DNA of 64,000 nucleotides from a virus. Shown one piece after another: positions 1 through 64,000 of this stretch. The stretch covers positions 1 through 64,000 of the IMG/VR virus record IMGVR_UViG_3300028840_000888. The stretch is one strand, 5' to 3'. Made by a program: the position numbers and the translations under genes. The stretch's first letter is position 1; the number at the start of each line of letters is the position of its first letter. Below the pieces are notes generated by a model, which had not been told where the DNA came from, searched no databases, and saw only the letters and a list, made by a program, of their open reading frames with translations.

Positions 1-1
1 A

Positions 2-508
2 CTGGGCGGGGCCAAACTGGGCGGGGCCAAACTGAGCGGGGCCAAACTGGGCGGGGCCGACTTGGGCGAGGCCGACCTGAGCGAGGCCAACTTGGGCGAG
101 GCCGACCTGCGCGGGGCCAAACTGCGCGGGGTCAACTTGGGCGAGGCCGACCTGAGCGGGACCGACCTGCGCGGGGCCGACCTGAGCGGGGCCGACTTGG
201 GCGGGGCCAACTTGGGCGGGGCCGACCTGCGCGGGGCCAAACTGCGCGGGGCCAAACTGATCGGGGCCGACCTGCGCGAAATCGACCTGCGCATGGCCGA
301 CCTGAGCGGGGCAAACCTTGATTTTTCGGCGTTCCCGCTATGGTGCGGATCACTAAATTTCAAAGATGAAACAGGCGAGATACTACGTCAATTGGCGTAC
401 CATCTTGCCAGCCTCAAAGTGGCGAATGGCGTGGAATTACTACCCGGTGAGGCTGAATTTGCCAACGGATGGAGCGGCCGTGGGCGCCACGTATTGAAAA
501 AAATTTAG
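2..508 (+). CDS. Pentapeptide repeat protein (5'-truncated by window edge)
   Basis: A(D/N/K)LxG repeats encoded by a 15-bp tandem repeat from position 2; frame is open upstream of the listed start at 62; unique C-terminal domain. Confidence 0.9.
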   Translation: MGGAKLGGAKLSGAKLGGADLGEADLSEANLGEADLRGAKLRGVNLGEADLSGTDLRGADLSGADLGGANLGGADLRGAKLRGAKLIGADLREIDLRMADLSGANLDFSAFPLWCGSLNFKDETGEILRQLAYHLASLKVANGVELLPGEAEFANGWSGRGRHVLKKI

Positions 509-532
509 TATCATAATTCAAAGGAGAGAGCA

Positions 533-1018
533 ATGCAGATAAATAGTAGTTTTACAAAGGGAGTGGCAGAGGCGGTCGCGGTAGAGCAGCTTGTGCGAAC
601 GGCAGTCATCGCAGAGGAAGAAAGCGATGATATTGAAGTGACGCTAGAGCAAGCGCAACTTTTAATGGACATGTTGACCGGCGAGCCCATCGAGGAGCGC
701 ACCGGCATCCGCCTGGCGCATCAGCCGCAATTAACGCCGCAGGCGGCCTTCTCAGTCATCTACTACCTACAAGAGCATCTGCGCCTGATCCCGGATAGCT
801 ACGAGCAATGTATACAGTGCGGAAAATTGCATGATACTTCTTGCGGTGGATATACCGTGGACGCAACTGATGAGGTAGACTTATACACGCTTGATATTTT
901 TGAAACCCTGGGCCTTGACCCAGGCGTCCTCAAAGACCACGACGGCGCGAATTTCTGCGACCAGACTTGCGAGTATGAGTATTGGCGTGCAGTGGCGAAT
1001 GGAGACAGCAATGATTGA
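533..1018 (+). CDS. Hypothetical protein (CxxC motif)
   Basis: AAGGAG RBS, 161 aa, stop overlaps dnaB start. Confidence 0.7.
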   Translation: MQINSSFTKGVAEAVAVEQLVRTAVIAEEESDDIEVTLEQAQLLMDMLTGEPIEERTGIRLAHQPQLTPQAAFSVIYYLQEHLRLIPDSYEQCIQCGKLHDTSCGGYTVDATDEVDLYTLDIFETLGLDPGVLKDHDGANFCDQTCEYEYWRAVANGDSND

Positions 1019-2327
1019 CAACCCCGTCCCGCGCAGCCTCAAAGCCGAGGCTGCCGTACTGGGCGCGATCATGATTGACCCGCAGGCCATCGTTAGGGTG
1101 GCGCAGCTCCTCAAGCCGCATGATTTCTATGAAGCGCGCCATGAGACCATCTTCGCGGCATTGACTAGCTTGCATGATGAACACATGCCCATCGACCTAA
1201 TCAGCGTGACGGCGCGCCTCGAGAAGCGTGACAAACTACAGCGTGTCGGCGGCGCGGCTTATCTGACATCCCTCGCAAATCATGTACCATCAGCGTTCCA
1301 CGTTGAGGCTTATGCCCGCGAGGTAGAAGACGCAAGCATCCGCCGGCAAGTTCTGCAAGCATCCATGAAGGCGGTCAAGGCCGCCTTTGATACAAGCAAG
1401 TCACTCGATGAGATTTTGGACATTGCCGAAACGCAGGTGTATAGCGTGCGCCAGCAAATCTACACCGAGAACACCGTCCCGGCATCCGTGGCGGCCAGCG
1501 AGTTGTGGGATGAGTTGGAGAAGGCCCACGCCGCCGGCGCGCCGATTGCCTTCAAAACGGGATACAAGGCGCTGGATGAGTACTATCGCCTGCGCAATAG
1601 CGAGGTGACGATAGTGGCGGCCAGGCCAGGCATGGGCAAGTCGGCGCTTTGTCTGAACCTGGCCCAGTGCGCGGCGAAGGCCAGCAAAACGTCGCTGATC
1701 TTCTCGCTCGAAATGACGCGACGGCAGATAGTGGGCCGTATCGCCGCGAGCCGTGGACACATCACCACACAGCAGATCAAAAACGGCGAAATTCCAGACG
1801 AGCTATGGGGCCAAGTCGCCACGGACATCGAGGAGGCCGCCGCCCTTCCTATCCACATCAATACCACGCCTGGCATGTCCATTGGCGAGTTGCGCGCTGA
1901 GACACTGCGCTTCGTGCAGAAGCACGGCAAGCCGGATGTGGTCTTCATTGACTACATTCAGCTTATGGAATCGCAGAATCGTAGAGAGAAGCGGTATCTT
2001 GAGGTGGGGCAAATCTCACGCGGGATCAAGCGGCTATGTTTGGAGCTTGACCGGCCCTTCGTGGTAGCCTCACAGCTAAACCGCCTCGCCGCCGGTCAGG
2101 TTCCACAACTGCACCACCTGCGGGAATCGGGAGACCTTGAGCAGGACGCAGATAATGTGATCTTCATCCATTACGATAGTGAAGCCTCCGGCGATGTCAA
2201 CGCGCAGATCATCATCGCCAAGCAACGCGAGGGCAAGAAAAGCGTGGTCGTGTACTTGAAGTGGGCACCGGAGCGAGTGTCATTCCTTCCGATGCCGTAT
2301 CCTGTAGTTAGTCCGGGTGACTGGTAA
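1011..2327 (+). CDS. dnaB: Replicative DNA helicase DnaB
   Basis: N-terminal P..AEAAVLGAI, Walker A AARPGMGKS, FSLEM, IDYIQLM, SQLNR, LRESGDLEQDAD, IIAKQR. Confidence 0.96.
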   Translation: MIDNPVPRSLKAEAAVLGAIMIDPQAIVRVAQLLKPHDFYEARHETIFAALTSLHDEHMPIDLISVTARLEKRDKLQRVGGAAYLTSLANHVPSAFHVEAYAREVEDASIRRQVLQASMKAVKAAFDTSKSLDEILDIAETQVYSVRQQIYTENTVPASVAASELWDELEKAHAAGAPIAFKTGYKALDEYYRLRNSEVTIVAARPGMGKSALCLNLAQCAAKASKTSLIFSLEMTRRQIVGRIAASRGHITTQQIKNGEIPDELWGQVATDIEEAAALPIHINTTPGMSIGELRAETLRFVQKHGKPDVVFIDYIQLMESQNRREKRYLEVGQISRGIKRLCLELDRPFVVASQLNRLAAGQVPQLHHLRESGDLEQDADNVIFIHYDSEASGDVNAQIIIAKQREGKKSVVVYLKWAPERVSFLPMPYPVVSPGDW

Positions 2328-2360
2328 TAGTTTACTAAGTGAAAATAAAGGAGAAAGGAC

Positions 2361-2714
2361 ATGAAAGCGAAATATCAAGCGAAGTTGGTTAAGGCGTGGA
2401 ATACATACCTTGAGCAGGTGTATGCAATCGCGGAGGAGGCCCGCGAGGAGATTGGCCCGATACTGGATCAACATGGACTAAAGCTAATGTCGGGCAATGG
2501 CGCTTTTGCAATCGTATCACGCGACACTCATGGATTGTGTGTAAGCCCATACACGCACACATGGCGACAAGACCGGCACTTCAAGGCGTTTGTTGATGAC
2601 GGGCAGACCAATGACATGATTGATGTGCTGACCATTGACGTGTCTGGCATGAACAATGACCTGGGCTCGCTTATGGATGACTGGCCGGACGAGAAAGGAG
2701 AAGGCGATGAGTGA
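2361..2714 (+). CDS. Hypothetical protein
   Basis: AGGAG RBS; coupled to next ORF. Confidence 0.7.
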   Translation: MKAKYQAKLVKAWNTYLEQVYAIAEEAREEIGPILDQHGLKLMSGNGAFAIVSRDTHGLCVSPYTHTWRQDRHFKAFVDDGQTNDMIDVLTIDVSGMNNDLGSLMDDWPDEKGEGDE

Positions 2715-3006
2715 GAAATATTACGATGAAGTCATTGCGCCACAGCTTGCGGCTATCGCGCAGGATTGTGCGAATCACGAGATGTCCTTTGCTGCTGTGG
2801 TAGAGTATGAGCCGGGTAGTGCAGCGAGTACGCGCATGATGGTAGATGGCGCAACTGTCCTCTATCACATGGTAAGCGGTGCAATCGAAGCGCAGGGTAA
2901 TGTGGATGCACTTATCATGGCATTGTACAAGTGGACAAAAGAAAATGGGCGCATGGGCGAGTCGCTTATGCTTAGAATGATACAGTTAGGAATGGACGAG
3001 TGCTGA
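2707..3006 (+). CDS. Hypothetical protein
   Basis: AAGGAG RBS before ATG 2707 (MSEKYY). Confidence 0.7.
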   Translation: MSEKYYDEVIAPQLAAIAQDCANHEMSFAAVVEYEPGSAASTRMMVDGATVLYHMVSGAIEAQGNVDALIMALYKWTKENGRMGESLMLRMIQLGMDEC

Positions 3007-3015
3007 TGATGGACC

Positions 3016-3117
3016 GCATGTTCTAAGACCTTGCGGTCATTTTAGTACCAATTTAGAAATTGGGTGTCTAAATGGTCTGTTTGGGTATTGACAATAGCTT
3101 AGTTATATGGTAGAATA
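3016..3117 (+). promoter_or_regulatory. Repeated promoter cassette, copy 1 (TTGACA 3088-3093, N17, TAGAAT 3111-3116)
   Basis: 102 bp, 3 mismatches versus 8220-8321; contains CCTTGCGGTCATTTT and palindrome CCAATTT-AG-AAATTGG. Confidence 0.9.
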
Positions 3118-3169
3118 TATCTAATGAGGGAGGGACATCCCCACCCGATAGCGAGAAGGAGATAGAGAG

Positions 3170-3442
3170 ATGAAAGAGCAAACAGAGGTTCGGCTTTGCC
3201 TGGCAGATTTAGAAGAGTGGGTTACGAGTGGCGATGATGTAACCGCAGAAGATGTCGAGCAATACATCACCAAGTACGTGGGCGCAATGCAGAAGGCAAT
3301 GGGTGACGAGTACGAGGTGTGGGCGACTGATGACGTGATCCAAGACCGGATCGCAGGTCAGCCCGCCAAGTACGCGAGCGAAGAGGACTTCAACGCATAC
3401 AATGCGGCGATGGAGGAGGTGACGAGCAATTGGACTTGGTAG
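3170..3442 (+). CDS. Small acidic hypothetical protein
   Basis: AAGGAG RBS, first gene after promoter cassette 1. Confidence 0.75.
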   Translation: MKEQTEVRLCLADLEEWVTSGDDVTAEDVEQYITKYVGAMQKAMGDEYEVWATDDVIQDRIAGQPAKYASEEDFNAYNAAMEEVTSNWTW

Positions 3443-3504
3443 CCATCACCGGGGCCAACGCCCCGGCCTTCCCTACTGCTGACAAGTGCAAATTTGTCGG
3501 CAGT

Positions 3505-3604
3505 GGGGACGGAGGAGCAATTCAACAAACCACATCGCGCTCCACAGTAAGGCGCTGGTAGCACATCACTACCAGGCTAGGGTTCGAATCCCTAGTCCGT
3601 CCCT
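3505..3604 (+). ncRNA. Non-canonical tRNA-like RNA
   Basis: GGGACGGA/TCCGTCCC terminal stem, T-arm CTAGGG-TTCGAAT-CCCTAG, hairpin CTGGTAG-CACATCA-CTACCAG; D-arm and anticodon arm atypical. Confidence 0.55.
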
Positions 3605-3951
3605 TTAGAAGAAAATACAGACAAGGAGTATAATGGAAGCACTGAGCGATCAAAACACGAAAAACACGCCCTCTGTTGCGGCTTGTAGCCTGCCAGGTCA
3701 AACCCTGGTAGTAGAACAGACGTACAAACTACTGCCAGCGCATGAGCGCCTTGAGGTCGTACCGTTTGAACTTTGCGCCCTTTGCGGTCAGCCGGTTGAG
3801 CCGTGGCACAATGGTCTACATCCTGAGTGCGAGGCGCTGATAGATGCGCAGGCATGGGCTAGGCATAGCATTGGAGGCGATGACTTCTAAGGGCCTGGTC
3901 AGCCTATCATCTATTATTTTAGTTTAGTAATTCATTCAAAGGAGTGAGATC

Positions 3952-5151
3952 ATGACAGAAGAAAAAGGGACGGAATTAGCAGAGCAACAGAGACAGCATG
4001 ATATTATTGGATATGAGGGGAGCGAGGCGTATCAGCAGCAACGTGCTATCATCAAGGCATCGGCGCCGTTTGCAGAGAAAATGACGGCGATACAAATTGA
4101 CTATGTTGCACGGCGCTCTTATGCCTTAGGCGTTGATCCGATGAACAGCCACGAAGGCCACTGGTATCTCGACAAGAAGAACAAGGTGCAGTTTCAATGG
4201 GCTTACCAGCTCATTGAACAGTTTATAGCCAAGTTCCACGGCCAGCATACCATGCCCAAGTACCGTGAGCTTGAAACTGAGGAATTGGTAGCACGCGGCC
4301 TTAATCCCGATGATCATGCCGTCGAGGTCGTCTTCTTCATGAATGACGACCTACCAAAGGTTTATGAGGCAGCGGCATCCGGTGCCTTCGATGTCCATGA
4401 GGCCCGCGAGATGTTCATGATGCGCGGGATCGGAACGGCGACGGCTAAGGAGTGGGATACGTGGTATTTCGCCCCGGCAGGGCGCGACAAGCGGTGGAAG
4501 ATTGAGAAACGGGCGGTCACGGACGCACTGATCAAGCGTTTCGGGACGCCAAACCGCGCTCAGGTCTCGCAGTTGCGCCGTGATCGTGGTCAAGATGTGA
4601 TCGAAGCCGAGGACTGGCAAGACACCGAGGGCTTAGCACCTGGCGATGCCGTAGCCCTCGCAAAGTTACATGCCCAGGATCGTCAGCGCGCGCCGATGAG
4701 CCGCGAGGATATGTGCGCAGCAAAGGAGGCGCTATTTGGTGCGCCCAAGAAGCATGCAGGGGAGCAAGCGCCGGATGAGGATGTGCAGGACGGCGAGTTC
4801 ACCATGACGGATGAGGCTACGCCAGAGCCGCCACCGGATCCGCTGGATGAGCACTTCCCACGTGAGGATGACGAAGCTGCCAGCGACACTGAGCCCAAGC
4901 CGGCACCAAAGCTGGAAACCAAAGGCGACTATTTCAACGCCATCCTTGCGGCAGTGAAGGAGTTCCATGCCCTCACGAGCTTGGATCTCAAACGAGTGCC
5001 TGATGGCAAGTGGAACATCGAGCGGGCACGAAAGGCGCTTGAGATAATCGTAGTTGCAAATTCCTCAATAATGGCATCACAAGGGCTTGACGAAGCCGTT
5101 GATTTCTACGACATCCACAGCGAGGTCGGTCAGGCCCTCGCACAGGTATAG
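3952..5151 (+). CDS. Hypothetical protein, possibly RecT/Bet-like single-strand annealing recombinase
   Basis: Strong RBS; globular N-terminal ~210 aa, acidic Pro-rich linker and small C-terminal domain, an architecture typical of phage SSAPs; family not certain. Confidence 0.4.
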   Translation: MTEEKGTELAEQQRQHDIIGYEGSEAYQQQRAIIKASAPFAEKMTAIQIDYVARRSYALGVDPMNSHEGHWYLDKKNKVQFQWAYQLIEQFIAKFHGQHTMPKYRELETEELVARGLNPDDHAVEVVFFMNDDLPKVYEAAASGAFDVHEAREMFMMRGIGTATAKEWDTWYFAPAGRDKRWKIEKRAVTDALIKRFGTPNRAQVSQLRRDRGQDVIEAEDWQDTEGLAPGDAVALAKLHAQDRQRAPMSREDMCAAKEALFGAPKKHAGEQAPDEDVQDGEFTMTDEATPEPPPDPLDEHFPREDDEAASDTEPKPAPKLETKGDYFNAILAAVKEFHALTSLDLKRVPDGKWNIERARKALEIIVVANSSIMASQGLDEAVDFYDIHSEVGQALAQV

Positions 5152-5161
5152 GAGGAATACC

Positions 5162-5614
5162 ATGACTATTGATAAGCTAGTACAGGAGTTAGCAGTTTTA
5201 CGCGCTGACCTTGAAAGCGCACAAAATGACGTTAAGGACGCGCAGGAGGCGCTTGAGGCTACGCTTGAGCATGATCATCTAAAGCGCACTCAAGATACCG
5301 TGATTATCATCAAAGAGCGCATCGCCACCGCAGAGATGCGCGTGCGTGACGCCGCAGTCGCCATGTATGACGACACTGAGAACAAGCACCCACACCAGGC
5401 CGTTAGCATCGCCGTTACGAAGACGGCACGATACGACCTCGGAAAGGTTCTTGAGTGGTGCAAGGAAAACGCGCGTATCTTCATCAAGGAGTCGTTAGAC
5501 AAGAAGCCGTTTGACAAGGCTGCCCGACAAGGGATTATCGCACCGGAGCTGGTCACGATTGAAGAGATCCCGACGGCTAGGATCTCAAGCGACCTGTCGG
5601 AGTACATCAGTTAG
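5162..5614 (+). CDS. Coiled-coil protein, Gam/gp157-like
   Basis: AGGAGG RBS; N-terminal coiled coil and C-terminal 'IKESLDKKPFDK' segment; follows the putative SSAP. Confidence 0.45.
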   Translation: MTIDKLVQELAVLRADLESAQNDVKDAQEALEATLEHDHLKRTQDTVIIIKERIATAEMRVRDAAVAMYDDTENKHPHQAVSIAVTKTARYDLGKVLEWCKENARIFIKESLDKKPFDKAARQGIIAPELVTIEEIPTARISSDLSEYIS

Positions 5615-5638
5615 GAGAAGGTGGTCAATCTAAACAAG

Positions 5639-5662
5639 CTCCCGGTGAAGGCCGGGAGTTTT
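5639..5662 (+). terminator. Intrinsic terminator
   Basis: CTCCCGG-TGAAGG-CCGGGAG followed by TTTT. Confidence 0.75.
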
Positions 5663-5714
5663 GCTTAAAATGACCGCAAGGTAGTGTCTAAATGAGGGCT
5701 CAAAAACGGGCAAG

Positions 5715-5802
5715 CCATGCGGTCACTTTAGCTACTTTTCCGAAATTGACTGTCTAAACGGCCTGTTTGGGTCTTGACAAATGCTTAGTTATCTGTTATA
5801 AT
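5715..5802 (+). promoter_or_regulatory. Repeated promoter cassette, copy 2 (TTGACA 5774-5779, N17, TATAAT 5797-5802)
   Basis: Diverged copy of the 3016-3117 element; consensus sigma70 hexamers. Confidence 0.88.
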
Positions 5803-5844
5803 AAGACTATAAAGTTAAGTGAGTAAATTATTAAGGAGAAGATC

Positions 5845-6192
5845 ATGAACAAGCAAAAGCAAGAAATCAAGGGCAGAGTATTCGTAGCAGATTATCAGTT
5901 TTCAATGGAGATCGGTGACTTGAAGTTGACAGTTCGCAGCGACTTCAATGACAAGCCACAGGCCCCGGCAGTCTCATGGGCCGGCAGCGGTGAGCATGAT
6001 CAAGAAGAAGTCGCGCAAATGCTGGTAGATTTGACATTCTTCAACGAGGTCATGAAGGCCCTGGAAGGGCTAGAAGACTTCTCACAATTGCTTGTATACG
6101 AGAGCGAATACTGTGAAGTGCAGAAATTTAGAAGTGGACGACTGCGCCTGTGGGTAGATGCCCGGTTCGTCATCGTTGATCGCAGAAGCTAG
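5845..6192 (+). CDS. Hypothetical protein
   Basis: AAGGAG RBS after promoter cassette 2. Confidence 0.75.
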   Translation: MNKQKQEIKGRVFVADYQFSMEIGDLKLTVRSDFNDKPQAPAVSWAGSGEHDQEEVAQMLVDLTFFNEVMKALEGLEDFSQLLVYESEYCEVQKFRSGRLRLWVDARFVIVDRRS

Positions 6193-6213
6193 AAACAACA
6201 AAGGAGAAGAACA

Positions 6214-6510
6214 ATGTTACAAAAGCAAGTTGTCAAGGAATACATGGAAAATGCGGTGTACGACTTTATTGATGATGACGGCATAGCCCAGGTAAGAGAC
6301 CTAGAAGCCGATGCGATTAACTTCTTTAACATCGGTGACGATGATTATGACAACCAAGACCTGATCCTTGATGTTGCCCTGGAAGTATCTAAAGAGCAGG
6401 AACAGGTTTACTGCTATGTTTGCGACCAGACCAGTGAGATCACCGATGATAATGCCTGCCCTATCTGCGGCAGCATGAGCTATGGTTACGGGATCAAGAT
6501 TCATGCATAG
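6214..6510 (+). CDS. Acidic protein with C-terminal zinc ribbon
   Basis: CYVC...CPICG; AAGGAG RBS. Confidence 0.7.
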   Translation: MLQKQVVKEYMENAVYDFIDDDGIAQVRDLEADAINFFNIGDDDYDNQDLILDVALEVSKEQEQVYCYVCDQTSEITDDNACPICGSMSYGYGIKIHA

Positions 6511-6850
6511 CACACAGATCGTCATTCAGGAAGACGGCAGCGTTTTAGCCGTCTTCCACCCAAACCAGGAATCCGAAGTAAGTCCGCTTGAGACTTTCGG
6601 CACAATCAAGGAAGAGCGGCGAGGCGGTCATGTGTGGCCCATGAATCCGGTAAAGCGCATGTCATTCAAGTTACTACGTAAAGTTTTTGGTGGTGCAGGC
6701 CATGTCGCGGACTGGACGCGCACATGGCGCGGGCCGTGGTCGGTATGGGATGCGGTGACGCTTGAGCAGGTTGCCGTAGAGCAAGCCACGCATGAGGATG
6801 CGGTGGCGGCTGAAATTGAGTGGATAGTAGAGGAGAAAAGTCATGAATGA
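6503..6850 (+). CDS. Hypothetical protein (resembles a companion of AAA/DUF1257/DUF2997 clusters)
   Basis: IVIQEDGSV...FGTIKEERRGGHVWP pattern; coupled to neighbours. Confidence 0.55.
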   Translation: MHSTQIVIQEDGSVLAVFHPNQESEVSPLETFGTIKEERRGGHVWPMNPVKRMSFKLLRKVFGGAGHVADWTRTWRGPWSVWDAVTLEQVAVEQATHEDAVAAEIEWIVEEKSHE

Positions 6851-7229
6851 GCAAGAATTTCGGTTTGAGGTACGTCACGTGTTTATCGATCGGCCTGAGC
6901 AAGTTGGGCGAGATGATCTAGTATTCAATGCCCCGCGTCCTATCCCTGGGCGCGTGGTATTCAACGGGCAGTTTATTCATGGCCGCTTCTATGCGGCCTT
7001 TGAGTATAGCGACGATGACTACCGGCTATGCCTCAAGCGGTGCCATGAGCTTGATGCGGTGCTCGTGATGTACCATGACAAGGATGCCGAGATTGCCGGG
7101 ATTCGTGAAGCCGTTCAGGAGTTCTATGATGCACAAAGGCCCGGATTAGTAGATGTGTCTGAGCATGGTGACAATGTTGTTTTGCGGTCATGGTTACAGC
7201 ACATCGCCGTAAAGGAGATTATGCTGTGA
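6843..7229 (+). CDS. Hypothetical protein
   Basis: GAGGAG RBS; overlapping start and stop. Confidence 0.7.
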   Translation: MNEQEFRFEVRHVFIDRPEQVGRDDLVFNAPRPIPGRVVFNGQFIHGRFYAAFEYSDDDYRLCLKRCHELDAVLVMYHDKDAEIAGIREAVQEFYDAQRPGLVDVSEHGDNVVLRSWLQHIAVKEIML

Positions 7230-8230
7230 ACGCCCCGCAATACCCGGAGCGCGGCTGGCTTCTTCCATACCTCCTACTCCTGGATGGCGTGAAGGCCACC
7301 CGCAATGACTACCCGACAGACCTTAGCAAGAAACAACTTGCCAAAATTGGGCCGCTGCCGTATAGCGGCCCTTGTCGTTGGATGTACTGGTCGTGGATAT
7401 GTGAGCATGTTGATCTGCCCGCCGCGCCCATCCCGCAACTACACTTTACCGCAGCGCCGCAGCACGTAGACATGCGCCACATCCAGGAGTGCTTGCGCTA
7501 TCCTGTACGTAGGCATTGGCAATGGTACGACGAGGCTTGGATATTCATGGTCAAGTGGTTATTGCACGGCTTCGGGCGCCGCGACCTTGAGGACGAGGTG
7601 GCACGCATCCCGGAGGATGTACGTGAGCAATGGTACAGGTTTTTCAACCTGGCCCACTTGCTACACTCGCCCTGCGACTGGTCGGCCTTCATCTTGCAAG
7701 GCGGCCTACAAGACGACAAGCGCACGAAGTCACCCTGGGCCAGTACCACCGGCTTCTACTCCACGCCCATGCCTGTGATCAAGCTAATGAGTGATGTCAC
7801 GATGGGCGAAGCTGATCCACTCATTGACCAGCGCCTTGTGTCCGTCCACGACTGCTGCTGCGGTAGCGGTTCCATACTCCTGGAAGCCAGCAACCGATCA
7901 CTACGGCTATCCGGCCAGGACATTGTACACTCGCTGTGCCTGTGTGCGGAGTTGAACGGCTATCTATTCGCGCCCTGGCTGGTCATAATGCCGAACAATG
8001 TGCGCGAGATGTTGGATCACAAGTACAAGCAGATGATGGCCGTTGTGAGGATGCGCGACTTGCTGCGCGGCGATGTGTGGGCGATGCCGGACATCCAGGA
8101 AGCGCCGGTGGGCATTGAGGTATCCACGGATACGGCGACAGCCGAGAGGGCCGTAGAGCGCGCAGTGAAGGCCGCGAGCTTTTGGGAACATGTACAGGCG
8201 GGCGAGATTGAGCAGATGAGCATGTTCTAA
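7226..8230 (+). CDS. N6-adenine DNA methyltransferase-like protein (SAM-binding half only)
   Basis: Motif X GFYSTP and motif I HDCCCGSG, G-Q-D-I; no NPP(Y/F) motif visible; GTG start after AAGGAG. Confidence 0.65.
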   Translation: MNAPQYPERGWLLPYLLLLDGVKATRNDYPTDLSKKQLAKIGPLPYSGPCRWMYWSWICEHVDLPAAPIPQLHFTAAPQHVDMRHIQECLRYPVRRHWQWYDEAWIFMVKWLLHGFGRRDLEDEVARIPEDVREQWYRFFNLAHLLHSPCDWSAFILQGGLQDDKRTKSPWASTTGFYSTPMPVIKLMSDVTMGEADPLIDQRLVSVHDCCCGSGSILLEASNRSLRLSGQDIVHSLCLCAELNGYLFAPWLVIMPNNVREMLDHKYKQMMAVVRMRDLLRGDVWAMPDIQEAPVGIEVSTDTATAERAVERAVKAASFWEHVQAGEIEQMSMF

Positions 8231-8321
8231 AACCTTGCGGTCATTTTGATACCAATTTAGAAATTGGGTGTCTAAATGGTCTGTTTGGGTATTGACAATA
8301 GCTTAGTTATATGGTAGAATA
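8220..8321 (+). promoter_or_regulatory. Repeated promoter cassette, copy 3 (TTGACA 8292-8297, N17, TAGAAT 8315-8320)
   Basis: Near-identical to 3016-3117. Confidence 0.9.
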
Positions 8322-8361
8322 AGTATATTAGATTAACAAGTGAAGTTCAAAGGAGAGAGCA

Positions 8362-8622
8362 ATGCAGAAATTATACCGGTTTTCACGTTATCCGATAGTG
8401 GGTGAGTGGATTGTGTTACGCGATGAGGAGAAGCAGGCCGCGATGGCAGCCATCACAGATGAAGAAAAGTTACGCCTTGAAACGATAGGGCATGCAAAAG
8501 TGATCTATAAAATTAACAACATCACATGGTATGCAACCGTCGCAACGGATTTGATGTTTGAAATTATGCGCCAGAATGAAGAGCGTAGGTATAGAGTTGT
8601 CAAAGGAGAAAGCGATGACTAA
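8362..8622 (+). CDS. Hypothetical protein
   Basis: AAGGAG RBS after cassette 3. Confidence 0.7.
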   Translation: MQKLYRFSRYPIVGEWIVLRDEEKQAAMAAITDEEKLRLETIGHAKVIYKINNITWYATVATDLMFEIMRQNEERRYRVVKGESDD

Positions 8623-9817
8623 AGTACAAGACGTACAGGAGCAATTAGGCATCCCCGTGTCAAGCGTGGAACTTGACATCCGGGGTCTGTTGAGCAAAGG
8701 CCTGCTGATCACCGTGAGTGTACACGGGGCCACGATGATGAGCCGGGGTCTGAACTTGGCTCACTTGGGGATGAGCAAGAAAACAGTGGGCGAGAAGATC
8801 AAGGCCGGACGTGAGGCCATTGATCAGCTTGCCGACCGTGCCCTCAATTCCTGGTCAACGCAGTGTCGCCACTGTGTTGACAAGTATGCCCTGCGACTTG
8901 ATAGCATCGACAAACTGACGGCCTCCAATTCCTGGCGGCTGTTGCTGTTTGATGCCTATGACGATTTCAAGGCGCGGTGGGAGGAGTTGCAGGTCAAGCG
9001 TGAGGCAATCATTGAAGACATCCTCTTTCGCTATGATGACATCATCGTGGTGAATAGGGAGTTCTGGAAGGGCCTAGCGGAGGAGAACTGGCGCGCACTA
9101 CAGGCGCGTTATCCTGAAGGGTTCGCGCTTTCGGTGGGCGATGAGATGTTTGAGCCGGAAGACGGTGAGAAGTACATCGCCTACGTGGTAAGTAGCGCCC
9201 TGGCCGCAATGCCCACGAAGGATCGGATCAAGGCCGGGATCACGGCGAGCTATCACACCTCTATCCTGTTCACCACCGCTGAAGCAGCCAAAGAGGAAGC
9301 AGAGTACTTGGAGGCGGAAGCAGCCCAGGCCCAGGCGCGTGCAAAGATCGCCCAGGCCAATGACATCACATTCACCAAGAAAGCCCGCCAGGAAGCAATC
9401 ATGCAGGCCGAGCTTGACCGTGCGCGGGAAGCCGTGACAGAAGCGGCATCGCCCATCGAGGAGGCCCTGAGCGCGCTATTCGCGCAACTTGAGGCGGGGT
9501 GCAACTCCCTGCTCAAGGGATACAAGAAGAACGGGAGCTTTCGCGGTCGCAGTCTTGATACTGCCAAAGGTTTTATCGACCTGTGGCGGTATATGGGCGG
9601 ATCAGCCTTGTCGGGCAATGATGACCTGGCGCGACTGATCGAGGAAGTGAAAGCGAAGGCCGAGGGTGTGGCCGGCGCAGAGGGCGAAACTAAGGCCATT
9701 GCAGCCGATGGTGTGGCGGAAAGCCTGGCGCAACTCAAGACGATGGTACGGGATCAGGCGAAGGAAGTGGAACGTAAGAGTAAAGCCGCGACCAGGGCGG
9801 CGATGTTGGAACTATAA
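8615..9817 (+). CDS. Helical/coiled-coil protein, DUF3150-like
   Basis: AAGGAG RBS before MTKVQ; long helical protein upstream of the AAA ATPase, as in AAA/DUF1257 clusters. Confidence 0.5.
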   Translation: MTKVQDVQEQLGIPVSSVELDIRGLLSKGLLITVSVHGATMMSRGLNLAHLGMSKKTVGEKIKAGREAIDQLADRALNSWSTQCRHCVDKYALRLDSIDKLTASNSWRLLLFDAYDDFKARWEELQVKREAIIEDILFRYDDIIVVNREFWKGLAEENWRALQARYPEGFALSVGDEMFEPEDGEKYIAYVVSSALAAMPTKDRIKAGITASYHTSILFTTAEAAKEEAEYLEAEAAQAQARAKIAQANDITFTKKARQEAIMQAELDRAREAVTEAASPIEEALSALFAQLEAGCNSLLKGYKKNGSFRGRSLDTAKGFIDLWRYMGGSALSGNDDLARLIEEVKAKAEGVAGAEGETKAIAADGVAESLAQLKTMVRDQAKEVERKSKAATRAAMLEL

Positions 9818-9828
9818 GGAGAAAGATC

Positions 9829-10065
9829 ATGAAAGCAACCGAATTGATCGAGTGCAGGGGCAGGATGTACCACGGAAAGCACCATGCCTTCCGAGACTAT
9901 GGAAGCATCACCGGCAAGGATGCACGCGAGTATGTTCTTGAGGATTCAGACGGCAACACACGTTATGAAACGAGCACAGAATTGATCAGCGCAATGTGTG
10001 AAGTTGCGCCGATTGAACTGTGGACAGTAGATGAAGTGAAATGTTACACATTGCTCAGGCAATAG
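9829..10065 (+). CDS. Hypothetical protein
   Basis: AAGGAG RBS. Confidence 0.65.
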   Translation: MKATELIECRGRMYHGKHHAFRDYGSITGKDAREYVLEDSDGNTRYETSTELISAMCEVAPIELWTVDEVKCYTLLRQ

Positions 10066-10149
10066 AAAGACAGGGGAAGTCACTGATTGGCTTTATAGAT
10101 TTTCACCAGATGGTTGAGCAACATCATGACAATATTTAAGGAGAAAGCA

Positions 10150-11751
10150 ATGAATAGCAAGCAGACGCAAGCCAAGCTGTACCGGATGATCCGGGCACGC
10201 CAGCCCGTGATCGCGGTGCAGTCTTATGAAACCCAGCGCGTTCTGGATAGCATCATCGGTATCATTGATGCTGATGCGGAGCGCACGGGCGCCCGCAAGG
10301 AGCTTTTTGTGTGGTCAGTTACACAGGGGCTACGGCGCATGGGTACGAAAGCCGGGGAGTTGTATGATATGGATGCACCGAAGAATCCTCCGGCAGTACG
10401 GGCGGAGGACGAAGCCGAGTTGTTACCCATGCTTATAATTGATGAGTATGGCGACGCGGAAGATGAACCGGCGCCCAACTGTATCTTTGTCGTCAAGGAC
10501 CTGCACCCGTTCTTGGGAAATCCGTTAGTCGCCCGCGGCATCCGCGACCTTGCCGAGGTATTGACCGTGCGACGCCAGACCGTGATCATGGTGTCACCAT
10601 CTTTCAATCTTCCGGGAGACCTAAAGAAGGACGTGGCCATGATTGACTTGACGCTACCAGATGCGGCCGAGCTTGACGCCCACATTGACGACTTCTTGTT
10701 CAGGGTGCAATGCGAAAGCGCATTGAATGGCGACAAGACCAGCTTGGTGCAAGCCCTTCAAGGTCTGAGCAAACAAGAGGCCGATGCAGTGCTGGCCTCA
10801 GCGGTGATTGAACATGGTGAGTTGGATAGTCGGGCGATCAAGTTCTGCTTGGAGCAGAAGGCCGGGATCATCCGCGAGTCGGGCGCCCTTGAGTACTACC
10901 CGGCAGATGTATCACAAGCAGACGTTGGCGGCCTGGACATGCTCAAACAGTGGCTTGACAGCGCCGGGCTTTCCAATAGTCCGCAGGCGCGGGAGTTCGG
11001 GATTGAACCGGCGCGGGGCACACTGGTTGTAGGTGTCCCCGGTTGTGGAAAGAGCCTCACCGCGAAGATGGTCAGCGCGATGTGGAACCAGCCCTTGCTG
11101 CGCCTTGACGTGGGGGCGCTGTTCGGTAGCCTGGTCGGGGAGAGTGAGGAGCAGGCACGTAACGCTCTCAAGATCGCGTCAGCGGTGGCCCCGTGCATCC
11201 TCTGGATTGACGAGATCGAGAAGGCCCTGGGATCAGGCGGCGGTGAGTCGGATGGTGGCACCAGCAAGCGGGTACTTGGCACCATCCTCACGTGGATGGA
11301 GGAGCAGGGAAACGGTGTCTTCATTTTTGCCACTGCCAATGACATCACCAGTCTACGCCCGGAGTTGGTACGCCGCTTCTCGGAGGTCTTCTTTGTTGAC
11401 CTTCCCGGCGAAGCAGAGCGCGAGGAGATACTATCTATTCATATTATGAAGGTAAATCGAAAGCCGGACGACTTCGACCTTAGCGCGGTAGTCAAGGCGA
11501 CAAACGACTTCACCGGGGCGGAGCTTGAGAAGGTCGTGCAAGCGGCCCTGTGGGCAGCCTTCAAGGAAGACCGCGAGGTCAACACCGCCGACCTGCTGCA
11601 AGCAGCGGGTGACACGGTTCCCTTGAGCGTCACGATGGCCGATGGGATCAAGACCATGCGCGCCTGGTCAAACAAAGCCAAACCTGCCAGCAGCAAGCAA
11701 GAGACTGGGCGTAAGGCTAAGACATCACGCGGGCTGGCTTTGGAACTGTAG
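10150..11751 (+). CDS. Ycf46-like AAA+ ATPase
   Basis: VGGLDMLKQW, Walker A GVPGCGKS, LLRLDVG, Walker B LWIDEIEK, ATAN, FFVDLP; degenerate N-terminal AAA domain (FVVKDLHPFL). Confidence 0.92.
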   Translation: MNSKQTQAKLYRMIRARQPVIAVQSYETQRVLDSIIGIIDADAERTGARKELFVWSVTQGLRRMGTKAGELYDMDAPKNPPAVRAEDEAELLPMLIIDEYGDAEDEPAPNCIFVVKDLHPFLGNPLVARGIRDLAEVLTVRRQTVIMVSPSFNLPGDLKKDVAMIDLTLPDAAELDAHIDDFLFRVQCESALNGDKTSLVQALQGLSKQEADAVLASAVIEHGELDSRAIKFCLEQKAGIIRESGALEYYPADVSQADVGGLDMLKQWLDSAGLSNSPQAREFGIEPARGTLVVGVPGCGKSLTAKMVSAMWNQPLLRLDVGALFGSLVGESEEQARNALKIASAVAPCILWIDEIEKALGSGGGESDGGTSKRVLGTILTWMEEQGNGVFIFATANDITSLRPELVRRFSEVFFVDLPGEAEREEILSIHIMKVNRKPDDFDLSAVVKATNDFTGAELEKVVQAALWAAFKEDREVNTADLLQAAGDTVPLSVTMADGIKTMRAWSNKAKPASSKQETGRKAKTSRGLALEL

Positions 11752-11838
11752 CCTTGCGGTCATTTTTGGCCAATTTCCGAAATTGACTGTCTAAACCAGG
11801 AAATTGGCCCTTGTAATTGCTAAATTATGTGATATAAT
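11751..11838 (+). promoter_or_regulatory. Repeated promoter cassette, copy 4 (TTGTAA 11811-11816, TATAAT 11833-11838)
   Basis: CCTTGCGGTCATTTT...CAATTTCCGAAATTGACTGTCTAAAC; 11-bp inverted repeat GGCCAATTTCC/GGAAATTGGCC. Confidence 0.85.
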
Positions 11839-11871
11839 AAGTTAAGTAAGTGAAGGTACAGGAGGAAAGTC

Positions 11872-12342
11872 ATGAGCAAATATAAAAATTATACAAGCGT
11901 CATCAAGGATGTCGAACTCTTTAAGGCCGTCCTTGATGACCTGGGTATCCTGTATGAGGAGGGCGACAACATGCCCTTATACGGCTATCTGGGAAAACAG
12001 CGCCAGGAGCACGCTGACCTGGTGATCCGACGGCGCCACGTGAGCCGGGGAGCCAATGACATCGGGTGGAAGCACACCGAAGACGGCTATGTTGCTATCG
12101 TCAGCGACTTCGACCGTGGGCAGATTGAGGACAAGACAACTCGCCAGCACCTCATCTTGTGCAAGGCCATGCAGGAGTATAGCCGTCGGGATGTTCGGCG
12201 CAGGTATGAGGAGAAGGGATACAGAATTGTTAATGAGCGACGTGTCGGGGATCGTATTGAATTTGAGGTTGAGCCGACGCGCCGGGTACGAGTAGCACGC
12301 ACGCAAGTTGAACGCCAGGCGCGCGTAAGGGTGCGGAGGTAA
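11872..12342 (+). CDS. DUF1257 (Ycf35-like) protein
   Basis: T.IKD.ELF.AVL.DLG, GY.G..RQE.ADLVIRR, NDIGW...DGY..I.SDFD, QEY; adjacent to Ycf46-like ATPase. Confidence 0.8.
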   Translation: MSKYKNYTSVIKDVELFKAVLDDLGILYEEGDNMPLYGYLGKQRQEHADLVIRRRHVSRGANDIGWKHTEDGYVAIVSDFDRGQIEDKTTRQHLILCKAMQEYSRRDVRRRYEEKGYRIVNERRVGDRIEFEVEPTRRVRVARTQVERQARVRVRR

Positions 12343-12345
12343 GTC

Positions 12346-12543
12346 ATGGAAAAGATCATTATCATTATTGAAGCAGACGGCGAGGTAAAGACGCATGTTG
12401 AGGGAGTAGAAGGCCCGGCATGTGAGGCACACCTGGCTCCGCTTGATGGGTTCGGAGAAGTGCGCGAGGAAGGTCACACCGACGACTGGGAGAAGACACA
12501 GCGGCGCGTGGTGAGTGTGCGCCGGGAGGTGAGGGCACGATGA
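12346..12543 (+). CDS. DUF2997 protein
   Basis: IIIEADGEVKTHVEGVEGPAC. Confidence 0.8.
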   Translation: MEKIIIIIEADGEVKTHVEGVEGPACEAHLAPLDGFGEVREEGHTDDWEKTQRRVVSVRREVRAR

Positions 12544-12806
12544 GAGAGGCAACTGAGCAGGTGTTGAAATTAAAGGTCGTGGAGTACATTGATGTCGCAG
12601 ATCGCAAGGCGCACAAATTATACCAGGATTATCGCGCCACGTGGCGTGAGGTGGAAGAGTTGCGCCGGATCATGTCAGGCGTCCTAGACATTGACGCCGA
12701 CCTCGGCGGTGATGGCGTGGAGATCCGTGAAGGCATTGCCGCAATCCTGGAAGACGAAAACCTGATTGAGTTGATCTTCCCGGAGAAAGGCAAGCATGGC
12801 GCGTGA
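12540..12806 (+). CDS. Hypothetical protein
   Basis: ATGA coupling, GGAGG RBS. Confidence 0.65.
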   Translation: MREATEQVLKLKVVEYIDVADRKAHKLYQDYRATWREVEELRRIMSGVLDIDADLGGDGVEIREGIAAILEDENLIELIFPEKGKHGA

Positions 12807-13185
12807 TCGGGCTAAAGACTGGGCGCGTATCTGGCAACAGTTCGCGCCCAAGTCGCTCAAGCGCCTTGAAGTACGCCATACAGAGAGTGGCGGTGAGTTG
12901 CAGTTTGCCCGCCAGGAGCTTGGCCGGCGCTGGCGCTTCGACTGGGCCATGCCATCCGTCAAGGTTGCGGTCGAGATTGATGGCGGGAAGCGCATTGCGA
13001 AGTACCTGCCACACAAGCGTCGGTGCGTGGTGGTTGGCCGCCACAACCTTGAAGGCGACATGGAGAAGATGAACGCAGCGGCGATGTTGGGGTGGACGGT
13101 CTTGCACTTCACGCCGCAGATGCTCAAGCGAGATCCGCTTGGGTGTGTCGCAATAGTGGCAGAAACTATAAGGAGGAAGACGTGA
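12796..13185 (+). CDS. PD-(D/E)XK endonuclease (DUF559/Vsr-like)
   Basis: RRWRFDWAMPSVKVAVEIDGG ... D.EK.N.A...GW.VL.FT. Confidence 0.8.
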   Translation: MARDRAKDWARIWQQFAPKSLKRLEVRHTESGGELQFARQELGRRWRFDWAMPSVKVAVEIDGGKRIAKYLPHKRRCVVVGRHNLEGDMEKMNAAAMLGWTVLHFTPQMLKRDPLGCVAIVAETIRRKT

Positions 13186-13574
13186 GCAACTATGAAGGAA
13201 ATGAGAAGGTACTAAAAGCCGTGCTCGCAATGATCAAGCAGCGCGGCCCAATTTCAAGCGGGCTGATTGGATTTCATGCAGAAAACGAGTGCGGGCTTGT
13301 GCTATTCAATGAGGACATTGAGGCGGCTATTGATGCCCTGCGGATGCAGGGCCATTGCATCATTGAAGTGGAAGGCGGCCTCAAGATCACGAGTGATGCC
13401 GTCGAGTTTGAGAAGTGGCGGGATGAGGTGCTATTGCCAAAGGTTGAGCATACCCGCGATATGCTGGCGAAGATGTCAAGCAGATTGCGCGGTTATATAC
13501 ATGTTCGTGACATCATGATCATGGAAAGGGGAACGCGAGCCGTGCATTTGCATTGTAAGGAGGTGATTGCATAA
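13182..13574 (+). CDS. Winged-helix-like hypothetical protein
   Basis: AGGAGG RBS, GTG start; 'IEAAIDALRMQGHCI' wHTH-like segment. Confidence 0.55.
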   Translation: MSNYEGNEKVLKAVLAMIKQRGPISSGLIGFHAENECGLVLFNEDIEAAIDALRMQGHCIIEVEGGLKITSDAVEFEKWRDEVLLPKVEHTRDMLAKMSSRLRGYIHVRDIMIMERGTRAVHLHCKEVIA

Positions 13575-13707
13575 GGCGTAGATAAACAATGGGCAGGTAG
13601 AGGATGTGCAGATAGTTTTGTAAAAGGAGAATCCTCCACGCCGACCGCGCACAGTGGAAAAAGCTGCCGCAACAATTCTACAAAGGCGATACTGTTTCAA
13701 TTACATA

Positions 13708-13740
13708 GGCCGCATGGCAAGAAGTCATGCGGCCATTTTT
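13708..13740 (+). terminator. Hairpin plus T-run immediately before the PAPS-reductase-like RBS
   Basis: GGCCGCATG-N9-CATGCGGCC-ATTTTT. Confidence 0.55.
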
Positions 13741-13753
13741 CAAAAGGAGAACG

Positions 13754-14815
13754 ATGAACATACAAGACTACGACTATTATGCCCTCGGCGTTAGCGGTGG
13801 CAAGGACTCAACCGCTCTCCTGCTGTGGTACAAATACATGTCTGGGCTACCAATGTCTAAGCTACGCCTTACCACAGCAGATACAGGTAATGAGGATTTG
13901 TTGACCTACGCCTACATTGATATGTTGCGCGACGAAATCGCGCCTATTGAGCGTCTGCAGCCGATGTGTGGGCGTGTTGGCGAGCGAGTGCCGTGTGATT
14001 TCAGCAGCCTGGCAGTATGGAAAAAGCGATTCCCGTCGCGGCGTGCGCGATTCTGTACGCAATGGCTAAAGGTTATTCCGTCGCGTGAGTATGTGGCCGG
14101 GCTAATGCACGAGGGGTCAAGTGTTCATACTGTGCAGGTGGGTGATTTCGACATCACCACAACCGGCCCCATGAAGCATGTCCTTGTGCTTTCCGGCGTT
14201 CGCTGGGAAGAGGGTCGCGCCAGTAATACACGCGGCGAGCGCGCCAGCTTTGAGTTTGACGACGGGTGGATGACGGACGTATACCGCCCTGTCATTGATT
14301 GGGACATCGACGATGTGTGGGCGATTGCCAGCGAGTATCTGAGCTTGGAGCGTGTGGCGCAGATCATACAAGATGACCCGCTGCTCTCAGAACAACATAA
14401 GCGCGATTTGATAGCTAGGCAAGCGGCGCACGGCATCCCGCGCAATCCGCTGTATGACATGGGAGCGCGGCGGGTTGGGTGTTTCCCATGCGTCAACTCT
14501 GTAAAGAGGGAGGTGCGCGCAATGGCGAAGTATCGCCCGCAGCGAATAGACGAGATAGAGCGGATGGAGTGCGATGTCAGCGCCGTGTCATCCGTGGAGT
14601 ACTCCTCGTTTTTCCACCGTAACACTGTACCGATAGCGCATCGCTCAAAAAACATTACCACGAAAGAGGGCGAAAAAATGCGCGTGGCTACAATAATAGA
14701 CATTGTGCTATGGTCAAAGACTCGCGCATTTAATCCTAATCAATTTGATTTCGACCCCGATTTCATGGAACCGCCTAGCGTTTCTGCATGTGATATTGGC
14801 GGAATGTGCGAGTAA
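13754..14815 (+). CDS. Phosphoadenosine phosphosulfate reductase family protein (phage CysH/DndC-like)
   Basis: PP-loop SGGKDS, DTGNE, RFCTQWLK, GVR.EE, RVGCFPC. Confidence 0.88.
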   Translation: MNIQDYDYYALGVSGGKDSTALLLWYKYMSGLPMSKLRLTTADTGNEDLLTYAYIDMLRDEIAPIERLQPMCGRVGERVPCDFSSLAVWKKRFPSRRARFCTQWLKVIPSREYVAGLMHEGSSVHTVQVGDFDITTTGPMKHVLVLSGVRWEEGRASNTRGERASFEFDDGWMTDVYRPVIDWDIDDVWAIASEYLSLERVAQIIQDDPLLSEQHKRDLIARQAAHGIPRNPLYDMGARRVGCFPCVNSVKREVRAMAKYRPQRIDEIERMECDVSAVSSVEYSSFFHRNTVPIAHRSKNITTKEGEKMRVATIIDIVLWSKTRAFNPNQFDFDPDFMEPPSVSACDIGGMCE

Positions 14816-14871
14816 TGTTGCTGTATACGCCTAAGAATTGACTTGGGCAATGATTTTACATTGCTAATTTA

Positions 14872-15636
14872 TTAGCTGGTAGCCCTGGCCGCATCCGCTA
14901 TCACCTGCACGGTTCCACGCGATAGCTGGTTCACATCACCGGCAGCAATCTCCTGCAACTCATAAGCCATGCCACCCTGGATGGCAAGCTCAGCGGTGGC
15001 ACGGGCGGCAATCTCTATCGTTACGGTTCCTGCGCCTACATTGACGGCAAAGGTAACATCGCCGGGATTGGCCGCCGCTGCGCCATTGAGGTAGAGCAGG
15101 CCGGTGGTAGTATCCGCGAATAGGATCGCCTGCGCGTCCGTATCTTCCTCCACGTCATCCTTGATGGCGAATTGGATTTTGGTGTACCCGGCAGTGATGG
15201 TGCGTCCGGTGAAGCTAATCGTCGTAGTTGCGCCACGTACTATCTGGATATCGTCACCGTCTAGGGCCTCTGAAATAGTGCAGCCGCCGGCGCAATCCCA
15301 CACGTCGCACAGATCCGCCGCTGCCAGCAGGTCGTCAATGTCCTGCTCTACAGTTTGCAGGCTCCACAGTTGATCATCCCACTCGGCGCCAGCCACATCA
15401 CGGAAAAGTACGGCCACGCGATCCGCGTTCATTTCGGCGGCTGTAAGGGCCACATGTACCACGCGCCCGGTAGAGGTGGGTAGCGCGGCGATATTGGCAA
15501 GGGCGCCGCCATCCTTGCTTACCTGCACGTCACCTGCGGCTAAGGTCGGCGTGTTCTGGAACTGCGGGCGGTTCGCCTGTGAAGTCAGGGCGGTATCGAA
15601 TGTGTATGCTACGTTCTTCTTGGGTGGTACTGGCAT
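14872..15636 (-). CDS. Virion structural protein (tail-associated, BppU-like C-terminal domain)
   Basis: AGGAGG RBS; last gene of tail module; beta-rich. Confidence 0.55.
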   Translation of the reverse strand: MPVPPKKNVAYTFDTALTSQANRPQFQNTPTLAAGDVQVSKDGGALANIAALPTSTGRVVHVALTAAEMNADRVAVLFRDVAGAEWDDQLWSLQTVEQDIDDLLAAADLCDVWDCAGGCTISEALDGDDIQIVRGATTTISFTGRTITAGYTKIQFAIKDDVEEDTDAQAILFADTTTGLLYLNGAAAANPGDVTFAVNVGAGTVTIEIAARATAELAIQGGMAYELQEIAAGDVNQLSRGTVQVIADAARATS

Positions 15637-15646
15637 GGTGTCCCTC

Positions 15647-16753
15647 CTAAACAATAACTCCGGGCGTATTCACTGACACACTACGCCCCAACTGCGGCGC
15701 GAAAACATTGCGCACAAATACGCCAACTGATTCGCCCTTGACGAAGCCGCCGCGAATCGCCACGCCGCCACAGGTCTCCGGGATGCTGTCAACGTAAGGC
15801 ACAACATCAGGATTGGGCCCGGACACCCCGATCACTGCACCGGCTCCCAGGTAACGCGATAAAATATCCGGGCTTGGCGTATCGGACGCAAAGAGTAGCG
15901 TTGATCCATCAAGATAGATACTATCTTGATCCGCGACTGCCTGTGTTGTGTAGGCTCCCCACGCATTAGCCGTTTCATGAAGCAGTTCTGTCGAGAAGTC
16001 GTATACCTTCTGTGTCAAGGCATCCTCAAAAACCATCGAATCAGGGCGAAGCGGCCTAACGCCTGCCTGCAATAACAGTGTGCTGGCGTCAAAGTTTACC
16101 CGGTACAAATCATCCCCGGCTATCCCGCCACGGCAATAGAAGAAGGTCGGTGCATAACTATTGATGAAGACCCACGCGGCGTAACGAGTTGCGCTAAAGC
16201 TGGCTGTCGGCGTCCACGTCGCCGCACTGTCAGTACTCACGAATACTGTCGAGCGCCCAGGGATGCGCCAGCCTGACGAACATGCTACATTGCCATTATT
16301 GGCAACGATATTTCCGATCACCGAATGGCGCCCGGTAGCCTCCACCACATAAGCCGCCCACGTCCCGCCTTGATCTCCGCTACGCAGGGCATAGAGCGGA
16401 ACCGTGGAGGCTAATGATTCAACTGTGAAAAGTGCGTACACATCGCCATTGACCTGATCCACGCCGATGTCAATGATGGTGCTGTTGGGATCAGCCTCAC
16501 CGGTAAGCACGCGGGCCTGAGCAGTTGTTAGGATAGGAGACCACGCGCCGGTGGTGCGTGTAGAGATTACGCGAGTAGCAAGTGCCGCACCGTCAAGACA
16601 ATACTGGCGCAGGTTGTCGTCTTCCGGCGCGATTTCGATAATGTTGGTGCTACCCAGGCCGCCATTAGCCGCTGCCCACGCTTGCGGGGCAGTTAGCGAA
16701 TCAGTGGCATATACTCCTAGTAGTCCCGTTCCGATTATGTATTGTGTTGTCAT
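15647..16753 (-). CDS. Tail protein with Asp-box/BNR beta-propeller
   Basis: RSGDQGGTW and STDSAATW Asp-box motifs. Confidence 0.65.
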   Translation of the reverse strand: MTTQYIIGTGLLGVYATDSLTAPQAWAAANGGLGSTNIIEIAPEDDNLRQYCLDGAALATRVISTRTTGAWSPILTTAQARVLTGEADPNSTIIDIGVDQVNGDVYALFTVESLASTVPLYALRSGDQGGTWAAYVVEATGRHSVIGNIVANNGNVACSSGWRIPGRSTVFVSTDSAATWTPTASFSATRYAAWVFINSYAPTFFYCRGGIAGDDLYRVNFDASTLLLQAGVRPLRPDSMVFEDALTQKVYDFSTELLHETANAWGAYTTQAVADQDSIYLDGSTLLFASDTPSPDILSRYLGAGAVIGVSGPNPDVVPYVDSIPETCGGVAIRGGFVKGESVGVFVRNVFAPQLGRSVSVNTPGVIV

Positions 16754-16754
16754 G

Positions 16755-16872
16755 TTGTGCTTTCCGATACTCTATGGTATAATTTCATTATCGCTGGGCC
16801 CATTGGGCTTTTGCTTATATTCTGAAAAAAACCTACTCCGTATGGGCTGCCACCCAGGATGTGGGTTTTTTT
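16755..16872 (+). ncRNA. Putative antisense small RNA unit (promoter, ~80 nt RNA, terminator)
   Basis: TTGTGC-N17-TATAAT (16755-16783) with extended TG; ends in an A7...T7-flanked hairpin at 16825-16872. Confidence 0.5.
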
Positions 16873-16878
16873 CATGCC

Positions 16879-18015
16879 TCACCCACTTGCCCACCCCGCT
16901 AAAAGCTCGGACTCCTCAAAGGCCGCCGTCTTCAAGGTGACATTGCCCTCCTGACTTACTTCTACCTCCTCAACCAGAATGTCCCGGATGTCCTCATAGA
17001 TGGTCGCGCCGTCCAACGGCACCCCACCGACCGGATACCGCATGTCACGATAGATGCCGGGCTGTAGCAACCACGGGTTAACGGTCTGGTTTGCGCCAAT
17101 GCGTTGGAAGATGCCGCCGGGTAGGATGTAGTATTGCGGCGTAGTATCAAGCGGTGCATAGACTACACCGCGCCCCGGTATCACCTTGAGAGTGTAGACG
17201 CTTGTACCGTCACCCAATGCGGTCATGTCCTGTAGCACATCCCAAGCCCGCGCGGCCTCACCCAGGGTACGCTTGACCTGCAAGGCGTTGGTAGTGATTT
17301 GCGTTGAGCTAAGGAACTCACAATCGGTAGTCACAATGCTATCAATCCAGGCTGACACGTTGCCGGTAGCATCATCGTTGGTAGTGACATGCTTCCATTG
17401 GGCGGTGAAGATGTAGCCGCAGAGTTGTACGGCTACAATAGCATTACGGGCGCCCATGATCTGACCTTGCGCCTTGTCGTCGGCCCCGTCAAGATTGATA
17501 CTGATCGGCACGCTCGGCGCATTGGCGTATAGCTCAAGATAGCGGTCGCGGCGGCTATTGGCTACCGCTGCGGCATACTCGCCCTCGCCGGGCGATAGTA
17601 TCTCCTCATACTGACCATAGCGTTTGATACTTTCGGCATCTGTGGCGGCTGCTGTAGTCTGTGGGTTGCTGCTAGTATCCGTGTAGTTTGCCTTGACATG
17701 GTTTGCGAATGTCTCAAACCCACGCCGCCTGCGTACCCCGGCAACTTCAAGCTCAAGGGCGTATGCCATCGCCTCATAACTGATGGCAGCCCCGGCGCGC
17801 TCCTCGATGTGATAGCCAAGCCAGTTGTAGTACACTTCCTGAGCCTCGGACTCCGGCAACATCATATCGAATGAGCCTTCCCAAAAGCCGCCTTGTAAGC
17901 GGATCGAGCGCCGATAGTTGCGCGCCAGTGGCATTAGGTCGCGTACAAAGGCATTATTCTGTAGCACAGAAGAAAATGCACTCAAGCTATAGTTGGGCTG
18001 ACTAAAATTTACCAT
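16879..18015 (-). CDS. Minor tail / baseplate hub protein
   Basis: D.ESI.RYG.YE motif typical of tail hub proteins; position in tail-tip module. Confidence 0.65.
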   Translation of the reverse strand: MVNFSQPNYSLSAFSSVLQNNAFVRDLMPLARNYRRSIRLQGGFWEGSFDMMLPESEAQEVYYNWLGYHIEERAGAAISYEAMAYALELEVAGVRRRRGFETFANHVKANYTDTSSNPQTTAAATDAESIKRYGQYEEILSPGEGEYAAAVANSRRDRYLELYANAPSVPISINLDGADDKAQGQIMGARNAIVAVQLCGYIFTAQWKHVTTNDDATGNVSAWIDSIVTTDCEFLSSTQITTNALQVKRTLGEAARAWDVLQDMTALGDGTSVYTLKVIPGRGVVYAPLDTTPQYYILPGGIFQRIGANQTVNPWLLQPGIYRDMRYPVGGVPLDGATIYEDIRDILVEEVEVSQEGNVTLKTAAFEESELLAGWASG

Positions 18016-18024
18016 GATAATCTA

Positions 18025-19491
18025 TTAGGTATCCCGATAGCTCATCCACCGTGGCACATAACTCATTGTACCCGTGATCGTGTCACCTAGTACGCTCCCG
18101 GCGGCGCGCTGGGCAGCCATCACCACAACACCGTCACCCTCAGGCAGATACCAGGTGCGTGGCGAGAAGTCGCCGTATTGCGCCGGTACGCTGGCGCCCT
18201 CAAGGGTAACGGCGAGTAGGGTATCATCAGGGCGCGTGTAGATAGCCAGCAGGTCATCCACATACGCGCCTTGCTCTATGGCGGTATTGTCGATGCGGAT
18301 CATGTGATCTGAGGGTATGAAGATGAAGGTATCACAATCGAATTTGTCAGTTGCGGCGGTTCCCGTGATGTGCTCGGCCCACATCTGCATACGGAAGTAG
18401 CTACTTTCAATTCCATAAGCGCCTATTTCCGGGAAGGTGCCGTACTCGGGTATCTGAATCTCGCCAAGCTCATACAAATGCCATGCGCTATCCGATATGT
18501 AGACATCCTGGGATGGCTGTAGCCTGGTTGAGCCGGCGGCAACAGAGGAGCCATAGCGTAACTGCGCTCGCACGGTTGCCCCGGCAGTAACTTTGGCGCG
18601 CATCAATACTGAATAACGGCCTATCATGTGCTGTGAGTAGACAAGCCCAATGTCACCGAAGCGAGTGTCAAAGCGGATGCCGAAAGTTGCGAGGACATTG
18701 AATGGAACCTCGACCTTGTTCCCACTGCTCGCCGTTGCATCGGCCTGCACGATGGCGCCGGAATACAAGGCCCCACTAGCCAGAGCAGCATTTTCGCACT
18801 CGTGACGCGCATTGAAGGATGCCGTACCGGCGTACTCCTCGCGTATACCTATCCAGGCCCTAGTGAGTGCTGTGGTTGAGTTCGTCCCGAATATCGAATA
18901 GGCCAGGCGTGCGCGGGCGGTTCCGGGTACATTCGTGTATGTGAATGATGTGCCGATAGCATCAGCCCCGGCGCCGCCGCTGACGGTCGGTAGATCGTCG
19001 GGTACATCCTCGTAGTAGCTTTCCCAAAATGGGTGGCGGTCGAGGGACATGGCCGCGACTAGCACGGCACTCGGTGCGCCATCAAGGAAGAAGTTCGCGC
19101 CGTTGCGCGGCGGGAAGGCACACATGGCGCGGTAGATCAGGCTACGCTTTTCGCTTTCATCATCCGTCTTGACCTTGAGCCATGTGTAATCCGGGCGTGA
19201 CGGGTCTACATTGGAGCGCAGCGCCTTATTGAAAAATGCCTCAAGCGCCGTCTGGATGCCGTGAACATTGGCCTCGGTATCTTTAGTAACGATAGAGAAT
19301 GATTCCGAGTGCGGTGTATAGTGTGAGAAGGAGACTTGCGCGCCGAACTCAACATGGCGGAAGTCACCTTCCGGCCACGGGTTAGCGGGCGTCCACATTT
19401 TTTCTATGATCTCATAGTCACCATCCCATAGATCATAGGTTAATGGCCCACCGTTTATTGAGTCACTGTGTAGCTCGAACTCAACGGCCAT
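18025..19491 (-). CDS. Distal tail (Dit-like) protein with probable carbohydrate-binding insert
   Basis: HPFW motif, C-terminal YVPRW; upstream of hub gene. Confidence 0.55.
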   Translation of the reverse strand: MAVEFELHSDSINGGPLTYDLWDGDYEIIEKMWTPANPWPEGDFRHVEFGAQVSFSHYTPHSESFSIVTKDTEANVHGIQTALEAFFNKALRSNVDPSRPDYTWLKVKTDDESEKRSLIYRAMCAFPPRNGANFFLDGAPSAVLVAAMSLDRHPFWESYYEDVPDDLPTVSGGAGADAIGTSFTYTNVPGTARARLAYSIFGTNSTTALTRAWIGIREEYAGTASFNARHECENAALASGALYSGAIVQADATASSGNKVEVPFNVLATFGIRFDTRFGDIGLVYSQHMIGRYSVLMRAKVTAGATVRAQLRYGSSVAAGSTRLQPSQDVYISDSAWHLYELGEIQIPEYGTFPEIGAYGIESSYFRMQMWAEHITGTAATDKFDCDTFIFIPSDHMIRIDNTAIEQGAYVDDLLAIYTRPDDTLLAVTLEGASVPAQYGDFSPRTWYLPEGDGVVVMAAQRAAGSVLGDTITGTMSYVPRWMSYRDT

Positions 19492-19672
19492 TTAATTTAA
19501 TCACCGCGTGGGCAACTATACGCCCATCTATTATCTGAGGTATCGCCGTTAGTATACACCCGTGCTTTTCGAGCACCTGATCAATTTCTAGCTTGCAGTG
19601 CGCCAGGATCATGGCGCGCGTTTCTTCAATTACCTGCTGTGGAGTTTTGGTGACAACTTCCTGCTCGTCCAT
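19481..19672 (-). CDS. Small hypothetical protein
   Basis: AAGGAG RBS; coupled to both neighbours. Confidence 0.6.
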   Translation of the reverse strand: MDEQEVVTKTPQQVIEETRAMILAHCKLEIDQVLEKHGCILTAIPQIIDGRIVAHAVIKLNGR

Positions 19673-20037
19673 TATACTGCGCTCCTTACCCGGTTAATCG
19701 TGGGCATGTAGTCGCCTTCTGCCGGTGTGCCGTTGGTGAGAAGCGTTTGAATCTGTGAAATAAGATTGAGCGCATTGAACATATCATCGGCAGTAAAACC
19801 GAGCGCACTCACATCACCATCAGTAAAGGCGTCAGCCTGCCCTTGTCCATATTCCTTCGCATTGACTACATCCAAAGTATCATCCAGTGAACCAAGTCGC
19901 GTTACGAGTGTCTGTACATCTCCTGCCAAAGCCGCTTTATTCAACATCGCATAAGCCTCCTTTTGTGTTAGGTTAGTAAATTTTTGAATCCCATCGAAAT
20001 ATATCCATGATCCGTTGCTTGCCTGGTATACTTTCAT
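19672..20037 (-). CDS. Hypothetical protein (possible fibre-associated chaperone)
   Basis: AGGAGG RBS after tail fibre gene. Confidence 0.6.
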   Translation of the reverse strand: MKVYQASNGSWIYFDGIQKFTNLTQKEAYAMLNKAALAGDVQTLVTRLGSLDDTLDVVNAKEYGQGQADAFTDGDVSALGFTADDMFNALNLISQIQTLLTNGTPAEGDYMPTINRVRSAV

Positions 20038-20045
20038 GTTGCCTC

Positions 20046-22376
20046 CTATGGTTCCGTGGCGAGTATTTGTACCGCGCCCGTGTTAAAACGCACGGCCAAT
20101 TGCGTCTTACCTGCTCCATTATCAACAGCGTATAGTATGGCGCCATTAGCCGCCGGTGCGCCAGGAGCGGTCATTTCAGCGAATGTCATGGCGCCTGCAC
20201 CTATATCTATTCGTGATGCTGGCGCAGCAACGCTAAAACCAACCTGTCCGCTAGTGTCAAGATGCACTTGATCTGCGTTTCCACTTGTAAAAATCACTAT
20301 CGGGCGCAGTGTACCCGTTCCCGTTGCTGCGGTATATAATTGGTATTCGCTGTCGCCTTCGTCCCATCCGAACGCGCCGCGTTCGCTGTTGGTTAGGTCG
20401 TCCGGATCACCAACACCCCATGCCTGAAATCCTACATCGTCTGTACCGTCCCCATCGGATGTGTATAGCTCGAGTTGTGTGCGCTTTGCTGATATATTAT
20501 TCATTATGTAAATGCCGCCCAGTGTACCACGCGCACCCAGGCCGTAATCTACATTGCTCGAATCAAAGATAAATCTTGCTGTATTGTCATTGTAGAAAAT
20601 AACGAAATTTTCTGTATTCGCAGTAAACACGGTATCATAGGAGCGGAACCACAAATTTTCCCATACAGTGCCGTCACGGTCAAATGATTGGAAAATTGAA
20701 GCGCCCGGACCGCCTGTATTAGAGTTATTCACTGGGTCAGCATCGGTTCCAAAGCGTATCTCGAATCCGACATCCGCTGTCGGATATACGAAACTGGCGT
20801 CATTTGTTCCCGTAACTCTGAAAATGCCGGCTTTTACCTCAAGCAGTGCTTCGGGCGTATTTGTGTTTATTCCCACATTTGAACTCATGATATATGAAAA
20901 ATCTGTCGCACCGCTGCTATTAAAGCCCATGCGCGCAGTTGCCGCGCCATTCCCTATGTATCCAGCATCAGGCAGGGCAATGGTATTATCTGCGGCAATC
21001 GGCGCAACGCCTATACCAAGACGCGCTAGTCGTAGATCACCATTCGCGCCGGATTGTAGCGGCGTTGACACATTGGTCTGTCCATCTGCTGTTGTGGGGC
21101 CTAAGAGTTGCCATACTGCGGCGGTAGCAGTGTCATCAGTGCAGATGAAGTACTCACCGCTGGTCGTGTTCAGCCAGAAATAGCCGGTCAGGAATACACC
21201 ATTTCCGCCGCTATTAGCTATGTCGTCATTGGCATCCGGGTCGCCCGCATCCTCGAAGACAATGGGCTGGAAGCCTACATGCCCGGATGGGGAAAAGGCC
21301 AGGTCGCCAAGCTGCGCATGGCTTCCGGGGCTCCCGGTGCTTGAGAATTTGAAGCCGCGAAAGTCCACGTAGTTGTCGCCCTCGTCGGTAGTGCGTACAC
21401 GACAATTGGGCGTATTTGCGTACCCGCCATTCGTCTGGTAGATCACACTCCCGATAGGCGTAAACTCTGCTCCAGGTAAACCCGCGGTTACAATTGCGTT
21501 AATTTCCGTCGCTGCCCCTTCACGGGCTGCGTTGATATTGGTATACTCGACCTCACCCTGTACTGCAATGACTGGCTGATCCGGGTCGGTGGTAGCAAAG
21601 TAATGCATGAGAATGAAGTCGTTATTCGTACTCACCTCAGTCAGCACCCAATTGCCACCGCTGAACTCATTGAATGGTACACGACCATTTGCCCCCACAT
21701 AGCCCGATCCGTCCCCGGAATAGATCATGGGGAAGTTGTTAGCTGTGCGCCGCCGCCATACGCCGGTCGCGCCGGATTTGTAGAATACCGAAATCTGCGC
21801 CGGGGCGGTGTCGGCTACGTTGTCCGATTCAATGTCCTCGTCGCGGATCTGCCCGGCGGTGTAGCCGAACTGCGCATGAGTTTCCAGGCTGCCGTCACCG
21901 ATTGTAAAGCCGTCCAGGGCCAGGCCCGTTACCCATTGCGTACCCAGTACCAGGTGCAGGTGTGCATGAGTCTCGGCACTCATTACGCGCCCGTGACGTT
22001 CATCGGCTACTAGTAGGGCGGCGTTATTGTCAGCATCCCAGTACACAATGGATACGAGTGCTTGTATGTAAATGAAGTCAATATCAAATACGGCAGTCTC
22101 TTGTAGTACGGCATCTTCATCGTAATAGATGTAATGCAGACCCTCAACGTCTGAGATGGTCACCGTTTCGGCTGCAGCCTTCGTCACCTCGCGGCCCTGA
22201 TACCAGTAGGTAAAGGATGCGCCTACCGGCGCGATGGTGAAGACATTGCCGGCCACGCTGATAGTTGAGTCTGTGCGGTCGCGCGGAAAGCCGGTCAGGT
22301 CGGGCAGTGTGCGCCCGATAAAGCGCCTAACTGATTTGTTGGGCGGGTTGCCTATCAAGCTCATTTTATTCTGCAT
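20046..22376 (-). CDS. Tail fibre / receptor-binding protein
   Basis: Gly/Thr/Asn-rich; NVGINTNTP..LLEV and QVGF..AAP fibre repeats; AGGAGG RBS before MQNKMS. Confidence 0.75.
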   Translation of the reverse strand: MQNKMSLIGNPPNKSVRRFIGRTLPDLTGFPRDRTDSTISVAGNVFTIAPVGASFTYWYQGREVTKAAAETVTISDVEGLHYIYYDEDAVLQETAVFDIDFIYIQALVSIVYWDADNNAALLVADERHGRVMSAETHAHLHLVLGTQWVTGLALDGFTIGDGSLETHAQFGYTAGQIRDEDIESDNVADTAPAQISVFYKSGATGVWRRRTANNFPMIYSGDGSGYVGANGRVPFNEFSGGNWVLTEVSTNNDFILMHYFATTDPDQPVIAVQGEVEYTNINAAREGAATEINAIVTAGLPGAEFTPIGSVIYQTNGGYANTPNCRVRTTDEGDNYVDFRGFKFSSTGSPGSHAQLGDLAFSPSGHVGFQPIVFEDAGDPDANDDIANSGGNGVFLTGYFWLNTTSGEYFICTDDTATAAVWQLLGPTTADGQTNVSTPLQSGANGDLRLARLGIGVAPIAADNTIALPDAGYIGNGAATARMGFNSSGATDFSYIMSSNVGINTNTPEALLEVKAGIFRVTGTNDASFVYPTADVGFEIRFGTDADPVNNSNTGGPGASIFQSFDRDGTVWENLWFRSYDTVFTANTENFVIFYNDNTARFIFDSSNVDYGLGARGTLGGIYIMNNISAKRTQLELYTSDGDGTDDVGFQAWGVGDPDDLTNSERGAFGWDEGDSEYQLYTAATGTGTLRPIVIFTSGNADQVHLDTSGQVGFSVAAPASRIDIGAGAMTFAEMTAPGAPAANGAILYAVDNGAGKTQLAVRFNTGAVQILATEP

Positions 22377-22384
22377 GATACCTC

Positions 22385-22858
22385 CTATAGTGAGGCGCGT
22401 AGCGGCCACACGATAATAATACTATTGGTGGCGGTCTCACGGATGAAGCGGGCTGCGGTTGCCATGTCTACTGTCCATAATGTTTCGTCACCATCTTCAA
22501 GCAGCACGAAGTTACCGCCCGCCGTCGGGTTCGTGCCGTCAATCGTTACGCGGCAATCAGCCGTCTGCACCTGCAACTGCACATGCGTTGTGTTCGCGGG
22601 CAGAGCGGCCATGATAGTGATGGCATTGGTGACGGTGACAACCTGCTGTAAGCCGTTGGGCACATAGACGGAAGTGTCAACGTGTTGCGGAGTAGTCGCG
22701 CCGCCGCCGAGGGCCGCGAGGATGTTTTGTAGGGCCGTTAGTCCATCACCGCCGAGTCCGCGCACAATCGCATAGGTGTTGCCGCTTAGCAATTCGTAGC
22801 GTGTCGCGGCGTTGGCATTTACATTCTCAATACTGGTATTGTTCCTAATGTCTGGCAT
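22385..22858 (-). CDS. Hypothetical virion protein
   Basis: GGAGG RBS; 'VTIDGTNPT' beta-rich segment. Confidence 0.55.
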   Translation of the reverse strand: MPDIRNNTSIENVNANAATRYELLSGNTYAIVRGLGGDGLTALQNILAALGGGATTPQHVDTSVYVPNGLQQVVTVTNAITIMAALPANTTHVQLQVQTADCRVTIDGTNPTAGGNFVLLEDGDETLWTVDMATAARFIRETATNSIIIVWPLRASL

Positions 22859-23645
22859 GTTTTCCCTCCCATGTCCGCTCATCATTTAGAAAACGGGCAT
22901 ACTTAGTATTTGAAATTACCTTACTAAATTCTTTGTAGTTAGACAACCACGCACTCAACGGGTGACTATGCACGCGCTTTAGGTCGCACTTGAGTACCAA
23001 CCGGCGCACGCCCAAGAAGTCGCATGTCTTCTCGGATGCCGACCTCTTCATGCGCGCAACTGTAGGGCCTTCGCCGCCAACCATTTCGCCATAGGTCATG
23101 TGTAACACCTCAAGCCCGGATAATGCGAGGGCTTTGGCATAACGATCCTGGCGATTATCAAGCCACTGCATCATTTTGACAACGGCCTTCGGATTAACTT
23201 CTGTGGGCGTGATTGTGAGCTTGTGTTTAGTGGTATGCACCGGGTAGTAGGGGGCCTTGCCCTTGCGCACGATCTGATTGAAGACAATACTCGTGGCCTG
23301 GCGTAGTTTGTTGTCACGGGTAAGGTGGATGATGCGTGCCGGCGGCTGCATCTCCCTGATTCGCGCCCAAGCGTGTTGTTCAAAGAACTGGGTATACACG
23401 AGTTTGATCCCGCTGGCATGATAGCCCTCCTGGTGGCAAAGCATGTCGATAAGCTGTGGAACAGGTAACTTGCGGGCATAGCGTCGCCACACGCTGGCAT
23501 GGTGCACAGTCTCGGCGCGGTCACAATACACCTGCGGGTGATTGCTGAGACAGTGTGACAGGTAGGTTCCGCCGGCGCGCCGTTGCGCGCAAATCACGAA
23601 TGGTTGTGCAAGGTACTTGGTATCGTCATTGTCAACTTTCGGCAT
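22845..23645 (-). CDS. Sulfotransferase (Stf0-like)
   Basis: 5'-PSB loop FVICAQRRAGGTYL..L.NHP, GIKL, 3'-PB motif IIHLTRDNKLRQATS; GGAGG RBS before MPKVD. Confidence 0.8.
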   Translation of the reverse strand: MPKVDNDDTKYLAQPFVICAQRRAGGTYLSHCLSNHPQVYCDRAETVHHASVWRRYARKLPVPQLIDMLCHQEGYHASGIKLVYTQFFEQHAWARIREMQPPARIIHLTRDNKLRQATSIVFNQIVRKGKAPYYPVHTTKHKLTITPTEVNPKAVVKMMQWLDNRQDRYAKALALSGLEVLHMTYGEMVGGEGPTVARMKRSASEKTCDFLGVRRLVLKCDLKRVHSHPLSAWLSNYKEFSKVISNTKYARFLNDERTWEGKHARH

Positions 23646-24120
23646 GGTCTTCCTCCTCCGGTGGGCGCTTGATGAGCTTGAAAATAATGCTGGTACGCGC
23701 CTCGCTTGAGTAGCGTTTTTCGATGATCTTCCATTTGAAGGGCGTATAGAAGTCGTACTGCTGTCCGCGCTTGGTATCCGGGTCAAGCTGATCCATTAGC
23801 TGCAAGGACGCAAACCAGCGATGTGTCATATCGGCATGTGATATTTCGGCGTTCCAGTAGGGCAGCTTGATCCACGCGAGGCCGCCCGGCTTGGTGATGC
23901 GCCACACCTCGGCCATAATTGCCAGTCGGTCAATGTGTAGGTGCTCAAGTACTGATGATGCGATGACGGTATCAAACTCTTCGTCTTCCCAGGGCCACGG
24001 CAGTACATTTAGATCATGCGCCACATCCACATGCGGCGCGTGCTTGAATAGGTCATGATTCACTGCGCCGTCACGCGGCTTCTTTCCACATCCTAAAACT
24101 AAAATTCTTGCATCATCCAT
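23632..24120 (-). CDS. Class I SAM-dependent methyltransferase (type 11, glycan-cluster type)
   Basis: LVLGCG, HDLN.LPWPW....FD.V....VLEHL, EVWRITKPGG. Confidence 0.88.
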   Translation of the reverse strand: MDDARILVLGCGKKPRDGAVNHDLFKHAPHVDVAHDLNVLPWPWEDEEFDTVIASSVLEHLHIDRLAIMAEVWRITKPGGLAWIKLPYWNAEISHADMTHRWFASLQLMDQLDPDTKRGQQYDFYTPFKWKIIEKRYSSEARTSIIFKLIKRPPEEEDHAES

Positions 24121-24123
24121 AGC

Positions 24124-25806
24124 TTACCCCTTCAAATTGACGCGTCCATCTTCAAAATGCGTGCGTGACATCGGTATTACCTTATCCCATGCGCGTGGAT
24201 CACATAGCCCGTCCGGTGCGCTTATCTGCCCACGCCAGCGCCGTCCACGCATCGGGAAGTGGAGTATACCGGCGGTGCCTTTGCGCCCCGGCGGGTACTC
24301 CTCACCCTTCGCCGTGATGAGCGTGTTCCATTCATTGCCAAGCCAAAAGATGCGCAATGGCTCCGTATACATGGCGCGCATCCATGCGCCCTGGTCGCGG
24401 CCCTTGTTAATGCTCCACTCGTCAAGCCAACGCTTGAAAAATGACTTTGTGCGCGCGCACCTACGAAAGGCCCACACGCCGCCGTTGATCTGTAGGGCCT
24501 CAGTTGTACCGAGCATGTTTATGGTGCGGTGGTATTCGGGCTTGTTATTGCGCCGCTCAAAGCTCTTCATTGTGTCATGCAGATGTGGGTCTTTGCAGAT
24601 CACGTACTCCCAACCATCACGGAGTAGCTTGAAGAAGAACTCCACATTTGCCACGACTTCCGTGTCAGCGTCCATGTATAGAATGTACTCCCAGGTCTTG
24701 GGAGCGAGATCATAGATACTGAGCTTGGCAATGCGCCCGCCAATGTCCTTGTCCGGAGCCTTGACGAAAATATGCTCAGGCCCTAGTCGTTTATCACTTA
24801 CCAAAGCAACTGGAATATTCGGCATGTGCTGGCGGATCATCGGGATACAGATTTTGGCGCAATATCGTGACTGTTCACCGAAGGCCACCATATAGATACC
24901 CTGTTTACCATCGCGGTCGGGTAGCGCAGTGATGGCCGGCTTATCATATATCCAGTGCTCGAAGGTGCGCGCAATGCCAGATGTCCATGCCTTGACGCCG
25001 TGCGGCTTGGTTGCAGCACGCAGGGCCTCGCGGTCGATGCTATCACGTTCCTGTATGGCCCGGTCAACGGCGCGTTTCATTGCCGCAACATTGCCGCGTG
25101 GATACTTGTAGATACCGGGCATGTCTGGCAGGTCGGGATGTATGCCGACTTCTGCCGGAATGACTACCGGCACACCGCAGGCCATAGCCTCAAGCGTGGA
25201 CATTGGGCCGCCCTCAACCAGGGATGTGTTGAGGAAAATATCAAGGCTCTGGAAGAAGCCCGGCATGTCTTTCCACTTATACATAGTGGTGGGGATGGGC
25301 CAGCCGCGCCCGGCGGCTTTCCATTCTACAGGTAGATTGTGCTTCAGCAACTGGTCGAGCAACCCCTCTCCCTTGCGCCCGCTCTTGTAGCGGTATCCGG
25401 CCACGCCAATGACGGGACGCGAGCGGCGCGGATGTTCCTTGATTTTGAAAAAGTCCAGCTCTAAAGGCAACGGTAGCACAATGCCTTTCCCGAACTGCTT
25501 AAGGTGCGGAAGCTGGCGTGCGTTCATGGCAATACGCCAGGTTGAGGCTTTGGCGGCAGCATCATAAAGGTTGCGCTTGGCGGATCCGTTATCGCCTTCC
25601 TCATAGTGCGTCAAGTAGGCCACGGTCGGCGTTTTGTCAAATCCGCGATGCTTGCCATACTCGAAATAGCCAAGCCAGAAATTGATGTCTGCACCGGGGT
25701 CAGGGTCGGCGCTCACTGTCCACTGATGCGCCTCTACCAGGTGGCGCGCAAAGCGCGGAATCACCCGGTCATCTCGCCAGTTGCGGCATATTATATGTGT
25801 TCTCAT
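24124..25806 (-). CDS. Bifunctional glycosyltransferase: GT-B (GT4-like) fused to GT-A (GT8-like)
   Basis: DIFLNTSLVEGGPMSTLEAMACGVPVV (EX7E); C-terminal half ILYMDADT, INGGV, DQGA. Confidence 0.88.
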   Translation of the reverse strand: MRTHIICRNWRDDRVIPRFARHLVEAHQWTVSADPDPGADINFWLGYFEYGKHRGFDKTPTVAYLTHYEEGDNGSAKRNLYDAAAKASTWRIAMNARQLPHLKQFGKGIVLPLPLELDFFKIKEHPRRSRPVIGVAGYRYKSGRKGEGLLDQLLKHNLPVEWKAAGRGWPIPTTMYKWKDMPGFFQSLDIFLNTSLVEGGPMSTLEAMACGVPVVIPAEVGIHPDLPDMPGIYKYPRGNVAAMKRAVDRAIQERDSIDREALRAATKPHGVKAWTSGIARTFEHWIYDKPAITALPDRDGKQGIYMVAFGEQSRYCAKICIPMIRQHMPNIPVALVSDKRLGPEHIFVKAPDKDIGGRIAKLSIYDLAPKTWEYILYMDADTEVVANVEFFFKLLRDGWEYVICKDPHLHDTMKSFERRNNKPEYHRTINMLGTTEALQINGGVWAFRRCARTKSFFKRWLDEWSINKGRDQGAWMRAMYTEPLRIFWLGNEWNTLITAKGEEYPPGRKGTAGILHFPMRGRRWRGQISAPDGLCDPRAWDKVIPMSRTHFEDGRVNLKG

Positions 25807-26420
25807 TACCTCGCCTTCCCGAAGTCGTGCCTGATGACTTCGCCGTCCATATCATTGTACGGATACCCTAGCAGCCACACATGCGGCTGTACAATCTCAA
25901 TCGCCCTCACAAGCGCTGCCTGATCCTGCTTTCTCCACCGTGACCACTGCTTACGCCATTCTGAGAATAGTCGCTCCGTGGTCTCGTTGCGCTTCCAATA
26001 CACCACGCCTGCCTGGAATTGCAAGGGTGGGAATAGCCCGACCTCTTCACAGGTCATGGCGCGCTCTTGGTTCTCGATGTGGGCAAAGGCTGCGTTGCTC
26101 TGATTGCGGCTATAGGTAAGGGCGATGTCAAAGCCATTACGCAGAGCATCAAATGGCCCGTCGATGTCTTTCCTTGCCACGGTGTCAGCGTCCATATATA
26201 ATGTTTCGTCAAAGTCTGTGAGCAGGTCTTGGTTAAGTTTCGCATCCCTTACTCCAAATGAATTATCTTTGTAAAATATTGAATGAGTGCCTTTTATGTT
26301 CAGTGATTCGGTTATGATCGTGATATGTAGGTCACAAACTGCGCGGATACTATCCACGCACGCTTTAGCTGCCTGGTGTGCCTTGACGCCATAGGCTACA
26401 ATCACGATACCTCTGTTCAT
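25806..26420 (-). CDS. GT-A fold glycosyltransferase (GT8-like)
   Basis: TLYMDADT DxD motif, FQAGV, DQAAL, IRH. Confidence 0.85.
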   Translation of the reverse strand: MNRGIVIVAYGVKAHQAAKACVDSIRAVCDLHITIITESLNIKGTHSIFYKDNSFGVRDAKLNQDLLTDFDETLYMDADTVARKDIDGPFDALRNGFDIALTYSRNQSNAAFAHIENQERAMTCEEVGLFPPLQFQAGVVYWKRNETTERLFSEWRKQWSRWRKQDQAALVRAIEIVQPHVWLLGYPYNDMDGEVIRHDFGKAR

Positions 26421-27061
26421 TGCATCCACGTAATAGGCAAAGCGCACATGGTCGGCTTCGCCTTGTAGAGTGCGCGCATAAAGGCGTGTTGTGGATCACC
26501 TCCCTCCTGTTGCCAATGGCGTATGAGTTTTTGGGTATCATCACAGCGTCGAATGAACACGGCGCGCACATCATAGACAGGGAAGCGTAGGTCATGAATA
26601 AGCGCATCGGTCGTGGCCTTGTCCTTTGCGGAGCCAATATCACGCGCCAGGATACTATAGCGCCAGAGCGGAGCCGCCACTTGCCAGCCACGGTTGAGAC
26701 GGTGGAAGCCCACGGAAACTAGCTGCGGCTTGATCGTAGAGTTTCCCGCCATGATCAAAGTGCGCGGCCAAGCAAGTTCTCGCTTGCCGACCTTTACCTC
26801 AAGGTCAGGATATTGGCTAGTTAGTTTGGCGCGCAATGTCTCACTATCGCTGGTCAAGATCACACCACAGTGATCTAAGGCGAAGGCTTGACGGCGGTAT
26901 TCAGGTGTTACGTAGGGTGAAAGCCTAGCGTCGCCGGAGGCGATTAACTGCTGCGCACGTTGGCGTCCTACTGAAAACCAATCGCCGGGGCGATTGATGA
27001 CTATCTGCCCGTGTTTATCGGTCGTATGTACGATGTGCTTCGCTACAAGCTGTATGGGCAT
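26417..27061 (-). CDS. Degenerate GT-A-like protein
   Basis: C-terminal half parallels the neighbouring GT-A domains (VFIRRC...W......Q.AFMRALY) but has no DxD. Confidence 0.55.
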   Translation of the reverse strand: MPIQLVAKHIVHTTDKHGQIVINRPGDWFSVGRQRAQQLIASGDARLSPYVTPEYRRQAFALDHCGVILTSDSETLRAKLTSQYPDLEVKVGKRELAWPRTLIMAGNSTIKPQLVSVGFHRLNRGWQVAAPLWRYSILARDIGSAKDKATTDALIHDLRFPVYDVRAVFIRRCDDTQKLIRHWQQEGGDPQHAFMRALYKAKPTMCALPITWMQ

Positions 27062-27076
27062 GTAAAGCTCCTGTGT

Positions 27077-27105
27077 GGGCGCGCCGTCATGACGACGGCG
27101 CGCCC
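27077..27105. other. GC-rich hairpin between head genes and glycosylation cassette
   Basis: GGGCGCGCCGTC-ATGAC-GACGGCGCGCCC, 12-bp perfect stem, no U-tail. Confidence 0.7.
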
Positions 27106-27115
27106 AATATGTGAG

Positions 27116-27544
27116 TTAGTCCACAACGCTGTCAAGGTTTGTGGTATTGACCGCCATGTGGCGCGGAACAAGGCCCCAAATCTGCACAACGTAGGTCTCG
27201 CCCTGTCCTGCGGGGGTAGTTTCGATATTGATGGCATCGAAGCCGCCGTCAACGTCAAACTCCTCGCCGCGAATCTCGATAATCGTGGGGTTAGTGTCAG
27301 CGGCTTGGACGGTGGTGTCCTTGCCACCGGCATCAAAAGTCTTTGCCCCGGTTCCGGCGGCATCCGTTGCCTGCTCCACGTCCACGTCAATGTCACCGGT
27401 AAGGGTGACGGGCGTGATAATGACGACAAGACGGTGGAAGCGAGTTGAAAGGACATAGCCGGTGTTGTTCTCAACGGCGCTGGCTACCACAACATCATTA
27501 GCCAGTAATTCTGCTTGTTCAGTAAAACGTGCGGTGTAATCCAT
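27116..27544 (-). CDS. Capsid-associated (decoration-like) protein
   Basis: Immediately after MCP, AGGAGG RBS; 'VEQATDAAGTGAK' pattern. Confidence 0.55.
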   Translation of the reverse strand: MDYTARFTEQAELLANDVVVASAVENNTGYVLSTRFHRLVVIITPVTLTGDIDVDVEQATDAAGTGAKTFDAGGKDTTVQAADTNPTIIEIRGEEFDVDGGFDAINIETTPAGQGETYVVQIWGLVPRHMAVNTTNLDSVVD

Positions 27545-27558
27545 GATTATCCTCCTCC

Positions 27559-28902
27559 TTAGCTGCCACTCACGGCACCCAAGATGACGAACGGGCTAAC
27601 CTGAGTCGTCCCGTCCTGATACGTCAGCGGTGCGCTCATCCAGGGCTGACCATCTACGCGATACACCATGCGGAAGCTCGTTTGATCGTGGCGGAAAAGC
27701 TCAATATCGGTACTGCGGAAGGTGACTTCCTGGCGCTGTCCGATCACGTACTTGCTCCAATCTGCCAGCAAGATACTGCCTTGCGTTCCGGGTAGCGGTA
27801 GCTTTTCTTCCCAAATGATCGGATAGCCGAACAAGGTCGAAGGCACGCCCTCGCGGGCGTTCGGGATGAAGACGTAGGAGGGGTTGGCAGCCGGGCCATT
27901 GAGTTGGATCAGGTTCGCCATGTGCTGGCGGTTGATGTGCCATACGGGGCTACGGCCCTGGAAGGCCATGAGCATGTTGGCAAGGTCGCCAACGGAGAGG
28001 TTGGCGGCTGCCTGGGCCACAACGAGCGTGGGCTGGTTCACGGCAGTAATGACGCCGAGCGGTTGCCCGGTGCCGGTGCCTTGCAGGTAGGCGAGTTCAG
28101 AGTACCAGCGGATCGCCCCGGCGAAGCCCATCTCAGACTGTAGCCAAGTATCCAGGCTGATTACGGCATCTTCCAAAAGTTCATCAGAACTAATCGAGTA
28201 GCACACGAGCTTGTGTGCCACGAGCTGCATCTGTTTGAACTGCGGCGTGCTTTCATTTTTATTACTAGCTTCTTCCGTCCATGATGCAGTCATCCCGCCG
28301 AACCATGCCGGAGTCCCGGCGGTCGTGTTGGTCTGGTCAAGCACCGGAATGCGCAGAGCGCGCCGACGCATGGGAATGACCATTGCACGGGTGGCAATGG
28401 GCTGCGCGATAGGATCAAGGGCCAGCAGTTGATCGCGGTATTCGGTCGGGACAAGGAAACCACCATCGGCCCCCACATTTTCCACGAGCGCCTTGTTCTC
28501 CCATTGGCCGTCAACGCCGCCAGACGGCGCGCTTTCACTGTACAGCTTTGAAGCGGGCTCACTCCGATCTTGCCAATCGTGTAGGCGCGCATCAACATGA
28601 AAGCGGTGCTTTGAGCTTCCGGCGACATGCACGTGATAGGCGAAGTCGCCCAGGTTCCTGAATCCACCAGGCGCGACGGGTGCAGGCTGCCGGTTAGTCT
28701 CGGCCTCGATGTTTTTGAGCTCCTTCTGTGCATCGGTCAGAAGCTCTAACTGTGCAGCCTGGTTGCCGTAGGTCTGCGCCTCGGCATACAACTCCTCAGA
28801 GCGCTTGATGTCTTCGGGCGTTGCCTGGTCGCTACTGACCAGGGCCAGGGCCTCGTTAACGCACTGAGTACGCTTCTCTTGAAGTTCTCGAATTTTAGAC
28901 AT
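27559..28902 (-). CDS. Major capsid protein, HK97 family
   Basis: N-terminal coiled-coil delta domain, ADGGFLVP, W.EE, ISSDELLED, LFGYPI, F..DQT.FR...RVDG. Confidence 0.95.
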   Translation of the reverse strand: MSKIRELQEKRTQCVNEALALVSSDQATPEDIKRSEELYAEAQTYGNQAAQLELLTDAQKELKNIEAETNRQPAPVAPGGFRNLGDFAYHVHVAGSSKHRFHVDARLHDWQDRSEPASKLYSESAPSGGVDGQWENKALVENVGADGGFLVPTEYRDQLLALDPIAQPIATRAMVIPMRRRALRIPVLDQTNTTAGTPAWFGGMTASWTEEASNKNESTPQFKQMQLVAHKLVCYSISSDELLEDAVISLDTWLQSEMGFAGAIRWYSELAYLQGTGTGQPLGVITAVNQPTLVVAQAAANLSVGDLANMLMAFQGRSPVWHINRQHMANLIQLNGPAANPSYVFIPNAREGVPSTLFGYPIIWEEKLPLPGTQGSILLADWSKYVIGQRQEVTFRSTDIELFRHDQTSFRMVYRVDGQPWMSAPLTYQDGTTQVSPFVILGAVSGS

Positions 28903-28914
28903 GATTGTCCTCCA

Positions 28915-30873
28915 TTAAGTTAGTTTGTTAAGTTTTTGATACATCTCAATCCGTTGTCGTAACAGTTCCGCTTCGGTGGGTGCCTCATCAGGCGGCCCGG
29001 CCTCAGTGTCGCGGCCCTTATTTTCCTCATCTTCATTACCTGCCATGTCGTCTTCCGGTTCCACGGGCTCTTCCTCAGAAGGCATGGCGGTATCCAGCAT
29101 CTCCTCAAGCGCGGTGGCTGCGGCATGGATCTGGTCAATGGTTGCGCGTATGCGTTGTGCGTTGGCCTTGCTAATGGCGCGCCTGGCCTTTACCTCGCTG
29201 ACAGCATCCTCAAGCGCCATCATATAAGAGTAGGTAGTGTGCGACGGCATTTCGTAAATCTCTTGCGGGCACCTATCAGAGAATAAGTCAAGCATATCAC
29301 CAAGTATACTGCTCATTAGCTTGCGCTGTTCGCGGCCTATGTTTCCGTACATGTACGAGTCGTCACAAATCATGGTGTACATCTTATGAATACAGCCCTG
29401 TAAATAGTCACCGAACATGGGCATACCTTGCATTTTTGATTCATTGCCTTTGTTCGCGCCCATTTCCTCTTGATCCCACGGAGGTACAAGCCCGTCGTCG
29501 TCAAACTCCTCGCGCATCTTGGCATAGTAGCGCGCAACTTGCGTCTTGACGCGCTCTTGCTCTGCTTCTGGAATACCCACACCGCCACGTGCTCCCTGTA
29601 GCACTCCGGCAACGGCAAAAATTGCGCTAGGAATTGCAGTGAGTTCGCCGTTGATCACATCAGCATAGCCGAGCTTGTATCCACCAACCTGCTCGTCGGC
29701 TTCTGGATCACGGTAAAAGAAGGCATTCGCATATCGCTTCCAGTCTATCGTATCCAAGTCTTCGCTTTCGTCTTCACTTGCCCAACGACGTACACGCCCC
29801 TCCGCTTCCGTAGAATCCCATGCGCGATCACGCGATGCAAGTGGTAAGTTCTGATAAGTCAGCACGGCCTTTTTATCTTTCTTCATATCGCCCTCCGTTT
29901 TCTTCGCTGAGAGTGTGGCGGTCGCGGGATTCATGCCCCACAACACGTTGCTATACTCCCATAGCCTGATTTCCTTTAGTTGTCGCACGCTGCATTTCTC
30001 ACCGTTGCAGTTGGCTTCGACAAACTCAATCTGTACCGGGTCATAGCCGATGCTGCTTTCCGTGACGAAGCCGCCAGCCACGAGATTGAAGGCATTGCGC
30101 CCGTTATCCGTCTTCATGGCGTACTGTGTAGCCACGAGCAGGCCGCCGGTGGCATCGGGGGCATAACGTAGCACCTCCACGGGTAATTGATCCTGCCCGA
30201 CCTCACGCATCCATAGCGGCTTACCGATGACATTGTGAATTGAGTGCGCCTGGTGATTATCAAGGACACGCACCCGGCGGGCACTTTCGTCAATGCTCTT
30301 GGTGAAGGCTCCCGGCATGATCATGTCGCCGCCATCGTCAATATTGCCAATGACGGCCACGACCTGCTCAACTATGCCCTGGGCCTCATCGGCCTTGACC
30401 ACAAAGGTAGGCATCCGCTTGACTTCATAGTCTGGAAGATTGCGGTATGCGCCCGTCTTGCGTAGCTTCTGCGCATCAATTTTCTTTTTCATAGTGTTTA
30501 GAACCTCCTTCATACGACCTTCGCCCAACTGCCCAACGACGCCCCACTTCACCCATGCCACGACTCCGGCGATATTTGAAATGTTCGGCTCATCCGGGCT
30601 GCTGCCGGTAAAAGCGTCGCCGTTGTCAAAATGTCTTGCGGCCCATGCTTCACGTTCGCGGATCCATTCAAGCACGGCCTCACCTTCACTGCCGTCACGC
30701 GCACGCCCCCATAGCGTAAAGGCTTCATTACCGCGAATATTACCACCGGCATCCCATATCTGTGGGTAGTCGTCGCGTAAATCCTCAGCCCATGCCCGGT
30801 CAAACTGCGGATAATTGGAATTGCGCAGGCTTACCTTTAGATCATCGCCCTGTTGCGGGAAGTTAGTCGGCAT
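28915..30873 (-). CDS. Prohead maturation protease (HK97 family), multi-domain
   Basis: GNID.GGD.IMPGAF, LDNH, IGKP, SSIGY, LKEIRLWEYS.V..GMN; extra N- and C-terminal domains. Confidence 0.9.
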   Translation of the reverse strand: MPTNFPQQGDDLKVSLRNSNYPQFDRAWAEDLRDDYPQIWDAGGNIRGNEAFTLWGRARDGSEGEAVLEWIREREAWAARHFDNGDAFTGSSPDEPNISNIAGVVAWVKWGVVGQLGEGRMKEVLNTMKKKIDAQKLRKTGAYRNLPDYEVKRMPTFVVKADEAQGIVEQVVAVIGNIDDGGDMIMPGAFTKSIDESARRVRVLDNHQAHSIHNVIGKPLWMREVGQDQLPVEVLRYAPDATGGLLVATQYAMKTDNGRNAFNLVAGGFVTESSIGYDPVQIEFVEANCNGEKCSVRQLKEIRLWEYSNVLWGMNPATATLSAKKTEGDMKKDKKAVLTYQNLPLASRDRAWDSTEAEGRVRRWASEDESEDLDTIDWKRYANAFFYRDPEADEQVGGYKLGYADVINGELTAIPSAIFAVAGVLQGARGGVGIPEAEQERVKTQVARYYAKMREEFDDDGLVPPWDQEEMGANKGNESKMQGMPMFGDYLQGCIHKMYTMICDDSYMYGNIGREQRKLMSSILGDMLDLFSDRCPQEIYEMPSHTTYSYMMALEDAVSEVKARRAISKANAQRIRATIDQIHAAATALEEMLDTAMPSEEEPVEPEDDMAGNEDEENKGRDTEAGPPDEAPTEAELLRQRIEMYQKLNKLT

Positions 30874-31174
30874 GTTGCTTCTCCTGTGCCCTCGCCCACT
30901 TCTCATCTATCACGAGGATATGCAGGCGTTCTGTGTAGCCGCCGCGCACAGTTTTTCCACTGACGGGTAGCTTTTCGATGGTCACGACCTCGGTGTCTAA
31001 AATGTGCGGCGGTATTGACTTATTACCATAATTTAATACTGTGTAGCTTGGATTTGCGGCCATACCCGCGACTCTAACTGATGTTGTTCGTGCCGTTAGG
31101 TGCGCGAAAAATACACACAGGGCGTTTGGTTCAATGCCCAACTCTCTACAAAGCTCAATAATTGCGTGGTTCAT
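30863..31174 (-). CDS. Hypothetical protein
   Basis: GAGG RBS, coupled to neighbours. Confidence 0.6.
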   Translation of the reverse strand: MNHAIIELCRELGIEPNALCVFFAHLTARTTSVRVAGMAANPSYTVLNYGNKSIPPHILDTEVVTIEKLPVSGKTVRGGYTERLHILVIDEKWARAQEKQHAD

Positions 31175-31365
31175 TTTACCTCACTCGGTCCAGGTCGGCG
31201 CGCCGTGTCTGTTTCGGTTTTGCGCTCAAAGATCACGCGCAAGCCACACCCTGGGCATGTCTTGACTATCTGCTGTCCCGGCGCAATAGGGCGCTGGATA
31301 AAAATGCGCGCCTGACATTCCGGGCAGTGTACCACTGCCACTTTTTGGTATGTGTAATCCTGCAT
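31171..31365 (-). CDS. Small zinc-ribbon protein
   Basis: CPEC...CPGC. Confidence 0.65.
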   Translation of the reverse strand: MQDYTYQKVAVVHCPECQARIFIQRPIAPGQQIVKTCPGCGLRVIFERKTETDTARRPGPSEVK

Positions 31366-32282
31366 TATACTACCCCCTGCGTTACGTCCTGCGTAATCAC
31401 TGTAAATGTAGCAATAAGCGGCTCTGCACTATTACGCGCATTGGCCCCCGGTACTTCCATATCCACGATGTAGCTATATGTTGCATCTGTAGTGAAATTG
31501 TAGTCGCCAACAGCGCCGCCGGTCGGCGCCCAACGCAGCATTAGGAGCTCATTGTTTTCAAAACGCTGCCGCAACGCATTGAATACCATCCCGTCGGCTT
31601 CCGTGTAAAGTACCTCAATAGTCACGCGTTCGGCAATACGCTTTCCCATTGACACGATGGGCGTGTCCGTTGCCTGCGGCTGCGTCTCAGAAAAACGCCG
31701 GGAGCGGCGCGGGGTGCGGATTGAATTGGCAAAGCCGCTGACATCCACCCAGTTAATGTTATCGGTCGAGTATTCTATGAAATAGCAGCCCTGTGGATTG
31801 GCGGTTACATGCGCCTCAGTAAATAGTCCACACCATGCTGCCTCGGCATCACTATTAAGCGCCCCGACCACAGCCGGGAAGCCTGCCGCATAGCCGCCGG
31901 TAAGACGGTCGGTGCGAATTACGGATGGGTCATCGCTGCCGGTCTCATTAATAAATGATGTGTTGTTATTGACCTGGCGTGCGATCCACACGTAATCTGT
32001 CGTCAGCACTACACTGCCGGCTAGTGCTATTTCATATTGCGCCGCTCCGACCGCCACGGCAAAATCTGCCGTCTGAGCAAGCAGGGCCGATGGTAGACTT
32101 GCCACATCGCTGTAAATCCCTAATCTGTAGCGCGCTCCGGCGGGTGCAGTTACAACACGGAAGCGCAGCATTGATGCAGTTATAGGCGGCTGAATCGGGC
32201 AGCGCATGAAAAATGTCCATGTCTGGTTGATGTCCTGCTTGGAGGTAGCAAGACGTCCGCCCACATCATACCAGGTTCCCAT
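31365..32282 (-). CDS. Second tail-tube-like protein with N-terminal appended domain
   Basis: C-terminal ~145 aa align by eye with the major tail protein; N-terminal RLGIYSD....P..LLAQT beta domain. Confidence 0.7.
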   Translation of the reverse strand: MGTWYDVGGRLATSKQDINQTWTFFMRCPIQPPITASMLRFRVVTAPAGARYRLGIYSDVASLPSALLAQTADFAVAVGAAQYEIALAGSVVLTTDYVWIARQVNNNTSFINETGSDDPSVIRTDRLTGGYAAGFPAVVGALNSDAEAAWCGLFTEAHVTANPQGCYFIEYSTDNINWVDVSGFANSIRTPRRSRRFSETQPQATDTPIVSMGKRIAERVTIEVLYTEADGMVFNALRQRFENNELLMLRWAPTGGAVGDYNFTTDATYSYIVDMEVPGANARNSAEPLIATFTVITQDVTQGVV

Positions 32283-34750
32283 TACCCTACCCCCATGAAT
32301 GAGTTAAGGCGTCGGGAGCGCCGGTCTTGAATCATTGCGCCAAGTACGCGGGCGGCCCCGCCATCATAGACATTAGTAATGAAGGTGTCACCGCCGCCGG
32401 TAGCCTGCGCCCGTGATCCTTCAAGCGGCGCAACTGTGACCTGCTCGGCACCAGCTTCACCTGCCACGAAGTTGAAAGCTGTGGGTCGGTTTACGAAACG
32501 CGTCATGCCTGCTTGGAAGAACTCTTGCTCGGTGCGTCCCGTGAATCCACCGGCGGCACCGCCTTCACCGGGTAGCTTGTCGCCGGTGACATTGACGTTG
32601 ATATTGATGTCACGCGGAATTGCAGCGGCAGCACTGGATACGCCTTCAAGGTTTCCGGCTGCGGTACGCGCCCTTCCGCTCAGATTTTCCATAGCCCCGC
32701 CAAGATTGCGCGCAGCGTTCGAGCTTTCATGTAATGCCCTGCGGTTCGCGCTGAACCTTTCCTCCATTGCACTACCAACTTGTGCGCCGCGCTCACCCGC
32801 CTCTGATAGTGTGCCAACAAACTCGGAAGTGCTCTGGCTCATGCCGACTATACTTTCATCCACTGTCTGCATAGATTCGACTATGGCTTGCATACGTGGC
32901 GCCGCTTCTACTGCAACGGTATCTAGTCCCTGTGTTAAATTGCGCGTTTCACGAACTGACATGCCTAATGTTTCGCGCATGTTAGCCATGCGCTGATCAA
33001 TCGCCTCTATTGATTTGCCGCCGCGCTTCCCCACCTGCGTCATTTCTTTAGTGATTTCTTCTGTGTCTTTCGCAAGCCCTTGTACTGCACCATCCATAGC
33101 AAGTAGTTTGTCGGTGCGCTTTTCTATCGGGTCGCCCTCAATGATCTCTACATCACTGATCCCATCCAGTTCTCTTGAGAGTTTACCGGCGGCATCCGCC
33201 ATGCCCTGTGCGTCAACTGCGCCGCTCTCAAATTGTGAGGCAATTTCATCTATACCTTGAATGGCCTCAAGCGTTGCGTCATCCAGCAGGCCCCACTCAT
33301 TGGCAACCTGCTGTAAGCCCATAAGCTCAGCTTGTGTAAGCCCATCTAGGGCCAGGCGTTGCTCAAGGAATCCTAGCAGTATGCGGCGTGTCGCTTCTTC
33401 ATGGGCCGCTGCATTATCCTCAACGGCTTGCTGTGCGTCGCGCAGGCTGCCTTGCAGGTCTGAAAGTTGGCCCTTCTGATCATCTGTAAGATACCGCCGA
33501 CCTTCAAGTTCGGCTATCTGGTCTTTGAGTTCACGCACTTTGACACGGGCCTCATGCTGTTTCTCGGTGAAGCTCTCAACCTCTTGACTTATTGGCCCGC
33601 TCAATAATGTGTGGTATTGTGAAACGGCGTCTTTGGTCGCGGCAATTGCGCCCTCAAGTGTCTCGGCGTCTTGGGATGCGCTTCTCATGCTGACGCCCAT
33701 ATCACTAAAGCCCTCGCTGGCATACTCGCCGGCGCGGGCCGCTTGCGTAGTCTCAAAGGTGACACGATCCATAGTGTCGCCAAAACCCACGCCCAGGCGA
33801 ATGGCCTCATCAATGACCAAGTTATTATCGCCAAAAATCTTGTCAACTTCCTGCGCGGCCATGCCTTCTTCAAATAGTGACTTGCGTACAGTTTGGGCAA
33901 CCCGGTCAAATTCTGCGGTGGTCTGAATAGCAACCATCTGAGTGCGCGCGTAGTCTTCCCATGTGCGGCCCGCATCAATGGCCTGTTGTGTGTTGTCAGC
34001 TAGTGCGTCGCTTAGGTCGCGGGTGAAGGTAAAGACCTTGCTGGCGCTGTTCAGAACCGGGACTATGCCGTCAGCCACCCAAGAGACAAAGGCGTTCTTG
34101 GAGTCTGTGACAATGGCGGTAAGCCGGTCAATGCTGGCCTGTTGGCTATTCACGGAATCACCCAGGCGCTCCATAGACTGCGCCCCGATTTCAAGCACGG
34201 CATTGTTAAAGGCTGCCTCGCGGGATAGTCCGGGCATGGCGGCTTGCAGTTCCTCAATACGCGTGCGCACCTGAGCGCTGCTGATCCCGAAGTTGTCAAG
34301 ACGCGGGATTGACTGGTTTGCCAGGAGCGCGCTAAAGTCTCCAATACGGTCGCCCGCGCTCATGGTCTGGTCGCCCAATGCCACGGCCATGCTGGTCAGC
34401 TTGGCTGCTTGGTCAGCATTGTCAGCGAGGCCCATTGACAGGAATTTCGACACGGCCTGCATAGAGGTCATGCTGTCAATAGTGCCGTTAGTCGCCTGGC
34501 GGATCTGGCGTAGGAATTTGTCAGCCTCTTGCTCACTACCGGCAAGTGCAGTAAAGCGGTCGGCTACCGTGTTCACGGAAGCGCCGAGCTTCGCCATTTC
34601 AAACGTAGCAGTTAAAGCCCCGGCTGCTGCGGCGGCCCCTGCGAATGGCGCGGATTTACGCAGGGCATCAAAGGCATCTTCAATATTCTTAATGCCTTTA
34701 GTGTCCGATGATGTATCGACCTGTACTTCTACCCTGTTTCTACGCGCCAT
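32282..34750 (-). CDS. Tape measure protein
   Basis: 822 aa Ala/Gln-rich helical protein directly after frameshifted chaperone pair; C-terminal GEAGAE.V. Confidence 0.9.
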   Translation of the reverse strand: MARRNRVEVQVDTSSDTKGIKNIEDAFDALRKSAPFAGAAAAAGALTATFEMAKLGASVNTVADRFTALAGSEQEADKFLRQIRQATNGTIDSMTSMQAVSKFLSMGLADNADQAAKLTSMAVALGDQTMSAGDRIGDFSALLANQSIPRLDNFGISSAQVRTRIEELQAAMPGLSREAAFNNAVLEIGAQSMERLGDSVNSQQASIDRLTAIVTDSKNAFVSWVADGIVPVLNSASKVFTFTRDLSDALADNTQQAIDAGRTWEDYARTQMVAIQTTAEFDRVAQTVRKSLFEEGMAAQEVDKIFGDNNLVIDEAIRLGVGFGDTMDRVTFETTQAARAGEYASEGFSDMGVSMRSASQDAETLEGAIAATKDAVSQYHTLLSGPISQEVESFTEKQHEARVKVRELKDQIAELEGRRYLTDDQKGQLSDLQGSLRDAQQAVEDNAAAHEEATRRILLGFLEQRLALDGLTQAELMGLQQVANEWGLLDDATLEAIQGIDEIASQFESGAVDAQGMADAAGKLSRELDGISDVEIIEGDPIEKRTDKLLAMDGAVQGLAKDTEEITKEMTQVGKRGGKSIEAIDQRMANMRETLGMSVRETRNLTQGLDTVAVEAAPRMQAIVESMQTVDESIVGMSQSTSEFVGTLSEAGERGAQVGSAMEERFSANRRALHESSNAARNLGGAMENLSGRARTAAGNLEGVSSAAAAIPRDININVNVTGDKLPGEGGAAGGFTGRTEQEFFQAGMTRFVNRPTAFNFVAGEAGAEQVTVAPLEGSRAQATGGGDTFITNVYDGGAARVLGAMIQDRRSRRLNSFMGVG

Positions 34751-35051
34751 TGTTTTCTAATTCACTTCGTAATTTGATTATGTCCTGTATGAGCGGCCAT
34801 TGCTCTTTGTGCTGTGCCAACCAGTCCGAGATTTTGCCATCTATCTGCCGATTTGTCCAAGCTCGCCACGCGTCATAGTAAGCCCATGATGCCAAGATGC
34901 GGTTTAGCTCCCCCGCCGGCCATTCATTGAAGGCCCCTGGGTACGGCTTGATATTCCAACCGCGCATCCTGAACGCATGCGTTAGCTCTCGCGGCGGCGT
35001 TGCGCTGGCGTCATCAGCCGTTGCAACCGCCGCGAGTATCATGCTTTTGGG
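34740..35051 (-). CDS. Tail assembly chaperone, -1 frameshift extension (gpGT-like)
   Basis: Open in -1 frame from slippery heptamer CCCAAAA; stop overlaps TMP start. Confidence 0.8.
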   Translation of the reverse strand, partial: PKSMILAAVATADDASATPPRELTHAFRMRGWNIKPYPGAFNEWPAGELNRILASWAYYDAWRAWTNRQIDGKISDWLAQHKEQWPLIQDIIKLRSELENNGA

Positions 35052-35359
35052 ATTTGTGCATAGCTCAGTATTTCGCGCTGCGCAATGCTGGAAATCCAAG
35101 TCACGGCACGCGGGTCAAGTTCATGCACGGCGCTCTCATTGTAGCTGCACCAGCCGAGCCGGGCCAGGGTGCGCGCGACGACGCCATTGTATTCAGGCCC
35201 ACTCATGCCCTGGTCATCCTTACCAGTGCGCTTATTACGCGCCTTGATGTACTCGTCCTTGACGTTTCGCTCCGTGCCGAAATACAACTCCATCGCGCCC
35301 TGCGTGAACGGTTCCGGGATGCTGACTTTAATATTGTACTCTTTAAGTTCAGCTTTCAT
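35039..35359 (-). CDS. Tail assembly chaperone (gpG-like)
   Basis: Between tail tube and TMP; ends ATC CCA AAA GCA TGA. Confidence 0.82.
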   Translation of the reverse strand: MKAELKEYNIKVSIPEPFTQGAMELYFGTERNVKDEYIKARNKRTGKDDQGMSGPEYNGVVARTLARLGWCSYNESAVHELDPRAVTWISSIAQREILSYAQIPKA

Positions 35360-35367
35360 GGTTCCTC

Positions 35368-35850
35368 CTAACTCGAAATGGTATCGCGGTGAATCTTGTC
35401 GCTGAATAGCGAGAAGGAGAACGGAATAGGCGAGGCTTCGGACGCTTCGCCTCCGGGATAGTCAAAGTCCTGGATCACACCGCAGCGCACCTCATACTGC
35501 TTGTCGCCAATGGCGCCACCGGCAGGAGACCAGCGCGCGCAGTAGCGGGCATCATCACAATCCTCATCCTCAAACTTAGCGGCAATCGCCAAAAACGCAT
35601 CTGTCGGCTGCTCGGTATACAATCCTGCAAATAGCGGATTGACCGCAGTGCGCTTGCCGCCGTTGATGATAGGCGTGTCGTCACCGAATACCTGCGTCTC
35701 AGCAGTTATGCGCGTTTGTGTCGTATTGCTCACGCTCATAAAATGTCCGCTAATGTCCGTCCATGATCCACATACGCCAGCGGCGCATGGTGCGATCTCT
35801 AATTTTACACAACTCTGCGGAATCGAATAACCAGTTTTAGCCATCGTCAT
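35368..35850 (-). CDS. Major tail (tube) protein
   Basis: Position before chaperone and TMP; 160 aa beta-rich; GGAGG RBS. Confidence 0.8.
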   Translation of the reverse strand: MTMAKTGYSIPQSCVKLEIAPCAAGVCGSWTDISGHFMSVSNTTQTRITAETQVFGDDTPIINGGKRTAVNPLFAGLYTEQPTDAFLAIAAKFEDEDCDDARYCARWSPAGGAIGDKQYEVRCGVIQDFDYPGGEASEASPIPFSFSLFSDKIHRDTISS

Positions 35851-36191
35851 TACCTCCGTTTACAGTTGCAGCCTTCGCCATCCGGCGCGGGTGCAGTGAT
35901 AAATGAAAACGCCTGATCCTGCCAGGCTTTAAGCTCCTCTGCCTCTACGTCATCAATTTCGGCCGCATCTGCATACAGCAGGTCGCCAACCGTCTCGATC
36001 TCGTACTTCTTGAGCAGGGTTGCACGTTCTTGCCAGCCCTGCAAGATGTTAAGCGGCGGCGTATTGATCTTGTAAATCACGCCCTTTTCCTCTAGTATAC
36101 GCAGGGCCTTTGCGCTAAGCGCCTCACCACGAAAAACCTGCCCGCGCCGCTGTCCGGTACTCAAATTGTCCGTTGTGCGATAAAGTGCCAT
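35850..36191 (-). CDS. Hypothetical protein in tail module
   Basis: Coupled TAATG junctions; HhH-like 'L.K..IETVGDL' segment. Confidence 0.6.
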   Translation of the reverse strand: MALYRTTDNLSTGQRRGQVFRGEALSAKALRILEEKGVIYKINTPPLNILQGWQERATLLKKYEIETVGDLLYADAAEIDDVEAEELKAWQDQAFSFITAPAPDGEGCNCKRR

Positions 36192-36694
36192 TAGAATACC
36201 CTCACCTGAATTGTGCAGCGCAGCCCGGCGTAGAGGTCGCTAGTGTATGGAAAGGTGGCGCGCTGGATGTTGTATTGAAAGTTGCGTATACCATCTATGC
36301 CGAATAGCGATCCGCATGATTGATCATCAAAGATGGTCTGCAAAGCATCGAAGGCGCATGTCTGATTATAGATGTTTTCACCAAGATGATTGCGCTTTGA
36401 AATGTACAAGTCGGCTATGATAGTGAAGTCGTATTGAATGGTGCCGTTGGATTTGCTAAAGGTCGTCTTGCTCGTGTCACCCTGGGAGTCTACCGTCCCG
36501 CTGTTGTCCCAGTACACCTGTAGTGTGCCATTGTCATTGATGCCTTCAGTGATAGGGCCAAGACATACGCCTGAGCATGATGTCTCTTGCTGCCTGACGC
36601 CGGAGCTTTGCACGCGCTTCACAACGGTTGTCGCCGCGCCGAGTGTGCGCGCCACTGCATTGACTATCTGCACTAAGGTTATCGTTCCACTCAT
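36191..36694 (-). CDS. Tail terminator / tail completion protein
   Basis: Synteny after HK97-gp10-like gene. Confidence 0.55.
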   Translation of the reverse strand: MSGTITLVQIVNAVARTLGAATTVVKRVQSSGVRQQETSCSGVCLGPITEGINDNGTLQVYWDNSGTVDSQGDTSKTTFSKSNGTIQYDFTIIADLYISKRNHLGENIYNQTCAFDALQTIFDDQSCGSLFGIDGIRNFQYNIQRATFPYTSDLYAGLRCTIQVRVF

Positions 36695-37053
36695 TTTTCC
36701 ACTATCCAGGCCACTGCATCATCGAGTAGCTTTTCGATCTTCGCCAAGTTCTTCTCAAGTGCGCCTTGCAGATAATGACGGCGGCGCTCTTGTTTGGGCG
36801 CATACACCACATTACTACCCACTACGCCCATGATACGCTTCCCGCCTGCGCTGGTTCTGATCTCTGGTGTAATGCTGGCGCGTAGTCTGCCGGTTTTTAC
36901 CGGAGACAGGCGCTTGGCGTCACGCTGTACAAGGAGTGTAGCCTTGCGCATGGCATTGAGCAAGCCGTCGCCATCCAAGTCGCGGATGACTTGCTCTACC
37001 TTCTTTTGGGCCTCTTTTAGTCCCTTGATTTCTATTTGTATATCTGTGGGCAT
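36691..37053 (-). CDS. HK97 gp10-like neck protein
   Basis: IEIKGLKE, AKRLSPVKTGRLRASI, VGSNVVYA. Confidence 0.88.
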   Translation of the reverse strand: MPTDIQIEIKGLKEAQKKVEQVIRDLDGDGLLNAMRKATLLVQRDAKRLSPVKTGRLRASITPEIRTSAGGKRIMGVVGSNVVYAPKQERRRHYLQGALEKNLAKIEKLLDDAVAWIVEK

Positions 37054-37131
37054 AATGCAAAACGCGCCGCAGCACAATTAAGTGCTTGCGGCGCTCCTTT
37101 CGGGCTGCCTAATGTTTTACCTTACTACTCT

Positions 37132-37160
37132 ATTATACACCATAATCGCTATGGACGCAA
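37132..37160 (-). promoter_or_regulatory. Sigma70-type promoter (TTGCGT-N17-TATAAT)
   Basis: Shares ATTATGGTGTATAAT with the tRNA promoter at 53026-53054. Confidence 0.65.
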
Positions 37161-37286
37161 CTTCGCCATGGTCTTGAACTCCCGGCGTATCTCTGCGGTA
37201 GTGGGCGACATGCCTAATTCATCCTCAATCGCATCTACGATCATGAGAAGGCCCTGGCGTAGTTTCATCCAAAATTGCCTACTCAT
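37149..37286 (-). CDS. Small 45-aa protein MSRQFWMKLRQGLLMIVDAIEDELG... (not in ORF track)
   Basis: TGATG coupling with the upstream adaptor gene; open 46-codon frame. Confidence 0.55.
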   Translation of the reverse strand: MSRQFWMKLRQGLLMIVDAIEDELGMSPTTAEIRREFKTMAKLRP

Positions 37287-37990
37287 CATCGCCGCCCTAT
37301 CGCGGGCTTGTAGTAGCGGCTGTTTACCAAGATCATCTTAACGTCAGCATCCAACACCTGACGGTATAGAATTGTACCAAAGTCATCACTCGCTAGGGTA
37401 ATATCCTGTGCGCCTTGTAGTCGCTTGTACCAGCGTGCTGTTTGCATGATGCAGGCCGTGGTGATCTCCTCCGGCGTCGTGATTGAATGGCCCCATCTCG
37501 CCGTAACCTGCACCGTGGGCGTGGCGCGCTGGCGGTCAAGGTTGCCCGGCGGGAAGCCCGCCGGACCATTGAAGCTACCACTCGTAAAGATACCGTAGCT
37601 TGAGTTGGCGGCAAGAAGGAGCCCGGTGTAGGGTATGCGGTTAAAGTTCGGATCCGCTGCCGGGCCGGAGAAGGCTATCCAGTCCGTACCTGCCGTCCAT
37701 GCGGTGTAGGTTGCGGATGTGACGGAATCCTTCACTGCAACTGCTGTGATTTCCACGCACTCCTCAATCCATTGATGCGCGAGACCACTACCTGCGTATA
37801 TCTTCGTCGTTGCAGTGGTTGGCGCGAGGAAGGCTTCTATATCGTTCCCGTCGCCGTCTTGTTGATAGTGTCCGGTAAAGCGGTCGATAGCATTTCCGGC
37901 GGCGAGGATCAGGGCCTTGATTACTGGATCATCTTCCTGGACGGTTTTGTCTATGTGTTGACGTACTTCTCTAACGGTTGTATAAGGCAT
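37286..37990 (-). CDS. Head-tail adaptor (gp6/gp15-like) with insertion
   Basis: MPYTTV.EV, I..AGNAIDRFTG, V.VTARWG....PEEI..AC. Confidence 0.8.
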   Translation of the reverse strand: MPYTTVREVRQHIDKTVQEDDPVIKALILAAGNAIDRFTGHYQQDGDGNDIEAFLAPTTATTKIYAGSGLAHQWIEECVEITAVAVKDSVTSATYTAWTAGTDWIAFSGPAADPNFNRIPYTGLLLAANSSYGIFTSGSFNGPAGFPPGNLDRQRATPTVQVTARWGHSITTPEEITTACIMQTARWYKRLQGAQDITLASDDFGTILYRQVLDADVKMILVNSRYYKPAIGRR

Positions 37991-38011
37991 GTTTTTACCT
38001 TCCTAAGTTAT

Positions 38012-38233
38012 TCATTTGCTCTTTTTGAGAATCTTGCGTGCGATTATGTATGGGCAATCACGCTTGTGTGCCTTCTGGCTGTCAGGATTTGACACAGCGG
38101 TCAAATCGGCCTCGCAGTATTTACATGTCCACACTGCGGTTAGGCGGTGGGATGTGGCATCAATACCGATCTCCGTCAAAAACGGTTCGTCATAAACTAT
38201 TGACTCTAGTATCTTGCGAATAGATTTCTTCAT
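38012..38233 (-). CDS. Small Cys/His protein
   Basis: CKYC...HKRDC; AT-rich insert. Confidence 0.6.
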   Translation of the reverse strand: MKKSIRKILESIVYDEPFLTEIGIDATSHRLTAVWTCKYCEADLTAVSNPDSQKAHKRDCPYIIARKILKKSK

Positions 38234-38454
38234 TATGACACTCCTGGGTAGTATCCGAGAATCTCATAGAATGTCTCGGAATGTCGATTGACGAATTCCA
38301 TAACGGCAACACGCGCACAGTCGTCTTTGTGGTCGCTGTCCGCGTACACATTATCGATCACCTCTCCGCAAAATGCGCAATGATTCGGGGTTAACTGTAC
38401 TTTTCCTGAAGCATGTATGCTATTAGAGATTCTTCCATTGACGTGGCTATACAC
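38233..38454 (-). CDS. Small Cys/His protein
   Basis: CAFC...HKDDC; true start may be further downstream. Confidence 0.5.
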   Translation of the reverse strand: MYSHVNGRISNSIHASGKVQLTPNHCAFCGEVIDNVYADSDHKDDCARVAVMEFVNRHSETFYEILGYYPGVS

Positions 38455-38768
38455 ACCATTTTCTGAGACACACCATCATTGATCTCTAGCACATCAGTTA
38501 TAGCGAAAAATCCGTGGTTTGCTAGGTCTTGCGCCTTGACATTCATTTCTGTAAGAATTGACGCATGAACATTAACCTCTATATACCAAGTTTTCTGGTC
38601 TTCTTCGACCTCTCTAATCATTGCCTGAGACCAATTGTAGCAAGCATTGATTAGGAAGTGCGTGGTTATCATGCCGCCAATGGGCTCCCATCCATACTCT
38701 GAGAGAACACGCACCTTATTAGTTAGTTCTGGCGCTGACCTTGCGGATACAATTGTATATTGTTTCAT
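38391..38768 (-). CDS. DUF1737-like protein
   Basis: Y.IVS......L...V......GW.PIGG......W.QAM. Confidence 0.65.
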   Translation of the reverse strand: MKQYTIVSARSAPELTNKVRVLSEYGWEPIGGMITTHFLINACYNWSQAMIREVEEDQKTWYIEVNVHASILTEMNVKAQDLANHGFFAITDVLEINDGVSQKMVCIATSMEESLIAYMLQEKYS

Positions 38769-38789
38769 GACTTAACTCCTTTCGGGTTT

Positions 38790-39176
38790 TTATTGTTTTG
38801 CATACCTCATCACCTTTTTATAAAATGGCTCAAGTGAATCGAGGATAAGCGCAGTAATGACAACCATAGAATAAAATCCTATGGCATAGTGGGAATCATG
38901 TACAAGCACATTGACGCCAACATGTACACATGGCAATATGATTATGGAAGTAAGCACGAGCAAAAATAAACTTACAGTGAGCCATTTGATGATGTTCACG
39001 CCGGAACATATCTCAATGAGACGCATTGAATTGTACGCAGTTAGCAGAAAAGACGCAATCGCCGCTATGCCTCTATATTCATAGTTCGAGTGCATCGTTA
39101 TTTGCGCCATGATCATGGCTGAACATGACCATGTGAAGTGCGCAAGTTCTCTATTCTCGATGTCATTCATGGTCAA
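38790..39176 (-). CDS. Membrane protein (~4 TM)
   Basis: Several hydrophobic stretches; AGGAG RBS. Confidence 0.65.
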   Translation of the reverse strand: MTMNDIENRELAHFTWSCSAMIMAQITMHSNYEYRGIAAIASFLLTAYNSMRLIEICSGVNIIKWLTVSLFLLVLTSIIILPCVHVGVNVLVHDSHYAIGFYSMVVITALILDSLEPFYKKVMRYAKQ

Positions 39177-39664
39177 CTCCTGGAGGGTGGCTTTTGTCCG
39201 ACCCTAAGATGATCACCATACCTTTCGTTAATCCAGCGTTCATCAAATCTATGGTAGGATGTCAAAAGATCAGATGCGTTCATGGTTTCATCATGAGATG
39301 TCGCATAATACAATAGTTCTTGGTAGAACATTTCTTCATCATCCTTAGAAATGATTGCCTGCGCAATGAATCCATGATTTGTGAATACCTGCACATCTGC
39401 TATGAGTTCTAAGTACTCTCTGTTTTGCAATCGTATGTTTTGCTTGAACTTGACGCAATGCTCCGGTATTGTCCTTACCATTGCTTGATACCAGTTAAAA
39501 CCAGAGTTTACACAGGCAAATGTTGTAATGACGCCACCTGATGCACGCCATCCGCGCTTATTTAGATCGTTCACATAACTAACAATGCCTGGCGCGTCCA
39601 TTGCTGATACGACTATGTATTGATGTACCTCATCATGATATAGTACGGGCGTTATTTCATTCAT
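39173..39664 (-). CDS. DUF1737-like protein (paralog of 38391-38768)
   Basis: YIVVS.......VN.....GW..SGGV......WYQAM. Confidence 0.65.
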   Translation of the reverse strand: MNEITPVLYHDEVHQYIVVSAMDAPGIVSYVNDLNKRGWRASGGVITTFACVNSGFNWYQAMVRTIPEHCVKFKQNIRLQNREYLELIADVQVFTNHGFIAQAIISKDDEEMFYQELLYYATSHDETMNASDLLTSYHRFDERWINERYGDHLRVGQKPPSRS

Positions 39665-39704
39665 GTCTCAACTCCTTTCGGGTTTAGTTACGTCTTTCAT
39701 TGCT

Positions 39705-42104
39705 TTATGGAAACTCATCTGCAAATAGTACTAACTCTTGACAGCGGCATTGTATGATATTTCCCAATGATGCGCCCATGCTTTCATCACCTGGATACAT
39801 CAGGCGCTCGCCGCTAACTGTAAATGGCGTATCTATAGGTCGCTGTTGTCCGTTGGCCGCTCGATGGTTAAAGTTATCTGTCGGCTTAGCTCCGCGCTCC
39901 CTCCCATCCAATGTCGTCAGCCACTCATGCCCGGTGATGTCCACGCCATCCTCGCGCCACACATCATACAGGCGCCGCGTCCCGGCATTGCTGGCGCGTA
40001 GCGTTTGGTCACGGGCGATTAGCTCAAGCCGGTTGGTGGTCAGTCGCTTGCAGGCGAAGAAGGCAGCCTCGCTCAGGTCGTCGGCTTCACAATCTGCCTT
40101 CCCTATCCATCGCTTGAAGAGGGTGTCAATTGATTCCATAGTCTGCGGGATTGACCACCCGCGCACCTGGGCTTCCTGGATGATCTCATTGATTAGGGAT
40201 GAGGAAGTCTGCGCTATCTCGTCGGCAAAGGTCATGGTGTAGTCGTTTAGCCAGTCACCGGCAAACAAGTTGGTCACGTCGAAAGCGAAGCCGTATGCCA
40301 GGGAGGTTAGGTTTGCCTGCGCCGTCACGAGCCCCTCAAGCTGCGGAATGAATATCCCGGCCCATTCGTCGCCGGATTCATTGAGGAAATAGTCTCGCAA
40401 CTCTTGGCTGGTTGCTTCCCAGTTGATGGTTTGTTTCGCCTGGCGGGCCTTTTTCTTTGCCCGCATGATGATCTGCATTACAGCGCGGCGGTCATTCTTG
40501 AAGCCTTCAAGTGCGGCATCCTGCAAGATGGGCTCATACTCAATGGCTACGGCATCGCGCTGCTTCCATAGCATTTCCTTCTGCTCGTGGTCAAGACGCT
40601 TGATCTGACGCGTTTTGGCGCGGTCGGTGTCGTCTTCGGTAGCCTCTACTGCCCCCGCTTCATCATCTGGTAGTTCCTCAAAGACCGGCTGCATGATGGT
40701 TTGCAAGTTCACCTTGAGCACATCACCATTGGGTAATTCCGACAAGCCGGCGGCGCGGCGGTATTCATTCATCGTCACGGCGCTGGCATCCCATCCCTCA
40801 AGTAGCGCCGCCTGCCTATCTGCGCGGATGTCTTCAAATGCGGGTATCTGCGAGTAGTCAAAGCGGATGAAGTAACCGCTATCGGGCTGCCCCAAGTAGT
40901 AGTTATACTCCTGCTCAAACCAGCCAAGTTCTGGCACCATCGTATCTTCCCAGAACGCCTTGCGCGCCTCTCGATAGTTTTCGTAGGTAGAACGCAGTAG
41001 GCCCAAGCGGGCGCCGACAAGGATCAGCGGAACGCCGAACACCATCGCTATCCGGCTTTCATTGCGCTGGTCTATGAGGTCTAAATCCATTTCTTCCGGG
41101 CTTAACATGATACGCTGATACTCACCGTCGGCATCCGTCACGCCGACCTCCCCGCCGTATAGCTCCTGCCAGCGCTCCTTGATACGACCCATGACTTCCT
41201 CGTCAAGCGGCATACTAAAGTTGAGTATGCCGTCCATTGTCTTCCGCATCTTGTCGATGAGTTCTGAGAAGTATAGGGTGATGTCGTTGTCCATGTCCAC
41301 GTTGTATGCGGCGGCTGACAAGGGAGAAAGGCCATAGCCCATGCCCTCAAGCGGATCCAACAGATTCGGCAATTTGACATGCATCATGTCTTGGGCCGGG
41401 ATACGGACGGCCCGCTCGGTGTCACCCGGCAGCACACCTTCGGGCGTGTAGATGTAGCCGACCTTCGCAAAGCCGTTCTTGGAACGCACTAACTGTCCGT
41501 AAGCCTTGCGCTCATATCTGGTCATGGGCCGGCGCCAAGTATCCATGACATTATTGCCGCGCTTCTTTGCTGTGATGATGTCATAGTTTTGCAAGGCGAT
41601 TATCCACACGCGGTCGGGACGCAAGGGGTGTAAGCCAATGGGTAAGCCGGTCTTGGGGTCGCGATCAATCATCACGAATGAGTTGCCGTCGATGTTCAAA
41701 TAGGCTTCATTGAGGCCCTGAAACTCCGGCTGACTCTGGTATGTGTTCGGGCGGTCGAGAAGCTTGGTCAAGTCGTTGTCTGCGGGCAATACTTCGGGCT
41801 GATCCCGCGTACCCTCGTAAGCCCGCAGCGGCGCGGCGGTGATGGCGCGAACCTTATACATGATGCAGGCATACACCAGGGCGTTGCGGTTGAATCCGTC
41901 CAGCACATAGCTTTGGTAATCCGTGATGTGGTGCTGTGGTATCTCGGCGCGTGAGGAGAAGTCTAGCGGCATGAATTTGGTGTTTACGTTGCGCATCCGG
42001 CGCTCCACGTACATCATCATTTGCAGGTCTTCATCGCGGCGCTGCTTAAATAAATTAGCTTTGTAAACCTTTGGCCTAAATAATCGATCAATCCATTGCG
42101 GCAT
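39705..42104 (-). CDS. Portal protein fused to MuF/SPP1-gp7-like minor head domain
   Basis: Portal: VYACI, LLDRPN, L.PLRPDRV, YGLSPL, IAMVFGVP..LVG; C-terminal W.TTLDGRER...H, L.YPGD, IQCRC. Confidence 0.92.
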   Translation of the reverse strand: MPQWIDRLFRPKVYKANLFKQRRDEDLQMMMYVERRMRNVNTKFMPLDFSSRAEIPQHHITDYQSYVLDGFNRNALVYACIMYKVRAITAAPLRAYEGTRDQPEVLPADNDLTKLLDRPNTYQSQPEFQGLNEAYLNIDGNSFVMIDRDPKTGLPIGLHPLRPDRVWIIALQNYDIITAKKRGNNVMDTWRRPMTRYERKAYGQLVRSKNGFAKVGYIYTPEGVLPGDTERAVRIPAQDMMHVKLPNLLDPLEGMGYGLSPLSAAAYNVDMDNDITLYFSELIDKMRKTMDGILNFSMPLDEEVMGRIKERWQELYGGEVGVTDADGEYQRIMLSPEEMDLDLIDQRNESRIAMVFGVPLILVGARLGLLRSTYENYREARKAFWEDTMVPELGWFEQEYNYYLGQPDSGYFIRFDYSQIPAFEDIRADRQAALLEGWDASAVTMNEYRRAAGLSELPNGDVLKVNLQTIMQPVFEELPDDEAGAVEATEDDTDRAKTRQIKRLDHEQKEMLWKQRDAVAIEYEPILQDAALEGFKNDRRAVMQIIMRAKKKARQAKQTINWEATSQELRDYFLNESGDEWAGIFIPQLEGLVTAQANLTSLAYGFAFDVTNLFAGDWLNDYTMTFADEIAQTSSSLINEIIQEAQVRGWSIPQTMESIDTLFKRWIGKADCEADDLSEAAFFACKRLTTNRLELIARDQTLRASNAGTRRLYDVWREDGVDITGHEWLTTLDGRERGAKPTDNFNHRAANGQQRPIDTPFTVSGERLMYPGDESMGASLGNIIQCRCQELVLFADEFP

Positions 42105-42116
42105 CTATCACCTCGC

Positions 42117-43541
42117 TTACCCGAATCCTATCCCACGCCGTGTCTTTATCGCGGTCTCTGACATCGCCCCGGCGACTATGCTATCCGGCGGATGTCCACT
42201 GCCGTAAAGGTCGTCGCGTGCAGCATACTTGTACTCATTATACATCCATTTTATCATCGGCGCAACTATGCCACGATCCTCAACAGTCGCAATGTGATTT
42301 GTGAACATATTCTTGCGCGTGTTGCCGGTCATGATGATAGCCTGTGAGCGCACCGTGGAGTAGTCGGCTACCACGTCACCTACGCCCGTACCATCATGCG
42401 CCGCCTTGCCGCCGTAGCGTTTAACACGGCGGTCATAGCGTGATACCATCTTGGGCCACGGCTTGCGCTGATGCCGCTCGAAGGCTACGAGACGCCAGGG
42501 AGACACATCATAACGGATGGTAACAATGACGGTGTGATCTTGCTTCTTGGCCCAGTCTGCGCCCGTGGCATAGCGGGCATTGCGGAGCTTACTCTTGCAT
42601 ACGGCGCACTTCTTATGCGTGGCGTCGGCGGCTATGATCTCCCAACCGCAGACAGGACACACAAGCATGGGCGGCTCGATCTCGATGTATTCACCGTTGC
42701 GCCCTTCAAATGTTCCCAATTTGGGATCAAACATCTGCTCAACCTTCTCCGGCATAATGGCACGGCCTTCCGGTGACGGTTCGTTAAGGTCATATTCCAC
42801 CTTCCACATTTGCGCCGGGATCACGGTGCGCTTGTTTTCTACCTCGGAAGGGAGAAGCCAGCCGCCCTCTGCGCTTGTCTCTTGGTATCCCCAATAGTGG
42901 ACGGGCCAGCCGTGCTTGTTGGCGCGTTTGAGCACTTCCGTCATAACGCCATCGGCTTTGTGGTGCGTGGAGCTAAGGACGGTCTGCGCCTTGATGACTA
43001 CCTTGCCATTTTCTACCACACTCATGGGTTGACCCAACGCCGCGTCTAGGAGGTCGATGGACATTTCATCAACTTCATCCCCGCGCAGCTTGGGTGCGTG
43101 TGGCCCTCTAATGCTCTTCTGTGATGCCGTTAGTGCATTGACCGTATTGCCCCACACAAAGCGGTGCAATGTTGTCAGCGGTTCGCCTTCCCATAGATGC
43201 TTGGGTGAGTTCTGCGCGCGGTAGAATTGTGTAATGTAATCCTGGATCCGCTTTGCCTGCTCAAAGCTGCCGCCGAGGATACTCACATCGGCTTTCTGCG
43301 TCAATGCCTCTACGGTAGAAAGGAGTGCGAGCAGGTATGACTTTCCCGCGAAGCCACGACTACCTACCCACACGACAACAGGTGATTTGGCGAAGTACGC
43401 ATCACAGAAGGCCCGCCACGGTGTTGAGTGTCCCTCTACCACTACCTGGTCAGGGATACATGCGCCGAAGCATAGCTCTACGAATTCACGAAGGGCGCCC
43501 TCGGAGGTGATGGGTAGCTTGAACTTATGTGCGGTTGTCAT
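42117..43541 (-). CDS. terL: Terminase large subunit
   Basis: Walker A-like GSRGFAGKS, Walker B LRGDEVD, SST, nuclease GADWAKKQD, DGTGVG, H.PD; upstream of portal. Confidence 0.9.
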   Translation of the reverse strand: MTTAHKFKLPITSEGALREFVELCFGACIPDQVVVEGHSTPWRAFCDAYFAKSPVVVWVGSRGFAGKSYLLALLSTVEALTQKADVSILGGSFEQAKRIQDYITQFYRAQNSPKHLWEGEPLTTLHRFVWGNTVNALTASQKSIRGPHAPKLRGDEVDEMSIDLLDAALGQPMSVVENGKVVIKAQTVLSSTHHKADGVMTEVLKRANKHGWPVHYWGYQETSAEGGWLLPSEVENKRTVIPAQMWKVEYDLNEPSPEGRAIMPEKVEQMFDPKLGTFEGRNGEYIEIEPPMLVCPVCGWEIIAADATHKKCAVCKSKLRNARYATGADWAKKQDHTVIVTIRYDVSPWRLVAFERHQRKPWPKMVSRYDRRVKRYGGKAAHDGTGVGDVVADYSTVRSQAIIMTGNTRKNMFTNHIATVEDRGIVAPMIKWMYNEYKYAARDDLYGSGHPPDSIVAGAMSETAIKTRRGIGFG

Positions 43542-43576
43542 TGTTTTACGTTCCTAAAACATTAGAGTATATCAGT

Positions 43577-43605
43577 TTGACAAATATTAAGTTATCGTGT
43601 ATAAT
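43577..43605 (+). promoter_or_regulatory. Consensus sigma70 promoter for radical SAM gene
   Basis: TTGACA-N17-TATAAT; spacer contains AGTTAT like the early cassettes. Confidence 0.85.
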
Positions 43606-43639
43606 TAGATTATCATTATCATCACAAAAGGAGAAAGTC

Positions 43640-44500
43640 ATGACCATATTATACGAGCCCAAAGGGCGCGCCCGTGAGTACGCCCCGCTTGCTGTGAATT
43701 TGTACTCAGGATGCACCCACGGGTGTCGGTATTGTTACGTGCCGACAATACCGCCATACAAGTTCAAACCCGATGCCCGCGCAGCTTTTCACGCCTGCGC
43801 AAATCCACGCCGCGATGTCATTCGCCAGCTAGAGCGCGATTGCCGCAAGCGTCCCGGCAACGGAGAGCGCGTGCTGTTCTGCTTCACCACCGACCCGTAC
43901 CAGGACGCAAATAATGAGCACGACCTGACGCGACAAGCAATTGAAGTTTTGCACGCCGCCGGGTATAATGTCCAGGTGCTCACGAAGGGCGGGAAGAACG
44001 CATTGCGCGACTTGGAAGTTTTTCTTCCAAGTGACGCCTTCGCCGCCACCATGACACTGCTCTCGCCGGAGCACTCGCGCAAATGGGAGCCTGGGGCGGC
44101 GGTGCCGGAAGAGCGCATGGAAACTTTAGAGCTGTTCCACGCCGCAGGTATCCCGACATGGGTATCATTGGAGCCGGTGCTAAATCCTGACAGTGCTCTC
44201 GAAATCATCCGCCAAACTCACTCCTTTGTCGATCTGTTCAAAGTCGGCAAACTCAACCATCACAAACTTGCCGAGCGATTCGACTGGCGAGCCTTCGGAA
44301 TCGCCGCCGTTGACTTACTCGAATCGTTGAGCAAGTCATACTACATCAAGGACGACCTGCGGGCGTTCTTTGAAGATGTGGAGTTAGGCCCACATCACGT
44401 AACCGTTACAGACATCGAGCACGCTCCATTAGTCAAGCATGAAGCCCAAGTAATGCTTCCTATGATGATGCCTATGCCAAACCTCGCCAACTCCATGTAA
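43640..44500 (+). CDS. Radical SAM protein (SPL/Rv2578c-like)
   Basis: NLYSGCTHGCRYCY (CX3CX2C), TDPYQ, VLTK, WEPGA....ER, TWVSLEP. Confidence 0.9.
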   Translation: MTILYEPKGRAREYAPLAVNLYSGCTHGCRYCYVPTIPPYKFKPDARAAFHACANPRRDVIRQLERDCRKRPGNGERVLFCFTTDPYQDANNEHDLTRQAIEVLHAAGYNVQVLTKGGKNALRDLEVFLPSDAFAATMTLLSPEHSRKWEPGAAVPEERMETLELFHAAGIPTWVSLEPVLNPDSALEIIRQTHSFVDLFKVGKLNHHKLAERFDWRAFGIAAVDLLESLSKSYYIKDDLRAFFEDVELGPHHVTVTDIEHAPLVKHEAQVMLPMMMPMPNLANSM

Positions 44501-44974
44501 GGCGAGGAAGTTCTTAAAATATTCCCACCCGTTTCTAAAGAAAAGTGTGGGAATATTTTTTATCATTTCTTTTGTGAATCCATTTTCGACTAGCATCAAT
44601 CTAGGAAGCGATCCAACTACGCTTTGAATAAAGGTTACAAAGACTATGCCCCGGTAGTTTCTCTTAAATATCACGCTTAGTTGATCGTATGGTACGCCGT
44701 AGGCGTCTAAGTCTATTACATCAAATTTGTCTATATTCATTGACGGCAAAAATGACATATTATTTCCAGGCAAATGAAAGCCTACTCCGTGGTCATCTTT
44801 AATCTCTATGGAAATTCTGTTTATGTTTCTGCCAGTTGATGATGAAACTGCGCTCCAAACCAATCCGCCGCCACCAAAACAATCTAATACAGATATTCTA
44901 TCTGTTTTTGTCGGAAGATGACCAGCTCTCAGCGCCACTTTGTCCGCAAAAAAGCTATTGTCAGTTTGAACCAT
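44429..44974 (-). CDS. SAM-dependent methyltransferase-fold protein
   Basis: VLDCFGGGG motif I, FDVIDLDAYGVP; AT-rich. Confidence 0.7.
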   Translation of the reverse strand: MVQTDNSFFADKVALRAGHLPTKTDRISVLDCFGGGGLVWSAVSSSTGRNINRISIEIKDDHGVGFHLPGNNMSFLPSMNIDKFDVIDLDAYGVPYDQLSVIFKRNYRGIVFVTFIQSVVGSLPRLMLVENGFTKEMIKNIPTLFFRNGWEYFKNFLALHGVGEVWHRHHHRKHYLGFMLD

Positions 44975-45542
44975 ATAGCACCTCGATTCCTGGAATTTCG
45001 TCAAAATCGCTTATTGCATCCCTAACTTCATCTGCCCTGTCAACGTCTACGCTTATGAGAACATGTAGCATTTTTCTTTGTCTGATACGCTCTGTTTCTT
45101 CTTTCAATAACTGCTCTGTTTCCCCTAATTCGCTTTCTATAATGTAAAGCAACTCATCCTCAGTGAACAGTCCCTTCGTCACCTCCGGCGTCTCACTCTC
45201 CAAGCATCCAAGCACCGCCGCGTCCCACTCGGCTAACTCGGCGGCGCGGTTATCGTAAAGCGAAAGGCGGCGCTTCTGCTCCTCAGTAAGCCCTGACCTA
45301 CGCACGGCAATAATAGTCTCGCCGTCAGCTTCAATGACGCGCACCTTCTCAATACCGGCCAGGGCTGCGGCTTCGATGGTGCCGTTGCCGGCCAGGATGT
45401 TGCCGTCTTCATCCACTACGATGGAGCGCGCTGCGCCCACTTCATTCAGGGACGCCTCAATCATTTGCAGGTTGCGCTCGGTACGGCGGCGCGGGTTCAT
45501 TTGGTCGGGCTTAAGGTCTTTGATGTGGGCTATTTCTTTCAT
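44961..45542 (-). CDS. ParB/Srx-like N-terminal domain protein
   Basis: DLKPD..NPR, SL.EVGAARSIVVDEDG.ILAGNG, DNR..EL.EWD. Confidence 0.82.
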   Translation of the reverse strand: MKEIAHIKDLKPDQMNPRRRTERNLQMIEASLNEVGAARSIVVDEDGNILAGNGTIEAAALAGIEKVRVIEADGETIIAVRRSGLTEEQKRRLSLYDNRAAELAEWDAAVLGCLESETPEVTKGLFTEDELLYIIESELGETEQLLKEETERIRQRKMLHVLISVDVDRADEVRDAISDFDEIPGIEVLYGSN

Positions 45543-45556
45543 GTTACCTTCCTAAT

Positions 45557-45724
45557 TCATTCATCATCACTTTTCAGGTATTGCAGGCTCGCCATCTGCA
45601 TACCTAGCTTCTCAATAGCCTCTATAATTGCGTCCGTCACTTTGTCCACATCCTCAATGGTGCATGTGCTTCCGTCCACCTTGAATATAGATGCTTCAAG
45701 TTCTATGTGTTTTTGATCATTCAT
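45557..45724 (-). CDS. Small 55-aa acidic protein MNDQKHIELEASIFK... (not in ORF track)
   Basis: Start overlaps terS end; fills the gap to the ParB-like gene. Confidence 0.45.
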   Translation of the reverse strand: MNDQKHIELEASIFKVDGSTCTIEDVDKVTDAIIEAIEKLGMQMASLQYLKSDDE

Positions 45725-46352
45725 GTTCGATCACAATTATCTCCGTGTCATTAAAAAGCGGAGCGCCGCCCTTGCCTGTCACCTCTTGCCGCTCGGCGCG
45801 GTCGGGAATCTCAAGCACCTTCGCCAGCAAATCCTCAGAGGTATCCAGGGCCGTGGCAAGTTGGGAGATAGACACATCGGGCTTGATGGTGCGAACGATG
45901 ACCTTCGTGCCATCCGGCTCTTCCGTTTTGGTCTCGCTGATCTTCCACTTCTTGAGCATGGTCAGCATTTGCGCCGCGGCCTCTTGCAGGTCGGCGGCGG
46001 TCTCATACGTGCGATGGTAGTACTCGGCGCGGCGCTTGGCCCATAGCTCGCGCTCCTCTTGCTCCTTGCGTGCAAGTTCTATCTGATCAAGTTCGTTCTT
46101 GATCTCTTCTTGTCGGGCGATGCGCGCCTGCCAATCGTACATTATAGACCATTTGCTAATTGTATTTAATTTTGTGGTCGGTGGGGCATTTTCACTGGAA
46201 GGATACTGTAAATATTTCTCTATCAGGGAAGCGTGGGATCTCTTTGGCCCTAAGTCATAGTAGTCATTCAGGGCTTGCGTGTGTCGCTGAAGCTCGCCCT
46301 TTGCGCGAGCCAGAGGCCTGTCATTGTCCCACTCCACTCCGTCCTTGACCAT
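45717..46352 (-). CDS. terS: Terminase small subunit (putative)
   Basis: N-terminal HTH-like Y..LGPKRS...KWS....WQ.R, coiled coil, C-terminal EVTGKGGAPL. Confidence 0.75.
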   Translation of the reverse strand: MVKDGVEWDNDRPLARAKGELQRHTQALNDYYDLGPKRSHASLIEKYLQYPSSENAPPTTKLNTISKWSIMYDWQARIARQEEIKNELDQIELARKEQEERELWAKRRAEYYHRTYETAADLQEAAAQMLTMLKKWKISETKTEEPDGTKVIVRTIKPDVSISQLATALDTSEDLLAKVLEIPDRAERQEVTGKGGAPLFNDTEIIVIEHE

Positions 46353-46710
46353 TATGCCGTCCTCACTTTGTCCACATTTTGCTTAATTATAAGGTATAAA
46401 TATACTACTATTTTGGCTCATATTAACTACTTGATACAATGTACTAGCTACTATAGTATGGCGTATCTACTATTAGATACAATTTCCGAATCCTCAAAAT
46501 GCTCCCACGCGGGTATTTTTACGAGTTGTTTCAACACTTCATTTTTGTACCATCTACCTAGTACAATGATACCACATGTTAGTACGATATGCTACCTAGT
46601 TAGTACAATCTCGATTCTGTAAATTGTAGCATTTTTCGTACCTACTAGTAAATACAATATACTAACTAGTGATAACATTGTGCTAACTAGCTATAACTAG
46701 CTTGTCCTAG
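46353..46710. repeat. AT-rich non-coding region with clustered CTAG and TACAAT repeats
   Basis: 8 CTAG between 46444 and 46710 and 5 TACAAT between ~46435 and 46658. Confidence 0.7.
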
Positions 46711-46885
46711 CATCGTTTAGTGCGATTTTTAGCACGAAACCGCCACCACACCGCTAGTGCCCATGCCTGCATGAAGTCGCGTAGCTCAACGTGCTTGATG
46801 CTGACCTGGTGAGGGCGAATCTTACAACTGCGCTGATCACGTTCGCACTCATGACAGGCCCACGGAGTTGAGCATGTGTTGCGCT

Positions 46886-47146
46886 TCACTGGGCCGCCTT
46901 CTTGTAAACTCGGCACTGCCTCCCGTCAACATAGGCCATGCGGGAAGTCAGCGCGCCACCGGTGCGATACTTATCAAGCTGCCGGCGGGCTTGTCCATGA
47001 TTGATATGAGCATCCGGCTTTTCAGAGTTGTAACGCGCCATGTACTCATTAACGGTAAATTCATCCTCCTGGCGCTCCTCCGATTGCCGCATGGCTAAAA
47101 GCTCGGCAATCGCATCATCGTCATTCGTCCACTTAACTTTCATCAT
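46886..47146 (-). CDS. Small HTH-like protein
   Basis: AGGAG RBS; overlaps phosphoesterase stop. Confidence 0.55.
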   Translation of the reverse strand: MMKVKWTNDDDAIAELLAMRQSEERQEDEFTVNEYMARYNSEKPDAHINHGQARRQLDKYRTGGALTSRMAYVDGRQCRVYKKAAQ

Positions 47147-48008
47147 TGACAGTACTCCTGCTCCTAATATCTAGCCGTTTCTTGATGGGCTTAATGCGCC
47201 CGACTTCACCGTCTACAATTTCAATCGCCAGCAATCCGAAGTCCTGATACTGCACTGATCGCGTAGCCTGATGCCCGTAACTGCCCAGGCCGCAATATGA
47301 GGGTAAGGTGATATAGTCATAAGTCAGCAGCTCGCCGTCCCATTCCTGATGATGTGTAATCCACACGAATGAGTGATAATGCCCGGATAGATAGATGCGC
47401 GCCGGCTGCTCACCGAGGCTGCGCTGGCGATAGATCAAATCCTTCAAATGGTAAAGCACCTGATTTCCGCGCGTCCAATCGCGTATCCCCGGCCCAGGCC
47501 CGTGGTGCTTGTAGTCTATCTGTACCCCGTCAATGTCTACCAGTCCGTGATAGAAAAGTTCAACTGCGAGATCGGGAAACTTGTCCTTGAGGAAGCCTGC
47601 AATTAGTGTCTCAGATCCCGCATCACCAAACGTGTGGGCATTGGTGCCCGCGCTCATGTAAACGTGCGTCGGCTTGAGTGCTTCTACGATATGCATGGCA
47701 TTGGCCCTGGCGATCAATACCTGATCAGCAAGTCGGTTGGTCATCAGTCCATCGGTGTGCTTGCGCCCGTGCGTCATGTCGCCCAGGTTCTTCAGGATGA
47801 TCGGGTCGTTACCGGCGAAGGCTTTGGCTTGCTCGATCTGCTCAACCCGATACTCCCATAGCAACTTCTGAAATGGCCCAAGCTGTGGCTTCGCGGGCTC
47901 CGGCCTCCCGACCTCATTGTCTGCGGGTAGCACTGCATTAGGATTGCACAGGCCAAGCCGATGGCCGGCATGTTCATCGGAGGTGACGATAACGACGTAA
48001 CGTGCCAT
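47133..48008 (-). CDS. Calcineurin-like metallophosphoesterase
   Basis: SDEH, LGD, GTNAH, KHHG, SGHYH. Confidence 0.8.
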   Translation of the reverse strand: MARYVVIVTSDEHAGHRLGLCNPNAVLPADNEVGRPEPAKPQLGPFQKLLWEYRVEQIEQAKAFAGNDPIILKNLGDMTHGRKHTDGLMTNRLADQVLIARANAMHIVEALKPTHVYMSAGTNAHTFGDAGSETLIAGFLKDKFPDLAVELFYHGLVDIDGVQIDYKHHGPGPGIRDWTRGNQVLYHLKDLIYRQRSLGEQPARIYLSGHYHSFVWITHHQEWDGELLTYDYITLPSYCGLGSYGHQATRSVQYQDFGLLAIEIVDGEVGRIKPIKKRLDIRSRSTVNDES

Positions 48009-48556
48009 TAGTTACGGCCCTCAAACATCTTCAAATAGTAGGCATACTCATGCATTAGCGCTTTCCTCCCCCCTTGTGAACATGGCCTAAACTCTCCACA
48101 TAGCCCGCCACGATACACGCACTTGGGAACCATGACTGAGGCTAGTGCAGGATCGACCTCACGCAGCGCATCCCGGATGCCAAGCATTACGGCGCGGGTA
48201 TCCTTATGCGCCTTGAAGCATAGTCGTACCTTCGCCATGTCAATGAGGCCCTGTGCATTAATCTGCATGGTAATGTCCCGCGTTCCCTCCTTGCCACCCC
48301 GGTCGGGCCGTTGCGTCCTTACCCAGGGCTGTACACCGACGTGATGACGCACAAGGTGCGTATGCACCCGGTTGCTTATCCCATCAATCTCTATCCAGAA
48401 AAGCATGGCCCTAATCGGGCTATGCTCTGAGAGATAGGCACGTAGTAGGAAGTCGCCACGGTCGGCCATGCTAAGCCGCTTCTCGGTCGCTGCGCACCGA
48501 GCAAAAGCCTGGTACATGTCATGGGCCGTTGATTTGCGCCACACTCTAATTTTCAT
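48008..48556 (-). CDS. thyX: FAD-dependent thymidylate synthase ThyX-like
   Basis: SEHSPIR, HLVRH, TQRPDR, IN...L......RLC, P.CVYRGG.C.E. Confidence 0.8.
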   Translation of the reverse strand: MKIRVWRKSTAHDMYQAFARCAATEKRLSMADRGDFLLRAYLSEHSPIRAMLFWIEIDGISNRVHTHLVRHHVGVQPWVRTQRPDRGGKEGTRDITMQINAQGLIDMAKVRLCFKAHKDTRAVMLGIRDALREVDPALASVMVPKCVYRGGLCGEFRPCSQGGRKALMHEYAYYLKMFEGRN

Positions 48557-48764
48557 TTCCACGTGATGCCTCCATCTGTATGCACTTGGCATAAAGCGCG
48601 CCAGCGCAAAATGACGCGAATTTCGCGTCCACTTCATCAGGATCATACCCGGCCTCCCGCAACATCTCGTTTATCTCTTCGCCCGTCTCCGGCTCTACCT
48701 CGTCAAAGAGTTGGGCAAAAGCGTCTATTAGTTCCTGGTCGCTCTTTCGCTTGCCTGTGTTCAT
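48546..48764 (-). CDS. Small acidic hypothetical protein
   Basis: GGAGG RBS, TAATG coupling. Confidence 0.6.
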   Translation of the reverse strand: MNTGKRKSDQELIDAFAQLFDEVEPETGEEINEMLREAGYDPDEVDAKFASFCAGALYAKCIQMEASRGNEN

Positions 48765-50251
48765 TAAAACAGCCTCCGTTGTTCAGCCCGCGCCCGTTCG
48801 CGCCGGGGCTGCTGCCCTTGAAATAGCGGCGCGTCCAGTTCCACCGCGCCGGTGATGTCCCAATGTTGTACCCTAGCGCGGGCGATGTCTAGGTAGTCGT
48901 CTACCATGTCAATGCCCACCACCTCATCCCACCCGTCCTGCAATGCCGCGAGAACCTCGGAGCCTGAGCCGCAGAATGGGACTAATAGCCGCCTTGGGGT
49001 TTCGCGTGGCGGGGGGAGCAGTAGCGTAGCGATGTAACGCAGGATTTCGAGCGGTTTCACCGTCGGATGGATATTGCCCGTGGCGCGCTGGCGTTTGGGC
49101 GTCTGCTCCCACGTCTCTTTGTCTATCCGGCGGAATCCCGACGGGCGCCGTTTGTCGCGTACCCAATAGAAGTCATCAAGGCCCTTATGGCGCTCACTCG
49201 GTGAGGATTTCGCGCAGTAGTAGAAGCGGGCGGCGGTGCCTGTGTCGGCTCCGCGTGGGTTATTGACCACACGTGCCTTATGGCCGGTGCGCCACGCGCC
49301 ATGTTTCATTTCTGGCAGACTTCGCCCTTGTCCACCACTTGGCCGCTCCCCGCTCTGCTCCGCAAGGGCACGGACTTGGCAGCCGGGCCGCTCGTGGTCG
49401 TCGGTCTCGCACTCACAGCTTAGTAGCGTATTCTGTGGGAAGGCACCTTTGGTGGTGGTGCCGCTATACTGTTGTTTAGCTCGTGTCCCTGACCCTTCGC
49501 CTAAAAGCTGCCCATTCTGATAGGCATTATGGCATAGCGGCCTCACTGTGCTTTCTCCCCACCTCTCAATCCTACACCCGCCCACGTTCAGCCCACCGCA
49601 GCCCCACACGCGGGCGTTGTTGGCGAAGGTGCCGTCGCGCTGATTCTGCGCGATGATGATGGGCTCGTGTGACGGGCGCAGGTTGCTGTGGTAGTCGTCC
49701 CAATCGCGGGCGAGGTCGGTGGCGGGTGCGGTCTGCTTCGCTTGTCCGCGTGTTTCGCTATAAAGTCCCGCCCTTGCTGTGGCGCGCTGATACGTTCCGT
49801 TTGCGAAACGCTTGCGCCCCACAACCTCCCGTTCCGCCCCCGCCTCCTCATCCAACTTCTTGGAGATATTGGCACCCTTCGCAAATCCCTGCGAGTGCAT
49901 CCACGCGATGCAATCACGGATTTCGTACCCGCCGAGCCGCAGCCCTAATGACAGGAAATCCTGTGTGCGTGTCCCGCCAAACGCAAATAGCAGCGCGCCG
50001 GGCTTCTGCACCCGTCGCACGGCTTGCCACGCCGCAGGCGAGGGCATCACATCCCACTTGCGCCCCATAAACCCGGCGCCAGTGTTGTACTCTTGCATAG
50101 CAAGCCACGCCTGCAGCAGGTCGATGGTTTTACTCGTCGTCATGTCCGCCAACGCATACGGCGGATCCGTCAGCACCGCGTCAAACGTGCGCGGTTCCAT
50201 CTGCGCGAGCACTTCAGCCACGTCACCGAGGTAAAAGGTTGCAGTACTCAT
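48764..50251 (-). CDS. DNA methyltransferase (beta-class N4/N6)
   Basis: TDPPY, GFMG.KWD, HPTVKP, LVPFCGSGS. Confidence 0.93.
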   Translation of the reverse strand: MSTATFYLGDVAEVLAQMEPRTFDAVLTDPPYALADMTTSKTIDLLQAWLAMQEYNTGAGFMGRKWDVMPSPAAWQAVRRVQKPGALLFAFGGTRTQDFLSLGLRLGGYEIRDCIAWMHSQGFAKGANISKKLDEEAGAEREVVGRKRFANGTYQRATARAGLYSETRGQAKQTAPATDLARDWDDYHSNLRPSHEPIIIAQNQRDGTFANNARVWGCGGLNVGGCRIERWGESTVRPLCHNAYQNGQLLGEGSGTRAKQQYSGTTTKGAFPQNTLLSCECETDDHERPGCQVRALAEQSGERPSGGQGRSLPEMKHGAWRTGHKARVVNNPRGADTGTAARFYYCAKSSPSERHKGLDDFYWVRDKRRPSGFRRIDKETWEQTPKRQRATGNIHPTVKPLEILRYIATLLLPPPRETPRRLLVPFCGSGSEVLAALQDGWDEVVGIDMVDDYLDIARARVQHWDITGAVELDAPLFQGQQPRRERARAEQRRLF

Positions 50252-50416
50252 CGCCGCAACCTCCGTGCGTTAGCGCGCCAGCGCCAGTTATCCGTATCGC
50301 GTACCGTTATCCAGATCCGCCGAAACACACGCCGTAATCCGGTCGCCCGTTGGTATCTGCGTACCACTGCCTTGTTGTACGGGCATGTGTCGTCGCAACG
50401 GTACAGGCTGCACCAG

Positions 50417-50626
50417 TTACACTGCATAGTATTCATACCCCCGCTTGTGTTGTCCACCGTAAACAATGCGGCGCTGCTCAATTTTCTTCAAGGATACCAA
50501 AACCCTCAAATTATGCTGAATCCCACCTCGCGTCACTCCGAACCTTCGTGCTATCTCGGCACTTGTGCGCCCAGGATATTCACGAATCACGTCAAGGATG
50601 TCAGCTTGTGCCGGTGATAGTTTCAT
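50417..50626 (-). CDS. Winged-helix DNA-binding protein
   Basis: LSPAQ.DILD.I...PG.TSAEIA.RFGVT. Confidence 0.7.
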   Translation of the reverse strand: MKLSPAQADILDVIREYPGRTSAEIARRFGVTRGGIQHNLRVLVSLKKIEQRRIVYGGQHKRGYEYYAV

Positions 50627-50789
50627 CAGGTATTCTAAACTCCTTGCGGTCTTTGAACTCCTGCTGCTTCCCCACATGCCACCCCTGTACAGGCGATAGG
50701 TAGCCGACGATGCGTGAGAAGACATCGCACGGCACGCCCGTCGGTACTTCTTCCTCTGTTTCTTCTTCCAATGGTTCGACCTCGTTCAT
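50601..50789 (-). CDS. Stand-alone NrdD-like glycyl-radical peptide
   Basis: C.VFSRIVGYLSPV..W..GK..EF.DR, the C-terminal motif of class III RNR. Confidence 0.82.
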   Translation of the reverse strand: MNEVEPLEEETEEEVPTGVPCDVFSRIVGYLSPVQGWHVGKQQEFKDRKEFRIPDETITGTS

Positions 50790-51100
50790 TCCTCACCACC
50801 CATGCCAGAAAAGAACTCGAACAGATACCCTAGTGCAACGCCCATGCCGAAAAACAGAAAGGCGATGAAATAGGCGATGGTAAAGATCACCTTTAGCGTT
50901 TCAATGAATGGTAAAAGTTCAGGCGTGAGCCTCTTGATGAACATCTCAAAAAAGTGCAAGGAAAATGGGAAGGTGAAGGTTACACCAATAGTACACTTAG
51001 ACATAAACCGCCAGCCCTCGCCGTTAATCCGGTTCATGTAAAATCTTGTGAAGTGTATCACAAAGGCACTCGCAATCGTAATCAGCCCTGACGCTATCAT
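50786..51100 (-). CDS. Membrane protein (3 TM, holin-like)
   Basis: AAGGAG RBS before MIASG; hydrophobic segments; in lysis cassette. Confidence 0.6.
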   Translation of the reverse strand: MIASGLITIASAFVIHFTRFYMNRINGEGWRFMSKCTIGVTFTFPFSLHFFEMFIKRLTPELLPFIETLKVIFTIAYFIAFLFFGMGVALGYLFEFFSGMGGEE

Positions 51101-51666
51101 AGTAACGACTCCTTTCTTTTGTTTGGTATGGGTGGCGTAAGGTTCTCGTAGTACGACGGATCGGGCGGCGTCCAGTCCGGCGTGATCCCGGCGTCGCACA
51201 TCTGCGTGGTAATGATCTTGATGCCGCTGTACAGTTCCTTGCGCTCAATCGTCAATGTACTTACGACTCCTCTGAACTCCTGTATTTGTAAGTTGGCCTG
51301 TAGCATCTCCGCAGAGTGCTCTTCGCGCATTTCGGCTATTTGCTTCTGGGCGCTCACGAGCTCATGGGTTACTGCCCGCTTATCCTTTTCACACTCTGCG
51401 CGCACCATTTTAATCTCGTCTGATAACTGCTTGCGCTCAGTGATTTCTTCACGTAGGCGCTGCTCAAGTGGGCCGATGATGTTCTCGCGCACTTCTGCCA
51501 GTATGAGATCATAGGTCTGCGCGGTGGTCTGCTGACTCGTGGCGTGGGCCTGCTCCTGGGTGACGTTGGCCTCAGCCCGCGACTTGCGCCATTGCAAAAG
51601 CATGTCAATGAGCTTGTTCACAATGAGCGTGCCACCACCTACGCCGATGATCTCATACCATTCCAT
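51097..51666 (-). CDS. Membrane-anchored coiled-coil protein in lysis cassette
   Basis: N-terminal hydrophobic helix followed by long coiled coil; directly after endolysin. Confidence 0.65.
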   Translation of the reverse strand: MEWYEIIGVGGGTLIVNKLIDMLLQWRKSRAEANVTQEQAHATSQQTTAQTYDLILAEVRENIIGPLEQRLREEITERKQLSDEIKMVRAECEKDKRAVTHELVSAQKQIAEMREEHSAEMLQANLQIQEFRGVVSTLTIERKELYSGIKIITTQMCDAGITPDWTPPDPSYYENLTPPIPNKRKESLL

Positions 51667-51669
51667 AGC

Positions 51670-52335
51670 TCACTCCGCGTCCATAAACTCGGCGTAGTCG
51701 TGATCAATATGGGCCATGCTGATGCCGTAGGACACACCGCCAAGCATAGCGTAAAACTGATCACGCCAGCCGGCGCCGTTCCACCCTGGGCAGGCTGTGG
51801 TGAAATAGTCACAATGGCCCTTTACCGTGTGGATGCCGGGATAGAGTTGCATCAGGTACTCGCACAGGTCAGCGGCTTTGCGCATCTGCACCAGCGGCGG
51901 CGGTTCATAATCCCACCGCCCTGCCAGGCCGATGCTCAGGTGCAGGTTGGGATCGTCCGGCGTGTGGTCATGCCAAAAGCCGTCCTCAAGGTCCACACAA
52001 TACAGGGCCTCTCCGCGCGCTGTGATCCAAAAAGTATACTGAATCGTCGGGATTCCCTTACCGCCCTGTGCCTGCGGGCGCGTTGACCATGCCGCAAATG
52101 AACTGAGATTATGCGCCATCGTGTGGTGAATCGTAATTGAGTTGATTGCTGCAGTCGTGCGCTTTGTCCACCAGGTGCGTCCGTTTGCAACAAACCACGG
52201 ATGGTCAGGCGCGTGGTTCTCCGGCATGTCGGCGCGCATGTCCGTCCAGGGATGCTCCGGCGGTGTATCCGGTTCGCGGGCCTCAATGGTCACGCTTTCG
52301 CCGTGTAATAGGTAAATCGTCTGTGTTTCGGTCAT
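51670..52335 (-). CDS. Endolysin, N-acetylmuramoyl-L-alanine amidase (Amidase_2)
   Basis: ITIHHT, I.Y.FWI...G, SIGLAG, KGH.D...TACPG. Confidence 0.9.
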   Translation of the reverse strand: MTETQTIYLLHGESVTIEAREPDTPPEHPWTDMRADMPENHAPDHPWFVANGRTWWTKRTTAAINSITIHHTMAHNLSSFAAWSTRPQAQGGKGIPTIQYTFWITARGEALYCVDLEDGFWHDHTPDDPNLHLSIGLAGRWDYEPPPLVQMRKAADLCEYLMQLYPGIHTVKGHCDYFTTACPGWNGAGWRDQFYAMLGGVSYGISMAHIDHDYAEFMDAE

Positions 52336-52412
52336 CGCAACCTCAGCAATGATGCAAAGCCAGCGGCAATACGCAGCGGCAATTCAATAATAAACTTGAT
52401 AAGCTCAAGCAT
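52332..52412 (-). CDS. 26-aa hydrophobic peptide MLELIKFIIELPLRIAAGFASLLRLR (not in ORF track)
   Basis: GAGG RBS, ATGA overlap with endolysin start. Confidence 0.5.
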   Translation of the reverse strand: MLELIKFIIELPLRIAAGFASLLRLR

Positions 52413-52511
52413 AATGCACCTCTAAAACAGGTTTGCCAGGGCTGCTAATGCAACCCTGGCAAGTGAAAGGAGACTGACATGAACCGGCAGGGGTGCCGGA
52501 TTTGGAGCGAT

Positions 52512-52898
52512 TCATTTTTGCATCTTCGCCAGGCGATAAAGCCCGGAACTCCCAAAGCCGCCGGAAATAGCCAATACCAGCAAGTCGATGATCTTCTTGG
52601 CCCCGCCGGTGATCAGGCCGTCCTGAATAGCCAGGGCGATGCCGGAGAGCACCGTGCCAATGACCAGAGCCGTAAAGCGCACGGCCTCTCCCTGGATGCC
52701 GGTATACTCCTTGATCGCCTGTACTAGCAACAGGGTGAGCGCGGCTACACTTACTGCGCCGATTGCCAGTTCACCGGACTGCGGCGCGGGGTATGGGTAC
52801 TGGCCGCCTGCGCCCTTAGCAAATACTGGCAGGGCCACCATCAGGGCCAGGACTGCGGCCAATACTACCATCAATTCAAGTTGCTGTCTCTTATTCAA
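52512..52898 (-). CDS. Holin-like membrane protein
   Basis: GGAGG RBS; LVQAIK, TM segments, C-terminal G.GSSGLY + basic tail typical of holins. Confidence 0.7.
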   Translation of the reverse strand: MNKRQQLELMVVLAAVLALMVALPVFAKGAGGQYPYPAPQSGELAIGAVSVAALTLLLVQAIKEYTGIQGEAVRFTALVIGTVLSGIALAIQDGLITGGAKKIIDLLVLAISGGFGSSGLYRLAKMQK

Positions 52899-52938
52899 TG
52901 TCTTACCTCCATAAGTTAAAGGAATAGATGTTCGGCTA

Positions 52939-53011
52939 AAGTGGGAGAGGGATTCGAGCCCTCGACCTCAAGATTATGATTCTCGCGCTCTGCCATCTGA
53001 GCTATCCCGCA
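52939..53011 (-). tRNA. tRNA with CAT anticodon (Met-type), partly degenerate
   Basis: TAGCTCAGATGGCAGAGC D-arm, CGAGA-ATCATAA-TCTTG anticodon arm, GAGGG-CTCGAAT-CCCTC T-arm; no encoded CCA. Confidence 0.8.
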
Positions 53012-53025
53012 ACTATACAATACCA

Positions 53026-53054
53026 TTATACACCATAATTATTAATGGCGCAAC
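53026..53054 (-). promoter_or_regulatory. Promoter for tRNA and lysis genes (TTGCGC-N17-TATAAT); boundaries approximate
   Basis: TATAAT ~14 nt upstream of the tRNA 5' end. Confidence 0.7.
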
Positions 53055-53278
53055 TTTACGTCATTCACAGCAGCGATGACCTTTGTCTTGATCTCGTCGC
53101 CGTAGGCCCGGAACGCAGATTTTAGCTCGCTAGGCGTCATGGTATGCCATGCGCCGTCATACTTAAAATTACGTTCATCTGCAAGATCAAGGATTGCTCC
53201 ACACTCACACATGTACACATCGCCAAACGGGAACCAGTCAAGACACGTATTGCCCTTATCTTCGCCATGATCACACAT
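53042..53278 (-). CDS. Small Cys-containing hypothetical protein
   Basis: AAGGAG RBS; CECG. Confidence 0.6.
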   Translation of the reverse strand: MCDHGEDKGNTCLDWFPFGDVYMCECGAILDLADERNFKYDGAWHTMTPSELKSAFRAYGDEIKTKVIAAVNDVKLRH

Positions 53279-53323
53279 TTCAAATCTCCTTTGTTGTTAG
53301 GTTAGTAAGATATTAGTTGCTGA

Positions 53324-54784
53324 CTAGAAGAGCCTGATCTGCACTTTCTCGCGCTCTCGCGCCAGTTCGTCATAGTCCGGGTTTAGCTCGATGCTGGCGG
53401 CCCGGCGGCGGTGCTGGTGGGCTACGCGCGCGGTGGTGCCTGAGCCGCCGAATGGGTCAAGGACGAGTTGCGGGCGCTTGGGGGCTGCATCGAGTTTGGC
53501 GAGGGTAGCGGCGATGTACTTAGGCGGGTGTTCTGGTAGCTCGTCAAGTTGCACTTGCAGGATGGCGCGTTTGGCGACGTTGGTTTCGTTGTCAATGCGG
53601 CGTTGTAGCTTGCGGCGCTCGATGTAGTCGTGGAAGGATTGCATGTCGATGTCGGGGTAATGGTTGCATTGAGGGATAAAGGCGAGGGTGTTGTGTTCAT
53701 GCGCCGCCATTCTGCCCATGTTACTATGCCCGCGATTCAAAAAACACGCGCCGCTCTTTTCGCGGCCCTCGCCGCCGCCGGTGCTGGTAGCACTGCCCAA
53801 TTGCACAACCCTTCTCCACGCCCTCCCACACACCGGGCACTCCCCCACCGCTGACGTGGACGCCAACAAAAACGGCTCCACGAGATCCGGCGGGAATACC
53901 GCGAAGTGCGCGCCGCTGTAGGGGCGGGGGTTCACGCGCAATAATAGCGGGTTGCCGTCGTCGGCGTGGTGTAGGTCCTTTTGCTGTAGGGCTTCGAGTT
54001 CTGCGAGGTGGGCGCGGGCTTGCTGGATTTCGTGGACAAGGTGCTGGTTGAGGGGGTCGGTGGTGCGATAGTTGCGGCCAGACCCACGCTCATATTCTAT
54101 GATGCTCCCATCCCGACATGAGACCATATTTGTTTTTTTGCTACGTCTAGGAGGTCCGCCACCACTATCGCAACTTGGCACCCGCACCGCATCCGCATCA
54201 TAATAATACCGCTGCGACCGCACGAACTGAAAAATGTACTCGTGCACTTTCGTGGGTCTGTCCTTCACCGACTCCGGCATGGCGTTGGCCTTTATCCACG
54301 GCGGATCACTGCGTAATATCCAGCCGTCGGCTTGCAGGGCGAAGGCGATTCTCCACGGGATGCCGAGGAGGTTTTTTGCGGGGATGCCGGTGCGAGGTGG
54401 CCTTACGCGATTACCTTGCCTCATACCGGGCTGTCCAACTGTGCCGCCGGGTGCATTTTGCGACAAGCCACCAGACTCGTATGAATCACCCAAGTTCAAC
54501 CAAAGCACTCCATCATCCCGCAGCACTCGCGCAACCTCACGAAACACCTGCACCATGTGCAGCGTGTACAGCTCCGGCGTAGGCTCTAGTCCCAAACAGC
54601 CTGTCCACGCCGGGAACGTCAACGAGGGCAGGTTCGGCATAGGGCGGTATTGGCTGGCGGGCCAATATGTACCGGGTAAGCCGTAGTCACGCTGCTGGTA
54701 ATACGGCGGCGAGGTAATACAGCACTGTGCTACATTATCAGCCAGAAAAGGCATATTTAGTGCGTTGGCGTTTATCATCGTCAT
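53324..54784 (-). CDS. DNA methyltransferase (beta-class, N4-cytosine type)
   Basis: TSPPY, WLNLGD, GIPWR.AFALQ.DGW.LR, HFAVFP, VLDPFGGSGTT. Confidence 0.93.
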   Translation of the reverse strand: MTMINANALNMPFLADNVAQCCITSPPYYQQRDYGLPGTYWPASQYRPMPNLPSLTFPAWTGCLGLEPTPELYTLHMVQVFREVARVLRDDGVLWLNLGDSYESGGLSQNAPGGTVGQPGMRQGNRVRPPRTGIPAKNLLGIPWRIAFALQADGWILRSDPPWIKANAMPESVKDRPTKVHEYIFQFVRSQRYYYDADAVRVPSCDSGGGPPRRSKKTNMVSCRDGSIIEYERGSGRNYRTTDPLNQHLVHEIQQARAHLAELEALQQKDLHHADDGNPLLLRVNPRPYSGAHFAVFPPDLVEPFLLASTSAVGECPVCGRAWRRVVQLGSATSTGGGEGREKSGACFLNRGHSNMGRMAAHEHNTLAFIPQCNHYPDIDMQSFHDYIERRKLQRRIDNETNVAKRAILQVQLDELPEHPPKYIAATLAKLDAAPKRPQLVLDPFGGSGTTARVAHQHRRRAASIELNPDYDELAREREKVQIRLF

Positions 54785-55758
54785 CTCCTTGTCATTACTT
54801 CAACCGCCGTCGGCGGATCCGCAACCATGTCAATCGGCACACGCCACATGCCGGAGTTCTTTGCGCACGTCGTCAAGTAGTTAAGCATCCTGTCCGTGCT
54901 ATTGATTCCCTGACCTGAACCGCTACACAATGCCTCCGCGAATAGTTGCCAGTCACCGCCGAATCGTTCTGTCACGTCTCGTAGACTGGCGCTTTGCTTG
55001 GCGTTAAGCTCCACCGGGCGCCCATCGCCCACGGCCATCGTCATCATCTGCACGAACCACAGTTCATAGCTCTTCAACTCATACACGCGTACCTCATATT
55101 GATCTGTCATGTACCCGGCCATATCCTCAGCGAAAACTTGAGGAGGCGACGCTATGGAGGTAGTAGTATCAGGATGTGTAGTAGCATCAGGCGGTGTAGT
55201 GTCATCTTTTCCTTGAATGACAGGAGTGCCGTGGGCTTTTGCCTCAAAAGCCGGATCCGTACTTTTACATGAATCTTCTATAGCGTTAGGAGGTGCTAGA
55301 GCAAGAGTAATCTTTTGTAGTAATCTTATGGTAATGGTTTGCCCATTTTGGCCATGTGCCTTGTCCATTTTGGCCATGTGGTCAGTCACCCTATCGCGCC
55401 ACACAATCAGTGTTTCTCTTGAAAGCTCTGCGATTCGCTCATAATTTATCGTGTACCAGCGTGTCTGATCACCTGGGCGTTTGTTATAGTTGCCCGTAAC
55501 AATAACTTCAAGGTCTTCCAGCGCATTGACAATTCTACGTATGGTATGCGATGACCAAAACGGGAACTGCTTTTGCCACTCTTTGTAACTATTGTACACC
55601 CACACCTTGTCGTCATTGAAGTGCTTGGAGCGCATAAGCCAGTAGTGAAGCTGAGACAAAAACATGGCCTGGCGGTCACTTTTTAACACGGTTGCGAGGC
55701 GAGTGTCAACTATACGTACTTGCGCTTTTTCGGAATTTGTGGTATTATTATCATACAT
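54781..55758 (-). CDS. Phage replication initiator (N-terminal wHTH)
   Basis: A.FL.QLHYW, WVYNSY.EW..QFPFWS..TI.R....LE......GNYN...D.T.WYTINY; internal direct repeats. Confidence 0.85.
   Translation of the reverse strand: MYDNNTTNSEKAQVRIVDTRLATVLKSDRQAMFLSQLHYWLMRSKHFNDDKVWVYNSYKEWQKQFPFWSSHTIRRIVNALEDLEVIVTGNYNKRPGDQTRWYTINYERIAELSRETLIVWRDRVTDHMAKMDKAHGQNGQTITIRLLQKITLALAPPNAIEDSCKSTDPAFEAKAHGTPVIQGKDDTTPPDATTHPDTTTSIASPPQVFAEDMAGYMTDQYEVRVYELKSYELWFVQMMTMAVGDGRPVELNAKQSASLRDVTERFGGDWQLFAEALCSGSGQGINSTDRMLNYLTTCAKNSGMWRVPIDMVADPPTAVEVMTRR
55343..55380. repeat. Iteron-like direct repeats (2 x CCATTTTGGCCATGTG, 22-bp period) inside the initiator gene
   Basis: Copies at 55343-55358 and 55365-55380 next to an AT-rich stretch. 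Confidence 0.7.
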
Positions 55759-55820
55759 TAGATAAAACCTCCTGCGGTTTTGATTTGGCCCGGCGCTGGT
55801 AACGCCGGGCCGCTTTCTTT
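55720..55820 (+). ncRNA. Putative antisense RNA over the rep translation start
   Basis: TTGCGC-N17-TATTAT (55720-55748) with extended TG; terminator GGCCCGGCG/CGCCGGGCC + TTTCTTT. Confidence 0.6.
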
Positions 55821-56070
55821 ACTCCACTCTTTGTGACCATGATCGAGTAGCAAAGCTGCCCTTTGAGTCTGGCGCTGTCGCCTCGATCATCTTCTCCTTT
55901 ACATCGTCATGCGTTTCAAGATTCATGAACCATCGCAACGCATACCGCACAAGCGCGGAACGCTTCACGCCTATGCGCTTCGCCTCTGCGTCAAGGACAT
56001 CACGTAGCTCTTTCGTGATCCTCACGCCCTCTGTTACCTGCAAGTCATATACGCCCGGTTTACCTGTCAT
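55819..56070 (-). CDS. Ribbon-helix-helix (CopG-like) regulator
   Basis: GVRITKELRDVLDAEAKRIGVKRSALVRYAL; GGAGG RBS. Confidence 0.8.
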   Translation of the reverse strand: MTGKPGVYDLQVTEGVRITKELRDVLDAEAKRIGVKRSALVRYALRWFMNLETHDDVKEKMIEATAPDSKGSFATRSWSQRVE

Positions 56071-56088
56071 CTTGTTTAACCTCCCTCT

Positions 56089-56117
56089 ATTATACCATAC
56101 TCGCCCTAGTCATGCAA
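56089..56117 (-). promoter_or_regulatory. Promoter of RHH-rep operon (TTGCAT-N17-TATAAT, extended TG)
   Basis: Reverse complement GACTTGCAT...TATGGTATAAT. Confidence 0.75.
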
Positions 56118-56126
56118 GTCACACTA

Positions 56127-56363
56127 CTACTTCACCTCTTGAATATACCAACCGCTTGACACCTCATCGGCGGCTATCTTGACGTATTCCAGGTCGTCTT
56201 CCTCGTTTACCATGTGTATTACGCGCCTTACCCTGAGTATGATTTTTCCGTATTTGTTATCTTTGGCGCGCGATATTATATCATCCTTACGTGGCACAAT
56301 ATCGCTCCAATAGACAAAGTACTGTACTTTGCCATGATGTGAATATGATACACCTATCTTCAT
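56127..56363 (-). CDS. Hypothetical protein
   Basis: AAGGAG RBS. Confidence 0.6.
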   Translation of the reverse strand: MKIGVSYSHHGKVQYFVYWSDIVPRKDDIISRAKDNKYGKIILRVRRVIHMVNEEDDLEYVKIAADEVSSGWYIQEVK

Positions 56364-56381
56364 GATCTATCTCCTTTCGCA

Positions 56382-56612
56382 TTATGATGGTAAGTTCATT
56401 ACCTCAACCTCATCCGCTATACATCGACAAATCTCCTCGGCGGTATGCTCTCCCTCGATAATAACGGGCAGATACCACTCGCGCCCGCGCCACAGGATGA
56501 TCACGAGGCGGGCGCCGTCGGTCATGATGCTGTGCTGCTTGCTGTCAATCGGCGGAAAGTGCTTATTTAGCTCCTGCATGATCTTGTCAGGCGTCATGCC
56601 CTTTACCCTCAA
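56382..56612 (-). CDS. Hypothetical protein
   Basis: ORF in operon; true start probably MTPDK. Confidence 0.5.
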   Translation of the reverse strand: MRVKGMTPDKIMQELNKHFPPIDSKQHSIMTDGARLVIILWRGREWYLPVIIEGEHTAEEICRCIADEVEVMNLPS

Positions 56613-56967
56613 CTGTCAGTAGGTACGCCCGTGCTATCTGCTCCGGGGTGGCCCTGATACAACGCCACACTGACTCCGTACAACTATCTGGTGAAAAATC
56701 CAGAACGTCACCGAGACGATATGCGAACTTGCGCCATAAGTCGCGCCGTTCGATGTCATCAAGCAGCATGTCGGCGTGCTCGCGGTTGATGCATGGCTCG
56801 AAAAACACACGCCAATTTTCACTCGGTGGACGTCCGATATTCCACAGCTTGCCCTCACTATCATGCCACATTGTCCAGGGCGGGCATAGATGTACGCCTG
56901 CTGATCTCCAACCCAGAGCCCGTGCGCAGCGTCGGGCGATGTCCTCTTGCATTTGTAAGTCACTCAT
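56587..56967 (-). CDS. Hypothetical protein (Trp-rich; ABA-sandwich-like)
   Basis: IA...LGW ... F.P.....HA ... ATPEQI.RA.L; AAGGAGG RBS. Confidence 0.6.
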   Translation of the reverse strand: MSDLQMQEDIARRCARALGWRSAGVHLCPPWTMWHDSEGKLWNIGRPPSENWRVFFEPCINREHADMLLDDIERRDLWRKFAYRLGDVLDFSPDSCTESVWRCIRATPEQIARAYLLTVEGKGHDA

Positions 56968-57296
56968 GACGCCTCCTTATTCTCTTGCCACTCAAGGACA
57001 TGGAACTCGTGGAGCTTGAGGCCAAACGGCTCGCCATCAACCATGATGCTAACTGCACCGTACTGGTTGCATATCGCGTCGTAGTCGCCGGGCAGTGCGC
57101 CGCAATCCCAACCACGCACATAGCTATTAAGCCGTATGCGCTTTGGCATGAAGTCCGGCTTAGGGCATACATGCCTACCCTGGATAGCTGCGGCCCGGTA
57201 GTAGTTGAGCGCCTTTAAGAGTTCGTTGCGCTCCTCGACCAGACACGCAAAGCAGTAGTTTTCAAACAATACGCCTTTATGTTTTTCACAGCTCAT
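56964..57296 (-). CDS. Hypothetical protein
   Basis: AAGGAG RBS before MSCEK. Confidence 0.6.
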   Translation of the reverse strand: MSCEKHKGVLFENYCFACLVEERNELLKALNYYRAAAIQGRHVCPKPDFMPKRIRLNSYVRGWDCGALPGDYDAICNQYGAVSIMVDGEPFGLKLHEFHVLEWQENKEAS

Positions 57297-57307
57297 TGTT
57301 TTTCTCC

Positions 57308-57628
57308 TTACCAAAAATTAAACCGACATAGCGGCCTAACAATGCCGACCAACTTGTCCTTTGTGATCCAGTCAATAAGAATCTTCTCGAGCTCAGGAGA
57401 CGGCAAAAAGGTAATCTCATCCGCAAAGAATCGCATCGGCACGCCATTCTTGCGTATGATGGTCTTGTGCGCATATCCTCGCACTTGAACCACGTCAATT
57501 ATGCCAACCTCAATGATGGCGCTCTGATCTCCGCTTGTGTAGAGCTTCCAGTAAATACTGCCTTCAATTGGCTTGATGCTTCCGCGAGCGTAGTGCCTTC
57601 GTAACCATTGGCGGTATTTCCTTTCCAT
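57308..57628 (-). CDS. Hypothetical protein
   Basis: AAGGAG RBS before MERKY. Confidence 0.55.
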   Translation of the reverse strand: MERKYRQWLRRHYARGSIKPIEGSIYWKLYTSGDQSAIIEVGIIDVVQVRGYAHKTIIRKNGVPMRFFADEITFLPSPELEKILIDWITKDKLVGIVRPLCRFNFW

Positions 57629-57650
57629 TTCACTCCTTCGTATTATCAAA

Positions 57651-58730
57651 CTAAAACAATAACGGCTGTACTGGCTTAACTTCTTCCGTATCACCGTCAG
57701 CCTCAATTATCGCGGATACCCCGGCGCTGGCGATGCGTTCGGCGGCCACGTCTACCCAATGGCGGTCGATGTCGCAGCCCACGAAGCGGCGACCGAGCTT
57801 GACGGCGGCGACGCCGGTGGAACCGGAGCCGAGGAAGGGGTCGAGGATAAGGTCACCGGGTCGGCTGCTGGTTTTAATGACGTGTTCTAAGAGCGCGGCG
57901 GGTTTTTCGCAAGGGTGTTTGCCCTTGTACGTCTGCACCGTCGGGAATGTCCACACGTCGGTGTACTGGTCTTGAGCGGTGACTTGGAATGGGCGGCGGA
58001 GGTCGTCGTATTCGCGGCGGAGGTAGTCGCCGCCGTGTTGGTTGAGTAATTCGCGTAACTTGGTGTAATGCTCTTTGGTTGGCAATAGCCATTGAGACAC
58101 TGAAAAATAGTGTCTTGACGCCATCCCGCCGGAAGTTGGGCTAAATCCGCACGCCACATTAGCCGCGATTTTACCCGTAGTGCTGAGCATCCCGGCGCGT
58201 TTAAATTCATCTACGATGTAAGTTCTTAGTGGCTCAAACACAAACCCGCGCAACTTATCACACTCGCGCTGGTATCCGCTTTCACTTTTCGCGCTGCTGT
58301 CCGCGCCGTAATGCTCCGCAAAGATGATGCGCTCGGTTTGCGGAAAGTATGCCCGCAACATCTCTTGTTGTACCTTCTTGTGCCATCCCGCATCTTTTAT
58401 CCACACCACCGAATTTAGCACATTAAACCTCTCCCCCACCAAAACTTCCACCCGCGCCGCCTTCGTCGGGTAAGCGCACACATACAGCGAGCCATTGGAA
58501 GCAAGCACGCGGGCGATCCCCTCCAACACCGTATCCAGCCAAGCTAGAAAGGCGTCATCGGTCGGCCATTTGTCCCACGTCGCCTTATTGATGTTATAGG
58601 GCGGGTCAAGGAAGGCCAGCGCCACACTCCCAGCCTCCATCCTCCGTATAAAATCCAGACAATCTGCATGGGCGATGTTTACCGACCCACCTTGCACCTT
58701 TCCTGTTTTCATGGTATCATGTATGCACAT
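57651..58730 (-). CDS. DNA adenine methyltransferase (beta-class)
   Basis: LDPPY, YFPQTERIIFAEHY, KHPCEKP, ILDPFLGSGST. Confidence 0.93.
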   Translation of the reverse strand: MCIHDTMKTGKVQGGSVNIAHADCLDFIRRMEAGSVALAFLDPPYNINKATWDKWPTDDAFLAWLDTVLEGIARVLASNGSLYVCAYPTKAARVEVLVGERFNVLNSVVWIKDAGWHKKVQQEMLRAYFPQTERIIFAEHYGADSSAKSESGYQRECDKLRGFVFEPLRTYIVDEFKRAGMLSTTGKIAANVACGFSPTSGGMASRHYFSVSQWLLPTKEHYTKLRELLNQHGGDYLRREYDDLRRPFQVTAQDQYTDVWTFPTVQTYKGKHPCEKPAALLEHVIKTSSRPGDLILDPFLGSGSTGVAAVKLGRRFVGCDIDRHWVDVAAERIASAGVSAIIEADGDTEEVKPVQPLLF

Positions 58731-58792
58731 TGACTTTCTCCTTGTCGTAGCGGCTCCCGGTAACTTGCGCCGGGGGCCGCTTGGTGTTTCTT
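58692..58792 (+). ncRNA. Putative antisense RNA over the MTase translation start
   Basis: TTGCAC-N17-TATCAT (58692-58720) with extended TG; GC hairpin ~58749-58780 followed by T-rich tail. Confidence 0.5.
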
Positions 58793-59063
58793 AGAACCAG
58801 TCCGCGCTCAGCGAATTTATAAGACCGCCAAGCCCGCATATAGGCCATGATGATTTGTCACGCCTATCAATGGTATAGCGCGGGCGGCGATAGTTAGAAT
58901 GGCCACTGTGTGTGTATACCGCTATGTAAGAGTATCCACACCGCCAATCTAAATAATGCGCCCGTAATATTGCTGCGTCACGAGTGGCATGATAGCTTTC
59001 CACGCTCATAAACGGGTCACGCGCGTCAATCTCCATGCTCACAGCCACTAGCCATTTGCTCAC
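58791..59063 (-). CDS. Hypothetical protein
   Basis: GTGA coupling with upstream ORF. Confidence 0.55.
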   Translation of the reverse strand: MSKWLVAVSMEIDARDPFMSVESYHATRDAAILRAHYLDWRCGYSYIAVYTHSGHSNYRRPRYTIDRRDKSSWPICGLGGLINSLSADWF

Positions 59064-59338
59064 AGCAGCGCCTCAACCAGCGCCATGATCTCATCAAAGT
59101 GCGCCGTAAAAATGCTGTGCCACTCCTCGCGTGATAGCGCCTGTAGAAAGTGCGGACCTTCTACATCCAGGTACTCAACATCTTTCCCGGACACGCGCAC
59201 CCTATTGTACTCAATGCGATCATCGGCGCCGGTTATGCCGACATTGGCGACTATGCTGTCACCCTCACGCCAGCATGATTGTATGACGACGATGCGTTTG
59301 GGTATGCTGATTTGATTTTTAGGGCCGGTCTTTTGCAT
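59060..59338 (-). CDS. Hypothetical protein, first gene of leftward arm
   Basis: GGAG RBS directly after leftward promoter. Confidence 0.7.
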   Translation of the reverse strand: MQKTGPKNQISIPKRIVVIQSCWREGDSIVANVGITGADDRIEYNRVRVSGKDVEYLDVEGPHFLQALSREEWHSIFTAHFDEIMALVEALL

Positions 59339-59356
59339 TGCCTTTCTCCCTCACTC

Positions 59357-59451
59357 AATATGATTCTATTATATCACACTATTGGAATAGTTGCAAGTCG
59401 CACGCCTAGACTTGCGCCTTTCTCAATAATGGTGTATAATAGAATCATATT
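59357..59451. promoter_or_regulatory. Back-to-back promoters at the transcriptional divergence point
   Basis: Leftward TTGCAA-N17-TATAAT, rightward TTGCGC-N17-TATAAT; perfect 17-bp inverted repeat at 59357-59373 / 59435-59451. Confidence 0.85.
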
Positions 59452-59469
59452 AATTGAATGGAGGAAAAT

Positions 59470-59883
59470 ATGAACGAGAACACTGTACAAGAGGAGCATA
59501 TCCTCAAGACGGCCCTGATGAACCACCACAAGCAGATCGCCGCGCTAGTCAACTCCGGCGTTACCGTCATTGCGCATGATGGTCGTACCGGCCCACGTAA
59601 GCCCGGCTCGCTGGCTTATGCCCAAAATGATATGCCGTGGGTTATCCGGCTGCTTGCCGATGATGAGGAAGTGCCCGACTACGCCCGGCATTTCGTCAAG
59701 ACGGATCTCATGGTCAATCGCAATGAGGTCAGCGTATACGTCAACACCACCATCCCGGCGGTGATTCATGACGGTGTGCCGGGGCGCCGGGCCAATGGGT
59801 TCGAGGGCGTGCGGTATGCAGAGAATGACGTGCGCTGGTGGGTGGAGCTTGACATGTCGCGGCGGGAGTTGCCGGATGGGTGA
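59470..59883 (+). CDS. Hypothetical protein, first gene of rightward arm
   Basis: GGAGG RBS before MNENT. Confidence 0.7.
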   Translation: MNENTVQEEHILKTALMNHHKQIAALVNSGVTVIAHDGRTGPRKPGSLAYAQNDMPWVIRLLADDEEVPDYARHFVKTDLMVNRNEVSVYVNTTIPAVIHDGVPGRRANGFEGVRYAENDVRWWVELDMSRRELPDG

Positions 59884-59982
59884 GGTCGTCAAGGTTAATT
59901 TCTGCGGGCGATGCAAGGCCGCTGGGCCGCGTGGTCGTGACGGCATTGCCAAATGGAATGACATGCCACGACGGGAGGGGAC

Positions 59983-60702
59983 ATGAAACACATAAAAGAC
60001 GCCATAGTCAATAACTCACTTTGGCTTATCGGCCTCGGTCTAATGCTCGCATCCTCCGGTATCGACGGGGCCTACATGTCTCAGTGGATGCCGCCGGGAT
60101 GGGAATGGTTGGGCCTAGTGCTCAACACAATGGCTGACATTGGGGGCATGGTGTTGATGTACTGGTTCGGGCGATTGCGGCAGGATCGCAGCAAGGCAAA
60201 GCGCCAGTTAGCCTATGCGCTACTGGCTTCTGAAATCGTCAGCGTGGTATACTCGTGGGGATTCTCTTACCTGCAACTGCGCCGCGTTTTGGTTGCAGTC
60301 GAAGGCGACGAAGCCGAGGTGGTCGCGTTCTTTGCCGCCGGGTTTATCCCGCTGCTGTTGGCGTTTGTCGGATATGCGCAGGCGCTCTTGGAAGGGCGCA
60401 TTGTGACGCCGAAAGCGTCGCAGCAAACCGCACAGACTGCGCAGCAAGTGCCGCAGAATGTGCCGACAAGTGCCGCCACTGATGTGGTAGTGACGCTTAG
60501 TGACGCGGCAGTGACGCTGAAAAAACCGCAATTTGACGCATGGATCGCATCACTAAATGGCGAGCGCGATACACTGACGCGGAAAGACGTGCTGGATTGG
60601 GCCGAGTCACGCGGGCTTGACGTGAGTACAGCGACGGGCAAAGCGGCGCGCGACAAGGTGCTGCGCTGGTGTCGCGGCGCTGGCGTGGAGGTGTTGCAAT
60701 GA
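59983..60702 (+). CDS. Four-TM membrane protein with C-terminal soluble (HTH-like) domain, DUF2637/Spd-like architecture
   Basis: Four hydrophobic helices, low-complexity linker, small helical C-terminal domain. Confidence 0.6.
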   Translation: MKHIKDAIVNNSLWLIGLGLMLASSGIDGAYMSQWMPPGWEWLGLVLNTMADIGGMVLMYWFGRLRQDRSKAKRQLAYALLASEIVSVVYSWGFSYLQLRRVLVAVEGDEAEVVAFFAAGFIPLLLAFVGYAQALLEGRIVTPKASQQTAQTAQQVPQNVPTSAATDVVVTLSDAAVTLKKPQFDAWIASLNGERDTLTRKDVLDWAESRGLDVSTATGKAARDKVLRWCRGAGVEVLQ

Positions 60703-60902
60703 ACGAGCATGACACGCTGGTAAGCGCCATACAAAACGCAATCGAGCCGTACCGTCGCCAGCGTCGCCACCTGACCGGCTGGTTTGTCGAAGCTGTACTG
60801 AATACCATCTATGAGCAATACGAGCTCATAGAGGATTATACCGGAGAGAACCCAGTCGAGCGCATCACAGATACCGGGCAGATGGTCGAGGTACGGCAGT
60901 GA
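60699..60902 (+). CDS. Hypothetical protein
   Basis: GGAGG RBS, ATGA coupling. Confidence 0.6.
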   Translation: MNEHDTLVSAIQNAIEPYRRQRRHLTGWFVEAVLNTIYEQYELIEDYTGENPVERITDTGQMVEVRQ

Positions 60903-61192
60903 AACTCCTGCAGCTCGTCCTCAAAAAGCGCTGGTTTGAGCTCATAGCCAGCGGACGGAAAAGCGTCGAGTATCGCCAGGCAACCGACTACTGGAAGGCG
61001 CGTCTTCACAACCGCGAGTTTGATGCCGTGCGCTTTCGCAACGGCTACGCCAAAGATGCGCCGGAAGTGACGCGGCGCTGGTTGGGGTGTGAATTGTACC
61101 TTTTCGATAATGCTGTAGGAGCCAATGGTGAGGAGTTGGATGGGTGGTACTACGTAATCAGCTTGGGTGCGGTGGTTGAGGTATTGCAATGA
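60899..61192 (+). CDS. ASCH domain protein
   Basis: L.LKKRWFE.I.SG.K.VEYR....YW..RL, FRNGY. Confidence 0.85.
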   Translation: MKLLQLVLKKRWFELIASGRKSVEYRQATDYWKARLHNREFDAVRFRNGYAKDAPEVTRRWLGCELYLFDNAVGANGEELDGWYYVISLGAVVEVLQ

Positions 61193-61683
61193 AACTCCTG
61201 CCGCGCATACTAAGGGCATTGCAGGAGCCTGGGGATGATCAGGGTATAGAGATACCGGATCAGGCCACGCTAAAGCTGCGTCGTGAGATACGCGAAATGA
61301 ACGAGCGGTTTAAGTCTCCTCCTGGTGCGGATATAATGGCGGCCCTTGATGAAATGGTACGGCGCGCGTTCAATCAAGAGTCTATGCATGACTGGCTTTT
61401 GAGTCGGGTATCGCTAAAAGCTCCACGAGGAACTGGTGCGGCCGATGATATGTATAGGATTCCGCTGCGGATGATGTGGCGCGCCGATGCTCCCAGTCTA
61501 GGCGACTACACCACTCCCGATATGTTGGCACAAAGCTACACCCTGAGAAATTCTTTAGCATGGCTTGACCGTGTGCAATTCCGTACCAAGCAGCAATACG
61601 ACATCTACGGCATTGAGGTCGAGGAGTGCAGCGCGGAGGAAGTAGCAGCAATGCTTGAAGACAGGCACACTATCGAATTATGA
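61189..61683 (+). CDS. Hypothetical protein
   Basis: GAGG RBS, ATGA coupling. Confidence 0.6.
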   Translation: MKLLPRILRALQEPGDDQGIEIPDQATLKLRREIREMNERFKSPPGADIMAALDEMVRRAFNQESMHDWLLSRVSLKAPRGTGAADDMYRIPLRMMWRADAPSLGDYTTPDMLAQSYTLRNSLAWLDRVQFRTKQQYDIYGIEVEECSAEEVAAMLEDRHTIEL

Positions 61684-61693
61684 AGGCAAAACA

Positions 61694-62965
61694 ATGAACA
61701 ATAAGCGCAAGGCGTTAGTATCACAATTACGGCGAAGCCTCGGTCATGCTGTGGGCGGGTTCCCGTCACTCAAGCGGGCCCGCAACGTACATCTGCGGAT
61801 GCCGGAAACGCTAGGACATCGCGCCGGTATCCTGCGGGTAAGTGCCGGGATGCATACGGGTCTGATCCGTAAAGACCTCGAAGCCGATGGGCGCGCCCGG
61901 CTGCGGCAACTTTTCCCGACAGAATGGCTTGGGCAAGGCGAGCCATCAATCTATTGGGAAGGCGCGGAGCTATGTATTGAAGCGCCCTGGCCGGAAGGGC
62001 TACGTACCGAGGCGATCATGCTCTCACAGATGTCCGAGCAGCCGCACACGCCCGGCAGTTTCACCCTGGGCCAGAATGATCGCAATGTAACGGTGACGCC
62101 GCGCTTTGATACCTACACCAGCGCGCACATGCTCCTTGCGGGTGCGCCGGGTGGCGGTAAGACGACCACTGCCACCTCTATTGCCGTGCAATTGGCGCGC
62201 AATGATCCACGGGCGCAATTCGTCATCGCCAATGACAAGAACGACCTTGAGCACCTGGATACCCTGCATGGCCTGCTTGGGCCGCTGGCAGGCACTTACG
62301 GCGAAGTCCTGACCGCCCTCGCCTTCGTAGATGCTGAGCGCGGGCGCCGGGAGCAGGCCGGCGGAAAGCACGCGCCGCTGTACTTCCTGTGGGATGAACC
62401 GCAGATCGTCTTGATGGAAGACAAGCAAGCGCCCAAGACATTGTTCTACCTCATGAGTCGGGCGCGATCGGCTAACATCCATGTCATTCTTGCTACGCAA
62501 AGCCCGAAGCAGAGCCTTTTCGGGGTGAACATGACGCGCGGGCAATTCGGCACGCGCATCTGTCATCTTGTTGCCAATGCGCAGGAATCAAAGGCGGCCC
62601 TGGATGTGACCGAGCCACGCGCCGACTACCTGACCGAAAAGGGCGATGCAATTGCCAGCTTCCCGCCCTACTTCCACAGGGTATTGGTGGCGCTTCCTGA
62701 TCAAGACATCATTGAAAGCGTCCTGGGCCATGATCCTGCAATGTCACACTGGCCCGTGTCACTCGATGATCTTCCAAGTAGGCCAGGGTGGACGCCGGAG
62801 CAGGTGGCCGTGGGCATAATGGCCCGGCGGCGTGGATGGAACCGCCGCGAGTGTCGTGAGGAGCTAGGTCGGCTTGGCGGATCCGTGAGCAATGCCGACT
62901 ACTCTGAGATGCGCGCCTTTGGGCAGCGTGTCGATGAGATTATAGAGGATGTTGGCAATGCCTGA
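61694..62965 (+). CDS. FtsK/SpoIIIE-family ATPase
   Basis: HMLLAGAPGGGKT, NDK, E..RR, YFLWDE, RARSANIHVILATQ.P, GDA. Confidence 0.88.
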   Translation: MNNKRKALVSQLRRSLGHAVGGFPSLKRARNVHLRMPETLGHRAGILRVSAGMHTGLIRKDLEADGRARLRQLFPTEWLGQGEPSIYWEGAELCIEAPWPEGLRTEAIMLSQMSEQPHTPGSFTLGQNDRNVTVTPRFDTYTSAHMLLAGAPGGGKTTTATSIAVQLARNDPRAQFVIANDKNDLEHLDTLHGLLGPLAGTYGEVLTALAFVDAERGRREQAGGKHAPLYFLWDEPQIVLMEDKQAPKTLFYLMSRARSANIHVILATQSPKQSLFGVNMTRGQFGTRICHLVANAQESKAALDVTEPRADYLTEKGDAIASFPPYFHRVLVALPDQDIIESVLGHDPAMSHWPVSLDDLPSRPGWTPEQVAVGIMARRRGWNRRECREELGRLGGSVSNADYSEMRAFGQRVDEIIEDVGNA

Positions 62966-63152
62966 TATACCATGCTACTCATTCATTGATGGAGATTGGC
63001 AGCGAATAGAGCTTGACAGTGACGGTATGTCAGGAGAATGGAGTCTAGCTGAGATTGAGCAGCCGATGATCATGCAAGCTATCTTCATAACGCCAACTGA
63101 CCGTATTGTCATTGAAACGAAATCACATGAAATCATAGAGGAGATGTCATGA
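62958..63152 (+). CDS. Hypothetical protein
   Basis: GAGG RBS, coupled. Confidence 0.55.
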   Translation: MPDIPCYSFIDGDWQRIELDSDGMSGEWSLAEIEQPMIMQAIFITPTDRIVIETKSHEIIEEMS

Positions 63153-63382
63153 AAGAGTGGAATGACGAAAACAAGGAAAAGCTAATTACATATTGCGTAA
63201 TGGCATGGTACGCCATGACGCAACACATTGACGAGAAGATCATGACCGAGTTCACGAAAAACGTGGGCATGGGGCAGTATACCACGTACCGCCTATTCAG
63301 TTGGATGGCGGAAAACTACCCGCAGCAATTGTATGATGCGTACCTAAGCTACCTGCATGATGTTGAGTGCGGTGAGCTATAG
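63149..63382 (+). CDS. Hypothetical protein
   Basis: GAGGAG RBS, ATGA coupling. Confidence 0.6.
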   Translation: MKEWNDENKEKLITYCVMAWYAMTQHIDEKIMTEFTKNVGMGQYTTYRLFSWMAENYPQQLYDAYLSYLHDVECGEL

Positions 63383-63386
63383 CGCC

Positions 63387-63470
63387 CGTCCGTCCCGTCC
63401 GTCCGCGCAAAACAACGCCCAATTTTCGCCCGGACAAGGCCAAAACGGACGTATTGACCAACGGACGGAC
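63387..63470. repeat. Cluster of four CGTCC and four CGGAC units in inverted arrangement
   Basis: GTCCGTCCG 63397-63405 versus CGGACGGAC 63462-63470. Confidence 0.6.
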
Positions 63471-63500
63471 TAACAAATTACCAAGTAAAGGAGAAAGACA

Positions 63501-63722
63501 ATGAGTAAAGTAAAGTTTCAAGACAACTCAAAAGCGGGTACATGCCCGGAGTGCGATGGTGACATGCTAGTCAAGACGAACCGCCACACCGGGCACCAGT
63601 TCTTAGGATGCGCTAATTATCCAGAGTGCCGGCATACTGACCAGATACCGGAGGCCATGAAGCTGCGCGCATTGGGCGCCGCTACGCTATTTGAGATTGA
63701 TGAGGAGGAAGGCCATGAATAA
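63501..63722 (+). CDS. Topoisomerase-type C4 zinc-finger protein
   Basis: CPECDG.M.......G..FLGC.NYPEC. Confidence 0.88.
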   Translation: MSKVKFQDNSKAGTCPECDGDMLVKTNRHTGHQFLGCANYPECRHTDQIPEAMKLRALGAATLFEIDEEEGHE

Positions 63723-64000
63723 TATCTTTGGAATGGGCGCCGGTCCGTACCAGAAGCAGACCGGCGCGAGTGAGAAATGGCAAGCCGTCGAGCATACCCT
63801 TATTGCCATTTGTATTGAGGGGGCCATGATCATCGTGATACTGGCATGGGCCTTACTCATAGGGCGCGCCGTTGGGACGATGATTCTGGTGGCGTGCGTG
63901 GCATTGGCGCGGTTCGGCCCGCGCAGCAATGAGTGGCTTTTCATCACCGCCGTATTCACATTGACCGGCGCGCTATTCAGTTATGAAGCCGTGTTCGGCG
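63715..64000 (+). CDS. Membrane protein (3'-truncated by window edge)
   Basis: GAGGAGG RBS, open hydrophobic frame running to the end of the window. Confidence 0.55.
   Translation, partial: MNNIFGMGAGPYQKQTGASEKWQAVEHTLIAICIEGAMIIVILAWALLIGRAVGTMILVACVALARFGPRSNEWLFITAVFTLTGALFSYEAVFG

Follow-up and report, generated by a model that had tools for sequence, protein, structure and literature searches.

Behind the capsid gene of an uncultured phage, we identified a cassette of five genes that is predicted to O-glycosylate the virion and to tailor the attached glycan with methyl and sulfate groups, a reading that we hold with moderate confidence. The cassette comes from a 73.8-kb IMG/VR phage record, the first 64,000 nucleotides of which constitute the analyzed stretch of DNA (the window). 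Its products would modify structural proteins of the phage itself, within the cytoplasm and at a late stage of infection. A fused GT4+GT-A glycosyltransferase (GT) would start and extend a short O-linked sugar chain on the exposed, Ser/Thr-ended C-terminal tails of the capsid and tail-tube subunits, and a separate GT-A enzyme would add a further sugar. Methyl would then be added from SAM by the methyltransferase (MT) and sulfate from host PAPS by the sulfotransferase (ST), with a GT-A-fold protein devoid of the DxD motif probably serving as a non-catalytic partner of these two enzymes. The major capsid protein (MCP) is proposed as the putative glycan acceptor and the tail-tube protein as a putative second one. 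An earlier note on this DNA had claimed a methylated, sulfated glycan on terminal serines; the conserved linkage to the capsid gene, the soluble enzymes, the gene fusions, the sugar-nucleotide genes, and the excess of Ser/Thr termini lend this claim partial support. A contribution of such a glycan to charge, stability, or shielding, like the anionic shield of the note, would be a putative role.

Gene content and predicted enzymes of the cassette

All cassette features were located on the minus strand at the coordinates given in the earlier note, and the five genes listed in the earlier note were present after the MCP gene. The C-termini were also as the note had read them, namely ...GAVSGS for the MCP, ...DTISS for the tail-tube candidate, and ...ARATS for the last late gene. 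The features considered here are as follows.

35368..35850, minus strand: candidate major tail (tube) protein, 160 aa (phrog_10528, E 4e-4)
28915..30906, minus strand: prohead protease (S78) that has a long extension at its C-terminus (PF04586, E 1e-9; phrog_80, E 2e-27)
27559..28902, minus strand: MCP (HK97 fold family), 447 aa, ending in ...SPFVILGAVSGS (PF05065, E 1.3e-39; phrog_10, E 8e-41)
27116..27544, minus strand: 142-aa protein (phrog_28483, no assigned function, E 3e-11)
26417..27061, minus strand: 214-aa GT-A-fold protein without DxD (hhalign, AF2, Foldseek)
25806..26447, minus strand: GT-A (GT8/Nucleotid_trans-like), 213 aa from GTG (hhalign and DAD motif)
24124..25806, minus strand: GT4+GT-A fusion, 560 aa (PF00534, 39.4 bits; PF13692, 39.5 bits)
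23632..24120, minus strand: small class I SAM-dependent methyltransferase, 162 aa (PF08241, 34.9 bits)
22845..23645, minus strand: sulfotransferase of the PAPS type, 266 aa when started at the ATG at 23645 (PF13469, 30.9 bits)
14872..15654, minus strand: 260-aa product of the final gene in the late operon, ending in ...ARATS (C-terminus read from the translation)

Neighbouring genes overlap or are separated by no more than 54 nt, and thus it was fair to call them coupled. The true start of the GT-A gene is probably the ATG at 26420, which lies in an ATGA overlap. The listed ORF of the sulfotransferase was 313 aa long, with a TTG start and an overlap of 155 nt with the methyltransferase gene; since 24/24 aligned homologues begin at the later ATG, the gene likely spans 23645-22845 (266 aa, MPKV...). 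In the gene order of the window genome, the block of protease, MCP, 142-aa, and cassette genes is placed after the tape measure gene; protease, MCP, and cassette have moved together there as a single block.

The 142-aa protein had been described as a decoration protein. The ORF exists, and its homologues were found 3′ of the MCP gene in L019-L023 and other loci; their presence in cassette-less relatives means that this gene is linked to the capsid gene and not to the cassette. In the structure atlas, viral clusters surrounded it, and the putative decoration role goes back to a weak resemblance to the cement protein Bbp16 (TM 0.72); the protein may be a head accessory or a cement protein. The tail-tube candidate directly precedes the chaperone ORFs and the gene for the tape measure protein, and its homologues end in TITS (L029 and L051), TIAS (L052), and LST (L055). 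The last late gene had no Pfam match and a partial homologue in L037; its one tie to the cassette is the terminal serine. A PAPS_reduct/DndC-like gene was observed at 13727-14815.

The two GT predictions and the DxD-less GT-A-like protein of the earlier note were all borne out. The 560-aa fusion consists of an N-terminal GT4 (GT-B) domain, which exceeded the cut-off of PF00534 (39.4 bits against 26.4, aa 178-263) and carries the EX7E motif (E198-x7-E206), and a C-terminal GT-A domain with DAD at 379. The 213-aa GT-A was homologous to this C-terminal domain (hhalign, 100%) and has the motif LYMDADT, with D86-A-D88 as DxD, while its scores against PF03407 (17.7 bits, cut-off 22, E 0.004) and PF01501 (15.7 bits, cut-off 24.3, E 0.012) lay below the respective thresholds. 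The 214-aa protein had no Pfam match; nevertheless, hhalign related it to the neighbouring GT-A family (98.7% over aa 93-213), GT-A folds topped the Foldseek list for its AF2 model (pLDDT 94.2), and TM values to GT-A clusters of the atlas were 0.57-0.61. It begins with a beta domain of about 60 aa. At the DxD site, the hhalign alignment shows IMAGNS; no D-x-D occurs anywhere in the protein, and the whole family is without DxD at the aligned site. The protein is probably non-catalytic. A hydrophobic segment was found in none of the cassette proteins (highest KD19 value 1.46), and the enzymes are predicted to be soluble.

The methyltransferase exceeded the cut-off of PF08241 (Methyltransf_11; 34.9 bits against 21.2) and has a glycine-rich motif I (LVLGCG, residues 7-12), as expected of the type-11 enzyme named earlier. 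The sulfotransferase matched PF13469 (Sulfotransfer_3 clan; 30.9 bits, cut-off 27, E 4e-7) and contains R23-A-G-G-T27, the P-loop-like 5′-phosphosulfate motif, and R110-D-N-K-L-R-Q-A-T-S119, the 3′-phosphate Arg...Ser motif; R23, G25, G26, T27, R110, N112, R115, Q116, and S119 were invariant in 24 homologues. With its AF2 model (pLDDT 88.6, pTM 0.88), Foldseek returned 33 PDB matches at E<=0.001, nearly all of them sulfotransferases (probability 1.0, TM about 0.5), including 3-OST, TPST, Stf0, and 3RNL (best E 5e-6; 1TEX, E 8e-5). As both carbohydrate and protein-tyrosine sulfotransferases are among these matches, the fold search cannot separate the two. Judging by sequence and model, the protein is a member of the PAPS-dependent sulfotransferase superfamily with predicted activity. 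The label "Stf0-like" held at the level of fold and motifs, R-x-G-x-T and R...Q-x-x-S aligning with Stf0 (PDB 1TEX), but not at the level of profiles: the Stf0 Pfam model PF09037 scored 13.3 bits (cut-off 22, E 0.059), and the profile match to 1TEX was not significant (E 0.72). The protein thus resembles the Stf0 family and was rejected as a member. One source names homologues of the sulfotransferase "LPS sulfotransferase NodH."

Distribution of the cassette among uncultured phages

The cassette was common to more than 100 related uncultured phages. The sulfotransferase gene was found on 28 further IMG/VR contigs (29 fetched loci), and the GT4+GT-A gene adjoined it in all of them, its products on the 28 other contigs being 39-56% identical to that of the window. 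The order MCP, 142-aa gene, cassette was the same as in the window on 7 of these 28 contigs. In about 80 further loci, the GT4+GT-A gene almost invariably adjoined the capsid gene, while the methyltransferase, the sulfotransferase, and the DxD-less protein were optional extras. The cassette's core gene is the GT4+GT-A fusion.

In a second lineage (lineage B), with an MCP of phrog_10 and a 135-aa tail-tube protein of phrog_1407, the MCP gene was immediately followed by the GT4+GT-A gene in 30/31 distinct complete loci. The GT stood alone in 12 of them and was accompanied by the DxD-less protein and methyltransferase in 6 and by methyltransferase and sulfotransferase in 10; the DxD-less protein with sulfotransferase and the DxD-less protein alone occurred once each. 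The DxD-less protein co-occurred with the methyltransferase or sulfotransferase (counts 17/1/0/13; Fisher p 7e-8, uncorrected for phylogeny). Between the two lineages, the cassette proteins were 34-48% identical, as against about 25% for the portal and protease, and tblastn detected no similarity between their MCPs. These comparisons support the view that the cassette is a module both conserved and mobile, with a fixed link to the capsid gene.

Fusions of methyltransferase and sulfotransferase were found elsewhere in both orders (MT-ST and ST-MT), and the sulfotransferase family includes proteins in which GT2 is fused to several sulfotransferase domains (P0079 and P0163). Some cassettes also hold NDP-sugar 4,6-dehydratase/epimerase pairs, GT2, and extra O-methyltransferases. 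On the level of sequence, the two kinds of fusion and the sugar-nucleotide genes support tailoring of a glycan.

C-termini and the proposed target of the modification

If the virion is the target, acceptor residues may be visible at the C-termini, which were counted as distinct C-terminal variants. Tail-tube proteins ended in Ser/Thr in 46/47 variants over all loci and in 28/28 where the GT4+GT-A gene was detected; the lone exception came from the only locus shown to be without the cassette. The entropy of the last tube position was 0.75 bit, compared with 1.8-2.3 at the neighbouring positions. In loci with the GT4+GT-A gene, 34/39 head closure and 22/31 MCP termini were Ser/Thr, and in lineage B loci with this gene the MCP ended in Ala in 8/31 distinct termini. 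Among the cassette enzymes of sulfotransferase-bearing loci, such ends were seen in 1/83. The window MCP shares with 7/7 cassette-bearing relatives a Ser/Thr-terminated tail of 5-6 residues past SPFVxL, and in the cassette-less member L119/L138 the MCP ends in V and the tube protein in A. Six of seven cultured GT-less relatives had Ser/Thr at neither the MCP nor the tube terminus; for tube termini, the difference between cassette phages and these relatives gave a Fisher p of 1e-6, uncorrected for phylogeny. Overall, such ends were much commoner on the capsid, head closure, and tail-tube proteins of cassette phages than on other proteins encoded at these loci, and commoner than on the counterparts from most relatives devoid of the cassette.

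The earlier note had proposed to check whether cassette and Ser-terminated capsid and tail proteins occur together; Ser/Thr ends accompany the cassette in the tube protein, but similar ends also occur elsewhere. In mycobacteriophage Butters (cluster N, no annotated GT), the MCP, head closure, and tail-tube proteins are all Ser-terminated, and the cassette-less sister clade of the window MCP clade (L019, L024, L026, and L028) mostly ends in Ser/Thr. Because of these cases, the terminus signal is supportive and not decisive; moreover, since the window-type cassette MCPs form a single clade whose cassette-less sister is also Ser/Thr-ended, their association counts as one event. The position 3′ of the capsid gene could, besides, simply be one that tolerates cargo genes and expresses them strongly.

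The same fact, that Ser/Thr ends occur without the cassette too, leaves room for the unlikely alternative that the cassette is late-expressed cargo altering a host glycoconjugate (LPS or O-antigen precursors, capsule, cell-wall polymer, or glycolipid), with changed receptors, a block on superinfection, or progeny kept from sticking to debris as the purpose. Cell-surface glycans are the usual product of GT4, GT8-like, and GT2 enzymes, homologues of the sulfotransferase bear the NodH name mentioned above in one source, and its wider family is large (5,570 representatives at E<=1e-3) and has among its members big multidomain proteins that join GT2 to sulfotransferase, as is typical of polysaccharide synthesis. 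However, neither membrane segments nor flippase, polymerase, or lipid-carrier enzymes were found. The seroconverting phage GT systems known so far are membrane-bound and expressed from lysogeny regions. This alternative also has to accommodate a cassette that stays in the head module beside the MCP gene across lineages otherwise diverged beyond recognition, that moved with the MCP gene in the window, and whose association with Ser/Thr ends in three virion proteins unrelated to one another would be a coincidence.

We consider it less probable still that the GTs glycosylate the virion while the sulfotransferase and/or methyltransferase directly modifies the side chain of a protein, for instance by O-sulfation of Tyr or Ser, or another small acceptor, in which case no sulfated glycan would be formed. 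Tyrosylprotein sulfotransferases at Foldseek ranks 9-14 and the optional status of the sulfotransferase within the cassette are compatible with this division of labour, but the family is fused to GT2 and, in both orders, to the cassette methyltransferase, the sulfotransferase was found only where the GT4+GT-A gene occurs, and its nearest motif-level matches, Stf0 and 3RNL, are carbohydrate sulfotransferases. Hypermodification of bases in the phage DNA with a glycan, followed by its methylation and sulfation, appears very improbable. Computational predictions of this kind exist for some phage GT systems, PMC10829341 cites Iyer et al. (2013) on GT- and sulfotransferase-based nucleotide modification in phages, and the record contains the PAPS_reduct/DndC-like gene. 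Against this, no thymidylate-synthase-like hydroxymethylase was found in the record, the cassette is part of the head module and does not accompany the replication genes, and its linkage to the MCP gene across lineages would be left unexplained. A search of the record for Tet/JBP gave no match, which carries little weight because the positive control was likewise silent.

Comparison with known glycosylation systems

Virion O-glycosylation has been described for the mycobacteriophages Che8 (F1), Corndog (O), and Myrna (C), with glycans that reportedly sit on the C-terminal ends of capsid and tail-tube subunits (Freeman et al., 2023, as related in PMC12619734, PMC11600133, PMC12363180, and PMC11256854). 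In cluster O phages, an O-methyltransferase adjoins three tandem GTs, which provides a precedent for GT plus methyltransferase tailoring. The earlier note had cited Che8 for structural-operon GTs that glycosylate the C-termini of capsid and tube subunits; this target agrees with the literature, but the location does not, since PMC11256854 puts the GTs of Che8-type F1 phages near the 3′ end of the genome. The cassette described here, by contrast, lies directly 3′ of the capsid gene. Both systems rely on phage-encoded soluble GTs, and Ser/Thr ends are present on the capsid and tube proteins here; the added predicted sulfotransferase and the putative DxD-less GT-A partner set our cassette apart. 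A tblastn search of 50,697 GenBank phage records, a collection that includes more than 200 Mycobacterium phages, returned nothing for the GT4+GT-A protein at E<=1e-5, so that no homology to the proven GTs Che8 gp110 and Corndog gp38 was found, and nothing was found for the sulfotransferase at E<=1e-3. The enzymes are therefore unrelated to the mycobacteriophage GTs or very distant from them. The GC content of the cassette phages (40 to 68%) indicates that they are not confined to Actinobacteria.

The sulfotransferase shares the PAPS-dependent fold and motifs with Stf0, the trehalose-2-sulfate enzyme (PDB 1TEX), although the acceptor here is probably protein-linked. In the chlorovirus PBCV-1, the major capsid protein bears a glycan that is assembled and capped by virus-encoded cytoplasmic GTs together with an O-methyltransferase for sugars, and A064R combines two rhamnosyltransferase domains with a methyltransferase domain, a multi-domain GT plus methyltransferase architecture like that of the cassette. 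This giant virus of eukaryotes has N-linked glycans; to our knowledge, sulfation is not known for it, and its sequence families are unrelated to those of the window cassette. A pairing of sulfation and methylation enzymes similar to that in the window is known from Nod factors, where NodH/NoeE-type sulfation and NoeI-type methylation occur on one glycan. Serine-rich-repeat adhesins undergo cytoplasmic Ser/Thr O-glycosylation, which is started by the GT4-family GtfA, partnered by its catalytically dead paralogue GtfB (GT-B), and extended by GT8-type GT-A domains. A similar division of roles is proposed for our cassette, but the presumed dead partner here has a GT-A fold and tracks the methyltransferase and sulfotransferase. 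Finally, a prokaryotic virus particle bearing a sulfated sugar is found in HRPV-1, a pleomorphic virus of haloarchaea, the N-glycan of whose VP4 carries a sulphated glucuronic acid (PMC6137143); that glycan is host-made, N-linked, and borne by the membrane spike of an archaeal virus, whereas here a tailed phage itself encodes the predicted sulfotransferase.

Late gene order and enzymes of the cassette

The virus record is linear, 73.8 kb long and estimated to be 88% complete; the window comprises its first 64 kb. The late genes of the window lie on the minus strand and are listed below from high to low coordinates.

Late genes of the window, from high to low coordinates
Minus strand: large terminase
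Minus strand: portal fused to a MuF-like domain
Minus strand: small genes
Minus strand: head-tail adaptor
Minus strand: Neck1-type protein
35368-35850, minus strand: 160-aa tail-tube candidate
Minus strand: chaperone ORFs, then the tape measure
31365-32282, minus strand: 305-aa protein
Minus strand: S78 prohead protease, then the MCP (27559-28902), then a 142-aa protein
Minus strand: five cassette genes, among them the 214-aa protein with a GT-A fold but without DxD (27061-26417), then presumed fibre and baseplate genes

This order places the block of protease, MCP, 142-aa protein and cassette after the tape measure. The usual order has this block behind the portal, as in the related contigs L029 and L051; the arrangement within 28915-43541 (minus strand), with the block beyond the tape measure and 305-aa genes, is unusual. 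The C-terminal half of the 305-aa protein matched the tail-tube genes of both relatives with 28% identity (BLAST), which supports a predicted tube-like domain of the kind present in distal tail proteins; the protein ends in ...QGVV, without a terminal Ser. Two small late proteins of the portal-adaptor interval, at 38391-38768 and 39173-39664 (minus strand), end in Ser (...EKYS and ...PSRS). At the start of the record, positions 1-60 hold a 15-bp tandem repeat (ACTGGGCGGGGCCAA-like) running into an ORF at 62-508 (plus strand) with pentapeptide-repeat-like sequence. A promoter and terminator scan gave the same counts as in shuffled sequence; thus, no statement on the sub-operon structure can be drawn from it.

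The earlier note had described a coupled glycosyltransferase (GT), methyltransferase and sulfotransferase cassette behind the capsid genes, and the analysis confirmed the five genes, their enzyme families and their coupled junctions, which are overlaps or short gaps. The 214-aa protein had no matches in Pfam, PHROG or NCBIfam. Its family profile (21 homologues) aligned with the neighbouring GT-A family over residues 93-213 with 98.7% probability (hhalign, E 2.5e-16); there the YMDADT site of the GT-A is replaced by IMAGNS, and DxD is absent from the aligned column throughout the family. The AF2 model was confident (pLDDT 94.2), and its top PDB matches were GT-A and nucleotide-diphospho-sugar transferase folds, with low TM values of 0.34-0.41; the Atlas model concurred on the GT-A fold (TM 0.57-0.61, residues 62-214). 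These results confirm the 214-aa protein as a GT paralogue, probably a dead one. The 213-aa protein contains a DAD motif; its homology to the C-terminal domain of the 560-aa protein is unambiguous (hhalign 100%), although its own Pfam scores are under the cut-offs. The 560-aa protein combines a GT4 domain (PF00534, 39 bits; EX7E) with a GT-A domain (DAD at residue 379), and the 162-aa protein was identified as a compact methyltransferase of class I (PF08241, 35 bits; LVLGCG motif).

For the sulfotransferase, the ATG at 23645 is the most likely start, giving a length of 266 aa. The protein clears the PF13469 cut-off, and both of its PAPS-binding motifs are invariant in 24 homologues. The significant PDB matches of its predicted fold (pLDDT 88.6) were nearly all sulfotransferases, including heparan sulfate 3-OST, bacterial 3RNL, tyrosylprotein sulfotransferases and Stf0; the Stf0 Pfam model was not satisfied. 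No APS kinase was found. A 362-aa PAPS_reduct-family protein (PF01507, E 1e-10) is encoded at 13727-14815 (plus strand), facing the end of the late operon in convergent orientation. Its scores are far under the CysH, DndC and APS-reductase equivalog cut-offs, too low to tie the gene to the cassette as a PAPS-related partner; a link with the PAPS use of the sulfotransferase is only a thought.

Distribution of the cassette in two phage lineages

A scan of IMG/VR with the single sulfotransferase protein gave no match, and an alignment-based scan revealed 29 loci on 28 contigs. In every one of them a GT4+GT-A homologue (39-56% identity) adjoins the sulfotransferase, and in most the methyltransferase and the DxD-less protein are also present, in several gene orders. 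The window's own capsid lineage accounted for seven of the loci, six of which match the window in gene order, starting at the capsid gene. The remaining loci belong to a second lineage, designated lineage B, with the order MCP (phrog_10), cassette, adaptor, head closure Hc1, neck, tail terminator and a 135-aa major tail protein (phrog_1407). A scan with this tail protein yielded 80 loci, and the GT4+GT-A gene was located directly behind the MCP in 30 of the 31 distinct loci spanning the MCP-neck interval.

Cassette content of the 31 distinct lineage-B loci
GT4+GT-A only: 12 loci
GT4+GT-A, DxD-less protein and methyltransferase: 6 loci
GT4+GT-A, DxD-less protein, methyltransferase and sulfotransferase: 10 loci
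GT4+GT-A, DxD-less protein and sulfotransferase: 1 locus
GT4+GT-A and DxD-less protein only: 1 locus
None: 1 locus

The DxD-less protein occurred in all 17 loci with a methyltransferase or sulfotransferase but in only 1 of the 14 with neither (Fisher p 7e-8, a value that ignores phylogeny). Thus, it tracks the tailoring enzymes and not the core transferase. A lineage-B relative, L140, has two GT-A-only genes (4040-5511) behind an MCP ending in ...ETQLV; lacking the GT4 domain, it represents a different minimal version of the post-MCP slot.

Between the two lineages the cassette proteins share 34-48% identity, whereas the capsid proteins were undetectable by tblastn and the portal and protease were only about 25% identical. 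This discrepancy suggests that the module moved between phage lineages and settled in the same place. The GC content of the loci ranged from 0.40 to 0.68; therefore, the hosts are probably diverse. Neither the whole cassette (blastn) nor the sulfotransferase and the GT4+GT-A protein (tblastn) had a match among GenBank phages, and thus no cultured phage with this cassette was found. A GTDB genome scan returned two cassette-bearing MAG contigs, L058 (labelled Sideroxydans) and L059, identical to L045 (labelled Thermoprotei archaeon). Both look like binned phage contigs, and the taxa are very different; the occurrence is probably a binning artefact and was not taken as evidence on the host.

C-terminal residues of the candidate acceptor proteins

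The termini described earlier, GAVSGS for the MCP, DTISS for the tail-tube candidate and ARATS for the last late gene (14872-15654, minus strand), were all found as stated. For the sulfotransferase-bearing loci, all co-oriented ORFs were clustered and the terminal residues counted per family. Ser or Thr terminated 15 of 21 MCPs (the others end in Ala), 9 of 9 of the 135-aa tubes and 8 of 10 head-closure proteins; the corresponding value was 1 of 83 for the cassette enzymes and 3 of 11 each for the portal and tail terminator, with none or a single case in most other families.

Across all lineage-B loci, counted as distinct C-terminal variants, the tube ended in Ser or Thr in 46 of 47, and its last position had an entropy of 0.75 bit vs 1.8-2.3 at positions -2 to -5. 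Where a GT4+GT-A gene was detected, such ends were present in 28/28 tubes, 34/39 head-closure proteins and 22/31 MCPs, with G-S being the commonest ending of all three. The sole exception among the tubes came from the only cassette-less locus, L119/L138 (MCP ...ALSV, tube ...TPSA), which on the MCP tree nests inside the cassette-bearing lineage-B MCPs.

A co-occurrence of cassette and terminal Ser across relatives, the check put forward in the earlier note, found some support in these tube counts and in six of seven cultured relatives without a GT between MCP and tube: neither protein ends in Ser or Thr in Tarzan, Abidatro, Armstrong, RCIP0075, Mcat25 and Morrissey. However, such ends are also present in Butters (Mycobacterium phage, cluster N, NC_021061.1, L143/L144) and in the cassette-less sister clade of the window's MCPs. 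Butters, whose MCP is 51% identical to that of L042, has no annotated glycosyltransferase among its 66 genes, and yet its MCP (...MASS), head closure (...RQTS) and major tail protein (...QPAS) all end in Ser; these termini either have another role or are modified by something else. The sister clade is mostly Ser/Thr-ended, with no recognisable GT downstream. Among 20 genes sampled downstream of cassette-less MCPs no other GT was found; thus, an MCP can end in Ser or Thr with no GT recognised in its vicinity. In cassette-less relatives at a greater distance the MCP terminus is ...SPFVILN. Since the cassette-bearing MCPs of the window's lineage form one well-supported clade, the Fisher tests on this lineage (p 3e-4 and 6e-3) were dropped as independent evidence. 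The tail-tube scan for the same lineage returned only two contigs, both already among the loci, and hence no independent tube control. Taken together with Butters and the sister clade, the termini are conserved and consistent with the model, but are not proof of it.

In the cultured Salinibacter phage 14_7 (OR896224.1, L151, 4987-10877), the MCP ends in ...PTAGS and a 152-aa protein in ...PNAGS. The 213-aa product of the gene after its MCP opens with a P-loop-like G-x-G-R-C-G-T-K-S-L; its assignment as a sulfotransferase was not confirmed, with no Pfam match and no hhalign match to the studied family.

Putative function and comparison with known systems

Several arrangements are evidence that the cassette enzymes may work on a sugar. 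The methyltransferase is fused to the sulfotransferase in the metagenome proteins P0010 and P0011 and in P0087, and in the opposite order in L057 and P0130. Thresholds of E<=1e-30 and E<=1e-3 put the wider sulfotransferase family at 155 and 5,570 representatives, respectively, and two metagenome proteins, P0079 (1047 aa) and P0163 (1143 aa), carry an N-terminal GT2 domain ahead of at least two sulfotransferase domains of this family. Within individual cassettes, two NDP-sugar 4,6-dehydratase/epimerase-type genes (L043), GT2 genes (L032, L038) and further O-methyltransferases (L031, L055) are inserted. Direct sulfation of a protein would be compatible with the fold evidence taken alone, but the fusions favour a sugar acceptor, and we consider protein sulfation quite improbable. 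DNA hypermodification has been put forward for other phage GT and sulfotransferase systems (in work cited in PMC10829341); nothing in the present analysis supports it here, and its probability appears very small.

The main alternative, modification of a host glycan, accounts for the enzyme types. However, it leaves unexplained the fixed site beside the capsid gene, the Ser/Thr termini and the absence of membrane components, no hydrophobic segment being found in any of the five proteins; we regard it as rather unlikely. On balance, the sequence comparisons favour, by a small degree, virion O-glycosylation with methyl and sulfate tailoring as the function of the cassette. The interpretation of the earlier note thus stands in part: it is the best available reading and has comparative support, although the termini also occur without the cassette. 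A broader proposal is made more tentatively. Tailed phages of 40-68% GC, from many environments and hosts, may encode their own pathway that recognises a short C-terminal ...G-S/T tail of the capsid, head-closure and tail-tube proteins and builds an O-glycan on it, methylated and sulfated in a subset, with the DxD-less GT-A as a dedicated adaptor for the tailoring enzymes; a bacteriophage particle would then, for the first time, bear a sulfated glycocalyx encoded by the virus itself.

If this is true, virion glycosylation would be a general trait among phages, given the unrelated capsid-linked enzymes in more than 100 uncultured ones, and the optional methyl and sulfate tailoring would be a charged modification unreported for bacteriophage particles in the searchable literature. 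It would bear on the surface charge of the virion and on its stability, on how it adsorbs to particles and mucus and is recognised by antibodies or grazers, and on phage-surface engineering. The finding provides a rule that is simple to test, a GT4+GT-A gene together with a C-terminal ...G-S/T tail, and the compact enzyme set is within reach of co-expression in E. coli.

To our knowledge, glycosylation of the phage particle has been demonstrated in only a few mycobacteriophages to date, and the authors of that work reportedly saw little sign of it across the wider phage population. A literature search revealed neither a phage-encoded sulfotransferase with a reported link to virion glycosylation nor a reported sulfated glycan on a bacteriophage virion. 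The nearest known system is the virion glycosylation of mycobacteriophages, shown for Che8, Corndog and Myrna (PMC12363180); capsid and tail-tube subunits are reported to carry glycans at their C-termini (PMC12619734), and in cluster O phages an O-methyltransferase is described beside three glycosyltransferases (PMC11600133). Unlike these systems, the present cassette includes a sulfotransferase as well as a DxD-less GT-A partner, and its enzymes have no sequence match to any GenBank phage. It is also located directly behind the capsid gene, whereas in Che8-type phages the GT genes lie close to the genome's 3' end (PMC11256854). Among viruses of prokaryotes, HRPV-1 is described as having a sulfated glycan on its particle, at VP4 (PMC6137143); there the glycan is made by the host, whereas here the sulfotransferase is encoded by the phage.
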